Of a DNA stretch of 64,000 nt, positions 1 through 64,000 are shown piece by piece; the first letter of the stretch is position 1, and each line of letters begins with the position of its first letter. Source of the stretch: Balanoglossus misakiensis (Eukaryota > Animalia > Hemichordata). The notes beneath the pieces are model-generated. The model made no database searches. It saw only the letters and a list, made by a program, of their open reading frames with translations, and had not been told where the DNA came from. The DNA is taken from NCBI GenBank assembly GCA_040954595.2, contig CM082593.2, positions 9,619,200 to 9,683,199 of the forward strand, in the 5' to 3' direction. The translations under genes and the position numbers were made by a program.

Positions 1-1869
1 ATATTTAACACAGACCCTTTCAGAAATTACCATACATTATGTCATCATCGTTGGCAAATATTTGCAAAAAAAATGGGGGTCATATCATTCAGGGTCAGGA
101 TTTGACTTTTCCTTCTTGTTCACCTTTCATTTGAGCTTTTATTGCTGTAAATTTGTTACTATTTATCTGCTTTGAGATGCAACTGCACTTCAAAGCAGAT
201 ACATAACAACAAATCGGTATCACATTTCAGACCGATACACTTTCTCCCATCATGCATCATAAAAACTGCTCACATAATGAAATTCACGTAAAAGGCAATT
301 TTATTTAAAACATATAAAATGATTAAAGACAGTACATAGACAAAGAACAAAATGTTTTGTTTTTAAATGCACACCTAAAATAATACTCAAAGTCTAGCTT
401 CATTTAGTAACTCCAAAATACCATGAAACTTTACTTCATGATCATCTGACATCATCAGATCGCCTGCTTGCACCATTTTATCCTATTATGATTTGTGTTC
501 AAAACCATCATCTTGCCATGACTCTGTAGAAGAAAAAAAGAAAGAAAGTATTTAGTTTGGTCATCTCAAGCACTTATCTTTGACTGCGGTGTCTATGAGC
601 TGCAACTTTGGCGAATTCTGAACCCACTGGCACAGTTTATGTAGAGTGGGCCGTAAACACCTTCACCTTGAACACAGTGAAACGTCAGCCTGTTCTATTT
701 TTAACTTTGTCGCCAACATGACAGTGCACTGTTTATAATCTACGTCCCCCATTGTTTTTATATTATGGGTGAAAATGTCTCATTTGCATTCAACAAATTG
801 GGCCATGGGAAATGTCTTCACACCTTCCAATTGTTTACTTTGTTATCTGTCATGTTGACAAAAAAACATACAGATTCAATGTGTTGTTATCGCAACCAAG
901 GTCAAATAGTTATGACTGAATAGTTGCTCACTATCACGCGTAATAGCATGGTTATAGCTACCAAGTATCCAAGCTCAGTAGCTGCTAAAATATCTGAACG
1001 TCAGCTATTCTGGCAATCCAGCAATCCCGCGCTTATATGCATCTTGTCAACCATGAAACACCAAGCTGTAGCGCACACATGGAAATCAACCCAGTTTGTT
1101 TACCTTTTGTTTTAGCTAATCCTCAAGGCCTTTGATCTTGGCCGATGTTCCGCGTCTTTTTTCTCTACGGGTTATGCTCAATGTTATAAAACTTCACATA
1201 CTACACCAAATTGAATGAATAGTCTAAGAATAAAAGAGATATACTTACTCGTTGGTTGTATCAGATGAATCTTCTATGGTTACATAAAGCTGAGTGCTTT
1301 ACCTGCCGCTGCAAAGTAAAACAAGGGACATTGAGATAACAATACAAATGCTTGGTGGAAATGTCAAATTGTCAATCAAAACCTGTTTCTACATAGACAT
1401 GCTTGATGCACTAATGCAAACGGCAGAAATAAAAAGGACTCGGACTAACAACGAGTAGAAATAGTGTCAAAACACAGACACATGGGTGGTGTGGATATGG
1501 ACAAGACCAAAACACGATGTATGTTTAAACTTACAAAAATCATACGATCCGGTCTTCCTTTGTTGGTGCATAGATTACCACCGCCGCATGTCGATTTTCC
1601 CTCAAAGACTTCTGTTCTGCGTCCAGACTATCAAGTTTCTGTGACAACTCTTCGTTTGCTTTGTCTGGTGTTGAAACTAACTTATGCACACGGTTGACGG
1701 CGTTCTGTGACTGCCAGCGGTGCTGGTGTTTCTGTGTACCGGAGGTGGACGTCGTAAAACGTCGTAAAACAACCAGCGTTTTGCGACATAAAGTGGCCGC
1801 AGAAGTGCGACCCAGATCTTTCATCAAACTTTTGAAAGCGTTTGCTTTTAAAAACGGGTGGCCCAAATA

Positions 1870-2132
1870 ATCCTAATAATTAGCATGAATATACGTACAT
1901 ATACATGGACGTATACTGTAAGCACACTATTCGGTAGAAAATAACTACAAATACGTAGATCTGCAGAACGTATATGTAAGAGAACGTGTACATGATGTAT
2001 ACTTCACATATTTGTACACATATCTAGCAGCTTGTTTTTGTTACGTAAATGCTCGTATATGAAACGTATATGTCAAATATACAAACTTAGTAGTTTTACG
2101 TATATTGTCGTATATCAATCATTTTGCCCAGT
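1870..2132 (-). mobile_element. Possible terminus of a CACTG/EnSpm-like DNA transposon (other end outside the window)
   Basis: The reverse strand starts CACTGGGCAAAA at 2132 and is followed by many ATATACG/TACGTA subterminal motifs. Composition changes right of 2132. The partner TIR is not visible. Confidence 0.3.
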
Positions 2133-3074
2133 GTACACACAACACTTTTATTGATCATGAAAAATGTTCATGAGAATTGTGTTATGGTACTTTTCGTGGC
2201 TCACGAACTGTGTTATGGGAAATCTGACAAGGAATCCAAACTGTACCACATACACAACACTTTTATTAAGCGTGGGAAATGGTCCTGAGAACAATATTCT
2301 CAGAGTTGACAAACTGTGTTATCTGCGTTATATTGATGTTGTCTAATTTACACGCCTGTACATTTATTTATACTCTGACTTTGAACTTAATAAGACAGCG
2401 CCTGCTAAGGTCAAGTTGCCACGTACACTTGTAATTAGCATAGGTAATGATCATGATAACTTCATTTTCAGAGCTGACAAACTGTGTTATGTGAAATTCA
2501 TGTTGCCTATTTCATGATAATGGCTTGTGGTACACAAGGGTTAACAGCAATCAGCAGTTGGTTGTATGATAGGTATGATGATTGGTTTACAAATGTGAAT
2601 GGTATAATAATGGGCAACACATGTGGAAGTGTTTAATAAACAGTTAACTAATGTGGTTATGGTTTGTGGTAAAATTGAGTGTACACAGATTATAATGGGC
2701 CAAAACGATGAATATAATAAAGGTTAATGATGGTGAAGGGTTTCATGTGAATGATGTAATAAAGGTTAACAAATGTGGTGATAGTTTTGGTGTACAGGGC
2801 TGTTGATATCTATAGTAATGACAAAGGTATAATAATGATAAAAGCTTAAAAAAGTGTTGGGGTATATTCATCATGATGGTTCATTCATTGGTTAATGTGT
2901 ATATTTTATGAATAACATGCTATAGTTTATCAGTTAGATCATAATCAGGGTATTTCCATGCATATTGTCATCATGATTCAGTGGAATTCTTCGGAATAGT
3001 ACCTTGTGATCATTTTCGAGCACTGACGCATTGTACGCCACAGACATGCAGAAAATATTAACATGTAACTCACA

Positions 3075-3690
3075 GGCATAATGTTAAATCTAAACGACTA
3101 TATGTTAGGTTAATTTTACCTCCCCACGTACCCCATCCTAATTCCAAATTTAGCTTGCTGTGAGGTTTTTGGGTAGTACCGATCAGGAAACTTACAAGGC
3201 TCATTCACTGTGTCCAATATTGGATTTGACACACTGTGTCTGGGGTGGGTAAAGCATGGTGAAATGTTGGCGGTAAACTTTAACCAGGCAGGTCACATGA
3301 AAGGAATTTAACTGTACATAGGTTATAAATGGTTAACAGCATTTGCTTGTATGAAGGGTATGATCATAGGGTAACAAATGTGAATGGTATAAAAATGTAT
3401 AATAGTAGGTTTATAATAAGATGATTGCTTGTGTTCACAGGTTACAGTGGGTAAATGACATGATGTCATAATGTTAAATCTGAACGATTATATGCTAGGT
3501 TAGCTTTACCTCCCCAGCCTATTCAAATTCGAAATTTAGCTTGCCATGCAGTTTTCGGGTAGTACCAATTGGGAAACTTTCAAGGTTTATTCATTAAACC
3601 AAATATTGGATTTGACACACTGTGTCTGGGGTGGGTAAAGCATGGTGAAATGTTGGCAGTAAACTTTAACCAGACAGGTCACATGTAAGA
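3075..3690 (+). repeat. Diverged direct duplication (~230-bp segments, ~390 bp apart)
   Basis: ATGTTAAATCT...GGATTTGACACACTGTGTCTGGGGTGGGTAAAGCATGGTGAAATGTTGGC...CAGGTCACATG occurs at ~3080-3300 and ~3470-3686. Confidence 0.75.
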
Positions 3691-6350
3691 TATGTCAGTT
3701 TTGACACCTTTTTTGCAGACGTAGATGCTGATATTTTTTTTTTCCCATTTGACAAAGTAGGCAAAGTCCAGTCTGTGTTTAAAATGATACCCTGGTCACA
3801 CACAGTGAGAAATGTCAGCCTTTGACTACCATGTTAAATTATCTAATTTATGCATTGTTAATCATGCACTGTGATGTTTACTGCAGGTAAATTTTTTCCC
3901 CTGTGGAAACTTACTATGCTTTGAATACATGTTCCCTAATGGGGTGTTGAAGGATACAGTAGGATCTGTTTCTGTAGCAAATGATTTTTCTGAACTTTTG
4001 CAAAGTCGAAATTTCAGGACCCATGATTTTTTTTCACAAAATGAAGAAATTTTGAAATTTCGCAAAATCGATTTTTTTTTTATTTTTGGGTGATTTTTAT
4101 GACCCATGATTTTTTTTTCAAAAATGAAGATATTTTGAACTTTCGCAAAGACGAAAAATTGTCATTTTTGGATGATTTTCAAGAGTTATAACGCATGATT
4201 TTTATCTTCAAAAATGTGACGAAATTTTGAACTTTCGCAAAGTCGAAAAATACTCATGTTTGGACAATTTTCATGAGCTATAACGCATGATATTTTTCTT
4301 TAAAAATGTGAAGAAATTTTGAACTTTCGAAATGTGGAAAAATTGTAATTTCAGGATGATTTTCATGAGCTAAAACCCATTATTTTTTTCAAAAAGCGAA
4401 GAAATTTTGAACTTTCGCAAAGTCGAAAAATTGTAATTTTTTGATGGTTTTCATGAGCTGTAACCATGATTTTTTTCAAGAAAACGAAGAAATTTTGAAC
4501 TTTCGCAAAGTCGAAAAATTGTTATTTTTGGATGATTTTCGAGAGCTAAAACCCATGTTTTTTTTTTCAAAAATGTGAAGAGATGTTGAACTTTCGCAAA
4601 GTCGAAATATTGTCATTTTGGACGATTTTCAGGACTATAACCCATGATTTTTTTTTAAAAGTGAAGAAATTTAGAAATTTCGCAAATATGAAAAATTGTC
4701 ATTTTTGGATGATGTTCATGAGCTATAACCCATGATTTTTTTCTTCAAAAATGTGAAGAAATTTTGAACTTTCGCAAAGTCGAAAAATTGTTATTTTTGG
4801 ATGATTTTCGAGAGCTAAAACCCATGTTTTTTTTTTAAAAAAGTGAAGAAATGTTGAACTTTCGCAAAGTCTAAAAATAGTCATTTTTGCACGATTTTCA
4901 GGACCTATAAGCCATGATTTTCTTCAAAAAATGAAGAAATTTTGAAATTTCGCAAAGTCGAAATTTTTTTATTTTTAGGTGATTTTTATGACCCATGATT
5001 CTTTCAAAAAATGAAGAAATTTTGAACTTTCAAAATGTGGAAAAATTGTCATTTTTGGATGATGTTCATGAGCTATAACCCATGATTTTTTTCAAAAAAT
5101 GAAAACAATTTGAAATTTCGCAAAGTCGAAAAATCGTAATTTTTGATGGTTTTCATAAGCTGTAACCCATGATTTTTTTCACGAAAACCTAGAAATTTTG
5201 AACATTCACAAAGTCAAACAATAGTTATTTTTTGATGGTTTTCATGAGCTGTAACCCATAATTTTTTTCAAGAAAACGAAGAAATTTTGAACTTTCGCAA
5301 TGTGGAAAAATTGTCATTTTTGGATGATTTTCATGAGCTATAACCCATGATTTTTTTCAAAAAAGTGAAGAAATTTAGAAATTTCGCAAAGTCGAAAAAT
5401 TGTCATTTTTGGATGATGTTCATGAGCTATAACCCATGATTTTTTTCTTCAAAAATGTGAAGAAATTTTGAACTTTCGTAAAGTCGAAAAATTGTTATTT
5501 TTGGATGATTTTCGAGAGCTAAAACCCATGTTTTTTTTTCAAAAATGTGAAGAGATGTTGAACTTTCGCAAAGTCGAAATATTGTCATTTTGGACGATTT
5601 TCATGACTATAACCCATGATTTATTTTAAAAAAGTGAAGAAATTTAGAAATTTCGCAAAGTCGAAAAATTGTCATTTTTGGATGATGTTCATGAGCTATA
5701 ACCCATGATTTTTTTCTTCAAAAATGTGAAGAAATTTTGAACTTTCGCAAAGTCGAAATATTGTCATTTTTGGACGATTTTCAGGACATATAACCCATGA
5801 ATTTTTTTCAAAAATGTGAAGATATTTTGAACTTTCGCAAAGTCGAAATATTGTCATTTTTGGACGATTTTCATGACCCATGATTTTTTTTTAAAAAGTG
5901 AAGAAATTTTAAACTTTCGCAATGTGGAAAAAATTATCTTTTTAGGATGATTTTCATGAGCTAAAACCCATTATTTTTTTCAAAAAAGCGAAGAAATTTT
6001 GAACTTTCGCAAAGTCGAAAAATTGTAATTTTTTGATGGTTTTCATGAGCTGTAACCATGATTTTTTTCAAGAAAACGAAGAAATTTTGAACTTTCGCAA
6101 AATCAAAAAAAATTTATTTTTGGATGATTTTCAAGAGCTAAAACACACAATTTTTTTTTCAAAAATGTGAAGAGATTTTGAACTTTCGCAAAGTCGAAAT
6201 ATTGTCATTTTGGACGATTTTCATGACCCATGATTTTTTTTCAAAAAAGTGAAGAAATTTTGAACTTTCGCAAAGTCGAAATTTTTTTATTTTTGGGTGA
6301 TTTTTATGACCCATTATTTTTTCAAAAAATGAAGACATTTTGAACTTTTG

Positions 6351-6945
6351 GTGCATGCTTTTGCAGAGTGCTTTGGTTGGTAAAGCCAGAGAGGTTTACA
6401 TACAATTGTCAGTTGAGCAAGCTTCTGATTATAACACTGTTAAAGAATTAATACTTAAGGGCTACGAGTTGGTCCCGGAAGCTTACCGTCAGAAGTTTCG
6501 AGATTGTGAGAAAGCAAGGGATCAAACTTATGTTGAATTCGCTCGAACAAAAGAGCAGCTGTTTGACCGTTGGTGTTTTTCTGAGAAGGTTGATGATAAA
6601 TTTGAAAAGCTACGACAGCTTGTCTTGATTGAAGAGTTCAAAAAATGTATACATGGGGATATCAGAACATTTATCGGGGAACAAAAAGCAGTAACGTTGG
6701 ACGTTGCTTCACGTTTGGCCGATGATTATTCATTGATTCATAAAACACAGGTTGTCAACAAACCATCCCAGTCATTTTCATATAGAAATAACACAGGGAA
6801 ATTTAACTCGCTGTCTCCAAAAGATAGTCAGTTTTCGTACAAATCAAATAGCAGTTCACAAAGTTCCCGTGTGAACTCAAAGCCTACCGATGTCAAGCCA
6901 CAAGTTCCCCCTACTGGAAGGCATTTTGGTACCATCACTTGTCAT
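6351..6945 (+). pseudogene. Internal fragment of a Ty3/Gypsy (Gmr1-like) gag with a SCAN-like capsid domain
   Basis: LLQSALVGKA...YELVPEAYRQKFR...QTYVEFARTKEQLFDRWC...LRQLVLIEEFK...LADDY is typical of this gag class. The fragment ends at the start of a zinc knuckle (ITCHF). Both ORF ends are satellite-derived. Confidence 0.85.
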
Positions 6946-9900
6946 TTTTGGATGATGTTCATGAGCTATAACCCATGATTTTTTTCTTCAAAAATGTGAA
7001 GAAATTTTGAACTTTCGCAAAGTCGAAAAATTGTTATTTTTGGATGATTTTCGAGAGCTAAAACCCATGTTTTTTTTTTTCAAAAATGTGAAGAGATGTT
7101 GAACTTTCGCAAAGTAGAAATATTGTCATTTTGGACGATTTTCATGACTATAACCCATGATTTTTTTTAAAAAAGTGAAGAAATTTAGAAATTTCGCAAA
7201 GTCGAAAACTTGTCATTTTTGGATGATGTTCATGAGCTATAACCCATGATTTTTTTCTTCAAAAATGTGAAGAAATTTTGAACTTTCGCAAAGTCGAAAA
7301 CTTGTTATTTTTGGATGATTTTCGAGAGCTAAAACCCATGTTTTTTTTTTTTAAAGTGAAGAAATGTTGGACTTTCGCAAAGTCTAAAAATAGTCATTTT
7401 TGCACGATTTTCAGGACCTATAAGCCATGATTTTCTTCAAAAAATGAAGAAATTTTGAAATTTCGCAATGTGGAAAAAATTATCTTTTTAGGATGATTTT
7501 CATGAGCTATAACCCATGATTTTTTTCAAAAAAGTGAAGAAATTTAGAAATTTCGCAAGGTCGAAAAATTGTAATTTTTTGATGGTTTTCATGAGCTGTA
7601 ACCCATTATTTTTTTCTCCAAAAAGTGAAGAAATTTAGAAATTTCGCAAAGTCGAAATTTTTTTATCTTTGGGTGATTTTTATGACCCATGATTTTTTTC
7701 AAAAAATGAAGACATTTTGAACTTTCAAAATGTGGAAAAATTGTCATTTTTGGATGTTGTTCATGAGCTATAACCCATGATTTTTTTCAAAAAATGAAAA
7801 CAATTTGAAATTTCGCAAAGTCGAAAAATCGTAATTTTTGATGGTTTTCATAAGCTGTAACCCATGATTTTTTTCACGAAAACCTAGAAATTTTGAACAT
7901 TCACAAAGTCAAACAATAGTTATTTTTTGATGGTTTTCATGAGCTGTAACCCATAATTTTTTTCAAGAAAACGAAGAAATTTTGAACTTTCGCAATGTGG
8001 AAAAATTGTCATTTTTGGATGATTTTCATGAGCTATAACCCATGATTTTTTTCAAAAAAGTGAAGAAATTTAGAAAGTTCGCAAAGTCGAAAAATTGTCA
8101 TTTTTGGATGATGTTCATGAGCTATAACACATGATTTTTTTCTTCAAAAATATGAAGAAATTTTGAACTTTCGTAAAGTCGAAAAATTGTTATTTTTGGA
8201 TGATTTTCGAGAGCTAAAACCCATGTTTTTTTTTCAAAAATGTGAAGAGATGTTGAACTTTCGCAAAGTCGAAATATTGTCATTTTGGACGATTTTCATG
8301 ACTATAACCCATGATTTATTTTAAAAAAGTGAAGAAATTTAGAAATTTCGCAAAGTCGAAAAATTGTCATTTTTGGATGATGTTCATGAGCTATAACCCA
8401 TGATTTTTTTCTTCAAAAATGTGAAGAAATTTTGAACTTTCGCAAAGTCGAAAAATTGTTATTTTTGGATGATTTTCGAGAGCTAAAACCCATGTTTTTT
8501 TTTCAAAAAAGTGAAGACATTTTGAACTTTAGCAAAGTCGAAAAATAGTCATTTTTGGACGATTTTCAGGACCTACAACCCATGAATTTTTTTCAAAAAT
8601 GTGAAGATATTTTGAACTTTCGCAAAGTCGAAATATTGTCATTTTTGGACGATTTTCATGACCCATGATTTTTTTTTTAAAAGTGAAGAAATTTTGAACT
8701 TTCGCAATGTGGAAGAAATTATCTTTTTAGGATGATTTTCATGAGCTAAAACCCATTATATTTTTCAAAAAAGCGAATAAATTTTGAACTTTCGCAAAGT
8801 CGAAAAATTGTAATTTTTTGATGGTTTTCATGAGCTGTAACCATGATTTTTTTCAAAAAACGAAGAAATTTTGAACTTTCGCAAAATCAAAAATTTTTTA
8901 TTTTTGGATGATTTTCAAGAGCTAAAACACACAATTTTTTTTTCAAAAATGTGAAGAGATTTTGAACTTTCGCAAAGTCGAAATATTGTCATTTTGGACG
9001 ATTTTCATGACCCATGATTTTTTTTCAAAAAAGTGAAGAAATTTTGAACTTTCGCAAAGTCGAAATTTTTTTATTTTTGGGTGATTTTTATGACCCATTA
9101 TTTTTTCAAAAAATGAAGACATTTTGAACTTTTGCAAAGTTGAAAAATTGTCATTTTTGGATGATGTTCATGAGCTATAACCCATGATTTTTTTCAAAAA
9201 AGTGAAGAAATTTAGAAATTTCGCAAAGTCGAAATATTTTTATTTTTGGGTGATTTTTATGACCCATGATTTTTTTCAAAAAATGAAGACATTTTGAACT
9301 TTCAAAATGTGGAAAAATTGTCATTTTTGGATGATGTTCATGAGCTATAACCCATGATTTTTTTCAAAAAATGAAAACAATTTGAAATTTCGCAAAGTCG
9401 AAAAATCGTAATTTTTGATGGTTTTCATAAGCTGTAACCCATGATTTTTTTCACGAAAACCTAGAAATTTTGAACATTCACAAAGTCAAACAATAGTTAT
9501 TTTTTGATGGTTTTCATGAGCTGTAACCCATAATTTTTTTCAAGAAAACGAAGAAATTTTGAACTTTCGCAATGTGGAAAGATTGTCATTTTTGGATGAT
9601 TTTCATGAGCTATAACCCATGATTTTTTCAAAAAAGTGAAGAAATTTTGAACTTTCGCAATGTGGAAAAAGTGTATCTTTTGATGATTTTCATAAGCTAT
9701 AACCCATGATTTTTTCAAAAATGTGAAGATATTTTGAACTTTCGCAAAGTCGAAATATTGTCATTTTTGGATGATTAGCATGAGCTATAACGCATGATTT
9801 TTTTCTTCAAAAATGTGAATAAATTTTGAACTTTCGCAATACTGAAAAATTGTAATTTTGGATGATTTTCATAAGCTATAACCCATGATTTTTTTCAAAA

Positions 9901-10594
9901 AGCGAAGAAATTTTGAACTTTCGCAAAGTCGAAAAATTTTAATTTTTTGATGGTTTTCATGAGCTGTAAACCATAATTTTTTTCAAGAAAATTATCTTTT
10001 TAGGATGATTTTCATGAGCTATAACCCATGATTTTTTTCAAAAAAGTGAAGAAATTTAGAAATTTCGCAAGGTCGAAAAATTGTAATTTTTTGATGGTTT
10101 TCATGAGCTGTAACCCATTATTTTTTTTTCCAAAAAGTGAAGAAATTTAGAAATTTCGCAAAGTCGAAAAATTGTTATTTTTGGTTCAAAAATGTGATGA
10201 GATGTTGAACTTTCGCAAAGTCGAAATATTGTCATTTTGGACGATTTTCATGACTCATGATTTTTTTTCAAAAAAGTGAAGGAATTTTGAATTTTCGCAA
10301 AGTCTAAAAACAGTCATTTTTGGACGATTTTCAGGACCTATAACCCGTTATTTTCTTCAAAAAATGAAGAAATTTTGAATTTTCGCAAAGTCGAAAAATT
10401 CTCATTTTTGGATGATGTTCATTAGCTATAACCCATGATTTTTTTCTTCAAAAATGTGAAGAAAATTTGAACTTTCGCAATGTGGACAAATTGTCATTTT
10501 TGGATAATTTTCATGAGCTATAACCCATGATTTTTTTCTTTTGAACTTTATGAAGGTAACCCATAATTTTTTTCAAGAAAACGAAGAAATTTTG

Positions 10595-11499
10595 AACTTG
10601 AAAACCGCTGCGCGTATCACCTCAATATTAGGTGTGTAGGTGCAGGCTGGGCTGTAGATGGGAGTTTGTCCAAACGAAGTTGCCAGGCCCAAAAATATGC
10701 AAATATGCTTGTAAAATGTGAAATTGATCAAAACTCTGTAAGTCAGCAACTACTGGTCAGATTGCTTTGAAAATTAGTATGTATGTACCTTATGTCAACC
10801 TCACACCGACCTGTAAGTGTTAAGTTGATATCATGGATGTTTTATTTTTTATGAATTTTTTAGTCTTTTTATTAAATTTATACCTTTACTTATACCTCTA
10901 TTGTTAAGCTATGTCCACGTCTTATTGTGGAATTCTGGTCTGTGCAATAGTCCTGTACAGTGACTGTCTATTGGTCAGTGAGCACAATGGGGCCAAAATA
11001 AAAGGTAAATTTTTGGGCTCACCTGTAACACCTGCTTAACACATTAATTATGTGCATACCTAATTCCGGGCTAACTAATAAGGCTAGAGGTTTCGTTCTT
11101 GTGGGACATGGACCAGTATAGGGTCAAAATTTCTTGCCCAAATTTTGCATGACCTCAGGTGACTTTTGACCTACTTTATCATATCTTGGCATCCAGAGCA
11201 GGTACAGACTTCGCGTTTGGAGGGTTGGGACTAAAATTGAAAAGCCAAAATTGGGGGTCACCTGTGACACCTGCATATCTCATTAATTATGTGCATACCT
11301 AATTCCAGGCTAACCAATAGGGCTATAGGTTTGGTTTTTGTTGAACATTGACCAGTATAGGGTCAAAATTTCTTGCCCAAATTTTGCATGACCTCAGGTG
11401 ACCTTTGACCTACTTTTCCATATCTTTGCATCCAGAGCAGATATGCTTATTGCTATGTTGCTATGTCCTCAAATGGGACCACAGTGTCCTTGACGCTAT
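10595..11499 (+). mobile_element. Helentron-associated non-autonomous element (HINE/DINE-1-like), family A, 5'-truncated
   Basis: Matches the 38910 copy from AACTTGAAAACCGCTG onward. Contains ~2 239-bp units and ends AAATGGGACC-ACAGTGTCCTTGACGCTA-TTTTT. Confidence 0.8.
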
Positions 11500-12400
11500 T
11501 TTTTTAAAAAGTGAAGACATTTTGAACTTTCGCAAAGTCTAAAAATAGTCATTTTTGAACAATTTTCAGGACCTATAACCTATAACCCATGATTTTTTTT
11601 CAAAAATGTGAAAGTATTTTGAACTTTCGCAAAGTCGAAATATTGTCATTTTTTGATGATTTTCAAGAGCTAAAATCCATGATTTTTTTCAAAAAAGTGA
11701 AGACATTTTGAACTTTCGCAAAGTCGAAAAATTGTAATGTTTTGATGGTTTTCATGAGCTGTAACCCATGACTTTTTTCAAAAAAGCGAAGAAATTTTGA
11801 ACTTTCGCAAAATCGAAAAATTGTAATTTTTTTGATGGTTTTCATGAGCTGTAACCCATGACTTTTTTCAAAAAATGAAGAAATTTTGAACTTCGCAAAG
11901 TCGAAAAATTGTAATGTTTTGATGGTTTTCATGAGCTGTAACCCATGATTTTTTTTCAAGAAAACGAAGAAATGTTGAACTTTCGCAAAGTCGAAAAATT
12001 GTTATTTTTGGATGATTTTCTCTTGAAAATCATCGAAAAATAACCCATGCTTTTTCTTCCAAAAATGTGAAGAGACGTTGAACTTTCGCAAAGTCGAAAT
12101 ATTGTCATTTTTGGACGATTTTCATTACCCATAATTTTTTTTTCAAAAAGGTGAAGAAATTTTGAACTTTCGCAAAGTCTAAAAATAGTAATTTTTGCAC
12201 GATTTTCAGGACCTATAACCCATGATTTTCTTCAAAAAAATGGAGAAATTTTGAAATTTCGCAAAGTCGTATTTTTTTTTATTTTTAGGTGAATTTTATG
12301 ACCCATGATTTTTTTCAAAAAAGTGAAGAAATTTTGAACTTTCGCAAAGTCGAAAAATTGTAATTTTCTGATGGTTTTCATGAGCTGTAACCCATTATTT

Positions 12401-13064
12401 TGTAGCGGTTGAATTATCAGTCTTCGCTATATTTCTGGGGACGTACGTAGATTGCATTGGTATAGACGCGATTTGATAATAGTTTGGGCATAGCAGAAAC
12501 TGTTCACGTGACACTTTCCCGCGCTATCCATATTTGGTAGTTAGTTTGATACTTTTCTGCGAGTTTCTATTGGCTGACATGCCTTGTTTTCGTTGTTGAG
12601 TTTTGGGGCAGAGAGAGAGAGTAAGTTACCGTAATGGCGAAGTAGCAGTGTGTGCAGAGAGACGCGAGGAGAAAGGGTAAGAAACTCGAGCAAGGACTAC
12701 GAGAGCCGTCTAGCGTGGCAAGCGCTGCTCTCAAAAGCTCGTAGTTTGCCGTTCCTAGTTCCGCGGGTGGGGAACTACAGTGGGGGAAGTTGTAACCGCA
12801 TTGCTGTGTGGACTGATAGTTTTGTGATAAATCCAGGCGTGTGAGGCCGCTAACCTTGCAGCGATCTCCCGGCCGCTTGAGAACTTTCTCGACCTAGGTA
12901 TGGACTTATCATTGGTGGCAGCGAAAATCTATGAACCCAGCCGGACACGTCACACTCGTGACTGTCGGCGTATGTGAATATTGGTGACAGCAGGACGGTG
13001 TACGAAATACCCGAGCATCCCGTGGCGTCCGACGGGCTGATCCGACGGCCGGACAAACGCCACA
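12401..13064. mobile_element. Solo LTR, copy 1 (internal ~140-bp deletion)
   Basis: TGTAGCGGTT...AAACGCCACA gives TG..CA ends with a short imperfect inverted repeat. Flanks are ATTT and ATTA. Near-identical to 18874-19678. Confidence 0.8.
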
Positions 13065-13203
13065 ATTATTTTCAGGAAAACGAAGAAATTTTGAACTTTC
13101 GCAATTTGGAAAAATTGTCATTTTTGGATGTTTTTCATGAGCTATAACCCATGATTTTTTTTCAAAAAAGTGAAGAAATTTAGAAATTTCGCAAAGTCGA
13201 AAA

Positions 13204-16200
13204 ATAGCGTCAAGGACACTGTGGTCCCATTTGATGACATAGCACATAGCAACATAGCAATAAGCATATCTGCTCTGGATGCCAAGATATTGAAAAGTAG
13301 GTCAAAGGTCACCTGAGGTCATGCAAAATTTGGGCAAGAAATTTTGACCTTATACTGGTCCATGTTCAATAAAAACCAAAACTATAGCCTTATTGGTTAC
13401 CTTGGAATTAGGTTTGCACATAATAAATGAGATATGCAGGTGTCACAGGTGACCCCCAATTTTGGCTTTTCAATTTTAGTGCCAACCCTCCAAACGCTAA
13501 GTCTGTACCTGCTCTGGATGTCAAGATATGGTAAAGTAGGTGAAAGGTCACCTGAGGTCATGCAAAATTTGGGCAAGAAATTTTGACACTATACTGGTCC
13601 ATGTTCAACAAAAACCAAACCTATAGCCTTATTGGTTAGCCTGGAATTAGGTATGCACATAATTAATGAGATATGCAGGTGTCACAGGTGACCCCCAGAA
13701 TTGGCTTTTCAATTTTAGTCCCAACCCTCCAAACGCAAAGTCTGTATCTGCTCTGGATGCCAAGATATGATAAAGTAGGTCAAAGGTCACCTGAAGTCAT
13801 GCAAAATTTGGGCAAGAAATTTTGACCTTATACTGGTCCATGTTCAATAAAAACCAAAACTATAGCCTTATTGGTTACCTTGGAATTAGGTATGCACATA
13901 ATTAATGAGATATGCAGGTGTCACAGGTGACCCCCAAGTTTGGCTTTTCAATTTTAGTGCCAACCCTCCAAACGCTAAGTCTGTACCTACACTGGATGCC
14001 AAGATATGGTAAAGTAGGTCAAATATCACCTGAGGTCATGCAAAATTTTGGCAAGAAATTTTGACCCTATACTGGTCCATGTTCAACAAAAACCAAACCT
14101 ATAGCCTTATTGGTTAGCCTGGAATTAGGTATGCACATAATTAATGAGATATGCAGGTGTCACAGGTGACCCCCAGTTTTGGCTTTTAAATTTTAGTCCC
14201 AACCCTCCAAACACAAAGTCTGTACCTGCTCTGGATGCCAAGATATGATAAAGTAGGTCAAACGTCACCTGAGGTCATGCAAAATTTGGGCAAGAAATGT
14301 TGACCCTATACTGGTCCATGTTCAATAAGAACCAAAACTATAGCCTTATTGGTTAGCGTGGAATTAGGTATGCACATAATTAATGAGATATGCAGGTGTC
14401 ACAGGTGACCCCCAATTTTGGCTTTTCAATTTTAGTCCCAACCCTTCAAACGCTAAGTCTGTACCTGCTCTGGATGCCAAGATATGGTAAAGTTGGTCAA
14501 AGGTCACCTGAGGTCATGCAAAATTTGGGCAAGAAATTTTGACCCTATACTGGTCCATGTTCAACAAAAAACAAACCTATAGCCTTATTGGTTAGCCTGG
14601 AATTAGGTATGCACATAATTAATGAGATATGCAGGTGTCACAGGTGACCCCCAATTTTGGCTTTTCAATTTTAGTCCCAACCCTCCAAACGCCAAGTCTG
14701 TACCTGCTCTGGATGCCAAGATATGGTAAAGTTGGTCAAAGGTCACCTGAGGTCATGCAAAATTTGGGCAAGAAATGTTGACCCTATACTTGTCCATGTT
14801 CAACAGAAACCAAACCTATAGCCTTATTGGTTAGCCTGGAATTAGGTATGCACATAATTAATGAGATATGCAGGTGTCACAGGTGACCCCCAATTTTGGC
14901 TTTTCAATTTTAGTCCCAACCCTCCAAACGCCAAGTCTATACCTGCTCTGGATGCCAAGATATTGAAAAGTAGGTCAAAGGTCACCTGAGGTCATGCAAA
15001 ATTTGGGCAAGAAATTTTGACCTTATACTGGTCCATGTTCAATAAAAACCAAAACTATAGCCTTATTGGTTACCTTGGAATTAGGTATGCACATAATTAA
15101 TGAGATATGCAGGTGTCACAGGTGACCCCCAAGTTTGGCTTTTCAATTTTAGTGCCAACCCTCCAAACGCTAAGTCTGTACCTACACTGGATGCCAAGAT
15201 ATGGTAAAGTAGGTCAAATATCACCTGAGGTCATGCAAAATTTTGGCAAGAAATTTTGACCCTATACTGGTCCATGTTCAACAAAAACCAAACCTATAGC
15301 CTTATTGGTTAGCCTGGAATTAGGTATGCACATAATTAATGAGATATGCAGGTGTCACAGGTGACCCCCAGTTTTGGCTTTTAAATTTTAGTCCCAACCC
15401 TCCAAACACAAAGTCTGTACCTGCTCTGGATGCCAAGATATGATAAAGTAGGTCAAACGTCACCTGAGGTCATGCAAAATTTGGGCAAGAAATGTTGACC
15501 CTATACTGGTCCATGTTCAATAACAACCAAAACTATAGCCTTATTGGTTAGCGTGGAATTAGGTATGCACATAATTAATGAGATATGCAGGTGTCACAGG
15601 TGACCCCCAATTTTGGCTTTTCAATTTTAGTCCCAACCCTTCAAACGCTAAGTCTGTACCTGCTCTGGATGCCAAGATATGGTAAAGTTGGTCAAAGGTC
15701 ACCTGAGGTCATGCAAAATTTGGGCAAGAAATTTTGACCCTATACTGGTCCATGTTCAACAAAAAACAAACCTATAGCCTTATTGGTTAGCCTGGAATTA
15801 GGTATGCACATAATTAATGAGATATGCAGGTGTCACAGGTGACCCCCAATTTTGGCTTTTCAATTTTAGTCCCAACCCTCCAAACGCCAAGTCTGTACCT
15901 GCTCTGGATGCCAAGATATGGTAAAGTTGGTCAAAGGTCACCTGAGGTCATGCAAAATTTGGGCAAGAAATGTTGACCCTATACTTGTCCATGTTCAACA
16001 GAAACCAAACCTATAGCCTTATTGGTTAGCCTGGAATTAGGTATGCACATAATTAATGAGATATGCAGGTGTCACAGGTGACCCCCAATTTTGGCTTTTC
16101 AATTTTAGTCCCAACCCTCCAAACGCCAAGTCTATACCTGCTCTGGATGCCAAGATATGGAAAAGTAGGTCAAAGGTCACCTGAGGTCATGCAAAATTTG

Positions 16201-17110
16201 GGCAAGAAATTTTGACCCTATACTGGTCCATGTTCAACAAAAACCAAACCTATAGCCCTATTGGTTAGCCTGGAATTATGTATGCACATAATTAATGAGA
16301 TATGCAGATGTCACAGGTGACCCATATTTTGGCTTTTCAATTTTAGTCCCAACCCTCCAAACGCCAAGTCTGTACCTGCTCTGGATGCCGAGATATAGGA
16401 AAGTAGGTCAAAGGTCACCTGAGGTCGCCCAAAATTTTGGCAAGAAATTTTGACCCTATACTGGTCCATGTCCCACAAGAACGAAACCTCTAGCCCTATT
16501 AGTTAGCCCGGAATTAAGTATGCACATAATTAATGTGTTAAGCAGGTGTTACAGGTGAGCCCAAAAATTTGCCTTTTATTTTGGCCCCATTGTGCTCACT
16601 GACCAATAGACAGTCACTGTACAGGACTATTGCACAGACCAGAATTCCACAATAAGATGTGGACATAGCTTAACCATAGAGGTATAAGTAAAGTTATAAA
16701 TTTAATAAAAAGACTAAAAAATTCATAAAAAATAAAACATCCATGATATCAACTGAACACTTACAGGTCGGTGTGAGGTTGACATAAGGTACAAGCATAC
16801 TAATTTTCAAAGCAATCTGACCAGTAATTGTTGACTTGCAGAGTTTTGATCAATTTCACATTTTACAAGCTAATTTGCATATTTTTGGGCCTGGCAACTT
16901 CGTTTTGACAAACTCCCATCTACAGTCCTGCCTGCACCTACACATCTAATATTGAGGTGATACGTGCAGCGGTTTTCAAGTTTTTGATGTGGACGGACAT
17001 ACAGACATTCATCCATACATACATACATCCATCCATCCATCCATACATACATACAGACGCAACCCATCCCATAAGGTCCCATGGTATATAGGCCTATACC
17101 AATGGGACCT
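13204..17110 (-). mobile_element. HINE family A, full length, with ~14 internal 239-bp units
   Basis: Read on the minus strand: 5' hairpin AGGTCCCATTGGTATAGGCCTATATACCATGGGACCT, (GTAT/GGAT)n microsatellite, tandem array, 3' subTIR AATGGGACC plus stem-loop AGTGTC-CTT-GACGCT. Inserted in an A/T run with no TSD. Confidence 0.85.
13270..16560 (+). repeat. 239-bp tandem array inside the HINE, with a 5-mer (1195-bp) higher-order duplication
   Basis: TCACAGGTGACCCC occurs at 13443, 13682, 13921 and onward. The diagnostic variant CCTACACTGG occurs at 13986 and 15181. Confidence 0.93.
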
Positions 17111-17493
17111 AAAAATTGTCATTTTGAGATGATGTTCATCAGCTATGACCCATGATTTTTTTCAAAAAAGTGAAGAAATTTTGAACTTTCGCAAAGTCGA
17201 AAAATTGTCATTTTTGGATGATTTGCATGAGCTATAACGCATGATTTTTTTCTTCAAAAATGTGAAGAAATATTGAACTTTCGCAATGTGGAAAAATTGT
17301 AATTTTGGATGATTTTCATAAGCTATAACCCATGATTTTTTTCAAAAAAACGAAAAAAATTTGAACTTTCTCGAAGTCGAAAAATTGTAATTTTTTGATG
17401 GTTTTCATGAGCTGTAACCCATGACTTTTTTCAAAAAATGAAGAAATTTTGAACTTTCGCAAAGTCGAAAAATTGTTATTTTTGGATGATTTT

Positions 17494-18333
17494 CATTTCA
17501 TTTTATTTCATTTCATAGAACTGCTGATGGATAAAAACTTTTCCTATGACGTTCTGATTTTGTTGCAATTGAGCGGTAACGCTTGCCTGATTGCAAAAGT
17601 GAAAACTGATGAAAGGCAGGATGAGAAGAATCGGAGAGTATAGACTTTGTTTTCTTGTGCATCCTAGATCTGTATAGGTCATCTAATTGAGGCAGGTTTA
17701 CACCAATAATGCGCTCAGCAGAACGTATTACTCTGTTTAATAGACGGCGGTCTCCAACAGTTGAACTCCCGTACCAGACAGCAATGGAGACTGTCAACAC
17801 ACCCTCGACAACTGCCCGATAAAATTTTATCAGGAGATCCCTGCTAAGACCGAAGCCCGCCAGCCCTCGTAGAAAGAACAATCGTAGCTGAGCTTTCTGA
17901 ACACAATGCTCGACGTGCGCCTGCCAGGTTAAATCACTAGAGATGTGGATGTCGAGGAATTTAAAGGTGTCAACTATCTCGACATCTGTACCATTGATAG
18001 ACAAAGGTGTGAGGGGGGTCTTATTCCTCCGAAAATCGATAATGATCTCCTTTGTCTTGCTAACATTTAATTCTAAGTTATTGGCAGCACACCACATCAC
18101 CAATTCATCAACCTGGCGGCGATAATTGATCTCATTTTCGTCAATCAGCCCAGCAACAGTTGTATCATCTGCAAATTTAATAGTGAGACAGTTTTCAAAC
18201 CACGATATGCAATCCGAAGTCATTAGAGAATAAAGCAATGGAGACAGGGCACAACATTGTGGTGCACCTGTATTCAAAACCAGTGTTTTAGAATATCGTG
18301 AACCTATTCTGACCATCTGTGGTCGGCCTGTAA
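17494..18333 (-). mobile_element. 5'-truncated non-LTR retrotransposon (Rex1/Babar-like), C-terminal RT region, copy 1
   Basis: NTGAPQCCALSPLLYSL, KFADDTTVAGLI, NNLELNVSKTKEIIIDFRR and DUF1891-like KAQLRLFFLR...FYRAVVE..LT.SIAVWYG motifs. (GAAAT)n-type 3' tail. The 3' UTR is deleted in this copy. Confidence 0.9.
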
Positions 18334-18873
18334 GAAAATTATCCAAAAATAACCCATGACTTTTTTTTCCAAAAATGTGAAGAGACGTTGAACTTTCGCA
18401 AAGTCGAAATATTGTCATTTTGGACGATTTTTATGACCCATGATTTTTTTTCAAAACAGTGAAGAAATTTTGAACTTTCGCAAAGACGAAAAATTGTCAT
18501 TTTTGGATGATTTTAATGAGCTATAACGCATGATTTTTTTCTTCAAAAATGTGAAGAAATGTTAAACTTTCGCAAAGTCGAAAAATACACATTTTTGGAC
18601 AATTTTCATGAGCTGCAGCCCAAGAAATTTCGAACTTTCGCAAAGTCGATTTTTTTTTTATTTTTGGATGATTTTCAAGAGCTCAAACCCATGATTTTGT
18701 CCCAATAATGTGAAGAGATGTTGAACTTTCGCAAAGTCGAAAAATTGTCATTTTTTGACGATTTTCATGACCTATAACCCATAATTTTTTTCTTAAAAAA
18801 TGTGAAGAAATTTTGAACTTTCGCAAAGTCGAAAAATTTTTTGATGGTTTTCATGAGCTGTAACCCATGATTT

Positions 18874-19678
18874 TGTAGCGGTTGAATTATCATTCTTCGC
18901 TATATTTCTGGGGACGTACGTAGATTGCATTGGTATAGACGCGATTTGATAATAGTTTGGGCATAGCAGAAACTGTTCACGTGACACTTTCCCGCGCTAT
19001 CCATATTTGGTAGTTAGTTTGATACTTTTCTGTGAGTTTCTATTGGCTGACATGCCTTGTTTTCGTTGTTGAGTTTTGGGGCAGAGAGAGAGAGTAAGTG
19101 ACCGTAATGGCGAAGTAGCAGTGTGTGCAGAGAGACGCGAGGAGAAAGGGTAAGAAACTCGAGCACGGACTATGAGAGCCGTCTAGCGTGGCAAGCGCTG
19201 CTCTCAAAAGCTCGTAGTTTGCCGTTCCTAGTTCCGCGGGTGGCGATGTATCCCGTCTTTTGAACTTTCGTTAGAGTACGGGCAGATCGAGACTGGAGAC
19301 GAGTGAGATAGAGATTAGCAGCGTAGAACAGGGACGACGTGACCAGACTGCCGTGTTGTATTCCTTCTGAGTTGTGTTGATGAAATAAATACAGTGGGGG
19401 AAGTTGTAACCGCATTGCTGTGTGGACTGATAGTTTTGTGATAAATCCAGGCGTGTGAGGCCGCTAACCTTGCAGCGATCTCCCGGCCGCTTGAGAACTT
19501 TCTCGACCTAGGTATGGACCTATCATTGGTGGCAGCGAAAATCTATGAACCCAGCCGGACACGTCACACTCGTGACTGTCGGCGTATGTGAATATTGGTG
19601 ACAGCAGGACGGTGTACGAAATACCCGAGCATCCCGTGGCGTCCGACGGGCCGATCCGACGGCCGGGCAAACGCCACA
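18874..19678. mobile_element. Solo LTR, copy 2 (805 bp)
   Basis: TGTAGCGG...CGCCACA flanked by a perfect 4-bp TSD ATTT. AATAAA near 19384. No internal coding region. Confidence 0.82.
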
Positions 19679-22600
19679 ATTTTTTTCAGGAAAACGAAGA
19701 AATTTTGAACTATCGCAATTAGGAAAAATTGTCATTTTTGGATGTTTTTCATGAGCTATAACCCATGATTTTTTTCAAAAAAGTGAAGAAATTTAGAAAT
19801 TTCGCAAAGTCGAAAAATAGCGTCAAGGACACTGTGGTCCCATTTGAGGACATAGCACATAGCAACATAGCAATAAGCATATCTGCTCTGGATGCCAAGA
19901 TATTGAAAAGTAGGTCAAAGGTCACCTGAGGTCATGCAAAATTTGGGCATAAAAATTTGACCCTATACTGGTCCATGTTCAACAAAAACCAAACATATAG
20001 CCCTATTGGTTAGCCTGGAATTAGGTATGCACATAATTAATGAGATATGAAGGTGTCACAGGTGACCCCCAATTTTGGCTTTTCAATTTTAGTCCCAACC
20101 CTCCTAACGCAAAGTCTGTACCTGCTCTGGATGCCAAGATATGATAAAGTAGGTCAAAGGTCACCTGAAATCATGCAAAATTTGGGCAAGAAATTTTGAC
20201 CCTATACTGGTCCATGTTCAATAAAAACCAAAACTATAGCCTTATTGGTTACCTTGGAATTAGGTATGCACATAATTGATGAGATATGCAGGTGTCACAG
20301 GTGACCCCCAAGTTTGGCTTTTCAATTTTAGTGCCAACCCTGCAAACGCTAAGTCTGTACCTGCTCTGGATGCCAAGATATGGTAAAGTAGGTCAAATAT
20401 CACCTGAGGTCATGCAAAATTTTGGCAAGAAATTTTGACCCTATACTGGTCCATGTTCAACAAAAATCAAACCTATAGCCTTATTGGTTAGCCTGGAATT
20501 AGGTATGCACATAATTAATGAGATATGCAGGTGTCACAGGTGACCCCCAGTTTTGGCTTTTAAATTTTAGTCCCAACCCTCCAAACACAAAGTCTGTACT
20601 TGCTCTGGATGCCAAGATATTGAAAAGTAGGTCAAAGGTCACCTGAGGTCATGCAAAATTTTGGCAAGAAATTTTGACCCTATACAGGTCCATATTCAAC
20701 AAAAACCAAACCTATAGCCTTATTGGTTAGCCTGGAATTAGGTATGTACATAATTAATGAGATATGCAGGTGTCACAGGTGATCCCCAATTTCGGCTTTT
20801 CAATTTTAGTGCCAACCCTCCAAACGCTAAGTCTGTACCTGCTCTGGATGCCAAGATATGGTAAAGTAGGTCAAAGGTCACCTGAGGTCATGCAAAATTT
20901 AGGCAAGAAATTTGGACCCTATACTGGTCCATGTTCAACAGAAACCAAACCTATAGCCTTATTGGTTAGCCTGGAATTAGGTATGCACATAATTAATGAG
21001 ATATGCAGGTGTCACAGGTGACCCCCAATTTTGGCTTTTCAATTTTAGTCCCAACCCTCCAAACGCCAAGTCTGTACCTGCTCTGGATGCCAAGATATGG
21101 TAAAGTTGGTCAAAGGTCACCTGAGGTCATGCAAAATTTGGGCAAGAAATTTTGACCCTATACTGGTCCATGTTCAACAAAAACCAAACCTATAGCCCTA
21201 TTGGTTAGCCTGGAATTATGTATGCACATTATTAATGAGATATGCAGATGTCTCAGGTGACCCATATTTTGGCTTTTCAATTTTAGTCCCAACCCTCCAA
21301 ACGCCAAGTCTGTACCTGCTCTGGATGCCGAGATATAGGAAAGTAGGTCAAAGGTCACCTGAGGTCAGCCAAAATTTTGGCAAGAAATTTTGACCCTATA
21401 CTGGTCCATGTCCCACAAGAACGAAACCTCTAGCCCTATTAGTTAGCCCGGATTTAGGTATGCACATAATTAATGTTTTAAGCAGGTGTTACAGGTGAGC
21501 CCAAAAATTTGCCTTTTCTTTTGGCCCCATTGTGCTCACTGACCAATAGACAGTGACTGTACAGGACTATTGCACAGACCAGAATTCCACAATAAGATGT
21601 GGACATAGCTTAACCATAGAGGTATAAGTAAAGTTATAAATTTAATAAAAAGACTAAAAAATTCATAAAAAAATAAAACATCCATGATATCAACTGAACA
21701 CTTACAGGTCGGTGTGAGGTTGACATAAGGTACATGCATACTAATTTTCAAAGCAATCTGACCAGTAATTGTTGACTTACAGAGTTTTGATCAATTTCAC
21801 ATTTTACAAGCTAATTTGCATATTTTTGGGCCTGGCAACTTCGTTTGGACAAACTCCCATCTACAGTCCTGCCTGCACCTACACATCAAATATTGAGGTG
21901 ATACGCGCAGCGGTTTTCAAGTTTTTGATGTGGACGGACATACAGACATACATCCATACATACATACATCCATCCATCCATCCATACATACATCCAAACG
22001 CAACCCATCCCATAAGGTCCCATGGTATATAGGCCTTTATTACACCTTACGTATTATACCATATTCGTGATTGGCTGAGACGCGCTCACGTGATATAGAA
22101 AAAAAAGTGATATAACATGGCTAGAGTTGATAAAGCCCAGTCGCGTGCGCTGATATTGCCCGCTGGGTTGTTTTGTGTTCTGCGCGCGACTTCTGCGCGT
22201 TCCAAACTGTCGTTCAATGGCTTCCTCCACGATCAGTCAACTCCCGCATCTATGGCTTCAAAGCGACACATAGGCTTAACACCTGTTCAACTGGACGATA
22301 TTTTACCACAAACGGACAGTAAATACAACAAAATCGCAACCAACAGTGCAGTATTTTCAAAATAATCTAAGTTCGAAGTAGGTATCGTATAATTCTTGGG
22401 AGATCGAGACATTTTACATTCTCAGCAACGTACGACATATGGACGCGCGTCTACGTTCTTCTATGCCTGCCTTGTATGTACGTTCAAATGTTCGGCGTAA
22501 TAAAATTAATAACACATGATAGCGAGGGCAATATCACGATTTGAAGCCTACTCTCAGGCTGGTGATCTCTGACCACAATATTGATGATACCCTCGCACTA

Positions 22601-23480
22601 CGGTCCAGGAGGCGCCCTCTCAGTTAAATTTCTGCATCCATTTGTTATTGCTCATGAATAATTCATTAGGTACAATGGCGGGTTTTTCGATCCAGCACTG
22701 CAACGGAACTAATTAATATGCAGGTGAGTGTATCTTGTAATTAACGCCAATTTCAGTGATTCCAATGAGATATGGAAGGCATATGCAATGTACGGGTTCT
22801 TTTATGTGAATAGCTGTGAATATTTCTCATGCCCTAGATCACAAAACAGCGATCTCCTGATCGGTAGTTTGGTTACTATGCAAACCTAAGCCACATAGCA
22901 ACAGTTGCATTGTGCGGATTACTCTACGATTTGGAGAGTTTTGGTGTACTTATTTTGAAAATAAAACGATACGATTTTTCTTTAATGTATAGAGTTACAT
23001 AGCTGGGATTTGGGTGAAAATTCTCACCTTTTGTTGAAATTCAACCAAGCGAAACTTGTCGAGTTGCGTGCGTGCGCTATGCGTGAACGATTGTCATTGT
23101 AAACAATGGCGCGGAGGTCGCTTTCATCAACACAGGGCAACATATTGATGGTTTTTATGATTTAACTGGGCGGTAAATTACAATTTTAAACCTAACATAT
23201 TCATTTTAGATTGTTAGAAAACAGTAATGTATTGGAAAAATGGCTAAGAAATAATTAATAAAAAAACGGAACCTGAGAGAAAATGAACGCTTGGGGGCTT
23301 ACATTGACCTATGATGTACGCATGTACACCCTGTGATGTGCTGTTGATGTTGACATATATTTAAACTTAAGCTCATACCATATTTAAATAAACAAAATAG
23401 TCTCAACAGGTGTATGTCACTCTAATTCTGTTTCAGGCAGTTTTACCAACATATATTAATCAAAAGAAATACTGGTAAGA

Positions 23481-23855
23481 ATGCCTCACATTAAGAAGAG
23501 AAAGAGTAATTTTGACATTGGACGATGGGCAGTTGAAAAAAAGATATCTAAACTGATAGAAAAGGAAAGGCATGAACAAAATCAACATGAATCTCAGCTA
23601 GGTACCAAGCTTAAGTTAGAGAAAGTGCAGGACAATGAAATAAGAAACAGGTCAGAGTTGAAGGAGAAAAGGCGTAGGTTTGACATTGGGAAATGGGCAG
23701 CAGACAGAAAACGTAAAAATGAAGAGAGTGCTGAGATCAGGGCGAAGAGACGGAAGGTAGATGAAGGAAAGAAACTAGTTGACAAGGCCAGGAAGCGACT
23801 AGATAGACTAACTAAAAACATAAACATCTCAGTCAGGAAGCAGCCAGGTTCCACC
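23481..23855 (+). CDS. Probable first coding exon of the transposase gene (basic, NLS-rich, duplicated FDIG(R/K)WA motif)
   Basis: ATG at 23481 follows an acceptor (TTTCAG, 23436). Donor GTGAGG at 23856 gives a phase-0 join to acceptor TAACAG (24196), in frame with the 637-aa ORF. The alternative donor at 23861 is out of frame. Confidence 0.55.
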
Positions 23856-24196
23856 GTGAGGTATGTTTTGTTTTAATTATGATTTGCATAACAGGTTTGA
23901 GATATTTTTGCTTGCTATTGTGAAGTTTGTGTCACACAGTATACTATGATGTTGTGACATGCTAAGGGAAATTTATATTTCTTGTGAATTTTTCTTTAGT
24001 GACGATGATTTAATCAATTTTACTTACAACTGTAATTGCCACATAATTAGTGTTCATTCCATTAAAATGCTTTACACACACAAACACACACACATACACA
24101 GAATAATACCAGTTTGATTGTCCACAGAAACTGGCAAGTCTCTCATATTTGTCACAATTAACCTGGGTGACATATTTTCTTTTTCATGTATAACAG

Positions 24197-26227
24197 AACA
24201 CATGTCATTCATCAACTGCCAAGAAAAAGCACTGGGTTAAGAAGAGCAGTGAAGTTCATCCATGTAACAGTGAGTGCCTGACAGTTACCAAACCAGTTCA
24301 AAATAACCGCCGAGTGAAGACACTACAGGTAGCTGCTGGTATACATCAGTCGTCAACAGAGACTGAAAATGCTACTGGTAATACATTAAATCCTCAGAAG
24401 GCTGTATTAGATGGTCTGTGGTTTACACTGATCAATTCAGTCACTCCTGGAGAGATGGAAAAATACCTCTCAACTTCATCTAAATTTTCTAACATAATTA
24501 TGCCATCATTATTGCAAAAATCCATTTCTAAATTCGAAAACAGTGAAAATAACCTCATCAGGAGTGTCAGAGTTGTTTATCAGAATGGAGTATTGTCAAG
24601 GCGAAAGTACAATGCCATTCGTAACAGTGAACTGCAGTCCATTTCTCAGTTAAAACAACCTAGGAGTGTACTGCAATTTCACCATGGATGTAAAATTCCA
24701 AGGTTATTAACCTATAATAAGGTTGTTCACTATGTGCGTAATTTAGATATTGGTGACCTGCAACCTGTGATAGATAATGGGAGAGTAGTTGGTATGTACA
24801 GAAATGTAGAGGAGATGCTTCTGAAAATGGCAGACCTTTACACATTGTTGAATAAGGAACACCACCCTGGAATTTTGAACTGGTTTGGCAAGCCAGAGGG
24901 TGTGTTCCAAATTGCCCTCGGTGCTGATGGGGCACCATTTGGTAAATATGGGCAAGCAACTGCTTGGTTAGTTAGCTTTGTAAATGTATGCCATAGAGTA
25001 GCCAGTCCAGATGATAACTTTCTCCTGCTAGGAGCAAATTTGAAAGAGGAACACCCAATATTAATTGAATATGCAGCCTCACTAAGCAGACAGCTTGAGG
25101 TCATTGAAAGCAAAACATATGTAATAAATGACCTCCAGGTAAGGTTTGAGGTGTCCCTTCTACCCTTTGACCAAAAAGGTCTTGCATGTATGTCAGGGGA
25201 ACTGTCAAATGCAGCACAGTTTTTCAGCTCTTTTGCCACTGTTTCTAAGGGTACAATAGATGTTATAGGGGCAGATATAGGTCCTAGAAGTAAATGGAAA
25301 GAGTGGGGATATCCAAAAAGAATAACAGATGCTGAAGCAGTAGCAAATTTCAAATCGACTTCGGCAAAAAAGGCCAAAAAGGGTGATATAGTTCGATCAA
25401 AAGTGACAAGCTTCATTGCAAGTAGGAATTCAAGACAGGAGTTTCTTCCACCACTCGGAAAATATATTCAACATGCAAAGATTGAGCCTCTTCATCTCAA
25501 AAATAATGCATGGCAGTACTTTTTTCAAAGGTTGTTGACTGATGCTGTTGCCAAAACTGACCAGAGTGCTGTTGATAAAGGGGTAACATTGGAAAAGCTG
25601 CCAAGTGACTCCTGTCTGTACAATTTTCTCTATGCTGTAAAATACAAGGTAAGAGCAGGAAAGTTGTATAATCAAATTGTGAAATACTTCAATGAAAATA
25701 AGGTAAGTAAAAACATGCAAGCAGTGAAAGTACATCGATTCACTGGCGAGGAATCTAGAAAGGTTGCTTGGTCTTTCATGTCCCTCATCAATGCATTGAG
25801 TACACCTAATGAAAAGCCACATGTAAAAGCCAGATTGGCACTCCTGACATATATTGGTATTCTTCTGAGAGATATCACATCCTTGTGCTCAAGATTCCGT
25901 ATCAGTGAGAGTGATATCACAGTGTTGAGACAGAAGTGCAGGTGGTATTTTAATCTTCATTCCTTGTTTCTCACTGTAAATAACACGGTGTGGCACATAG
26001 GATATGCTTTGCCTAAACACATATGTGAAATTTATGAGAAATTTAACATGGGTCTGGGTCTGAATACAATGGAGGGGAGAGAGGCAAAACACCAACGCCT
26101 TCTCGAGTACAGCCACAATTCTACACCCCAGAATAGATGGCGTCTTATATTTAGACATGAATATGTATTGCTGTACTGGCTTCGAATGCAAGATCCTTAT
26201 TCAGATAATTCGTGGTCAGGGAGATAG
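24197..26227 (+). CDS. RAG1/Transib-like DDE transposase, main exon
   Basis: Frame is open from 24197. Ordered motifs ALGADGAP (D ~24926), LPFDQKGL..MSGEL (D ~25169), EPLHLKNNA (~25484), VWHIGY and GLNTMEGREAKH (E ~26081) parallel RAG1 SCDG, GYDEK, DALHCDIGNA, YFHK and ASEGNES. Confidence 0.8.
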   Translation, partial: NTCHSSTAKKKHWVKKSSEVHPCNSECLTVTKPVQNNRRVKTLQVAAGIHQSSTETENATGNTLNPQKAVLDGLWFTLINSVTPGEMEKYLSTSSKFSNIIMPSLLQKSISKFENSENNLIRSVRVVYQNGVLSRRKYNAIRNSELQSISQLKQPRSVLQFHHGCKIPRLLTYNKVVHYVRNLDIGDLQPVIDNGRVVGMYRNVEEMLLKMADLYTLLNKEHHPGILNWFGKPEGVFQIALGADGAPFGKYGQATAWLVSFVNVCHRVASPDDNFLLLGANLKEEHPILIEYAASLSRQLEVIESKTYVINDLQVRFEVSLLPFDQKGLACMSGELSNAAQFFSSFATVSKGTIDVIGADIGPRSKWKEWGYPKRITDAEAVANFKSTSAKKAKKGDIVRSKVTSFIASRNSRQEFLPPLGKYIQHAKIEPLHLKNNAWQYFFQRLLTDAVAKTDQSAVDKGVTLEKLPSDSCLYNFLYAVKYKVRAGKLYNQIVKYFNENKVSKNMQAVKVHRFTGEESRKVAWSFMSLINALSTPNEKPHVKARLALLTYIGILLRDITSLCSRFRISESDITVLRQKCRWYFNLHSLFLTVNNTVWHIGYALPKHICEIYEKFNMGLGLNTMEGREAKHQRLLEYSHNSTPQNRWRLIFRHEYVLLYWLRMQDPYSDNSWSGR

Positions 26228-26447
26228 CGAGTGTAAATCTTGTGTTAAATATATCCCTGACAAATATTATAATGACCCTTCCCTCTGTTTCTGTGGGAAT
26301 GAGAAACAGACTAACACACAGTCCTGCCAAATGTGTACAAGTGATTTTATGGCAGAAATAAAAAAATCTGCCATCAGTGGTAAGATTACAAATATGCTAA
26401 AAAAAAATGAAGTAAAGGTGTGTTCCTGCTTGAAACTCTGTATGTGA
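26220..26447 (+). CDS. Frameshifted C-terminal tail of the transposase with a Cys cluster
   Basis: The overlapping frame reads YIPDKYYNDPSLCFCGNEKQTNTQSCQMC...IKKSAISGKI right after the main ORF stop. AATAAA signals follow at ~26614 and ~26638. Confidence 0.55.
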   Translation, partial: GDSECKSCVKYIPDKYYNDPSLCFCGNEKQTNTQSCQMCTSDFMAEIKKSAISGKITNMLKKNEVKVCSCLKLCM

Positions 26448-26990
26448 TTGTTGTAAATATGGACTTGTGACTTTTATAATACATCATGTATGATGTAATA
26501 TGCTGAAAGTAATGTGTTAAGCAGTTGCCTGAATCAGCTTTGTTGTTTTGGCAAATACCTTTGTCACTTCTATGTCTATGACTTCAGAATGAGAATTAGA
26601 AATGATATGAAAATAATAAAGTATAGAAATATGTTGAAATAAATATCAAGTGTTTCCTATATACAGCTATGTAATTATTTTCATGATTTTTTACCATGTA
26701 GGTGTTCAACGAATGAAATATGGTATACTTTGTTTCTTATACACATGCCTTTTATGTATATATAGCAAGATATTAACATTATGATAATCAATGAAATAAA
26801 GACATCAGAATGAATCAAATGCACTGTTTCTTTATTTGTGTGTGAATTTTGGAATGCATACATAAAAAAAAATTAAATTATGAAATTCAATGCACCTGGG
26901 GAATAATTCTGAAATAAATAAGAAATTAAATTCAATAAGTGCAGGAAATGTCAAGTCCCAACAGCAACAGTTAACACCAGGTAAGTTCCA

Positions 26991-27604
26991 TCATAGGTGT
27001 TGTGGCACACCATGCTTATTCCAGCATCCGAAGTGGAAGTGTATAGTTGTTGTTTCCATGGACTTCCTATACCTGATAATTAGGGGCTTCTCATCTGTAC
27101 ACACCACTGCAACCCTTTGACCCCTGCATTCCTTGAATAAAAGCTGCTGGTTGTCATAGCGATCTCCTTTGCCTAACACATAGTTGACCTTGTTGATCCA
27201 AGTGAACCTCAGGGTTACCGTACCAGGGGTCTCCTTCTCATCTATACCCATCGAATTACGCGCAGCATACAGCTGAATGATATTAAAAACTTCACTAGGA
27301 ATGTTCCTACTAAAGGTGCCTTTCCAGGGATTTCGAAGGGAACTCGATGGTTTCATCTTCTGCTTCAAGATTGACCGCCAATGTGCCATCTCACGCTCAA
27401 ACATAGGATAAAGGGGTATCTGCATAAACCTCGTTTTATCTGGTGTGTCATGCTTCTTGGCAGCAACATCAACGGCAGCGTCAATGTCATAAAAAAACTA
27501 TGCAAATTGATGTTACCGAAGGTTTTCCTCCGTAATAGTTGAAACTTGGCCTGGCGTAGCTTTTGTTTTACGACCTTGGTTGTTTTGATCATGGGCGCCG
27601 CCAT
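26991..27604 (-). CDS. Second, convergent transposon gene, ~204 aa, unknown function; one frameshift in a T7 run
   Basis: ATG at 27604 in AAGATGGCGGC context, ~105 bp inside the right TIR. One extra T at ~27491-27497 fuses MAAPM..NLHSFF to YDIDAAVD..TRFMQIPLYP..HFGCWNKHGVPQHL. Minus-strand AATAAA near 26831. Confidence 0.6.
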
Positions 27605-29089
27605 CTTGTATACCGGTTGCTAACAGGATGACCTCATCGGTGACCTCTATTTTACATATAAATGCTTCGCGGAATACTACTCAAAATCGGTACGCTCGTG
27701 GACCGCAGTGTCGCCTGCGGCTCGGGCATCATCAATATTATAGTCAGAGATCACCATCCCTCGTGCAGGCTTCAAATCGTGATATTGCCCTCGCTATCAT
27801 GTGTTATTATTTAAATACCAATGGGACCTAAAAATTGTCATTTTGAGATGATGTTCATCAGCTATGACCAATGATTTTTTTCAAAAAATTGAAGAAATTT
27901 TGAACTTTCGCAAAGTCGAAAAATTGTCATTTTTGGATGATTTGCATGAGCTATAACGCATGATTTTGTTCTTCAAAAATGTGAAGAAATATTGAACTTT
28001 CGCAATGTGGAAAAATTGTAATAATGCTATAACCCATGATTTTTTTCCAAAAAACGAAAAAATTTTGAACTTTCGCGAAGTCGAAAAATTGTAATTTGTT
28101 GATGGTTTTCATGAGCTGTAACCCATGACTTTTTTTAAAAAATGAAGAAATTTTGAACTTTCGCAAAGTCGAAAAATTGTTATTTTTGGATGATTTTCAT
28201 TTCATTTCATTTCATTTCATAGTTTATTCGCTAATGTATGTTTGAAAATAAAATACACCAGAAATCTCATTGGCTCGAACTCTAACAATATTAAGACATT
28301 TGCAATGTAAAAACAGGGTCAACGACACCGATAAAATACAAACACTCACTATAAAAAGTTACGAGTATCTGGCTAAAGGGTCCATCCCATTCAATTGACG
28401 GACTGCTGATGGATAAAAACTTTTCCTATGACGTTCTGATTTTGTTGCAATTGAGCGGTAACGCTTGCCTGATTGCAAAAGTGAAAACTGATGAAAGGCA
28501 GGATGAGAAGAATCGGAGAGTATAGACTTTGTTTTCTTGTGCATCCTAGATCTGTATAGGTCATCTAATTGAGAACAGTATAGAAAACATTTTCCAATTT
28601 CCGAAAAACCTCTTTTTTACATAATTACTGCTGAAAAAGTTAGAAATTTATGAAAATATTCCTTATTCTTTGCCAATTTCTAATGAAAAAATTACATAAA
28701 GGTATTCTTAGTCTCTTTCCTGCAGCTGTACAGCAGGAAAAATGCATTTTGTCATATTTTGGCTTTAAACTCAAATTAAAATTTATCTGTGAAAAAACTG
28801 AGTCTCCTTCAAAGCCACGTACATGACAGTCCTTTTGATTTTTTTCTAATGAAATTTTGTCTCCATGTTTATCATGAGTAATATTTCTATTTGCAAGTGT
28901 GTGAATTGCTTGTAAAATTTCGCCAGAAAAAACAATAGCATCAAAAAGTTAATCTGAAACCCAATATTTATTACAAGAATTGTTAGATTAATATCCGTAT
29001 CACACAAATCCGTTGGATTTCGTATGAATTTTAGGAAATAAGCACTGCTAATTGACAAATCCATATTTTGCAGCTGAAATACTTGGAAA

Positions 29090-29625
29090 AGAGTCAGTGG
29101 CATGTGAAAGCTTGGAAATTTCCAAGCACTGACAAGGGTCAGTGGTCGGAAATTTCCAGACACTCAGGGAATGTGAGAGCCTGGAAATTTCCAAGCACTG
29201 ACAAGGGTCAGTGGTCGGAAATTTCCAGACACTCAGGGAATGTGAGAGCTTAGAAATTTCCAAGCACTGACAAGGGTCAGAGGTCGGAAATTTCCAGACA
29301 CTCAGGGAATGTGAGAGCTTAGAAATTTCCAAGCACTGACAAGGGTCAGTGGTCGGAAATTTCCAGACACTCAGGGAATGTGAGAGCTTAGAAATTTCCA
29401 ATCACTGACAATGGTCAGTGGTCGGAAATTTCCGGACACTCAGGGAATGTGAGAGCCTGGAAATTTCCAAGCACTGACAAGGGTCAGTGGTCGGAAATTT
29501 CCAGACACTCAGGGAATGTGAGAGCTTAGAAATTTCCAAGCACTGACAAGGGTCAGTGGTCGGAAATTTCCAGACACTCAGGGAATGTGAGAGCCTTGAA
29601 ATTTCCAAGCACTGACAGGGTCGTG
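29090..29625 (-). repeat. 69-bp tandem array, left arm
   Basis: Unit is the reverse complement of GACCCTTGTCAGTGCTTGGAAATTTCCAGGCTCTCACATTCCCTGAGTGTCTGGAAATTTCCGACCACT; ~7-8 copies. Confidence 0.93.
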
Positions 29626-29690
29626 GTAGTCCCCCGTACAGGTCTGCGTTCTCCCGGCGTTTAATACATGGCTTCCACCACATCTCTGCA

Positions 29691-30082
29691 AGGCTCCATG
29701 GACAAAACTGATTCGTCTGAGATCCGGATCCGGACAGCAGCTTTTCGGCCGAGATTCGATTTTATCGGGGGGAATCTTTCCCCCGTCTACCCACAAATGA
29801 CTCCAAATATGATGTAATTAACTTCCGAGCCGCTCGCTTTCTGATTTTCTCTTGTGTTTACCTGTTGAGATCGCCATATTGAATACAGTGAGGTTATCTC
29901 AATGGGTAAACACAAACGTTTCAGAAAGCGAGCGGTTCGGATGTTAGAAGAAGTCAATCGTGGAGTCGGTTATAACCGGTTAGTAGACAGGGAAAGGATA
30001 TTCTCCCGATAAAATCGAATTTCGGCGAAAAGCTCTGGTACGGATCTGGACCGCAGACGCAACAGGTTTGTCTAAGGAGCCT
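29691..30082. mobile_element. Old foldback MITE in the core of the TIR element
   Basis: AGGCTCCATGGACAAA...CCGCTCGCTTTCTGA is mirrored by TCAGAAAGCGAGCGG...TTTGTCTAAGGAGCCT. Also present in copy 2 (~54283-54674). Confidence 0.55.
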
Positions 30083-30519
30083 TAGCGTCACAGTGTTCAT
30101 GACAGGCTTCGCCTACCAACTCCTCTGAGTTAGCCCATACACTAGTTGTTTATTGGGAATTGGTATTGTTTATCTGACATAATTGTTCTTTCTACTCTGT
30201 ATACAAAGTCACAACTTCACATCTACCAAATGCAGTGTTACCAAATGTCACAGTTCAAACCACTGTTTATAAAGAAGTATTGGCCATCCCGCCCCTCTCT
30301 CTTCATTCCGAACCTATTCCCAAGTGTACGCGGTACATTTGTTGGTGCCGAGACCAGGATGTCGGGCATGGAGAGAGAGAGAGAAGAACAGCAGAAGAGG
30401 CCACCGCAGTCAAATGACCAATCTCATCCGTAGGGTTGAAGATATAAACACAGGCGCAGTTCCTCAACAGATCGTTTTCCTAAAGGCCATAATTTGAAAC
30501 ATGATAGAGAAACTCAAGA

Positions 30520-31158
30520 TTTCCAAGCACTGACCCTGTCAATGCTTGGAAATTTCCAGGCTCTCACATTCCCCGAGTGTCTGGAAATTTCCGACCACTG
30601 ACCCTGTCAGTGCTTGGAAATTTCTAGGCTCTCACATTCCCTGAGTGTCTGGAAATTTCCGACCACTGACCCTTGTCAGTGCTTGGAAATTTCTAAGCTC
30701 CAACATTCCCTGAGTGTCTGGAAATTTCCGACCACTGACCCTTGTCAGTGCTTGGAAATTTCCAGGCTCTCACATTCCCTGAGTGTCCGGAAATTTCCGA
30801 CCACTGACCCTTGTCAGTGCTTGGAAATTTCCAGGCTCTCACATTCCCTGAGTGTCTGGAAATTTCCGACCACTGACCCTTGTCAGTGCTTGGAAATTTC
30901 CAGGCTCTCACATTCCCTGAGTGTCCGGAAATTTCCGACCACTGACCCTTGTCAGTGCTTGGAAATTTCCAGGCTCTCACATTCCCTGAGTGTCTGGAAA
31001 TTTCCGACCACTGACCCTTGTCAGTGCTTGGAAATTTCTAAGCTCTCACATTCCCTGAGTGTCTGGAAATTTCCGACCACTGACCCTTGTCAGTGCTTGG
31101 AAATTGCCAGGCTCTCACATTCCCTGAGTGTCTGGAAATTTCCAGACACTGACCCTTC
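30520..31158 (+). repeat. 69-bp tandem array, right arm, inverted relative to the left arm
   Basis: ~9 copies; this array explains the 23-aa periodic ORFs. Confidence 0.93.
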
Positions 31159-34100
31159 TGGAGTGACTAGCAATTTTTGCAAATTGTACTATTAATTGAA
31201 TTCATAATTTAATTATTAGTTTTTTTCAATGAAATATTCAAATCCATACAACCCAAAGATGGTTCCTTCATTATTTCTATGGAAATTTCACAGTTTATTC
31301 TTTTCTTTCTGCACACTCGCAAACATCTTGAAAATAATCATAGAAAAATATCGAAATATATTGTACTGTGAACAAAACACTAATTTCCTTGAAAAAAGTT
31401 TAAAAAACGGCTACTTTTCGGAAATTGGAAAATGTTTTCTATACTGTTTGAGGCAGGTTTACACCAATAATGCGCTCAGCAGAACGTATTACTCTGTTTA
31501 ATAGACGGCGGTCTCCAACAGTTGAGCTCCCGTACCAGACAGCAATGGAGACTGTCAACACACCCTCAACAACTGCCCGATAAAATTTTATCAGGAGATC
31601 CCTGCTAAGACCGAAGCCCGCCAGCCCTCGTAGAAAGAACAATCGTCGCTGAGCTTTCTGAACACAATGCTCGACGTGCGCCTGCCAGGTTAAATCACTA
31701 GAGATGTAGATGCCGAGGAATTAAAAGGTGTCAACTATCTCGACATCTGTACCATTGATAGACAAAGGTGTGAGGGGGGTCTTATTCCTCCGAAAATCGA
31801 TAATGATCTCTTTTGTCTTGCTAACATTTAATTCTAAGTTATTGGCAGCACACCACATCACCAATTCATCAACCTGGCGGCGATAATTGATCTCATTTTC
31901 GTCAATCAGCCCAGCAACAGTTGTATCATCTGCAAATTTAATAGTGAGTGAGTTTTCAAACCACGATATGCAATCCGAAGTCATTAGAGAATAAAGCAAT
32001 GGAAACAGGGCACAACATTGTGGTGCACCTGTATTCAAAACCAGTGTTTTAGAATATCGTGAACCTATTGTGACCATCTGTGGTCGGCCTTAAGAAAATC
32101 ATCCAAAAATAACCCATGACTTTTTTTTCCAAAAATGTGAAGAGACGTTGAACTTTCGCAAAGTCGAAATATTGTCATTTTGGACGATTTTCATGACTCA
32201 TGATTTTTTTTCAAAAAAGTGAAGAAATTTTGAACTTTCGCAAAGTCTAAAAATAGTCTTTTTTGGACGATTTTCATGAGCTATAACCCATGATTTTTTC
32301 TTCAAAAATGTGAAGAAAATTTGAACTTTCGCAAAGTCTAAAAATAGTCATTTTTGGACTATTTTCAGGACCTATAACCCATGATTTTCTTCAGAAAATG
32401 ATGAAATTTTGAAATTTCGCAAAGTCGAAAAATTGTCATTTTTGCATAATGTTCATGAGCTATAACCCATGATTTTTTTCTTTTGAAATTTCGCAAAGTA
32501 ACTCATGATTATTTCAAAAAATGAAGAAATTTTGAACTTTCGCAAAGACGAAAAATTGTCATTTTTAAATGATTTTCATGAGCTATAACGCATGATTTTA
32601 TTCTTCAAAAATGTGAAAAAAGTTTGAACTTTCGCAAAGTCGAAAAATACACATTTTTGGACAATTTTCATGAGCTGTAGCCCAAGAAAATTCGAACTTT
32701 CCCAAAGTCGATTTTTTTTTATTTTTGGATGATTTTCAAGAGCTCAAACCCATGATTTTTTTCCCAATAATGTGAAGAGATGTTGAACTTTCGCAAAGTC
32801 TAAAAGTAGTCATTTTTGGACGATTTTCAGGACCTATAACCCATTATTTTCTTCAAAAAATGAAGAAATTTTGAACTTTCGCAAAGACGAAAAATTTTTG
32901 ATTGATTTTCATGATCTATAACCCATGATTTTTTTCAAAAAGAGAAGAAATTTTGAAATTTCGCAAAGTCGATTTTTTTTATTATTAGGTGATATTTATG
33001 ACCCATTAATTTTTCAAAAAATGAAGAAATTTTGAACTTTCGCAAAGACAAAAAATTGTGATTTTTGGATGATTAAATGAGCTATAACGCATGATTTTTT
33101 TCTTCAAAAATGTGAAGAAATTTTGAACTTTCGCAATGTTGAAAAATTGTCATTTTTGGATGATTTTCATGATCTATAACCCATGATTTTTTTCAAAAAG
33201 TGAAGAAATTTTGAAATTTCGCAAAGTCGAAAAATTGTCATTTTTGGATGATGTTCACGAGCTATAACCCATGACTTTTTTCTTTTGAAATTTCGCAATT
33301 GAAATTTGACGATTTTCATGACCTATAACCCATGATTTTTTTTCAAGAAAACGAAGAAATTTCGAACTTTCGCAAAGTCGATTTTTTTATTTTTGGATGA
33401 TTTTCAAGAGCTCAAACCCATGATTTTTTCCCAATAATGTGAAGAGATGTTGAACTTTCGCAAAGTCTAAAAATAGTCATTTTTGGACGATTTTCAGGAC
33501 CTATAACCCATGACTTTTTTCAAGAAAACGAAGAAATTTTGAACTATCGCAAAGTCAAAAAATTGTTATTTTTGGATGATTTTTAGGAGCTAAAACCCAT
33601 GATTTTTTTTCCAAAAATGTGAAGAGATGTTGGACTTTCGCAAAGTCGAAATATTGTCATTTTGGACGATTTTCATGACTCATGATTTTTTTTTCAAAAA
33701 AGTGAAGAAATTTTGAACTTTCGCAAAGACAAAAAATTGTCATTTTTGGATGATTAAATGAGCTATAACGCATGATTTTTTTCTTCAAAAATGTGAAGAA
33801 ATTTTGAACTTTCGCAATGTTGAAAAATTGTCATTTTTGGATGATTTTCATGAGCTATAACCCATGATTTTTTTCAAAAAGTGAAGAAATTTTGAAATTT
33901 CGCAAAGTCGAAAAATTGTCATTTTTGGATGATGTTCACGAGCTATAACCCATGACTTTTTTCTTTTGAAATTTCGCAATTGAAATTTGACGATTTTCAT
34001 GACCTATAACCCATGATTTTTTTTCAAGAAAACGAAGAAATTTCGAACTTTCGCAAAGTCGATTTTTTTATTTTTGGATGATTTTCAAGAGCTCAAACCC

Positions 34101-35235
34101 ATGATTTTTTCCCAATAATGTGAAGAGATGTTGAACTTTCGCAAAGTCTAAAAATAGTCATTTTTGGACGATTTTCAGGACCTATAACCCATGACTTTTT
34201 TCAAGAAAACGAAGAAATTTTGAACTATCGCAAAGTCAAAAAATTGTTATTTTTGGATGATTTTTAGGAGCTAAAACCCATGATTTTTTTTCCAAAAATG
34301 TGAAGAGATGTTGGACTTTCGCAAAGTCGAAATATTGTCATTTTGGACGATTTTCATGACTCATGATTTTTTTTTCAAAAAAGTGAAGAAATTTTGAACT
34401 TTCGCAAAGACAAAAAATTGTCATTTTTGGATGATTAAATGAGCTATAACGCATGATTTTTTTCTTCAAAAATGTGAAGAAATTTTGAACTTTCGCAATG
34501 TTGAAAAATTGTCATTTTTGGATGATTTTCATGAGCTATAACCCATGATTTTTTTCAAAAAGTGAAGAAATTTTGAACTTTAGCAATGTTGAAAAATTGT
34601 CATTTTTGGATGATTTTCATGAGCTATAACCCATGACTTTTTTCTTTTTTCAAAAAAGTGAAGAAATTTTGAACTTTCGCAAAGTCTAAAAATAGTCTTT
34701 TTTGGACGATTTTCATGAGCTATAACTCATGATTTTTTTTCAAAAAAGTGAAGAAATTTAGAAATTTCGCAAAGTCGAAAAATCGTCATTTTTGGATGAT
34801 GTTCATGAGCTATAACCCATGATTTTTTTCTTCAAAAATGTGAAGCAAATTTGAACTTTCGCAATGTGTGGAAAAATAGTCATTTTTGGACGATTTTCAG
34901 GACCTATAACCCATGATTTTCTTCAGAAAATGAAGAAATTTTGAACTTTCGCAAAGACAAAAAAATGTCATTTGTGGATGATTTTCATGAGCTATAACCC
35001 ATGATTTTTTTCAAAAAGTGAAGAAATTTTGAAATTTCGCAAAGTCGAAAAATTGTCATTTTTGGACGATTTTCATGACCTATAACCCATAATTTTTTTC
35101 TTAAAAAATGTGAAGAAATTTTAAACTTTCGCAAAGTCGAAAAATTGTCATTTTTGGACGATTTTCATGACCTATAACCCATGATTTTTTTCAAGAAAAC
35201 GAAGAAATTTCGAACTTTCAGAAAAGTCGATTTTT

Positions 35236-37137
35236 AGCTCGGCTGTCACTTGTGTCAGCTGAGCTGTAGCAGTAGGTTGATTAGTGTCCGTCCATCGTCC
35301 GTCGTCTGTCGTCCGTCGTCCGTCGTCCATCAACTTTTGGTATTTCAATCTTCTTCTTTAAAACAACTTGGCATATTTAGCTGAAATTTGGTTGGAATGT
35401 GTGTTATGGTGCCCTTCACTGATTTTGTTAATTTGGACTTGGTGGGGTCATGAATATGCAAATTAGATCTAAAAATAGAATTTTTGGTAAAAATCTTCTT
35501 CTCCACAACTACATGTACAATGGAGCTGAAATTTGGTAGGAATGTGTGTTATGGGGCCCCTACCTGATTTTGTAAATTTGGATTTGATGGGGTCATTAAT
35601 ATGCAAATTAGATCTAAAAATAGAATTTTTGGTAAACATCTTCTTCTCCACAACTACATGTACAATGGAGCTGAAATTTGGTAGGAATGTGTGTTATGGG
35701 GCCCCTACCTGATTTTGTAAATTTGGATTTGATGGGATCATTAATATGCAAATTAGATCTAAAAATAGAATTTTTGGTAAAAAATATTTTTCTCCATAAC
35801 TACATGTACGATAGAGCTGAAATTTGGTAGGAATGTGTGTTATGGTGTCCCTACCTGATTTTGTTAATTTGGATTTGATGGGGTCATCAATATGCAAATT
35901 AGATCTAAAAATAGAATTTTATGGGGTCAAAAAAATTTGCCCAAATTTTTGGTGACCTCAGATGACCTTTGACCTACTTTCCTATATCTCGGCATACAGA
36001 GCAGGTACAGACTTGGCGTTTTGAGGGTTGGGGCTAAAATTTAAAAGCCGAAATGGGGGTCACCTGTGACACCTGCATATCTCATTAATTATGCACATAC
36101 CTAATTCTAGGCTAACCAATAGGGCTATAGGTTTTGTTTTTGTTGAACATGGACAAGTATGGGGTCAAAATTTCTTGCCCAAATTTTTGGTGACCTTAGG
36201 TGACCTTTGACCTACTTTACCATATCTCTGTATCCAGAGCAGGTACAGCCTTGGTATTTAGAAGGATGGAACTCCTAATGGAGTCTTACACTTTGCCTCA
36301 TTAATTATGTGCATACCTAATTCTAGGCGAACCAATAAGGCTAGAGGTCTGGTTTTTGTTGGACCTGGATTAGTAAGGGTCAAAATTTCTTGCCCAAATT
36401 TTGGGTGACCTTAGGTGACCTTTGACCTACTTTACCATATCTTGGTATCCAGAGCAGGTACAGCCTTGGTATTTGGAGGGATGGAACTCCTAATGGAGTC
36501 TTACACTTTACCTCATTAATATGTGCATACCTAATTCTAGGCGAACCAATAAGGCTAGAGGTCTGGTTTTTGTTGGACCTGGATAAGTATAGGGTCAAAA
36601 TTTCTTGCCCAAATTTTGGTGACCTTTGACATTCTTCTGCATAACTCGGCACCCAGAGTAGGTACAGTACGGATGGGACCAAAATAAGAAACCAAATTTA
36701 AAGGTCACCTGTGACACCTACTTAACTCATTAATTATGAGCATACCTAATTCCAGGCTAACTAATAGGGGTTGAGGTTTCGTTCTTGTGGGACATGGACC
36801 AGTATAGGGTCAAAATTATTACCCAAATTTCTGGTGACCTCACATGACCTTTGATGTAAATATGACGGAAATGCGAAATACTACATAAATTAAAAGTCTG
36901 CTGACTTTATATTTGGTAAGAATAAGCACACACCTGTAATGATTACCGCTATGTGCTATGTGCAATGTTGGCTTGTGCCCGCTATTGCTACTTGGCAGCT
37001 ATATTGATGTCTATGTTTGGTTTTGTTTAATAGAATACAATTGTTATAAATTAAAACCTATGGTATTCTGTATTCATATCATTGCCCAGGTTACACTGTT
37101 AAAGTCAGCAAAGCTCTTTTGACCAATAGGTCACTTG
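35236..37137 (+). mobile_element. HINE family B (chimeric: 145-bp array plus family-A-related units)
   Basis: 5' hairpin AGCTCGGCTG..CAGCTGAGCT, (CGTC)-type microsatellite, four 145-bp units (AGCTGAAATTTGG at 35379, 35524, 35669, ~35814), 3' subTIR CAGCAAAGCT and stem-loop TGACC-AATA-GGTCA. Inserted in a T run. Confidence 0.8.
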
Positions 37138-38909
37138 TTTTTATTTTTGGATGATTTTCAAGAGCTCAAACCCATGATTTTTTTCCCAATAATGTGAAGA
37201 GATGTTGAACTTTCGCAAAGTCTAAAAATAATCATTTTTGGACGATTTTCAGGACCTATAACCAATGACTTTTTTCAAAAATGTGAAGAAAATTTGATCT
37301 TTCGCAATGTGGAAAAATTGTTATTTTTGGATGATTTTCATTAGCTATAACCCATGATTTTTTTCAAAAAAGGGAAGAAATTTTGAACTTTCGCAAAGTC
37401 GAATAAATTTTATTTTTGGACGATTTTCATGAGCTGTAACTCATGATTTTTTTCAAAAAATGAAGAAATTTTGAACTTTCGCAATGTGGAAAAATTGTCA
37501 TTTTTGGATGATTTTCATTAGCTATAACCCATGATTTTTTTCAAAAAAGGGAAGAAATTTTGAACTTTCGCAAAGTCGAAAATTTTTTATTTTTGGACGA
37601 TTTTCATGATTTTTTTCAAAAAATTAAGAAATTTTGAAATTTCGCATAGTTGAAAAATTGTATTTTTGAGATGATTTTCATAAGCTATAACGCATGATTT
37701 TTTTCAAAAATGTGAAGAAATTTTCAAATTTCGCAAAGTCGAAAAATTGTCATTTTTGGACGATTTTCATGAGCTGTAACTCATGATTTTTTTCAAAAAA
37801 TGAAGAAATTTTGAACTTTCGCAGTGTGGAAAAATTGTATTTTTTTGATGATTTTCATAAGCTATAACGCATGATTTTTTTCAAAAATGTGAAGAAATTT
37901 TGAAATTTCGCAAAGTCGAAAAATTGTCATTTTTGGACGATTTTCATGAGCTGTAACTCATGATTTTTTTCAAAAAATGAAGAAATTTTGAACTTTCGCA
38001 ATGAGGAAAAATTGTACCTTTTGATGATTTTCATAAGCTATAACCCATGATTTTTTTCAAAAAGTGAAGAAATTTTGAAATTTCGCAAAGTCGAAAAAAT
38101 TGTTATGTTTGGGTGATTTTCATGACCCATGATTTTTTTCAAAAAATGAAGAAATTTTGAACTTTCGCAATGTGGAAAAATTGTCATTTTTGGATGATTT
38201 TCATGAGCTATAACGCATGATTTTTTTCTTCAAAAATGTGAAAAAATGTTGAACGTTCGCAATGTTGAAAAATTGTCATTTTGGGATGATGTTCATGGGC
38301 TATAACCCTTGATTTTTTTTCTTCAAAAATGTAAAGAAAATTTGAACTTTCGCAATGTGGAAAAATTGTCATTTTTGGATGATTTTCATTAGCTATAACC
38401 CATGATTTTTTTTCAAAAAAGTGAAGAAATTTTGAACTTTCGCAAAGTCTAAAAATAGTCATTTTTGGACTATTTTCAGGACCTATAACCCATGATTTTC
38501 TTCAGAAAATGATGAAATTTTGAAATTTCGCATAGTCGAATTTTTTTTTATTTTAGGTGATATTAATGACCCATGATTTTTTCAAAAAAGTGAAGAAATG
38601 TTGAAATTTCGCAAAGTCGAAAAATTGTCATTTTTGCATAATGTTCATGAGCTATAACCCATGATTTTTTTCTTTTGAAATTTCGCAAAGTAACTCATGA
38701 TTTTTTCAAAAAATGAAGAAATTTTGAACTTTCGCAAAGACGAAAAATTGTCATTTTTAAATGATTTTCATGAGCTATAACGCATGATTTTTTTCTTCAA
38801 AAATGTGAAAAAAGATTGAACTTTCGCAAAGTCGAAAAATACACATTTTTGGACAATTTTCATGAGCTGTAGCCCAAGAAATTTCGAACTTTCGCAAAGT
38901 CGATTTTTT

Positions 38910-40180
38910 AGGTCCCATTGGTATAGGCCTATATACCATGGGACCTTATGGGATGGGTTACGTCTGTGTGTATGTATGGATGGATGGATGTATGTATGGA
39001 TGTATGTCTGTATGTCCGTCCACATCAAAAACTTAAAAACCGCTGCGCGTATCACCTCAATATGTGGTGTGTAGGTGCAGGCAGGGCTGTAGATGGGAGT
39101 TTGTCCAAACGAAGTTGCCAGGCCCAAAAATATGCAAATTAGCTGGAAAAATGTGAAATTTATCAAAACTCTGTAAGTCAACAACTACTCGTCAGATTGC
39201 TTTAAAAATTGGTATGCATGTACCTTATGTCAACCTCACATCGACCTGTAAGTGTTAAGTTGATATCATGGATGTTTTATTTTTTATGAATTTTTTAGTA
39301 TTTTTATTAAATTTATACCTTTACTTATACCTCTATGGTTAAGCTATGTCCACGTCTTATTTTGGAATTCTGGTCTGTGCAATAGTCCTGTACAGTGACT
39401 GTCTATTGGTCAGTGAGCACAATGGGGCCAAAATAAAAGGCAAATTTTTGGGCTCACCTGTAACACCTGCTTAACACATTAATTATGTGCATACCTAATT
39501 CCGGGCTAACTAACAGGGCTAGAGGTTTCGTTCTAGTGGGACATGGACCAGTATAGGGTCAAAATTTCTTGCCAAAATTTTGGGTGACCTCAGGTGACCT
39601 TTGACCTACTTTCCAATATCTCGGCATCCAGAGCAGGTACAGACTTGGCGTTTGGAGGGTTGGGACTAAAATTGAAAAGCCAAAATTGGGGGTCACCTGT
39701 GACACCTGCATATCTCATTAATTATGTGCATACCTAATTCCAGGCTAACCAATAAGGCTATAGGTTTGGTTTTTGTTGAACATGGACCAGTAAAGGATCA
39801 AAATTTCTTGCCCAAATTTTGCATGACCTCAGGTGACCTTTGACCTACTTTATCATATCTTGGCATCCAGAGCAGGTACAGACTTGGCGTTTGGAGGGTT
39901 GGGACTAAAATTGAAAAGCCAAAATTGGGGGTCACCTGTGACACCTGCATATCTCATTAATTATGTGCATACCTAATTCCAGGCTAACCAATAAGGCTAT
40001 AGGTTTGGTTTTTGTTGAACATGGACCAGTAAAGGGTCAAAATTTCTTGCCCAAATTTTGCATGACCTCAGGTGACCTTTGACCTACTTTTCCATATCTT
40101 GGCATCCATAGCAGATATGCTTATTGCTATGTTGCTATGTGCTATGTCCTTAAATGGGACCACAGTGTCCTTGACGCTAT
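38910..40180 (+). mobile_element. HINE family A (~3 units)
   Basis: TTTTT-AGGTCCCATTGG hairpin, microsatellite, 239-bp units, 3' GGGACC plus stem-loop and T run. Confidence 0.87.
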
Positions 40181-41728
40181 TTTTTAAATTTTTGGATGAT
40201 TTTCAAGAGCTCAAACCCATGATTTTTTTCCCAATAATGTGAAGAGATGTTGAACTTTCGCAAAGTCTAAAAGTAGTCATTTTTGGACGATTTTCAGGAC
40301 CTATAACCCATTATTTTCTTCAAAAAATGAAGAAATTTTGAACTTTCGCAAAGACGAAAAATTGTCATTTTTGGATGATTTTCATGAGCTATAACGCATG
40401 ATTTTTTTCTTCAAAAATGTGAAAAAATGTTGAACGTTCGCAATGTTGAAAAATTGTCATTTTGGGATGATGTTCATGGGCTATAACCCTTGATTTTTTT
40501 TCTTCAAAAATGTGAAGAAATTTTGAACTTTCGCAAAGATGAAAAATTGTCATTTTTGGATGATTTTCATGATCTATAACGCATGATTTTTTCCTTAAAA
40601 AATGTGAAGAAATTTTGAACTTTCGCAATGTGGAAAAATTTTCATTTTTGGATGATTTTCATGATCTATAACCCATGATTTTTTTCTTCAAAACTGTGAA
40701 GAAATTTTGAACTTTCGCATAATCGAAAAATACTCTTTTTTGGGTGATTTTCATGAGCTGTTACTCATGATTTTTTCAAAAATGAAGAAATTTTGAACTT
40801 TCGCAAAGACGAAAAATTGTCATTTTCTGGATGATTTTCATGAGCTATAACGCATGATTTTTTTCTTCAAAAATGTAAAGAAAATTTGAACTTTCGCAAT
40901 ATGAAAAAATTGTCATTTATTGATGATTTGCATTAGCTATAACCCATGATTTTCTTCAAAAATTTGAAGAAAATTTGATAATTCGCAATGTGGAAAAATT
41001 GTCATTTATGGATGATTTTCATTAGCTATAACCCATGATTTTTTTCAAAAAAGGGAAGAAATTTTGAACTTTCGCAAAGTCGAACATTTTTCATTTTCGG
41101 ACGATTTTCATTAGCTGTAACTCATGATTTTTTTCAAAAAATTAAGAAATTTTGAAATTTCGCAAAGTTGAAAAATTGTATTTTTGAGATGATATTCATA
41201 AGCTATAACGCATGATTTTTTTCAAAAATGTGAAGAAATTTTGAAATTTCGCAGAGTCGAAAAATTGTCATTTTTGGACGATTTTCATGAGCTATAACCC
41301 ATGATTTTTTCTTCAAAAATGTGAAGAAAATTTGAACTTTCGCAAAGTCTAAAAATAGTCATTTTTGGACTATTTTCAGGACCTATAACCCATGATTTTC
41401 TTCAGAAAATGATGAAATTTTGAAATTTCGCAAAGTCGAAAAATTGTCATTTTTGCATAATGTTCATGAGCTATAACCCATGATTTTTTTCTTTTGAAAT
41501 TTCGCAAAGTAACTCATGATTTTTTCAAAAAATGAAGAAATTTTGAACTTTCGCAAAGACGAAAAATTGTCATTTTTAAATGATTTTCATGAGCTATAAC
41601 GCATGATTTTTTTCTTCAAAAATGTGAAAAAAGATTGAACTTTCGCAAAGTCGAAAAATACACATTTTTGGACAATTTTCATGAGCTGTAGCCCAAGAAA
41701 TTTCGAACTTTCGCAAAGTCGATTTTTT

Positions 41729-42999
41729 AGGTCCCATTGGTATAGGCCTATATACCATGGGACCTTATGGGATGGGTTACGTCTGTGTGTATGTATGGAT
41801 GGATGGATGTATGTATGGATGTATGTCTGTATGTCCGTCCACATCAAAAACTTAAAAACCGCTGCGCGTATCACCTCAATATGTGGTGTGTAGGTGCAGG
41901 CAGGGCTGTAGATGGGAGTTTGTCCAAACGAAGTTGCCAGGCCCAAAAATATGCAAATTAGCTGGAAAAATGTGACATTTATCAAAACTCTGTAAGTCAA
42001 CAACTACTCGTCAGATTGCTTTAAAAATTGGTATGCATGTACCTTATGTCAACCTCACATCGACCTGTAAGTGTTAAGTTGATATCATGGATGTTTTATT
42101 TTTTATGAATTTTTTAGTATTTTTATTAAATTTATACCTTTACTTATACCTCTATGGTTAAGCTATGTCCACGTCTTATTTTGGAATTCTGGTCTGTGCA
42201 ATAGTCCTGTACAGTGACTGTCTATTGGTCAGTGAGCACAATGGGGCCAAAATAAAAGGCAAATTTTTGGGCTCACCTGTAACACCTGCTTAACACATTA
42301 ATTATGTGCATACCTAATTCCGGGCTAACTAACAGGGCTAGAGGTTTCGTTCTAGTGGGACATGGACCAGTATAGGGTCAAAATTTCTTGCCAAAATTTT
42401 GGGTGACCTCAGGTGACCTTTGACCTACTTTCCAATATCTCGGCATCCAGAGCAGGTACAGACTTGGCGTTTGGAGGGTTGGGACTAAAATTGAAAAGCC
42501 AAAATTGGGGGTCACCTGTGACACCTGCATATCTCATTAATTATGTGCATACCTAATTCCAGGCTAACCAATAAGGCTATAGGTTTGGTTTTTGTTGAAC
42601 ATGGACCAGTAAAGGATCAAAATTTCTTGCCCAAATTTTGCATGACCTCAGGTGACCTTTGACCTACTTTATCATATCTTGGCATCCAGAGCAGGTACAG
42701 ACTTGGCGTTTGGAGGGTTGGGACTAAAATTGAAAAGCCAAAATTGGGGGTCACCTGTGACACCTGCATATCTCATTAATTATGTGCATACCTAATTCCA
42801 GGCTAACCAATAAGGCTATAGGTTTGGTTTTTGTTGAACATGGACCAGTAAAGGGTCAAAATTTCTTGCCCAAATTTTGCATGACCTCAGGTGACCTTTG
42901 ACCTACTTTTCCATATCTTGGCATCCATAGCAGATATGCTTATTGCTATGTTGCTATGTGCTATGTCCTTAAATGGGACCACAGTGTCCTTGACGCTAT
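41729..42999 (+). mobile_element. HINE family A, duplicate of the 38910 copy
   Basis: Near-identical at offset 2819, with the same flanks. Confidence 0.87.
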
Positions 43000-44547
43000 T
43001 TTTTAAATTTTTGGATGATTTTCAAGAGCTCAAACCCATGATTTTTTTCCCAATAATGTGAAGAGATGTTGAACTTTCGCAAAGTCTAAAAGTAGTCATT
43101 TTTGGACGATTTTCAGGACCTATAACCCATTATTTTCTTCAAAAAATGAAGAAATTTTGAACTTTCGCAAAGACGAAAAATTGTCATTTTTGGATGATTT
43201 TCATGAGCTATAACGCATGATTTTTTTCTTCAAAAATGTGAAAAAATGTTGAACGTTCGCAATGTTGAAAAATTGTCATTTTGGGATGATGTTCATGGGC
43301 TATAACCCTTGATTTTTTTTCTTCAAAAATGTGAAGAAATTTTGAACTTTCGCAAAGATGAAAAATTGTCATTTTTGGATGATTTTCATGATCTATAACG
43401 CATGATTTTTTCCTTAAAAAATGTGAAGAAATTTTGAACTTTCGCAATGTGGAAAAATTTTCATTTTTGGATGATTTTCATGATCTATAACCCATGATTT
43501 TTTTCTTCAAAACTGTGAAGAAATTTTGAACTTTCGCATAATCGAAAAATACTCTTTTTTGGGTGATTTTCATGAGCTGTTACTCATGATTTTTTCAAAA
43601 ATGAAGAAATTTTGAACTTTCGCAAAGACGAAAAATTGTCATTTTCTGGATGATTTTCATGAGCTATAACGCATGATTTTTTTCTTCAAAAATGTAAAGA
43701 AAATTTGAACTTTCGCAATATGAAAAAATTGTCATTTATTGATGATTTGCATTAGCTATAACCCATGATTTTCTTCAAAAATTTGAAGAAAATTTGATAA
43801 TTCGCAATGTGGAAAAATTGTCATTTATGGATGATTTTCATTAGCTATAACCCATGATTTTTTTCAAAAAAGGGAAGAAATTTTGAACTTTCGCAAAGTC
43901 GAACATTTTTCATTTTCGGACGATTTTCATTAGCTGTAACTCATGATTTTTTTCAAAAAATTAAGAAATTTTGAAATTTCGCAAAGTTGAAAAATTGTAT
44001 TTTTGAGATGATATTCATAAGCTATAACGCATGATTTTTTTCAAAAATGTGAAGAAATTTTGAAATTTCGCAGAGTCGAAAAATTGTCATTTTTGGACGA
44101 TTTTCATGAGCTATAACCCATGATTTTTTCTTCAAAAATGTGAAGAAAATTTGAACTTTCGCAAAGTCTAAAAATAGTCATTTTTGGACTATTTTCAGGA
44201 CCTATAACCCATGATTTTCTTCAGAAAATGATGAAATTTTGAAATTTCGCAAAGTCGAAAAATTGTCATTTTTGCATAATGTTCATGAGCTATAACCCAT
44301 GATTTTTTTCTTTTGAAATTTCGCAAAGTAACTCATGATTTTTTCAAAAAATGAAGAAATTTTGAACTTTCGCAAAGACGAAAAATTGTCATTTTTAAAT
44401 GATTTTCATGAGCTATAACGCATGATTTTTTTCTTCAAAAATGTGAAAAAAGATTGAACTTTCGCAAAGTCGAAAAATACACATTTTTGGACAATTTTCA
44501 TGAGCTGTAGCCCAAGAAATTTCGAACTTTCGCAAAGTCGATTTTTT

Positions 44548-45045
44548 AGGTCCCATTGGTATAGGCCTATATACCATGGGACCTTATGGGATGGGTTACG
44601 TCTGTGTGTATGTATGGATGGATGGATGTATGTATGGATGTATGTCTGTATGTCCGTCCACATCAAAAACTTAAAAACCGCTGCGCGTATCACCTCAATA
44701 TGTGGTGTGTAGGTGCAGGCAGGGCTGTAGATGGGAGTTTGTCCAAACGAAGTTGCCAGGCCCAAAAATATGCAAATTAGCTGGAAAAATGTGAAATTTA
44801 TCAAAACTCTGTAAGTCAACAACTACTCGTCAGATTGCTTTAAAAATTGGTATGCATGTACCTTATGTCAACCTCACATCGACCTGTAAGTGTTAAGTTG
44901 ATATCATGGATGTTTTATTTTTTATGAATTTTTTAGTATTTTTATTAAATTTATACCTTTACTTATACCTCTATGGTTAAGCTATGTCCACGTCTTATTT
45001 TGGAATTCTGGTCTGTGCAATAGTCCTGTACAGTGACTGTCTATT
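44548..45045 (+). mobile_element. HINE family A, third duplicate, 3'-deleted
   Basis: Offset 2819 from 41729; breaks into satellite after GACTGTCTATT. Confidence 0.85.
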
Positions 45046-45861
45046 TGTCATTTTTGGATGATTTTCATGATCTATAACGCATGATTTTTTCCTTAAAAAA
45101 TGTGAAGAAATTTTGAACTTTCGCAATGTGGAAAAATTGTCATTTTTGGATGATTTTCATGATCTATAACCCATGATTTTTTTCTTCAAAACTGTGAAGA
45201 AATTTTGAACTTTCGCATAATCGAAAAATACTCTTTTTTGGGTGATTTTCATGAGCTGTTACTCATGATTTTTTCAAAAATGAAGAAATTTTGAACTTTC
45301 GCAAAGACGAAAAATTGTCATTTTCTGGATGATTTTCATGAGCTATAACGCATGATTTTTTTCTTCAAAAATGTAAAGAAAATTTGAACTTTCGCAATAT
45401 GAAAAAATTGTCATTTATTGATGATTTGCATTAGCTATAACCCATGATTTTCTTCAAAAATTTGAAGAAAATTTGATAATTCGCAATGTGGAAAAATTGT
45501 CATTTATGGATGATTTTCATTAGCTATAACCCATGATTTTTTTCAAAAAAGGGAAGAAATTTTGAACTTTCGCAAAGTCGAACATTTTTCATTTTCGGAC
45601 GATTTTCATTAGCTGTAACTCATGATTTTTTTCAAAAAATTAAGAAATTTTGAAATTTCGCAAAGTTGAAAAATTGTATTTTTGAGATGATTTTCATAAG
45701 CTATAACGCATGATTTTTTTCAAAAATGTGAAGAAATTTTGAAATTTCGCAGAGTCGAAAAATTGTCATTTTTGGACGATTTTCATGAGCTGTAACTCAT
45801 GATTTTTTTCAAAAAATGAAGAAATTTTGAACTTTCGCAATGTGGAAAAATTGTATTTTTT

Positions 45862-47375
45862 AGGTCCCATTGGTATAGGCCTATATACCATGGGACCTTA
45901 TGGGATGGGTTGCGTCTGTGTGTATGTATGGATGGATGGATGGATGTATGTATGGATGTATGTCTGTATGTCCGTCCACATCAAAAACTTGAAAACCGCT
46001 GCGCGTATCACCTCAATATTTGGTGTGTAGGTGCAGGCAGGGCTGTAGATGGGAGTTTGTCCAAACGAAGTTGCCAGGCCCAAAAATATGCAAATTAGCT
46101 GGAAAAATGTGAAATTTATCAAAACTCTGTAAGTCAACAACTACTCGTCAGATTGCTTTAAAAATTGGTATGCATGTACCTTATGTCAACCTCACATCGA
46201 CCTGTAAGTGTTAAGTTGATATCATGGATGTTTTATTTTTTATGAATTTTTTAATATTTTTATTAAATTTATACCTTTACTTATACCTCTATGGTTAAGC
46301 TATGTCCACGTCTTATTTTGGAATTCTGGTCTGTGCAATAGTCCTGTACAGTGACTGTCTATTGGTCAGTGAGCACAATGGGGCCAAAATAAAAGGCAAA
46401 TTTTTGGGCTCACCTGTAACACCTGCTTAACACATTAATTATGTGCATACCTAATTCCGGGCTAACTAACAGGGCTAGAGGTTTCGTTCTTGTGGGACAT
46501 GGACCAGTATAGGGTCAAAATTTCTTGCCCAAATTTTGGGTGACCTCAGGTGACCTTTGACCTACTTTCCTATATCTCGGCATCCAGAGCAGGTACAGAC
46601 TTGGCGTTTGGAGGGTTGGGACTAAAATTGAAAAGCCATAATTGGGGGTCACCTGTGACACCTGCATATCTCATTAATTATGTGCATACCTAATTCCAGG
46701 CTAACCAATAAGGCTATAGGTTTGGTTTTTGTTGAACATGGACCAGTAAAGGATCAAAATTTCTTGCCCAAATTTTGCATGACCTCAGGTGACCTTTGAC
46801 CTACTTTACCATATTTTGGCATCCAGAGCAGGTACAGACTTCGCGTTTGGAGGGTTGGCACTAAATTTGAAAAGCCAAAATTGGGGGTCACCTGTGACAC
46901 CTGCATATCTCATTAATTATGTGCATACCTAATTCCAGGCTAACCAATAAGGCTATAGGTTTGGTTTTTATTGAACATGGACCAGTATAAGGTCAACATT
47001 TCTTGCCCAAATTTTGCATGACCTCAGGTGACCTTTGACCTACTTTATCATATCTTGGCATCCAGAGCAGGTACAGACTTGGCGTTTGGAGGGTTGGGAC
47101 TAAAATTGAAAAGCCAAAATTGGGGGTCACCTGTGACACCTGCATATCTCATTAATTATGTGCATACCTAATTCCAGGCTAACCAATAGGGCTATAGGTT
47201 TGGTTTTTGTTGAACATGGACCAGTATAGGGTCAAAATTTCTTGCCCAAATTTTGCATGTCCTCAGGTGACCTTTGACCTACTTTTCTATATCTTGGCAT
47301 CCATAGCAGATATGCTTATTGCTATGTTGCTATGTGCTATGTCCTCAAATGGGACCACAGTGTCCTTGACGCTAT
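45862..47375 (+). mobile_element. HINE family A (~4 units), independent insertion
   Basis: Both ends complete; satellite flank differs from the other copies (TTGTATTTTTT|...|TTTTTGATGA). Confidence 0.87.
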
Positions 47376-50300
47376 TTTTTGATGATTTTCATAAGCTATA
47401 ACGCATGATTTTTTCAAAAATGTGAAGAAATTTTGAAATTTCGCAAAGTCGAAAAATTGTCATTTCTGGACGATTTTCATGAGCTGTAACTCATGATTTT
47501 TTTCAAAAAATGAAGAAATTTTGAACTTTCGCAATGTGGAAAAATTGTTATTTTTGGGTGATTTTCATGACCCATGATTTTTTTCAGAAAATGAAGACAT
47601 TTTGAACTTTCGCAAAGTCGAAAAATTGTCATTTTTTGGATGATTTTCATGATCTATAACCCATGATTTTTTTCTTCAAAACTGTGAAGAAATTTTGAAC
47701 TTTCGCATAATCGAAAAATACTCTTTTTTGGGTGATTTTCATGAGCTATAACCCATGATTTTTTTCTTCAAAACTGTTAAGAAATGTTGAACTTTCGCAA
47801 AGTCAAAAAATACTCCTTTTTGGGTGATTTTCATGAGCTGTTACTCATGATTTTTTTTTTTAAATGAAGAAATTTTGAAATTTCGTAAAGTCGAAAATTT
47901 GTCATTTTTTGATGATTTTCATAAGCTATAACGCATGATTTTTTTCAAAAATGTGAAGAAATTTTGAAATTTCGCAAAGTCGAAAAATTGTCATTTTTGG
48001 AGGATTTTCATGAGCTGTAACTCATGATTTTTTTCAAAAAAATGAAGAAATTTTGAACTTTCGCAATGTGGAAAATTGTATTTTTTTTATGATTTTCATA
48101 AGCTATAACGCATGATTTTTTTCAAAAATGTGAAAAAATTTTAAAATTTCGCAAAGTCTAAAAATAGTCATTTTTGAACGATTTTCTGGACCTATAAGCC
48201 ATTATTTTCTTCAAAAAAAAGATGAAAAATTGTCATTTTTGGATGATTTTCATGATCTATAATGCACGATTTTTTCCTTCAAAAATGTGAAGAAATTTTG
48301 AACTTTCGCAATGTGGAAAAATTGTCATTTTTGGATGATTTTCATGAGCTATAACCCATGATTTTTTTCTTCAAAACTGTGAAGAAATGTTGAACTTTCG
48401 CAAAGTGAAAAAATACTCCTTTTTGGGTGATTTTCATGAGCTGTTACTCATGATTTTTTAAAAAAAAATGAAGAAATTTTGAAATTTCGCAAAGTCGAAA
48501 AATTGTAATTTTTTGATGGTTTTCATGAGCTGTAACGCATGATTTGTTTCAAAAAATGAAGAAATTTTGAAATTACGCAAAGTCGAAAATTTGTCATTTT
48601 TTGATGATTTTCATAAGCTATAACGCATGATTTTTTTCAAAAATGTGAAGAAATTTTGAAATTTCGCAAAGTCTAAAAATAGTCATTTTTGAACGATTTT
48701 CTGGACCTATAACCCATTATTTTCTTCAAATAATGAAGAAATTTTCAAATTTCGCAAAGTCGAAAAAATTGTTATGTTTGGGTGATTTTCATGACCCATG
48801 ATTTTTTTCAAAAAATGAAGAAATTTTGAACTTTCGCTACGTGGAAAAATTGTCATTTTTGGATGATTTTTCATGAGCTATAACGCATGATTTTTTTCTT
48901 CAAAAATGGGAAAAAATTTTGAACGTTCGCAATGTTGAAAAATTTTCATTTTGGGATGATGTTCATGGGCAATAACCCTTGATTTTTTTTCTTCAAAAAT
49001 GTGAAGAAATTTTGAACTTTCGCAAAGATGAAAAATTGTCATTTTTGGATGATTTTCATGATCTATAACGCATGATTTTTTTCTTCAAAAATGTGAAGAA
49101 ATTTTGAACTTTCGCAATGTGGAAAAATTGTCATATTTGGATGATTTTCATGAGCTATTACCCATGATTTTTTTTCTTCAAAACTGTGAAGAAATGTTGA
49201 ACTTTCGCAAAGTCAAAAAATACTCCTTTTTGGATGGTTTTCATGATCCATGATTTTTTTTAAAAAAATGAAGAAATTTTGAACTTTCGCAATGTGGAAA
49301 AATTGTCATTTTTGGATGATTTTCAAGAGCCAAAACCCATGATTTTTTTTCCAAAAATGTGAAGAGATGTTGAACTTGTGCAAAGTCGAAATTTTGTCAT
49401 TTTGGACGATTTTCATGACCCATTATTTGTTTTTCAAAAAAGTAAAGAAATTTTGAACTTTCGCAAAGTCTAAAAATAGTCATTTTTGAACGATTTTCTG
49501 GACCTATAACCCATTATTTTCTTCAAAAAATGAAGAAATTTTGAAATTTCGCAAAGTCGAAAAAATTGTTACGTTTGAGTGATTTTCATGACCCATGATT
49601 TTTTTCAAAAAATGAAGAAATTTTGAACGTTCGCAATGTTGAAAAATTGTCTTTTTGGGATGATGTTCATGGGCTATAACCCTTGATTTTTTTTCTTCAA
49701 AAATGTGAAGAAATTTTGAACTTTCGCAATGTGGAAAAATTGTCATTTTTGGATGATTTTCATAATCCATGATTTTTTTCAAACAATGAACAAATTTTGA
49801 ACTTTCGCAATGTGGAAAAATTGTCATTTTTGGATGATTTTCATTAGCTATAACCCATGATTTTTTTCCAAAAAATGAAGAAATTTTGAACTTTCAAAAA
49901 GTCAAAAAATTGTAATTTTTTGATGGTCTTCATAAGCTCTAACCCATGATTTTTTTCAAGAAAACGAAGAAATTTTGAACTTTCGCAAAGTCGAAAAGTT
50001 TTTATTTTTTGATGATTTTCAAGAGCCAAAACCCATGATTTTTTTTCCAAAAATGTGAAGAGATGTTGAACTTGTGCAAAGTCGAAATTTTGTCATTTTG
50101 GACGATTTTCATGACCCATTATTTTTTTTTCAAAAAAGTAAAGAAATTTTGAACTTTCGCAAAGTCTAAAAATAGTCATTTTTGAACGATTTTCTGGACC
50201 TATAACCCATTATTTTCTTCAAAAAATGAAGATATTTTGAAATTCGCAAGGTCGAAAAAATTGTTACGTTTGAGTGATTTTCATGACCCATGATTTTTTT

Positions 50301-52874
50301 CAAAAAATGAAGAAATTTTGAACGTTCGCAATGTTGAAAAATTGTCATTTTGGGATGATGTTCATGGGCTATAACCCTTGATTTTTTTCTTCAAAAATGT
50401 GAAGAAATTTTGAACTTTCGCAAAGATGAAAAATTGTCATTTTGGATGATTTTCATGATCTATAACGCATGATTTTTTTTAAAAAATGAAGAAATTTTGA
50501 AATTTCACGAAGTCGAAAAATTATAATTTTTTGATGGTTTTCATGAGCTGTAACGCATGATTTTTTTCAAAAAATGAAGAAATTTTGAAATTTCGCAAAG
50601 CCGAAAAATTGTCATTTTTGGATGGTTTTCATGATCCATGATTTTTTTCAAAAAATGAAGAAATTTTGAACTTTCGCCATGTGGAAAAATTGTCATTTTT
50701 GGATGATTTTCATTAGCTATAACCCATGATTTTTTTCCAAAAAATGAAGAAATTTTGAACTTTCAAAAAGTCAAAAAATGTAATTTTTTGATGGTCTTCA
50801 TGAGCTGTAACCCATGATTTTTTTCAAGAAAACGAAGAAATTTTGAACTTTCGCAACGTCGATAAGTTTTTATTTTTTGATGATTTTCAAGAGCCAAAAC
50901 CCACGATTTGTTTTCCAAAAATGTGAAGAGATGTTGAACTTGTGCAAAGTCGAAATTTTGTCATTTTGGACAATTTTCATGACCCATGATTTTTTTCAAA
51001 AAATGAAGAAATTTTGAACTTTCGCAATGTGGACAAATTGTCATTTTTGGATGATTTTCATGAGCTATAACGCATGATTTTTTTCTTAAAAAATGTGAAA
51101 AAATGTTGAACGTTCGCAATGTTGAAAAATTGTCATTTTGGGATGATGTTCATGGGCTATAACCCTTGATTTTATTTCTTCAAAAATGTGAAGAAATGTT
51201 GAACTTTCGCAAAGATGAAAAATTGTCATTTTTGGATGATTTTCATGATCTATAACGCATGATTTTTTTCTTCAAAAATGTGAAGAAATTTTGAACTTTC
51301 GCAATGTGGAAAAATTGTAATTTTTGATTGATTTTCATGAGCTATAACGCATGATTTTTTTCTTTAAAAATGTAAAGAAAATTTGAACTTTCTCAATGTG
51401 GAAAAATTTTCATTTTTGGATGATTTGCATTTTCTATATCCCATGATTTTCTTCAAAATGTGAAGAAAATTTGATCTTTCGCAATGTGGAAAAATTGTCA
51501 TTTTTGGATGATTTTCATGAGCTATAACGCATGATTTTTTTCTTCAAAAATGTAAAGAAAATTTGAACTTTCGCAATGTGGAAAAATTGTCATTTTCGGA
51601 TGATTTTCATTAGCTATAACCCATGATTTTTTTCAAAAAAGGGAAGAAATTTTGAAATTTCGCAAAGTCGAAAAATTGTCATTTTTGGACGATTTTCATG
51701 AGCTGTAACTCATGATTTTTTTCAAAAAATTATGAAATTTTGAACTTTCGCAATGTGGAAAAATTGTAATTTTTGATTGATTTTCATGAGCTATAACGCA
51801 TGATTTTTTTCTTCAAAAATGTGAAAAAATGTTGAACGTTCGCAATGTTGAAAAATTGTCATTTTGGGATGATGTTCATGGGCTATAACCCTTGATTTTT
51901 TTCTTCAAAAATGTGAAGAAATATTGAACTTTCGCAAATATGAAAAATTGTCATTTTTGGATGATTTTCATGATCTATAACGCATGGTATTATTCTTCAA
52001 AAATGTGAAGAAATTTTGAACTTACGCAATGTGGAAAAATTGTCATTTTTGGATGATTTTCATGAGCTATAACCCATGATTTTTTTCTTCAAAACTGTGA
52101 AGAAATGTTGAACTTTCGCAAAGTCAAAAAATACTCCTTTTTGGGTGATTTTCATGATCTGTTACTCATGATTTTTTTTAAAAAATGAAGAAATTTTGAA
52201 ATTTCGCAAAGTCGAAAAATTGTAATGTTTTGATGGTTTTCATGAGCTGTAACGCATGATTTTTTTCAAAAAATGAAGAAATTTTGAAATTTCGCAAAGT
52301 CGAAACAATTGTTATTTTTGGGTGATTTTCATGACCCATGATTTTTTTCAAAAATGTGAAGATATTTTGAACTTTCGCAAAGTCTAAAAATAGTCATTTT
52401 TGGACGATTTTCAGGACCTATAACCCATGATTTTCTTCAAAAAATGAAGAAATTTTGAAATTTTGCAAAGTCGAAAAATTGTTATTTTGGGGTGATTTTT
52501 ATGACCCATGATTTTTAAAAATTTTCATTTTTGGATGATTTTCATGAGCTATAACGCATGATTTTTTTCTTCAAAAATGTGAAGAAATTTTGAACTTTCG
52601 CAATGTGGAAAAATTGTAATTTTTGGATTATTTTCATGAGCTATAACCCATGATTTTTTTCAAAAAAGCGAAGAAATTGTGAACTTTCGCAAAGTCGAAA
52701 AATTCTCATTTTTGGAATACGGAGTGCTGAGCAGAGAGAAAGATAAACTCGCTCAAACCGTCTTTTTCTGTCCGCATGACCAACCAAGGAGCGAAAAAGT
52801 CATTATTTAGGTCGTAATAAAACGTTTTTGTCGCCGAGGGTTGAATAAAAAACGGTCAGATCATTGCGGGGGAA

Positions 52875-52964
52875 GGGAACTCTTATTCGCACCGCTGCGG
52901 TGCAGGGAACTCCTATTCGCACCGCTGCGGTGCAGGGAACTCCTATTCGCACCGATGTGGTGCA
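52875..52964 (+). repeat. 30-bp minisatellite x3 with an internal hairpin
   Basis: GGGAACTCCTATTCGCACCGCTGCGGTGCA repeated three times; GCACCG/CGGTGC stem. Confidence 0.85.
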
Positions 52965-53195
52965 AATAAGATCATTGGAATTATGCTGCAATAGAGTGCG
53001 GAAATTTCCGACTTTTTCGAGTACGCATCATGATGGCGAAGGGTTCAGGAAAGCTAGCCATTTACCTGAAGGTGTCAACTGATGTTGGTTCGAGACCAAT
53101 TTTTTTCTATTTCTTTTTTTTTTTGTGAGAACTTTTAACGACATCATCATTGTAAAGTCCGCAGCTCGGCATTTAATTGCGGGTCGAGAGGTACG

Positions 53196-55868
53196 AACAG
53201 TATAGAAAACATTTTCCAATTTCCGAAAAGTAGCCGTTTTTTAAACTTTTTTCAAGGAAATTAGTGTTTTGTTCACAGTACAATATATTTCGATATTTTT
53301 CTATGATTATTTTCAAGATGTTTGCGAGTGTGCAGAAAGAAAAGAATAAACTGTGAAATTTCCATAGAAATAATGAAGGAGCCATCTTTAGGTTGTATGG
53401 ATTTGAATATTTCATTGAAAAAAACTAATAACTAAATTATGAATTCAATTAATAGTACAATTTGCAAAAAATTGCTAGTCACTCCAGAAGGGTCAGTGCT
53501 TGGAAATGTGAGAGCCTGGAAATTTCCAAGCACTGACAAGGGTCAGTGGTCGGAAATTTCCAGACACTCAGGGAATGTGAGAGCCTGGAAATTTCCAAGC
53601 ACAGACAAGGGTCAGTGGTCGGAAATTTCCAGACACTCAGGGAATGTGAGAGCTTAGAAATTTCCAAGCACTGACAAGGGTCAGTGGTCGGAAATTTCCA
53701 GACACTCAGGGAATGTGAGAGCCTAGAAATTTCCAAGCACTGACAGGGTTAGTGGCCGGAAATATCCAGTCACTCGGGGAATGTGAGAGCCTGGAAATTT
53801 CCAAGCATTGACAGGGTCAGTGCTTGGAAATCTTGAGTTTCTCTATCATGTTTCAAATTATGGCCTTTAGGAAAACGATCTGTTGAGGAACTTCGCCTGT
53901 ATTTATATCTTCAACCCTACGGATGAGTTTGGTCGTTTGACTGCGGTGGCCTCTTCTGCTGTTCTTCTCTCTCTCCATGCCCGACATCCTGGTCTCGGCA
54001 CCAACAAATGTACCGCGTACACTTGGGAATAGGTTCGGAATGAAGAGAGAGGGGCGGGATGGCCAATACTTCTTTATATACAGTGGTTTGAACTGTGACA
54101 TTTGGTAACACTGCATAATTCAAGAAAAATAGCATTTGGTAGTTGTGAAGTTGTGACTTTGTATACAGAGTAGAAAGAACAATTGTGTCAGATAAACAAT
54201 ACCAATTCCCAATAAACAACTAGTGTATGGGCTAACTCAGAGGAGTTGGTAGGCGAAGCCTGTCATGAACATTGGGACGCTAAGGCTCCTTAGACAAACC
54301 TGTTGCGTCTGCGGTCCAGATCCGTACCAGAGCTTTTCGCCGAAATTCGATTTTATCGGGAGAATATCCTTTCCCTGTCTACTAACCGGTTATAACCGAC
54401 TCCACGATTGACTTCTTCTAACATCCGAACCGCTCGCTTTCTGAAACTTTTGTGTTTACCCATTGAGATAACCTCACTGTATTCAATATGGCGATCTCAA
54501 CAGGTAAACACAAGAGAAAATCAGAAAGCGAGTGGCTCGGAAGTTAATTACATCATATTTGGAGTCATTTGTGGGTAGACGGGGGAAAGATTCCCCCCGA
54601 TAAAATCCAATCTCGGCCGAAAAGCTGCTGTCCGGATCCGGATCTCAGACGAATCAGGTTTGTCCATGGAGCCTTGCAGAGATGTGGTGGAAGCCGTGTA
54701 TTAAACGCCGGGAGAACGCAGACATGTACGGAGGACTACCACGACCCTGTCAGTGCTTGGAAAGTTCAAGGCTCTCACATTCCCCGAGTGACTGGATATT
54801 TCCGACCACTGACCCTTGTCTGTGCTTGGAAATTTCTAAGCTCTCACATTCCCTGAGTGTCTGGAAATTTCCGACCACTGACCCTTGTCTGTGCTTGGAA
54901 ATTTCTAAGCTCTCACATTCCCTGAGTGTCTGGAAATTTCCGACCACTGACCCTTGTCAGTGCTTGGAAATTTCCAGGCTCTCACATTCCCTGAGTGTCC
55001 GGAAATTTCCGACCACTGACCCTTGTCAGTGCTTGGATATTTCTAAGCTCTCACATTCCCTGAGTGTCTGTGGAAATTTTCGACCACTGACCCTTGTCAG
55101 TGCTTGGAAATTTCCAGGCTCTCATATTCCCTGAGTGTCTGGAAATTTCCGACCACTGACCCTTGTCAGTGCTTGGAAATTTCCAGGCTCTCACATTCCC
55201 TGAGTGTCTGGAAATTTCCGACCACTGACCCTTGTCAGTGCTTGGAAATTTCCAGACTCTCACATTCCCTGAGTGTCTGGAAATTTCCGACCACTGACCC
55301 TTGTCAGTACTTGGAAATTTCCAAGCTCTCACATGCCACTGACTCTTTCCAAGTATTTTAGCCGCAAAATATGGATTTGTCAATGAGCAGTGCTTATTTC
55401 CTAAAATTCATACGAAATCCAACGGATTTGTGTGATACGGATATTAATCTAACAATTCTTGTAATAAATATTGGGTTTCAGATTTACTTTTTGATGCTAT
55501 TGTTTTTTCTGGCGAAATTTTACAAACAATTCACACACTTGCAAATTTTCAATAGAAATATTACTCATGATAAACATGGAGACAAAATTTCATTAGAAAA
55601 AAATCAAAAGGACTGTCATGTACGTGGCTTTGAAGGAGACTCAGTTTTTTCACAGATAAATTTTAATTTTAGTTTAAAGCCAAAATATGACAAAATGCAT
55701 TTTTCCTGCTGTACAGCTGCAGGAAAGAGACTAAGAATACCATTATGTAATTTTTTCATTAGAAATTGGCAAAGAATGGGGAATATTTTCATAAATTTCT
55801 AACTTTTTCAGCAGTAATTATGTAAAAAAGAGGTTTTTCGGAAATTGGAAAATGTTTTCTATACTGTT
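53196..55868. mobile_element. Non-autonomous TIR DNA transposon (2673 bp), copy 2, opposite orientation
   Basis: Same TIR, different 4-bp TSD (TACG at 53192-53195 and 55869-55872). 69-bp arrays at ~53490-53830 and ~54742-55345 with different copy numbers. Confidence 0.93.
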
Positions 55869-56761
55869 TACGGAGAATGCCATGATTTTACGCAACGGGA
55901 AACATCAGTAGCACAGCGATTTCTGACTCTGACCTCCTTAGCGCTGAGGTCACGTGTATATGAACTGAGCAAAATGGCGGGAATAAAATTAGATACAATG
56001 TAAACGCTCTACGTGAGAAGTGTTTTTTGAGCTATAGAAATCGAATTCAGTGAAGAAATGACATAAATGTTCTGTGTTTCGTGATATACTTTGAATATCT
56101 TTTGTCATTTTCTCGAAAAAGTTGGGCATTATACTGAACAAATCCATTTTCCTCCAGCGTGCAGGCGAATATTTGCATGTGAAAAGCACACATAGAACGT
56201 CACCTATTCAAATGCAAATTACTAAAAATGACGTACACTTGCATAAGGGCCCTTTTCCCTTGCGGCGACCCAAATATTAGTGATGATTTGCCTACTTTAT
56301 ATGCCAGCACAGTCATGGGGTGACTGTGATGATGGTCGACAGTTAATACATTTGGAAAAAAAATTGTCTTGACATGTCTTTATATGCTGCAGTCATGTCT
56401 GTAACTCCATGGTCATACAATATATTGAAACAGTCTGAGAATGTAAGTTGACCACACTAAAAGTAGGACTGATCACAAATAAATATAAAACTAGATAGTT
56501 TCAGCTATAAGAAAGTGTAAGCTTACATTTCGTTCTATACTTGTCCTTCAACGACCCCATATTTGCACTGCTGGTTACAGTGTCATAAGTCCGCGTCCGT
56601 ACGCCAGCTGACAACAACCCGTGTAACAATCTGTTGGATAATGTTCATATCATTTCAAAGTTACGACGCGAGAGCATAATACATTGACGTATTCTTGGTA
56701 AATAAAAGATGACAAAACAATATAAGTCCGTATCATACAATGTCACTGTATTTACACTTAC

Positions 56762-57293
56762 CTGTAGTTGACGAGTAGTCTCCCGTTCGGTAAATACGGC
56801 GAAGAATTCCAATTGAATCCGTGATCTTCCTCGCACTTGAAACTGACCCTCCCCGCGTGGCCCATCATAGTCGTGCGCTTTGAGGCAAGAGTTCCTCGAC
56901 ATGCTCCGGAGTGTGATTCGACAGTTTTTACGAGGTTCTGGACAGAGAGGGTCGTTGTCAAATACATCTGGTCCGTTCTATTGGACACCTCTGGTACACT
57001 GGTTCGTGGAAAGCACCTTCTTCTGGTTCGTCACGCATACCACCATTGCCGTTCGTTTCATGACTCGTCAGGAAGAAATCAAGTACCGTTGATAACACGT
57101 CAAAATTTGTTGCCCTACCCTCCTTCATCAGATTTCGAAGCTTTGAAATTTTACGTTGAATTGCTGTCTTATCTTCAGTAGTTGGGCCAACAAAATCAAC
57201 ATTTCCGCGGACAGTGTTATCCCGCACCCGACGTATGTGACGATCCCTGATTGCTTCCCTAGTCATGGAAGGACAAATCTCTGAACCCGGCAT
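56762..57293 (-). pseudogene. Frameshifted 5' exon of a probable DNA-transposon (Kolobok/MULE-like) transposase
   Basis: Two overlapping ORFs join to give H..C...FKCEEDHGFNWNSSPYLPNGRLLVNYR, ending at a CAG|GTAAGT donor (~56761). No catalytic exon is visible. Confidence 0.4.
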
Positions 57294-58283
57294 GTTTAAA
57301 AAAAACTCGAAAAATTAAAAAAAATGTTGACTGAAAATCTAAAAATATATCAAATTGTAAATAAAGAAAAACTGCAAATGTTTAGTTTTTTTAATTTTTT
57401 ATTGGTATTTTAAAAATGTTTTCCTGTTTTTTTGGTTACTTTTTCATGAATATGCGAATTAGATATTACATATTCATGAGCACACAGGCATTGCCGAGCT
57501 TAGGTGGTTTCCAAGGCTTCAGCCTCCTGGTTGCGTGGGTTCATGTGTGCATGGAGGTACTAGAGAGAAGGAGCGAGGACGGATTTTAAGCGGATTAACT
57601 CCCTTTCTTCTGAAGTGTGATAAGCTTCTTAAGTCTTTGTGTTTCTGTGTTGAAAGCGTCCTTTGAACCCATTGTGCGTTACCGCCGATTTTACAGTTAG
57701 GTTTGCAAGATCTACGGGGTAATATTTCTATGATATTAAAAACACAATGCGCACATCGCGGACGAGCGTACTACATATGCGTGGTGACTTTTATTTACAT
57801 CTAGGGGTGAAGTTTACGCATCACCACTACCGGAAACGTGTCAGGCGGACGTCTTGGAAGACTTGTGACGTTATTTTTCTTCTTTGTACAACCAAAAAGC
57901 ATGATTTTGAAATGTATATTTTGAGTTTTTCGCAAACTTCCGCAAAAAACAATAAGTTGTTAGGTTTTCTTTGAAAACCAATCTTCCCGATGCAAGTATT
58001 TTTGTTCGCGTGGGATGGTGTGGGATGCCCGATAGTCACCATTGTAATTGCTAGTGCAGAGACTTTCGGCACAGCAGTTTGGTCTGGTTGAATATGCTAA
58101 ATGTAAATCATGGAGACACGCCGCCAGCTATAATTTGTTTATCTACGCAAGCGCACAGCTTTTATGAACGCCTATCAGGTGATAAAAGGATGAGATCCTA
58201 ATGATATCTGCAAACAGATTAAGACGCACATGGGGTTTATAGGAAACAATAGCGTCCTCGCTCCTTCTATCTAGTACCTCCAT

Positions 58284-58980
58284 AGTCTTGTTCTCACTAA
58301 AAGTTTTGACACCGGTGTAATGCCAGTGTTTACTCTCTGCAAACACAGGGGATTAGTCCACAGAATCTCCGTGCGTCCACACACTAAACTTTTGGCCACT
58401 GTTTTGAAATAAACATCGTCTAAATGGCCATGTTTAGCAACACGGCAACTAACAAAATTGAGGACGTCGAGGACATTACAGCAACATGTTGCAGTTTCTA
58501 TACCTGCATATGCGTTCTAGACGACTTTGTGACAGTTTTGATAATGTTTAGAAGTAAATGAATGTTAATCGATAAATGGAAAATGCCTCAGCTTTTCGGT
58601 GATCGAGAGAACCTTCCGAAAGTTGGTAGCAGACAGAAGTGTTGCAGACCATGCAAACTGCGAATGGTTTGAAAACCACTCACGTCCAGTGTGATTGACT
58701 TAACAATGGAAACTGACCAAAGACAATGGGCTATACCTAATAAACATACCCAAAAGTCACTGCAGGGTGGCGCTTTTGAACGGTGTTTGTTTATCTTTGC
58801 GTTCTCACTGACTATTTGCGTCGGAGCGCTGGCCCAGCACTGGCCCTGACCCGCCACCCATCGCCGTCGCAAATCAACACCGGCCCAACACCGGTGTAAA
58901 GCGTTCTCACTTGTTTTTTTCCGTCGGTGTCAAATCTACACCGCTGTAGCACCGGTGTAAACGTGCCAGTGAGAACGCCC
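58284..58980. mobile_element. Possible Harbinger-like MITE
   Basis: Right end AGTGAGAACGCCC, degenerate left end GTCTTGTTCTCACT, internal repeats GCGTTCTCACT and CACCGGTGTAA. Confidence 0.4.
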
Positions 58981-60792
58981 TATATGATGTGTGGGCCGGC
59001 GTGGACCGAAACGGCGAGGTTTTGACGAAAATTCGGCAAAAAAATGTCAAAAATCTCCCCGTTTCGGTCCTTAAATGTGCCCAAAGCTCATAACACATTC
59101 AGAAAACGACGTTTGCGAGCGAATGGACAGAAGTAAAATAGTCTATGGTATTGTATCGCGACAGACATGTGCATCGTGTGGGCGGTACGCGGTACATCCG
59201 ATTCATGTTGTTTTAGTCGATGCCTTCATTTCCTGCCAACGTAATCGTCGGTGTAAGACTGCTTTTTACGGTAAACTGTACAATGAAGGTAAGTTCTTAT
59301 CAGCTATTTTCGGATTGCATGTGATGAGAGTTTCGTTCGGTACGTGCGATCGATAGTATGGCATGCAGAGGACGGCCTAAGTATAATCTCATTCTGGGTC
59401 ATAGCAGTGGTGTTTTCTGGCAATTTTTGTCTGACATTTTGCGGGCAATTTTCTGATCGACACGGAAAAAGAGCCCGTAAAAAGGAAAAGTACAATTAGC
59501 CAGAAAACACCACAGCTGCAGCTATGGACCCACGCCACGCACAGTCTGACTTGGGCGGGAAAAACTTGTTTGTAGCATTTTCCTGTGCAACTAGGCCATA
59601 TGTTAATTACTTGTTTGTTAAGTCTTGTAACACTCCTTTGTCTCAATTTATTGTGTAGCACACTGTTATCAGTCTCCTTGTATTAACAAAGTGCCGGTGC
59701 AGGTGGTGTTTACAATGTGAGATTTGAACACTGCCAGGTTGGGGGTTGAAACCAAAGGGTCCCATTATTTTGGGAGAAGTGGTTCAACAACATTGTCAAG
59801 AAATGTGCATTTTTATGAGTGACAAATATAGATGATTGCCTTTCCATCAAAATTCAAAACTACATAGTTATTGTTTATTAACATCAAGCAGAAAATTGAA
59901 AGTCTCAGCCACAGCTACAAGATTGGTTGTGGCCACAGCCTGAACACAGACATACAAATGCCATGCATTTGGTACTAAATTTTGGTAGCAAATGACAAGG
60001 AAAGAACATCTGATTTGGAAGTAAATTATACAATGCAAACATTTGGAAAAATTATTTACAGTAAATTAAACCACAACAAAATGAACTTAAATTCACCAAA
60101 GTTAACAATATCTTGTATATTTACTCTGCATCAGAAGTCACAAAAATCTCCATGTCATTAGAAAAATATGCCATATTTCTGAATGTACGTGTAGTGTACA
60201 AAATATGTCCACACTGAGTAATCAAATTGCATGCACATAAAGCTGGAAATACTTCACCTCTCAGTTATAATCAATATTCCAGCGTTTCAAAAAATGTGTT
60301 GCCATTTTGTTTGTTTGTACAATTTCAATATACGTTTATTTCTCTTGTAATCTTCCAAATTTGGTGCACAACCCCAATGATTTATGCAATATTCTTGTTC
60401 CCACTCTTTGATTGACAGCTTGGCTATGCTGTATGATTTCATCAGCTTTGTTCCTACTTCACCTTAGCTTCTATATATTCATTTATTAACTTCTTATCAT
60501 TGGGAAGGGCCTTCAAAGAATTATTCGACTTCTTTTGTCTCTCCAAGGACAAATATCAGACTGTCCATCGTGGTTGAAGAAGTATCACTAACTTTACTCT
60601 GAGATTGATGACTCTTCATGTGTGGCTGTTATCTTTGCTGTTGATTTGGCAACTTCTTTGATACTTGACTTGCCTGAATGCAAACAAGAAAACAACATTA
60701 AGGTTTAACAGCAATAATAATGAGTTTTTCTTAAAGCAATTTCCTTTTGGGCCACTTAAACTGACCTGGGGTTCCGCAAGGTCAACATGAAA

Positions 60793-61232
60793 TATTGAAC
60801 ACCTATTGCCTGGCCATGAGGGCCATAGCGGCCGTTTATTACACCCGAGGGGCTGTGAGTTACCAGAATCATATGCGGCCGAGGGAAATAGCATATGATT
60901 CTGGTAACTCACAGTCACGAGGGGGTAAAAACGGCTGCTATGGCCCGAATATAGGCCAGGCTATAGGTGTTTTATAATAAACCTCATGCTAACAGCTGGG
61001 AAAATCTTGCAAATTTTTCTTGAGGCTGGCAGACGACATCTTCAGTGGTGGCCATTGTGTCAGACGACGCGACGCTGATTGACGTGACCGAGTCTGCGCA
61101 CTCACGCGGGTCACGTGACCGGTTTATATTTTTTCTGCTATTTCCCTAGCGGTTCATAGTCGATTCTATTTTCCTATCACGTGACGGATTCTGGCGAATC
61201 ACGGCACAGTATTAGCATGAGGTATATTATAA
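60793..61232 (-). mobile_element. Non-autonomous Crypton-like palindromic element in an intron
   Basis: Long hairpin AACACCTATTGCCTGGCC...GGCCAGGCTATAGGTGTT (60797-60972), second IR ACCTCATGCTAA/TTAGCATGAGGT, and TCACGTGA motifs. Same layout as the 22037 element, reversed. Confidence 0.55.
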
Positions 61233-62560
61233 ATGTACATATATGTGGGTGTGTCATGTTTCATATCTTTTCCCGTTCACACACATTTATCTTTCCTTTC
61301 TAAAATAAAATTGAAATGACTATCTCCTGCACTGTGACATAACTATGTGCTTGGAATGTGGGCTTGCAGATTTATTTGGGGATGGTGGGGGGGGGGGGAG
61401 GAAATAAGAATGAGTGGAACCTTGAAATGAACAATCCCATACATGGTAACTTCACTATAGTAATAGTTACCTTCTTGAGTGCAGCAATTTTCCATACCAT
61501 TGACTTCCATCCTTTCTGCTTCAACTGTCTCCTCAGTGTGCTCTGTTTCCAAATCACAGTCTGTCATGTTGATGTCTTCCCCTGTACTATGCTGTGTCTG
61601 TCTTGTATCTTCTATTGGTATACTGCAACGGGTCTCCTCAGCATTGCTACCATGTAATGTTATGTTCCTTTCAGGTACACTTGTCGGCTCGATGTCATTC
61701 ATGTCCATGGTGATATCAGGGGCAAGTATATCATCTTCTACTGAGAGGATGTGTTCATGGGAACCAGGATCAATCAACAAGTCATGGTCATCATCATCTA
61801 CACCAATTGGATGCTCTGGAATTTCCTCGGATTCTATAAGGTAGTATAAAATATTGACATTTTTTGTAGTGCTTGTATTATATAGTGTTATTTCAAAATT
61901 TATTACTGTTATAGACTAATCATAATTAAAAAATAATTTCAAACGTTCATTTAACTAAGCCGTTCCAGCCAGTATTTATGTCACTCAATTTTGCTAAATC
62001 AGGCGAGAAGCAACACATTTCGCCCATTAGATATACTTTCATTGAATTTATGTGGTATTGAAAGTTGAACATGGCTGGGTATATATAGGTCAATTAATTT
62101 TGACAGGCTGAAGTGAAAGAAATTCATATTTTTGAAAGTAATGTTTCCCCCAAAATTATATGCATACAGATGAAGTCACTTATTTGGTTTGACTGTGATG
62201 TAATATGCTCTTACGTCTGCTATCATCTTGAAAGCCTGTGACAGTGAGGCTACCACTTCTTTCACCATTGCTGTCATAGAGCTTTATCTTGTGGATTGGT
62301 AAAGCAATTGCTTCACTTCTTACTCTGTCCACACAATCTTACCAACACCTGTTGATATCACATTGTACCTTTTGCAGAGATTATGATCGGAAATGATGCA
62401 GATGAGGTCCTGGTTCCTATAGAAATAAACAGGTAAGGAGATTGATCAAACATTCTTTATATAACAGTTTACACACAACACCAATGGCTAATGTAAGTAC
62501 TATAATCTTGGACAATTTTTACAATATAATTTTCCAAAATAAATAAGGATTTGCATGCTG

Positions 62561-62908
62561 TTAAAGGGACAAAGTCTCTCTCTCTCGCTGCCCTTTTCCC
62601 ATTAATATTATGTTTCATTCAAGACACTGTTTATGTTAATGTACATGTGGATATATACTGAATGAACATTCAACCACACACACCTTCCATCCCGCTTGTA
62701 GACACAAGAGTGAAAAACCTTGCCAAAATGAACAATCGGTCTCTACCATTTATTCATTTTGGGCGAGTTTTTACTCTCATATACAAGCATGGTGGAACTT
62801 GTGTGTGGTTGAACGTTCATTCACTACATATACACATGTACATTAACATAAATGGTGTTTTGTATCAAACACAAAAAGAAAAAGGGCAGCGAGTGAGAGA
62901 CCTTTTTA
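62561..62908. mobile_element. Foldback MITE with a Kolobok-like left end, in an intron
   Basis: Starts TTAA-AGGGACA. Arms CTCGCTGCCCTTTT/AAAAGGGCAGCGAG and TTTATGTTAATGTACATGTG/CACATGTACATTAACATAAA. Right terminus is degraded. Confidence 0.6.
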
Positions 62909-64000
62909 GAAAGCCATAAAACATGTGGGATATCCGAGAATAGTTCTATTATTTGTAAAAATGGAGGTTGCTCGTCACAAAAAATAACAGAACCTGCTTG
63001 ACAGAAAAGTTCCATGAAAAAGACAGGGCATGTATAGATGTAATTTTTGATGCTTTGATACTATATTTTAGATTAGTTTTTCCTGTCCCAAAACACCATG
63101 CAATCTGTTGTATTATGTCTGCATATAATCAACAGTAATTGTTATTGAAAAGAAATAAAAGTGTGAGTTAAAATATTTGGGACTAAATTGCACTGCAGAT
63201 ACCTTGAAATCATCCTGGGTATCAGAGTTAAAAACTCTATTGCTTCCTCATGTCTCTGCCACAATGCACCTTCTCCTGGCAGCAAGAAATCTGCAATCCT
63301 TTCATAGTGGCTTTGCAGTAGTGTTGGTCGTCGCAGTATTTCGTACTGTATTCTGACGTTTTGGGAGCTGCTTTCCAATTTTGCTAATTTCAGATTCTAT
63401 AATTTGTGATGGATCTCTTTCTTTTGTCATCTCTTCTTCTGCACCTAGACGTATCATGGCATTACCTATGATACCACCTGGACGCTTGGAGGAAGTTGTT
63501 TTCGTCACTCTCCGTATTCGATTGAAAACTCGCTCCTGGTTTTCAGCATTTGTTGACCTCAGAGAAACCAATCTCAGTTGATCAGGTAGATGGACGGTGA
63601 TGTTATGGAAATACCGCCCGAACATCTTTCGTTTGGTAAGTTTCTTTGGCTTCTCAAATACCCTTTTGCACAATATTCCATGCAAAAATACAGTGTTATA
63701 CAATCGCAGAATCAGTCGTGGGCATCTGTCATTGTCATGTTTATAAGCAGTTTCGCTTATTTCAGCAAGCGTGTCAATAAGCTGACCATGCTCAGTATTT
63801 ATGTTGTTCTCGTGAAGATACTGGGACACCAGAAGGATAGCTTTGCGTGCATCGCATCCCCGAATTTCGTCTTTACCACCATATGTTGCCTGAATAAAGT
63901 TCTGTAACTTTACTGCTTCTTCTTTATCCTTGGTTTGTGCTGGAATTTCTTCTAACACATTGTGGATGTGTCCCTTCAGGTCACGGAGTGGCTCTGATGG

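Follow-up and report, generated by a model that had tools for sequence, protein, structure and literature searches.

HzTransib-type transposases function alone, and the Transibs (HzTransib and subgroups I and II) are one-protein elements in which the duplications of the target site (TSDs) are mostly 5 bp long; their CAC ends carry an RSS-like terminal inverted repeat (TIR) with a CACAATG heptamer, a 23-bp spacer, and an A-rich nonamer, and their proteins retain a C(2)C/H(3-4)H zinc site. Plant EnSpm/CACTA elements have 3-bp TSDs and a second gene, TnpA, which lies on the same strand as TnpD. ProtoRAG elements have CAC ends, 5-bp TSDs, and two convergent genes inside the TIRs, the partner of the RAG1-like protein being the six-bladed kelch protein RAG2L; their transposase bears N-terminal Cys-rich fingers and a C-terminal tail (CTT) of the form Cx2Cx3GHx4C. 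These ProtoRAG/RAGL transposons occur in corals and Ptychodera (PMC7204232, PMC9435367, PMC10462144). For Chapaev3, the available part of PMC4079192 gives CAC...GTG ends, a 3-bp TSD that reads TWA between A and T, an LH motif, a Chapa zinc finger, C(2)C, and H(4)H, and describes no second gene. According to PMC12730594, the definition of the CMCT clade (CACTA-Mirage-Chapaev-Transib) includes CA...TG termini and TSDs of 2-5 bp, C(2)C and H(3-4)H are common to all CMCT lineages in a Repbase-wide alignment, and Repbase places CAC...GTG elements with 3-bp TSDs in EnSpm; Chapaev and Mirage have been merged into EnSpm by Repbase (PMC4455052).

Here, we analyzed a transposon in a 64,000-nt stretch of the Balanoglossus misakiensis genome (the window). 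We think it probable that this is a cut-and-paste transposon that makes 3-bp TSDs and carries a pair of genes in convergent orientation, whose transposase has a predicted RAG1/Transib fold, whose second gene (ORF2) likely encodes a cofactor of transposition, and which likely belongs to an undescribed CMCT lineage.

Element Ends and Insertion Site

The element spans positions 22596-27710 (~5.1 kb) and has CAC...GTG inverted ends (table 1); the pattern CACT[AG]CGGTCC matched the window twice, both times at these ends. It is inserted in the middle of a palindromic repeat that has arms of 89 nt, is present in many copies, and reached depths of 1e4-1e5 in the sequencing-run contigs. In contigs of two runs (X1 and X2), other, empty copies of this repeat joined the flanks with one TCG, at joints that skipped 5118 nt, which is the 5115 nt of the element plus 3; the remaining joints skipped 5119-5275 nt, as expected from variant copies of the repeat. 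Loose ends behind position 22596 were present in six contigs of X1 and five of X2. Thus, the TIRs and the TCG duplication proposed in the first-pass annotation were borne out by the similarity of the two ends and by the empty sites.

Two other delimitations were considered, namely a larger element whose TIRs would be the 89-nt arms of the palindrome, or a 4-bp TSD (TCGC). The outer palindrome is the longest inverted repeat of the region, and a C follows TCG on both sides, so that the 4-bp reading fits the window site as well as the loci L081, L055, and L064; however, the outer palindrome is found empty at very high depth, the CAC ends of relatives have unrelated flanks, and the 4-bp reading produces asymmetric ends and fails in L038, L051, and L071. 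With the empty sites against them, we regard both delimitations as highly improbable. An Rfam search over 22300-28000 returned nothing useful.

Table 1. Features of the transposon and its insertion site (window positions).
Feature	Position	Strand	Remarks
Host palindromic repeat (MITE-like), left arm	22504..22592	+	Insertion target, outside the transposon
Left TSD, TCG	22593..22595		Based on the single TCG in empty-site contigs
Left TIR	22596..22611	+	CACTACGGTCCAGGAG; 14/16 identical to right end
Transposase exon 1	23481..23855	+	125 codons; basic; two RFxIGxW-like motifs; putative splice
Putative GT-AG intron	23856..24196	+	341 nt; in-frame join
Transposase exon 2 (window frame)	24197..26227	+	RAG1-like core
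Catalytic D, D, E	24926-8, 25169-71, 26081-3	+	In exon 2
His of LH motif	25493-5	+	In exon 2
C-terminal tail with CxC...CxxC	26210..26410	+	Out of frame in the window, in frame in sequencing runs
ORF2, main frame	26991..27497	-	168 codons + stop; basic, predicted alpha/beta protein
T7 run	27491-27497		Site of ORF2 frame change
ORF2, 5' part	27498..27604	-	Other frame; MAA start as in relatives
Right TIR	27695..27710	-	CACTGCGGTCCACGAG; compared with left end
Right TSD, TCG	27711..27713		
Host palindromic repeat, right arm	27724..27812	-	

Transposase Gene and Its Predicted Fold

The join(23481..23855,24197..26227), a splice predicted from the sequence with GT...AG ends, is open over 802 aa, and the motifs GADG, FDQK, EPLH, and EGRE, listed in the first-pass annotation, were all found in it. 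The spliced transposase of ~800 aa claimed there stands as an open join but is truncated, because the window stop at 26225-7 is due to a frameshift that is absent from the runs: contigs of both runs have two additional bases after 26209 and one after 26398. By arithmetic, the run-corrected transposase has 863 codons, ends at 26408-10, and includes the Cys tail as in homologs. A motif like that of exon 1 opens named coral homologs (e.g., P0286); in a phmmer comparison with ~300 N-termini, exon 1 gave E values of 0.002-0.03, against 0.015 for the best of 30 shuffles.

The AlphaFold model of the transposase (pLDDT 93.4) was matched by Foldseek to RAG1 (E 5.8e-13), BbRAG1L (1.3e-7), HzTransib (2.2e-7), and the P element (2.3e-3). 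With VIA, 464 residues were aligned to the RAG1 core (Z 25.2, rmsd 3.7, 10% identity), followed by BbRAG1L (6b40; Z 21.9), HzTransib (6pqx; Z 21.4), and the P element (Z 13.8), and this ranking was unchanged across 48,161 chains; because no Chapaev or EnSpm structure was among the PDB matches, the fold cannot tell Transib from these two. The D/D/E triad was conserved in 100/99/99% of homologs and the LH His in 100%. The model thus predicts that the transposase adopts a RAG1/Transib fold, in agreement with the RAG1/Transib-type core suggested earlier. RAG1_RNase_H clusters were among the ESM Atlas neighbours of the homolog P0007. A DUF1280-bearing cluster also came up in that search.

Sequence searches gave little. 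The transposase, exon 1, and the tail had sub-threshold Pfam matches only; single-protein and profile searches of PDB sequences found no useful match, and the transposase profile did not recover RAG1 or HzTransib at E<=10. CACTA-family Pfam models, which are plant-built and may miss animal EnSpm, had no match at E<=1 in the window transposase and nine homologs. Among viral structures none matched at E<=0.001, and viral contigs contained no relatives (0/77 candidate stretches).

Zinc Ligands and the C-Terminal Tail

In the 35 residues that follow the second D, where the family consensus reads Y-F/P-S-S/P-F-A/G, a CxxC was present in none of the 121 family sequences, and the family alignment showed no other pair of conserved Cys ahead of the catalytic E. 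Both His of the H(3-4)H before this E were present in 41 of 97 rows; the second was conserved in 95%, and Tyr takes the place of the first in the window copy. The family lacks the C(2)C motif, a zinc motif described as universal in CMC/Transib transposases, and has a tail of its own, CxC...CxxC; both features are new here. Aromatic and small residues would occupy the positions of the ZnC2/ZnH2 zinc ligands of relatives; S284, A287, Y543, and H548, counted from 24377, are the candidate residues at these positions. The CxC...CxxC tail was found in 80 of the 81 homologs long enough for it; it may bind zinc separately and help to recognise the ends. By eye, no Cys/His cluster was seen in exon 1 or in seven long homolog N-termini.

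A Convergent Second Gene

ORF2 lies downstream of the transposase on the opposite strand in 34 of 37 loci with at least 1.5 kb of flank (all but L015, L019, and L031) and in 19/20 with at least 2.5 kb. It starts ~90-110 bp from the right end, in the same place and orientation across transposases that are 35-45% identical. The whole proteins are ~200 aa long (mostly 200-240 aa) and basic (net +3 to +21), with a conserved C-terminal YGxWNxxGxPxH-like motif. A single-sequence search had no match, and a profile search found 106 further homologs; 103 of these carry Pfam PF26709.1, and therefore the protein family is already catalogued. The window ORF2 had sub-threshold Pfam matches only. A model of the 168-aa part (pLDDT 82) predicts helices and short strands and not a kelch fold. 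This model had no Foldseek match at E<=0.001 and no usable ESM Atlas match, and its best VIA Z was 4.8, with weak TBP-like rows (RNase H3 N-domain, RnlA); the lack of a structural match does not show a new fold. The convergent, non-kelch partner gene noted earlier is thus a family-wide layout, with a predicted alpha/beta product.

In the window copy, the tail-to-tail gene is present but its frame changes near the start: from the ATG at 27604, reading shifts after 38 codons at the T7 run, where contigs of neither run showed an indel. A programmed -1 frameshift was considered and is unsupported, since the hairpin 3' of the T7 run has z = -0.64; a third reading is a 77-nt GT-AG intron at 27574-27498. 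Compared with the N-termini of relatives, the 38-codon 5' part scored 1.0 bit.

Both genes are under purifying selection (dN/dS 0.23-0.51 for ORF2 in eight pairs and 0.13-0.15 for the transposase). Identities of ORF2 and transposase were correlated (Mantel rho 0.66, 13 pairs), which reflects shared descent and not function. By extension from RAG, ProtoRAG, and HzTransib, the transposase would bind the CAC ends, cleave by a nick and a hairpin, and insert with a 3-nt stagger, and the basic ORF2 protein would join the transposase-DNA complex. That ORF2 acts there as an analogue, and not a homologue, of RAG2 is about an even call. In the main alternative, selection might maintain ORF2 as a passenger outside the transposition complex, either captured or with a regulatory role (such as that of a repressor or an anti-silencing factor), in a one-protein Transib-like transposon. 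HzTransib-type transposases need no partner, constraint on ORF2 is weaker than on the transposase, and its frame change is common to the host multi-copy consensus; present even in the read consensus, this change would suggest that ORF2 is dispensable in cis. However, the conserved position, orientation, and start of ORF2 among divergent transposases and its C-terminal motif argue against a passenger, which we consider possible but rather unlikely.

Relatives and Their Target Sites

Relatives of the transposase occur in corals, where they are common, in anemones, and in an acorn worm. Precomputed Pfam domains were absent from the 120 homologs listed, whose names, as far as shown, were only uncharacterized, unnamed, or hypothetical. 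The ends of relatives start with CACGCYGG or CACGGTGG, so the CACTR start of the first-pass annotation holds for the window copy but not as a family signature; CAC was invariant in 20/20 ends, and a weaker second conserved block lies at positions ~22-36.

Twelve two-ended loci were chosen by eye, not all of them independent (L004/L005, L013/L028, and L050/L051 are pairs). A 3-bp duplication was present in 5/12, compared with 6/132 cross pairs, and a duplication of 4-8 bp in 0/12. In L081, an ATA/ATA duplication was accompanied by 13 empty repeat units. The expectation that other copies have 3-bp TSDs thus held for five loci plus L081, but not for the remaining 7/12, in which no 3-bp duplication was seen; collapsed multi-copy assemblies would explain these. 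The seven TSDs are TCG, GAT, TAG, ATT, AGC, AAT, and ATA.

Comparison with Described Lineages

The family resembles ProtoRAG/RAGL in its CAC ends, its convergent genes inside the TIRs, its Cys-rich C-terminal tail, and its predicted RAG1-core fold, but identity is only ~10%, with no sequence-profile match. In addition, its partner is a ~200-aa protein of predicted alpha/beta structure, its TSD is 3 bp, its tail differs in motif, C(2)C is missing, and the N-terminal fingers are absent from the full-length homologs inspected. With Transib it shares the predicted core fold, the DDE order, and the CAC ends; its weaker second block starts at position ~22, nearer than the Transib nonamer. It differs in having two genes and 3-bp TSDs and in having lost the Cys of the zinc site wholly and the His apparently in part. 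Every duplication of at least 3 bp in the family is 3 bp, and none is the 5-bp Transib type; because some Drosophila Transibs have 3-bp TSDs, as reported in a 2026 preprint (bioRxiv 10.64898/2026.08.26.747230), TSD length is a weak argument. Chapaev3 (PMC4079192) shares the CAC...GTG ends, the 3-bp TSD, and the LH motif, but 0/7 family TSDs are TWA. From EnSpm/CACTA, with which the window copy shares a CACT-type start and the family a 3-bp TSD and a second gene, the family differs by its convergent genes, CACGCYGG ends, and lack of C(2)C. Of the CMCT characters, the family thus has the termini and TSD, has the RAG1-like DDE core in the predicted model, and lacks C(2)C.

The earlier statement that the element fits no named family agrees with the literature searched, in which we found no description of such a two-gene RAG1-fold lineage, and with the family-wide layout, but a 3-bp TSD by itself is not unique among Transibs. 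We consider the lineage likely undescribed. Repbase or Dfam may, however, already contain the family, perhaps filed with cnidarian EnSpm, Chapaev, or Transib elements, in which case the window element would be a new member of it, whether or not its two-gene layout had been noticed: the family is plentiful in the well-studied genomes of Acropora, Nematostella, Pocillopora, and Exaiptasia, ORF2 has a Pfam accession, and the broad EnSpm of Repbase takes in such ends and TSDs and the merged groups. On the other side stand the C(2)C motif, found in 0/121 sequences yet common to all CMCT in the Repbase-wide alignment, the transposase homologs without Pfam domain or informative name, and the lack of a description in the literature searched. 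We hold prior cataloguing to be possible, if on the unlikely side.

Beyond our preferred reading of a probable two-gene CMCT transposon, one could speculate, though we find it doubtful, that this is a second, independent RAG-style transposon, in which a lineage near the Transib/RAG1 root lost the supposedly universal zinc site and recruited a small non-kelch, tail-to-tail partner that, like RAG2, would bind to the transposase and be an indispensable subunit of it. If so, the RAG1-RAG2 architecture would have arisen twice, and the family would have persisted from cnidarians to deuterostomes. RAG1 is the enzyme of antibody gene shuffling, and the transposase is predicted to share its fold; the partner gene faces the transposase as RAG2 does but differs from RAG2 in size and predicted shape. 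The family offers a natural parallel, in which the layout is kept but the partner differs, for the passage from a one-protein Transib to the two-protein RAG recombinase. It allows one to ask what a partner subunit contributes, what determines the length of the TSD, and whether the ZnB zinc can be dispensed with, and the intact copies L038, L055, and L081 are suited to such tests. In addition, many "uncharacterized" proteins of corals, which sequence searches overlook, would receive a name.

Copies in the Host

No other insertion sites in the host were seen in the contigs of the sequencing runs. One element contig had a depth of 262 in X1, whereas single contigs of empty sites had 41-60; depths of 97-1506 were found for related subfamilies, although contig depth is not copy number. 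Third codon positions accounted for 26 of the 34 differences listed. We take the window copy to belong to a subfamily that spread recently and to be either mildly damaged or mis-assembled.

Termini and Target Sites

The element, 5115 bp at window positions 22596-27710, begins on the left with CACTACGGTCCAGGAG and on the right, read on the opposite strand, with CACTGCGGTCCACGAG, and TCG lies on either flank. It lies at the centre (the central hairpin) of a ~220-bp palindromic MITE-like repeat, a setting absent from the first-pass annotation; this repeat is very high in copy number in contigs assembled from sequencing runs of the host. In empty copies of the palindrome the flanks were joined across one TCG and the joints skipped 5118 bases (contigs of runs X1 and X2); these empty sites are other loci, and the three sequencing runs come from one sample, perhaps the window's own source, and are not independent of the window. 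Loose contig ends behind 22596 numbered six in X1 and five in X2. Further joints at the repeat skipped 5119-5275 bases, as variant repeat copies would. The terminal inverted repeats and TCG duplication read in the first-pass annotation were thus confirmed by an end identity of 14/16 and the single TCG of the empty copies, and the element is a real transposon. A preference for the palindromic repeat as insertion site is possible. The X1 contig of the element begins 18 bp inside the palindrome flank, and no second flank was present among the run contigs.

A metagenome scan yielded 204 relatives, and 80 loci were analysed; likeness to named coral proteins suggests that these loci are animal host DNA. 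Twelve two-ended loci, chosen by eye and including three pairs that are not independent, had ends starting with CACGCY. A 3-bp duplication was observed in five of the twelve (GAT, TAG, ATT, AGC, and AAT), a 2-bp match in one, and a match of 4-8 bp in none (cross-pair control, 6/132). Flanks were unmatched in seven, probably through assemblers joining separate copies, because one subfamily has three left and three right flanks. A further complete element (locus L081, 4274-12815, 8542 bp) has ends CACGGTGGGCACAAG, ATA on either side, and both genes intact, and is set in a 294-bp tandem repeat with 13 empty units carrying one ATA each. Although the record bears the title of an Anaerolineae MAG, animal DNA in a bacterial bin is likelier, because tandem repeats lacking long ORFs flank the element. 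The 3-bp duplication recurred in relatives, namely the five loci and L081, but not in the seven without matching flanks. CAC was invariant in 20/20 family ends; conserved bases extended as far as position 9, and a weaker block followed near 22-36. At L004:3155-9387, L012:589-4948, and L081:5010-12500, the transposase gene is bracketed by long internal inverted repeats that lie inside the true terminal repeats. Directly outside the right terminal repeat of another locus (L002:7984-8481) lies an ORF resembling, by eye, a fragment of a Polinton/A32-type packaging ATPase.

Transposase Gene and Predicted Fold

A spliced transposase of ~800 aa had been proposed for the window. The two-exon join, whose splice from exon 1 to exon 2 we infer, is an open frame of 802 aa, but a frameshift lies close to the 3' end in the window copy; the contigs of both runs have two additional bases past 26209 and a further one past 26398, giving 863 codons, including a CxC...CxxC tail that was present in 80/81 homologs of sufficient length. 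Of the 133 homologs from the protein search, 120 were listed; among the matches listed, the best was from Ptychodera flava (65% identity), the remainder showed 30-44%, those named were from corals and anemones, and all were uncharacterized and carried no precomputed Pfam domain. Pfam and PDB sequence searches gave no match. An RFxIGxW-like motif of exon 1 also occurs, with weak scores, at the N-terminus of named coral homologs. Exon 1 (23481-23855) contains a 50-nt direct repeat, spaced by 168 nt, that codes both FDIGxW motifs. Against ~300 N-termini, its peptide resembled the N-terminal helix of one clade of second-gene proteins, like homolog P0146 (E ~1e-4; best of 30 shuffles, 0.015); with a single clade involved, this is probably chance. 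With a consensus donor, CAG/GTGAGT, lying 128 bp in from the left end (22720-22729) and an acceptor ahead of the ATG (23428-23437), the gene may have a non-coding first exon.

For 24377-26224, the AlphaFold model (pLDDT 93.4) matched RAG1 residues 460-1005 (Foldseek E 5.8e-13; VIA Z 25.2, rmsd 3.7, 464 residues, 10% identity), followed in VIA by BbRAG1L (Z 21.9), HzTransib (Z 21.4), and, more weakly, the P element (Z 13.8); a Foldseek-independent search over 48,161 chains ranked them identically. The predicted fold supports the RAG1/Transib-type core read from sequence. No Chapaev or EnSpm structure was among the structure search results; the fold thus assigns the protein to the CMC/Transib group at large and to no single branch. 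ESM Atlas neighbours of one homolog fell into RAG1_RNase_H clusters, two cnidarian clusters lacking a name, and a Mucoromycota cluster in which 16% of members carry DUF1280.

The catalytic triad is conserved (D184 100%, D265 99%, E569 99%; numbering from 24377), as is the histidine of an LH motif (100%). Judged by motif order, these residues would correspond to RAG1 D600, D708, E962, and H795. The zinc site of the CACTA-Mirage-Chapaev-Transib (CMCT) clade, whose C(2)C and H(3-4)H motifs PMC12730594 describes for every lineage in its Repbase-wide alignment, was likely lost in this family, since CxxC occurred within 35 residues past the second D in 0/121 rows and both histidines of H(3-4)H in 41/97.

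The Convergent Second Gene

Homologs of the second gene (ORF2, minus strand) were found in the metagenome loci (best tblastn E 3e-20). An iterated profile, built from those same loci, placed it in 38/80, on the opposite strand in 37, and downstream of the transposase in 34/37 loci whose flank measured 1.5 kb or more and in 19/20 whose flank reached 2.5 kb or more. In relatives it is a single frame, mostly of 200-240 aa, with an MA start and a net charge of +3 to +21. Both genes are under selection, with dN/dS of 0.23-0.51 for ORF2 (8 pairs, three clusters) versus 0.13-0.15 for the transposase (3 pairs). A profile search brought in a further 106 proteins, of which 103 carry precomputed Pfam PF26709.1. 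The 168-aa part of the window ORF2 was modelled as alpha/beta (pLDDT 82) and not as a kelch propeller; this and the opposite strand in relatives support the tail-to-tail non-kelch gene described earlier. In both the window and the read consensus the frame changes at a T7 run 38 codons past ATG 27604; possible explanations are a shared mutation, an intron of 77 nt, and slippage. The run (27491-27497) is followed by a 9-bp stem with a folding z-score of just -0.64.

Comparison with Known Systems and Proposed Mechanism

The mode of working would resemble that of Transib and ProtoRAG. RAG, ProtoRAG, and HzTransib cut by nick and hairpin, as PMC10462144 describes; by analogy, the element's transposase would cut likewise and integrate with a 3-nt stagger. 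The CxC...CxxC tail may act as a zinc module, a counterpart of the ProtoRAG C-terminal tail, which aids binding to the ProtoRAG terminal repeats (PMC7204232). ORF2 is a putative cofactor within the transposition complex, a reading to which we give an even chance; that it is a regulator or a passenger seems less likely.

Compared with RAG-like transposons, the element has no kelch partner, a different tail, and a 3-bp duplication; it differs from canonical Transib in its duplication, its second gene, and the absence of C(2)C. Chapaev3 duplications are TWA (PMC4079192), whereas those of this family are not. Further comparison drew on PMC9435367, PMC4411706, PMC1131882, and PMC4455052. Because 3-bp duplications are reported in two Drosophila Transibs (bioRxiv 10.64898/2026.08.26.747230), duplication length is weak evidence. 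The suggestion of an undescribed branch of the CMC/Transib group is supported in that the element departs from the definition of all three families, but the 3-bp duplication is no strong mark of it. We proposed that the element probably represents an undescribed CMCT lineage with a conserved convergent non-kelch partner, C(2)C loss, and a distinct Cys tail. The literature search found no description of it; because Repbase Reports and most subscription journals lay outside its scope, we allow a modest chance, well short of even, that the family was catalogued earlier.

Contig Depth in the Host and Surrounding Sequence

In X1 the element assembled as a single contig of 5099 bp (depth 262); depths were 41-60 for single empty-site contigs and 97, 116, 400, and 1506 for related subfamilies. 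Depth is not a copy number, but these values suggest several near-identical copies and sister families within one genome. Among the differences listed between the element and sister subfamilies, 26/34 fell at third codon positions. The window outside the element is mostly satellite DNA with two retroelement remnants, the latter identified by eye from translations.

Repeats surrounding the element in the window
Feature	Position	Detail
Palindromic host repeat	22504-27812	including the element; arms 22504-22592 and 27724-27812, 89 nt each
Satellite	4102-12401, 27830-28200, 32109-52716	88-92 bp unit
Satellite	13270-16558, 19883-21498	239 bp unit
Satellite	29102-31157, 53505-55334	69 bp unit
Higher-order repeat	around 37400-45900	~2.8 kb
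gag-like LTR retrotransposon fragment and LINE reverse-transcriptase remnants	6310-6978 (+), 17513-18430 (-), 28359-28616 (-)	in satellite
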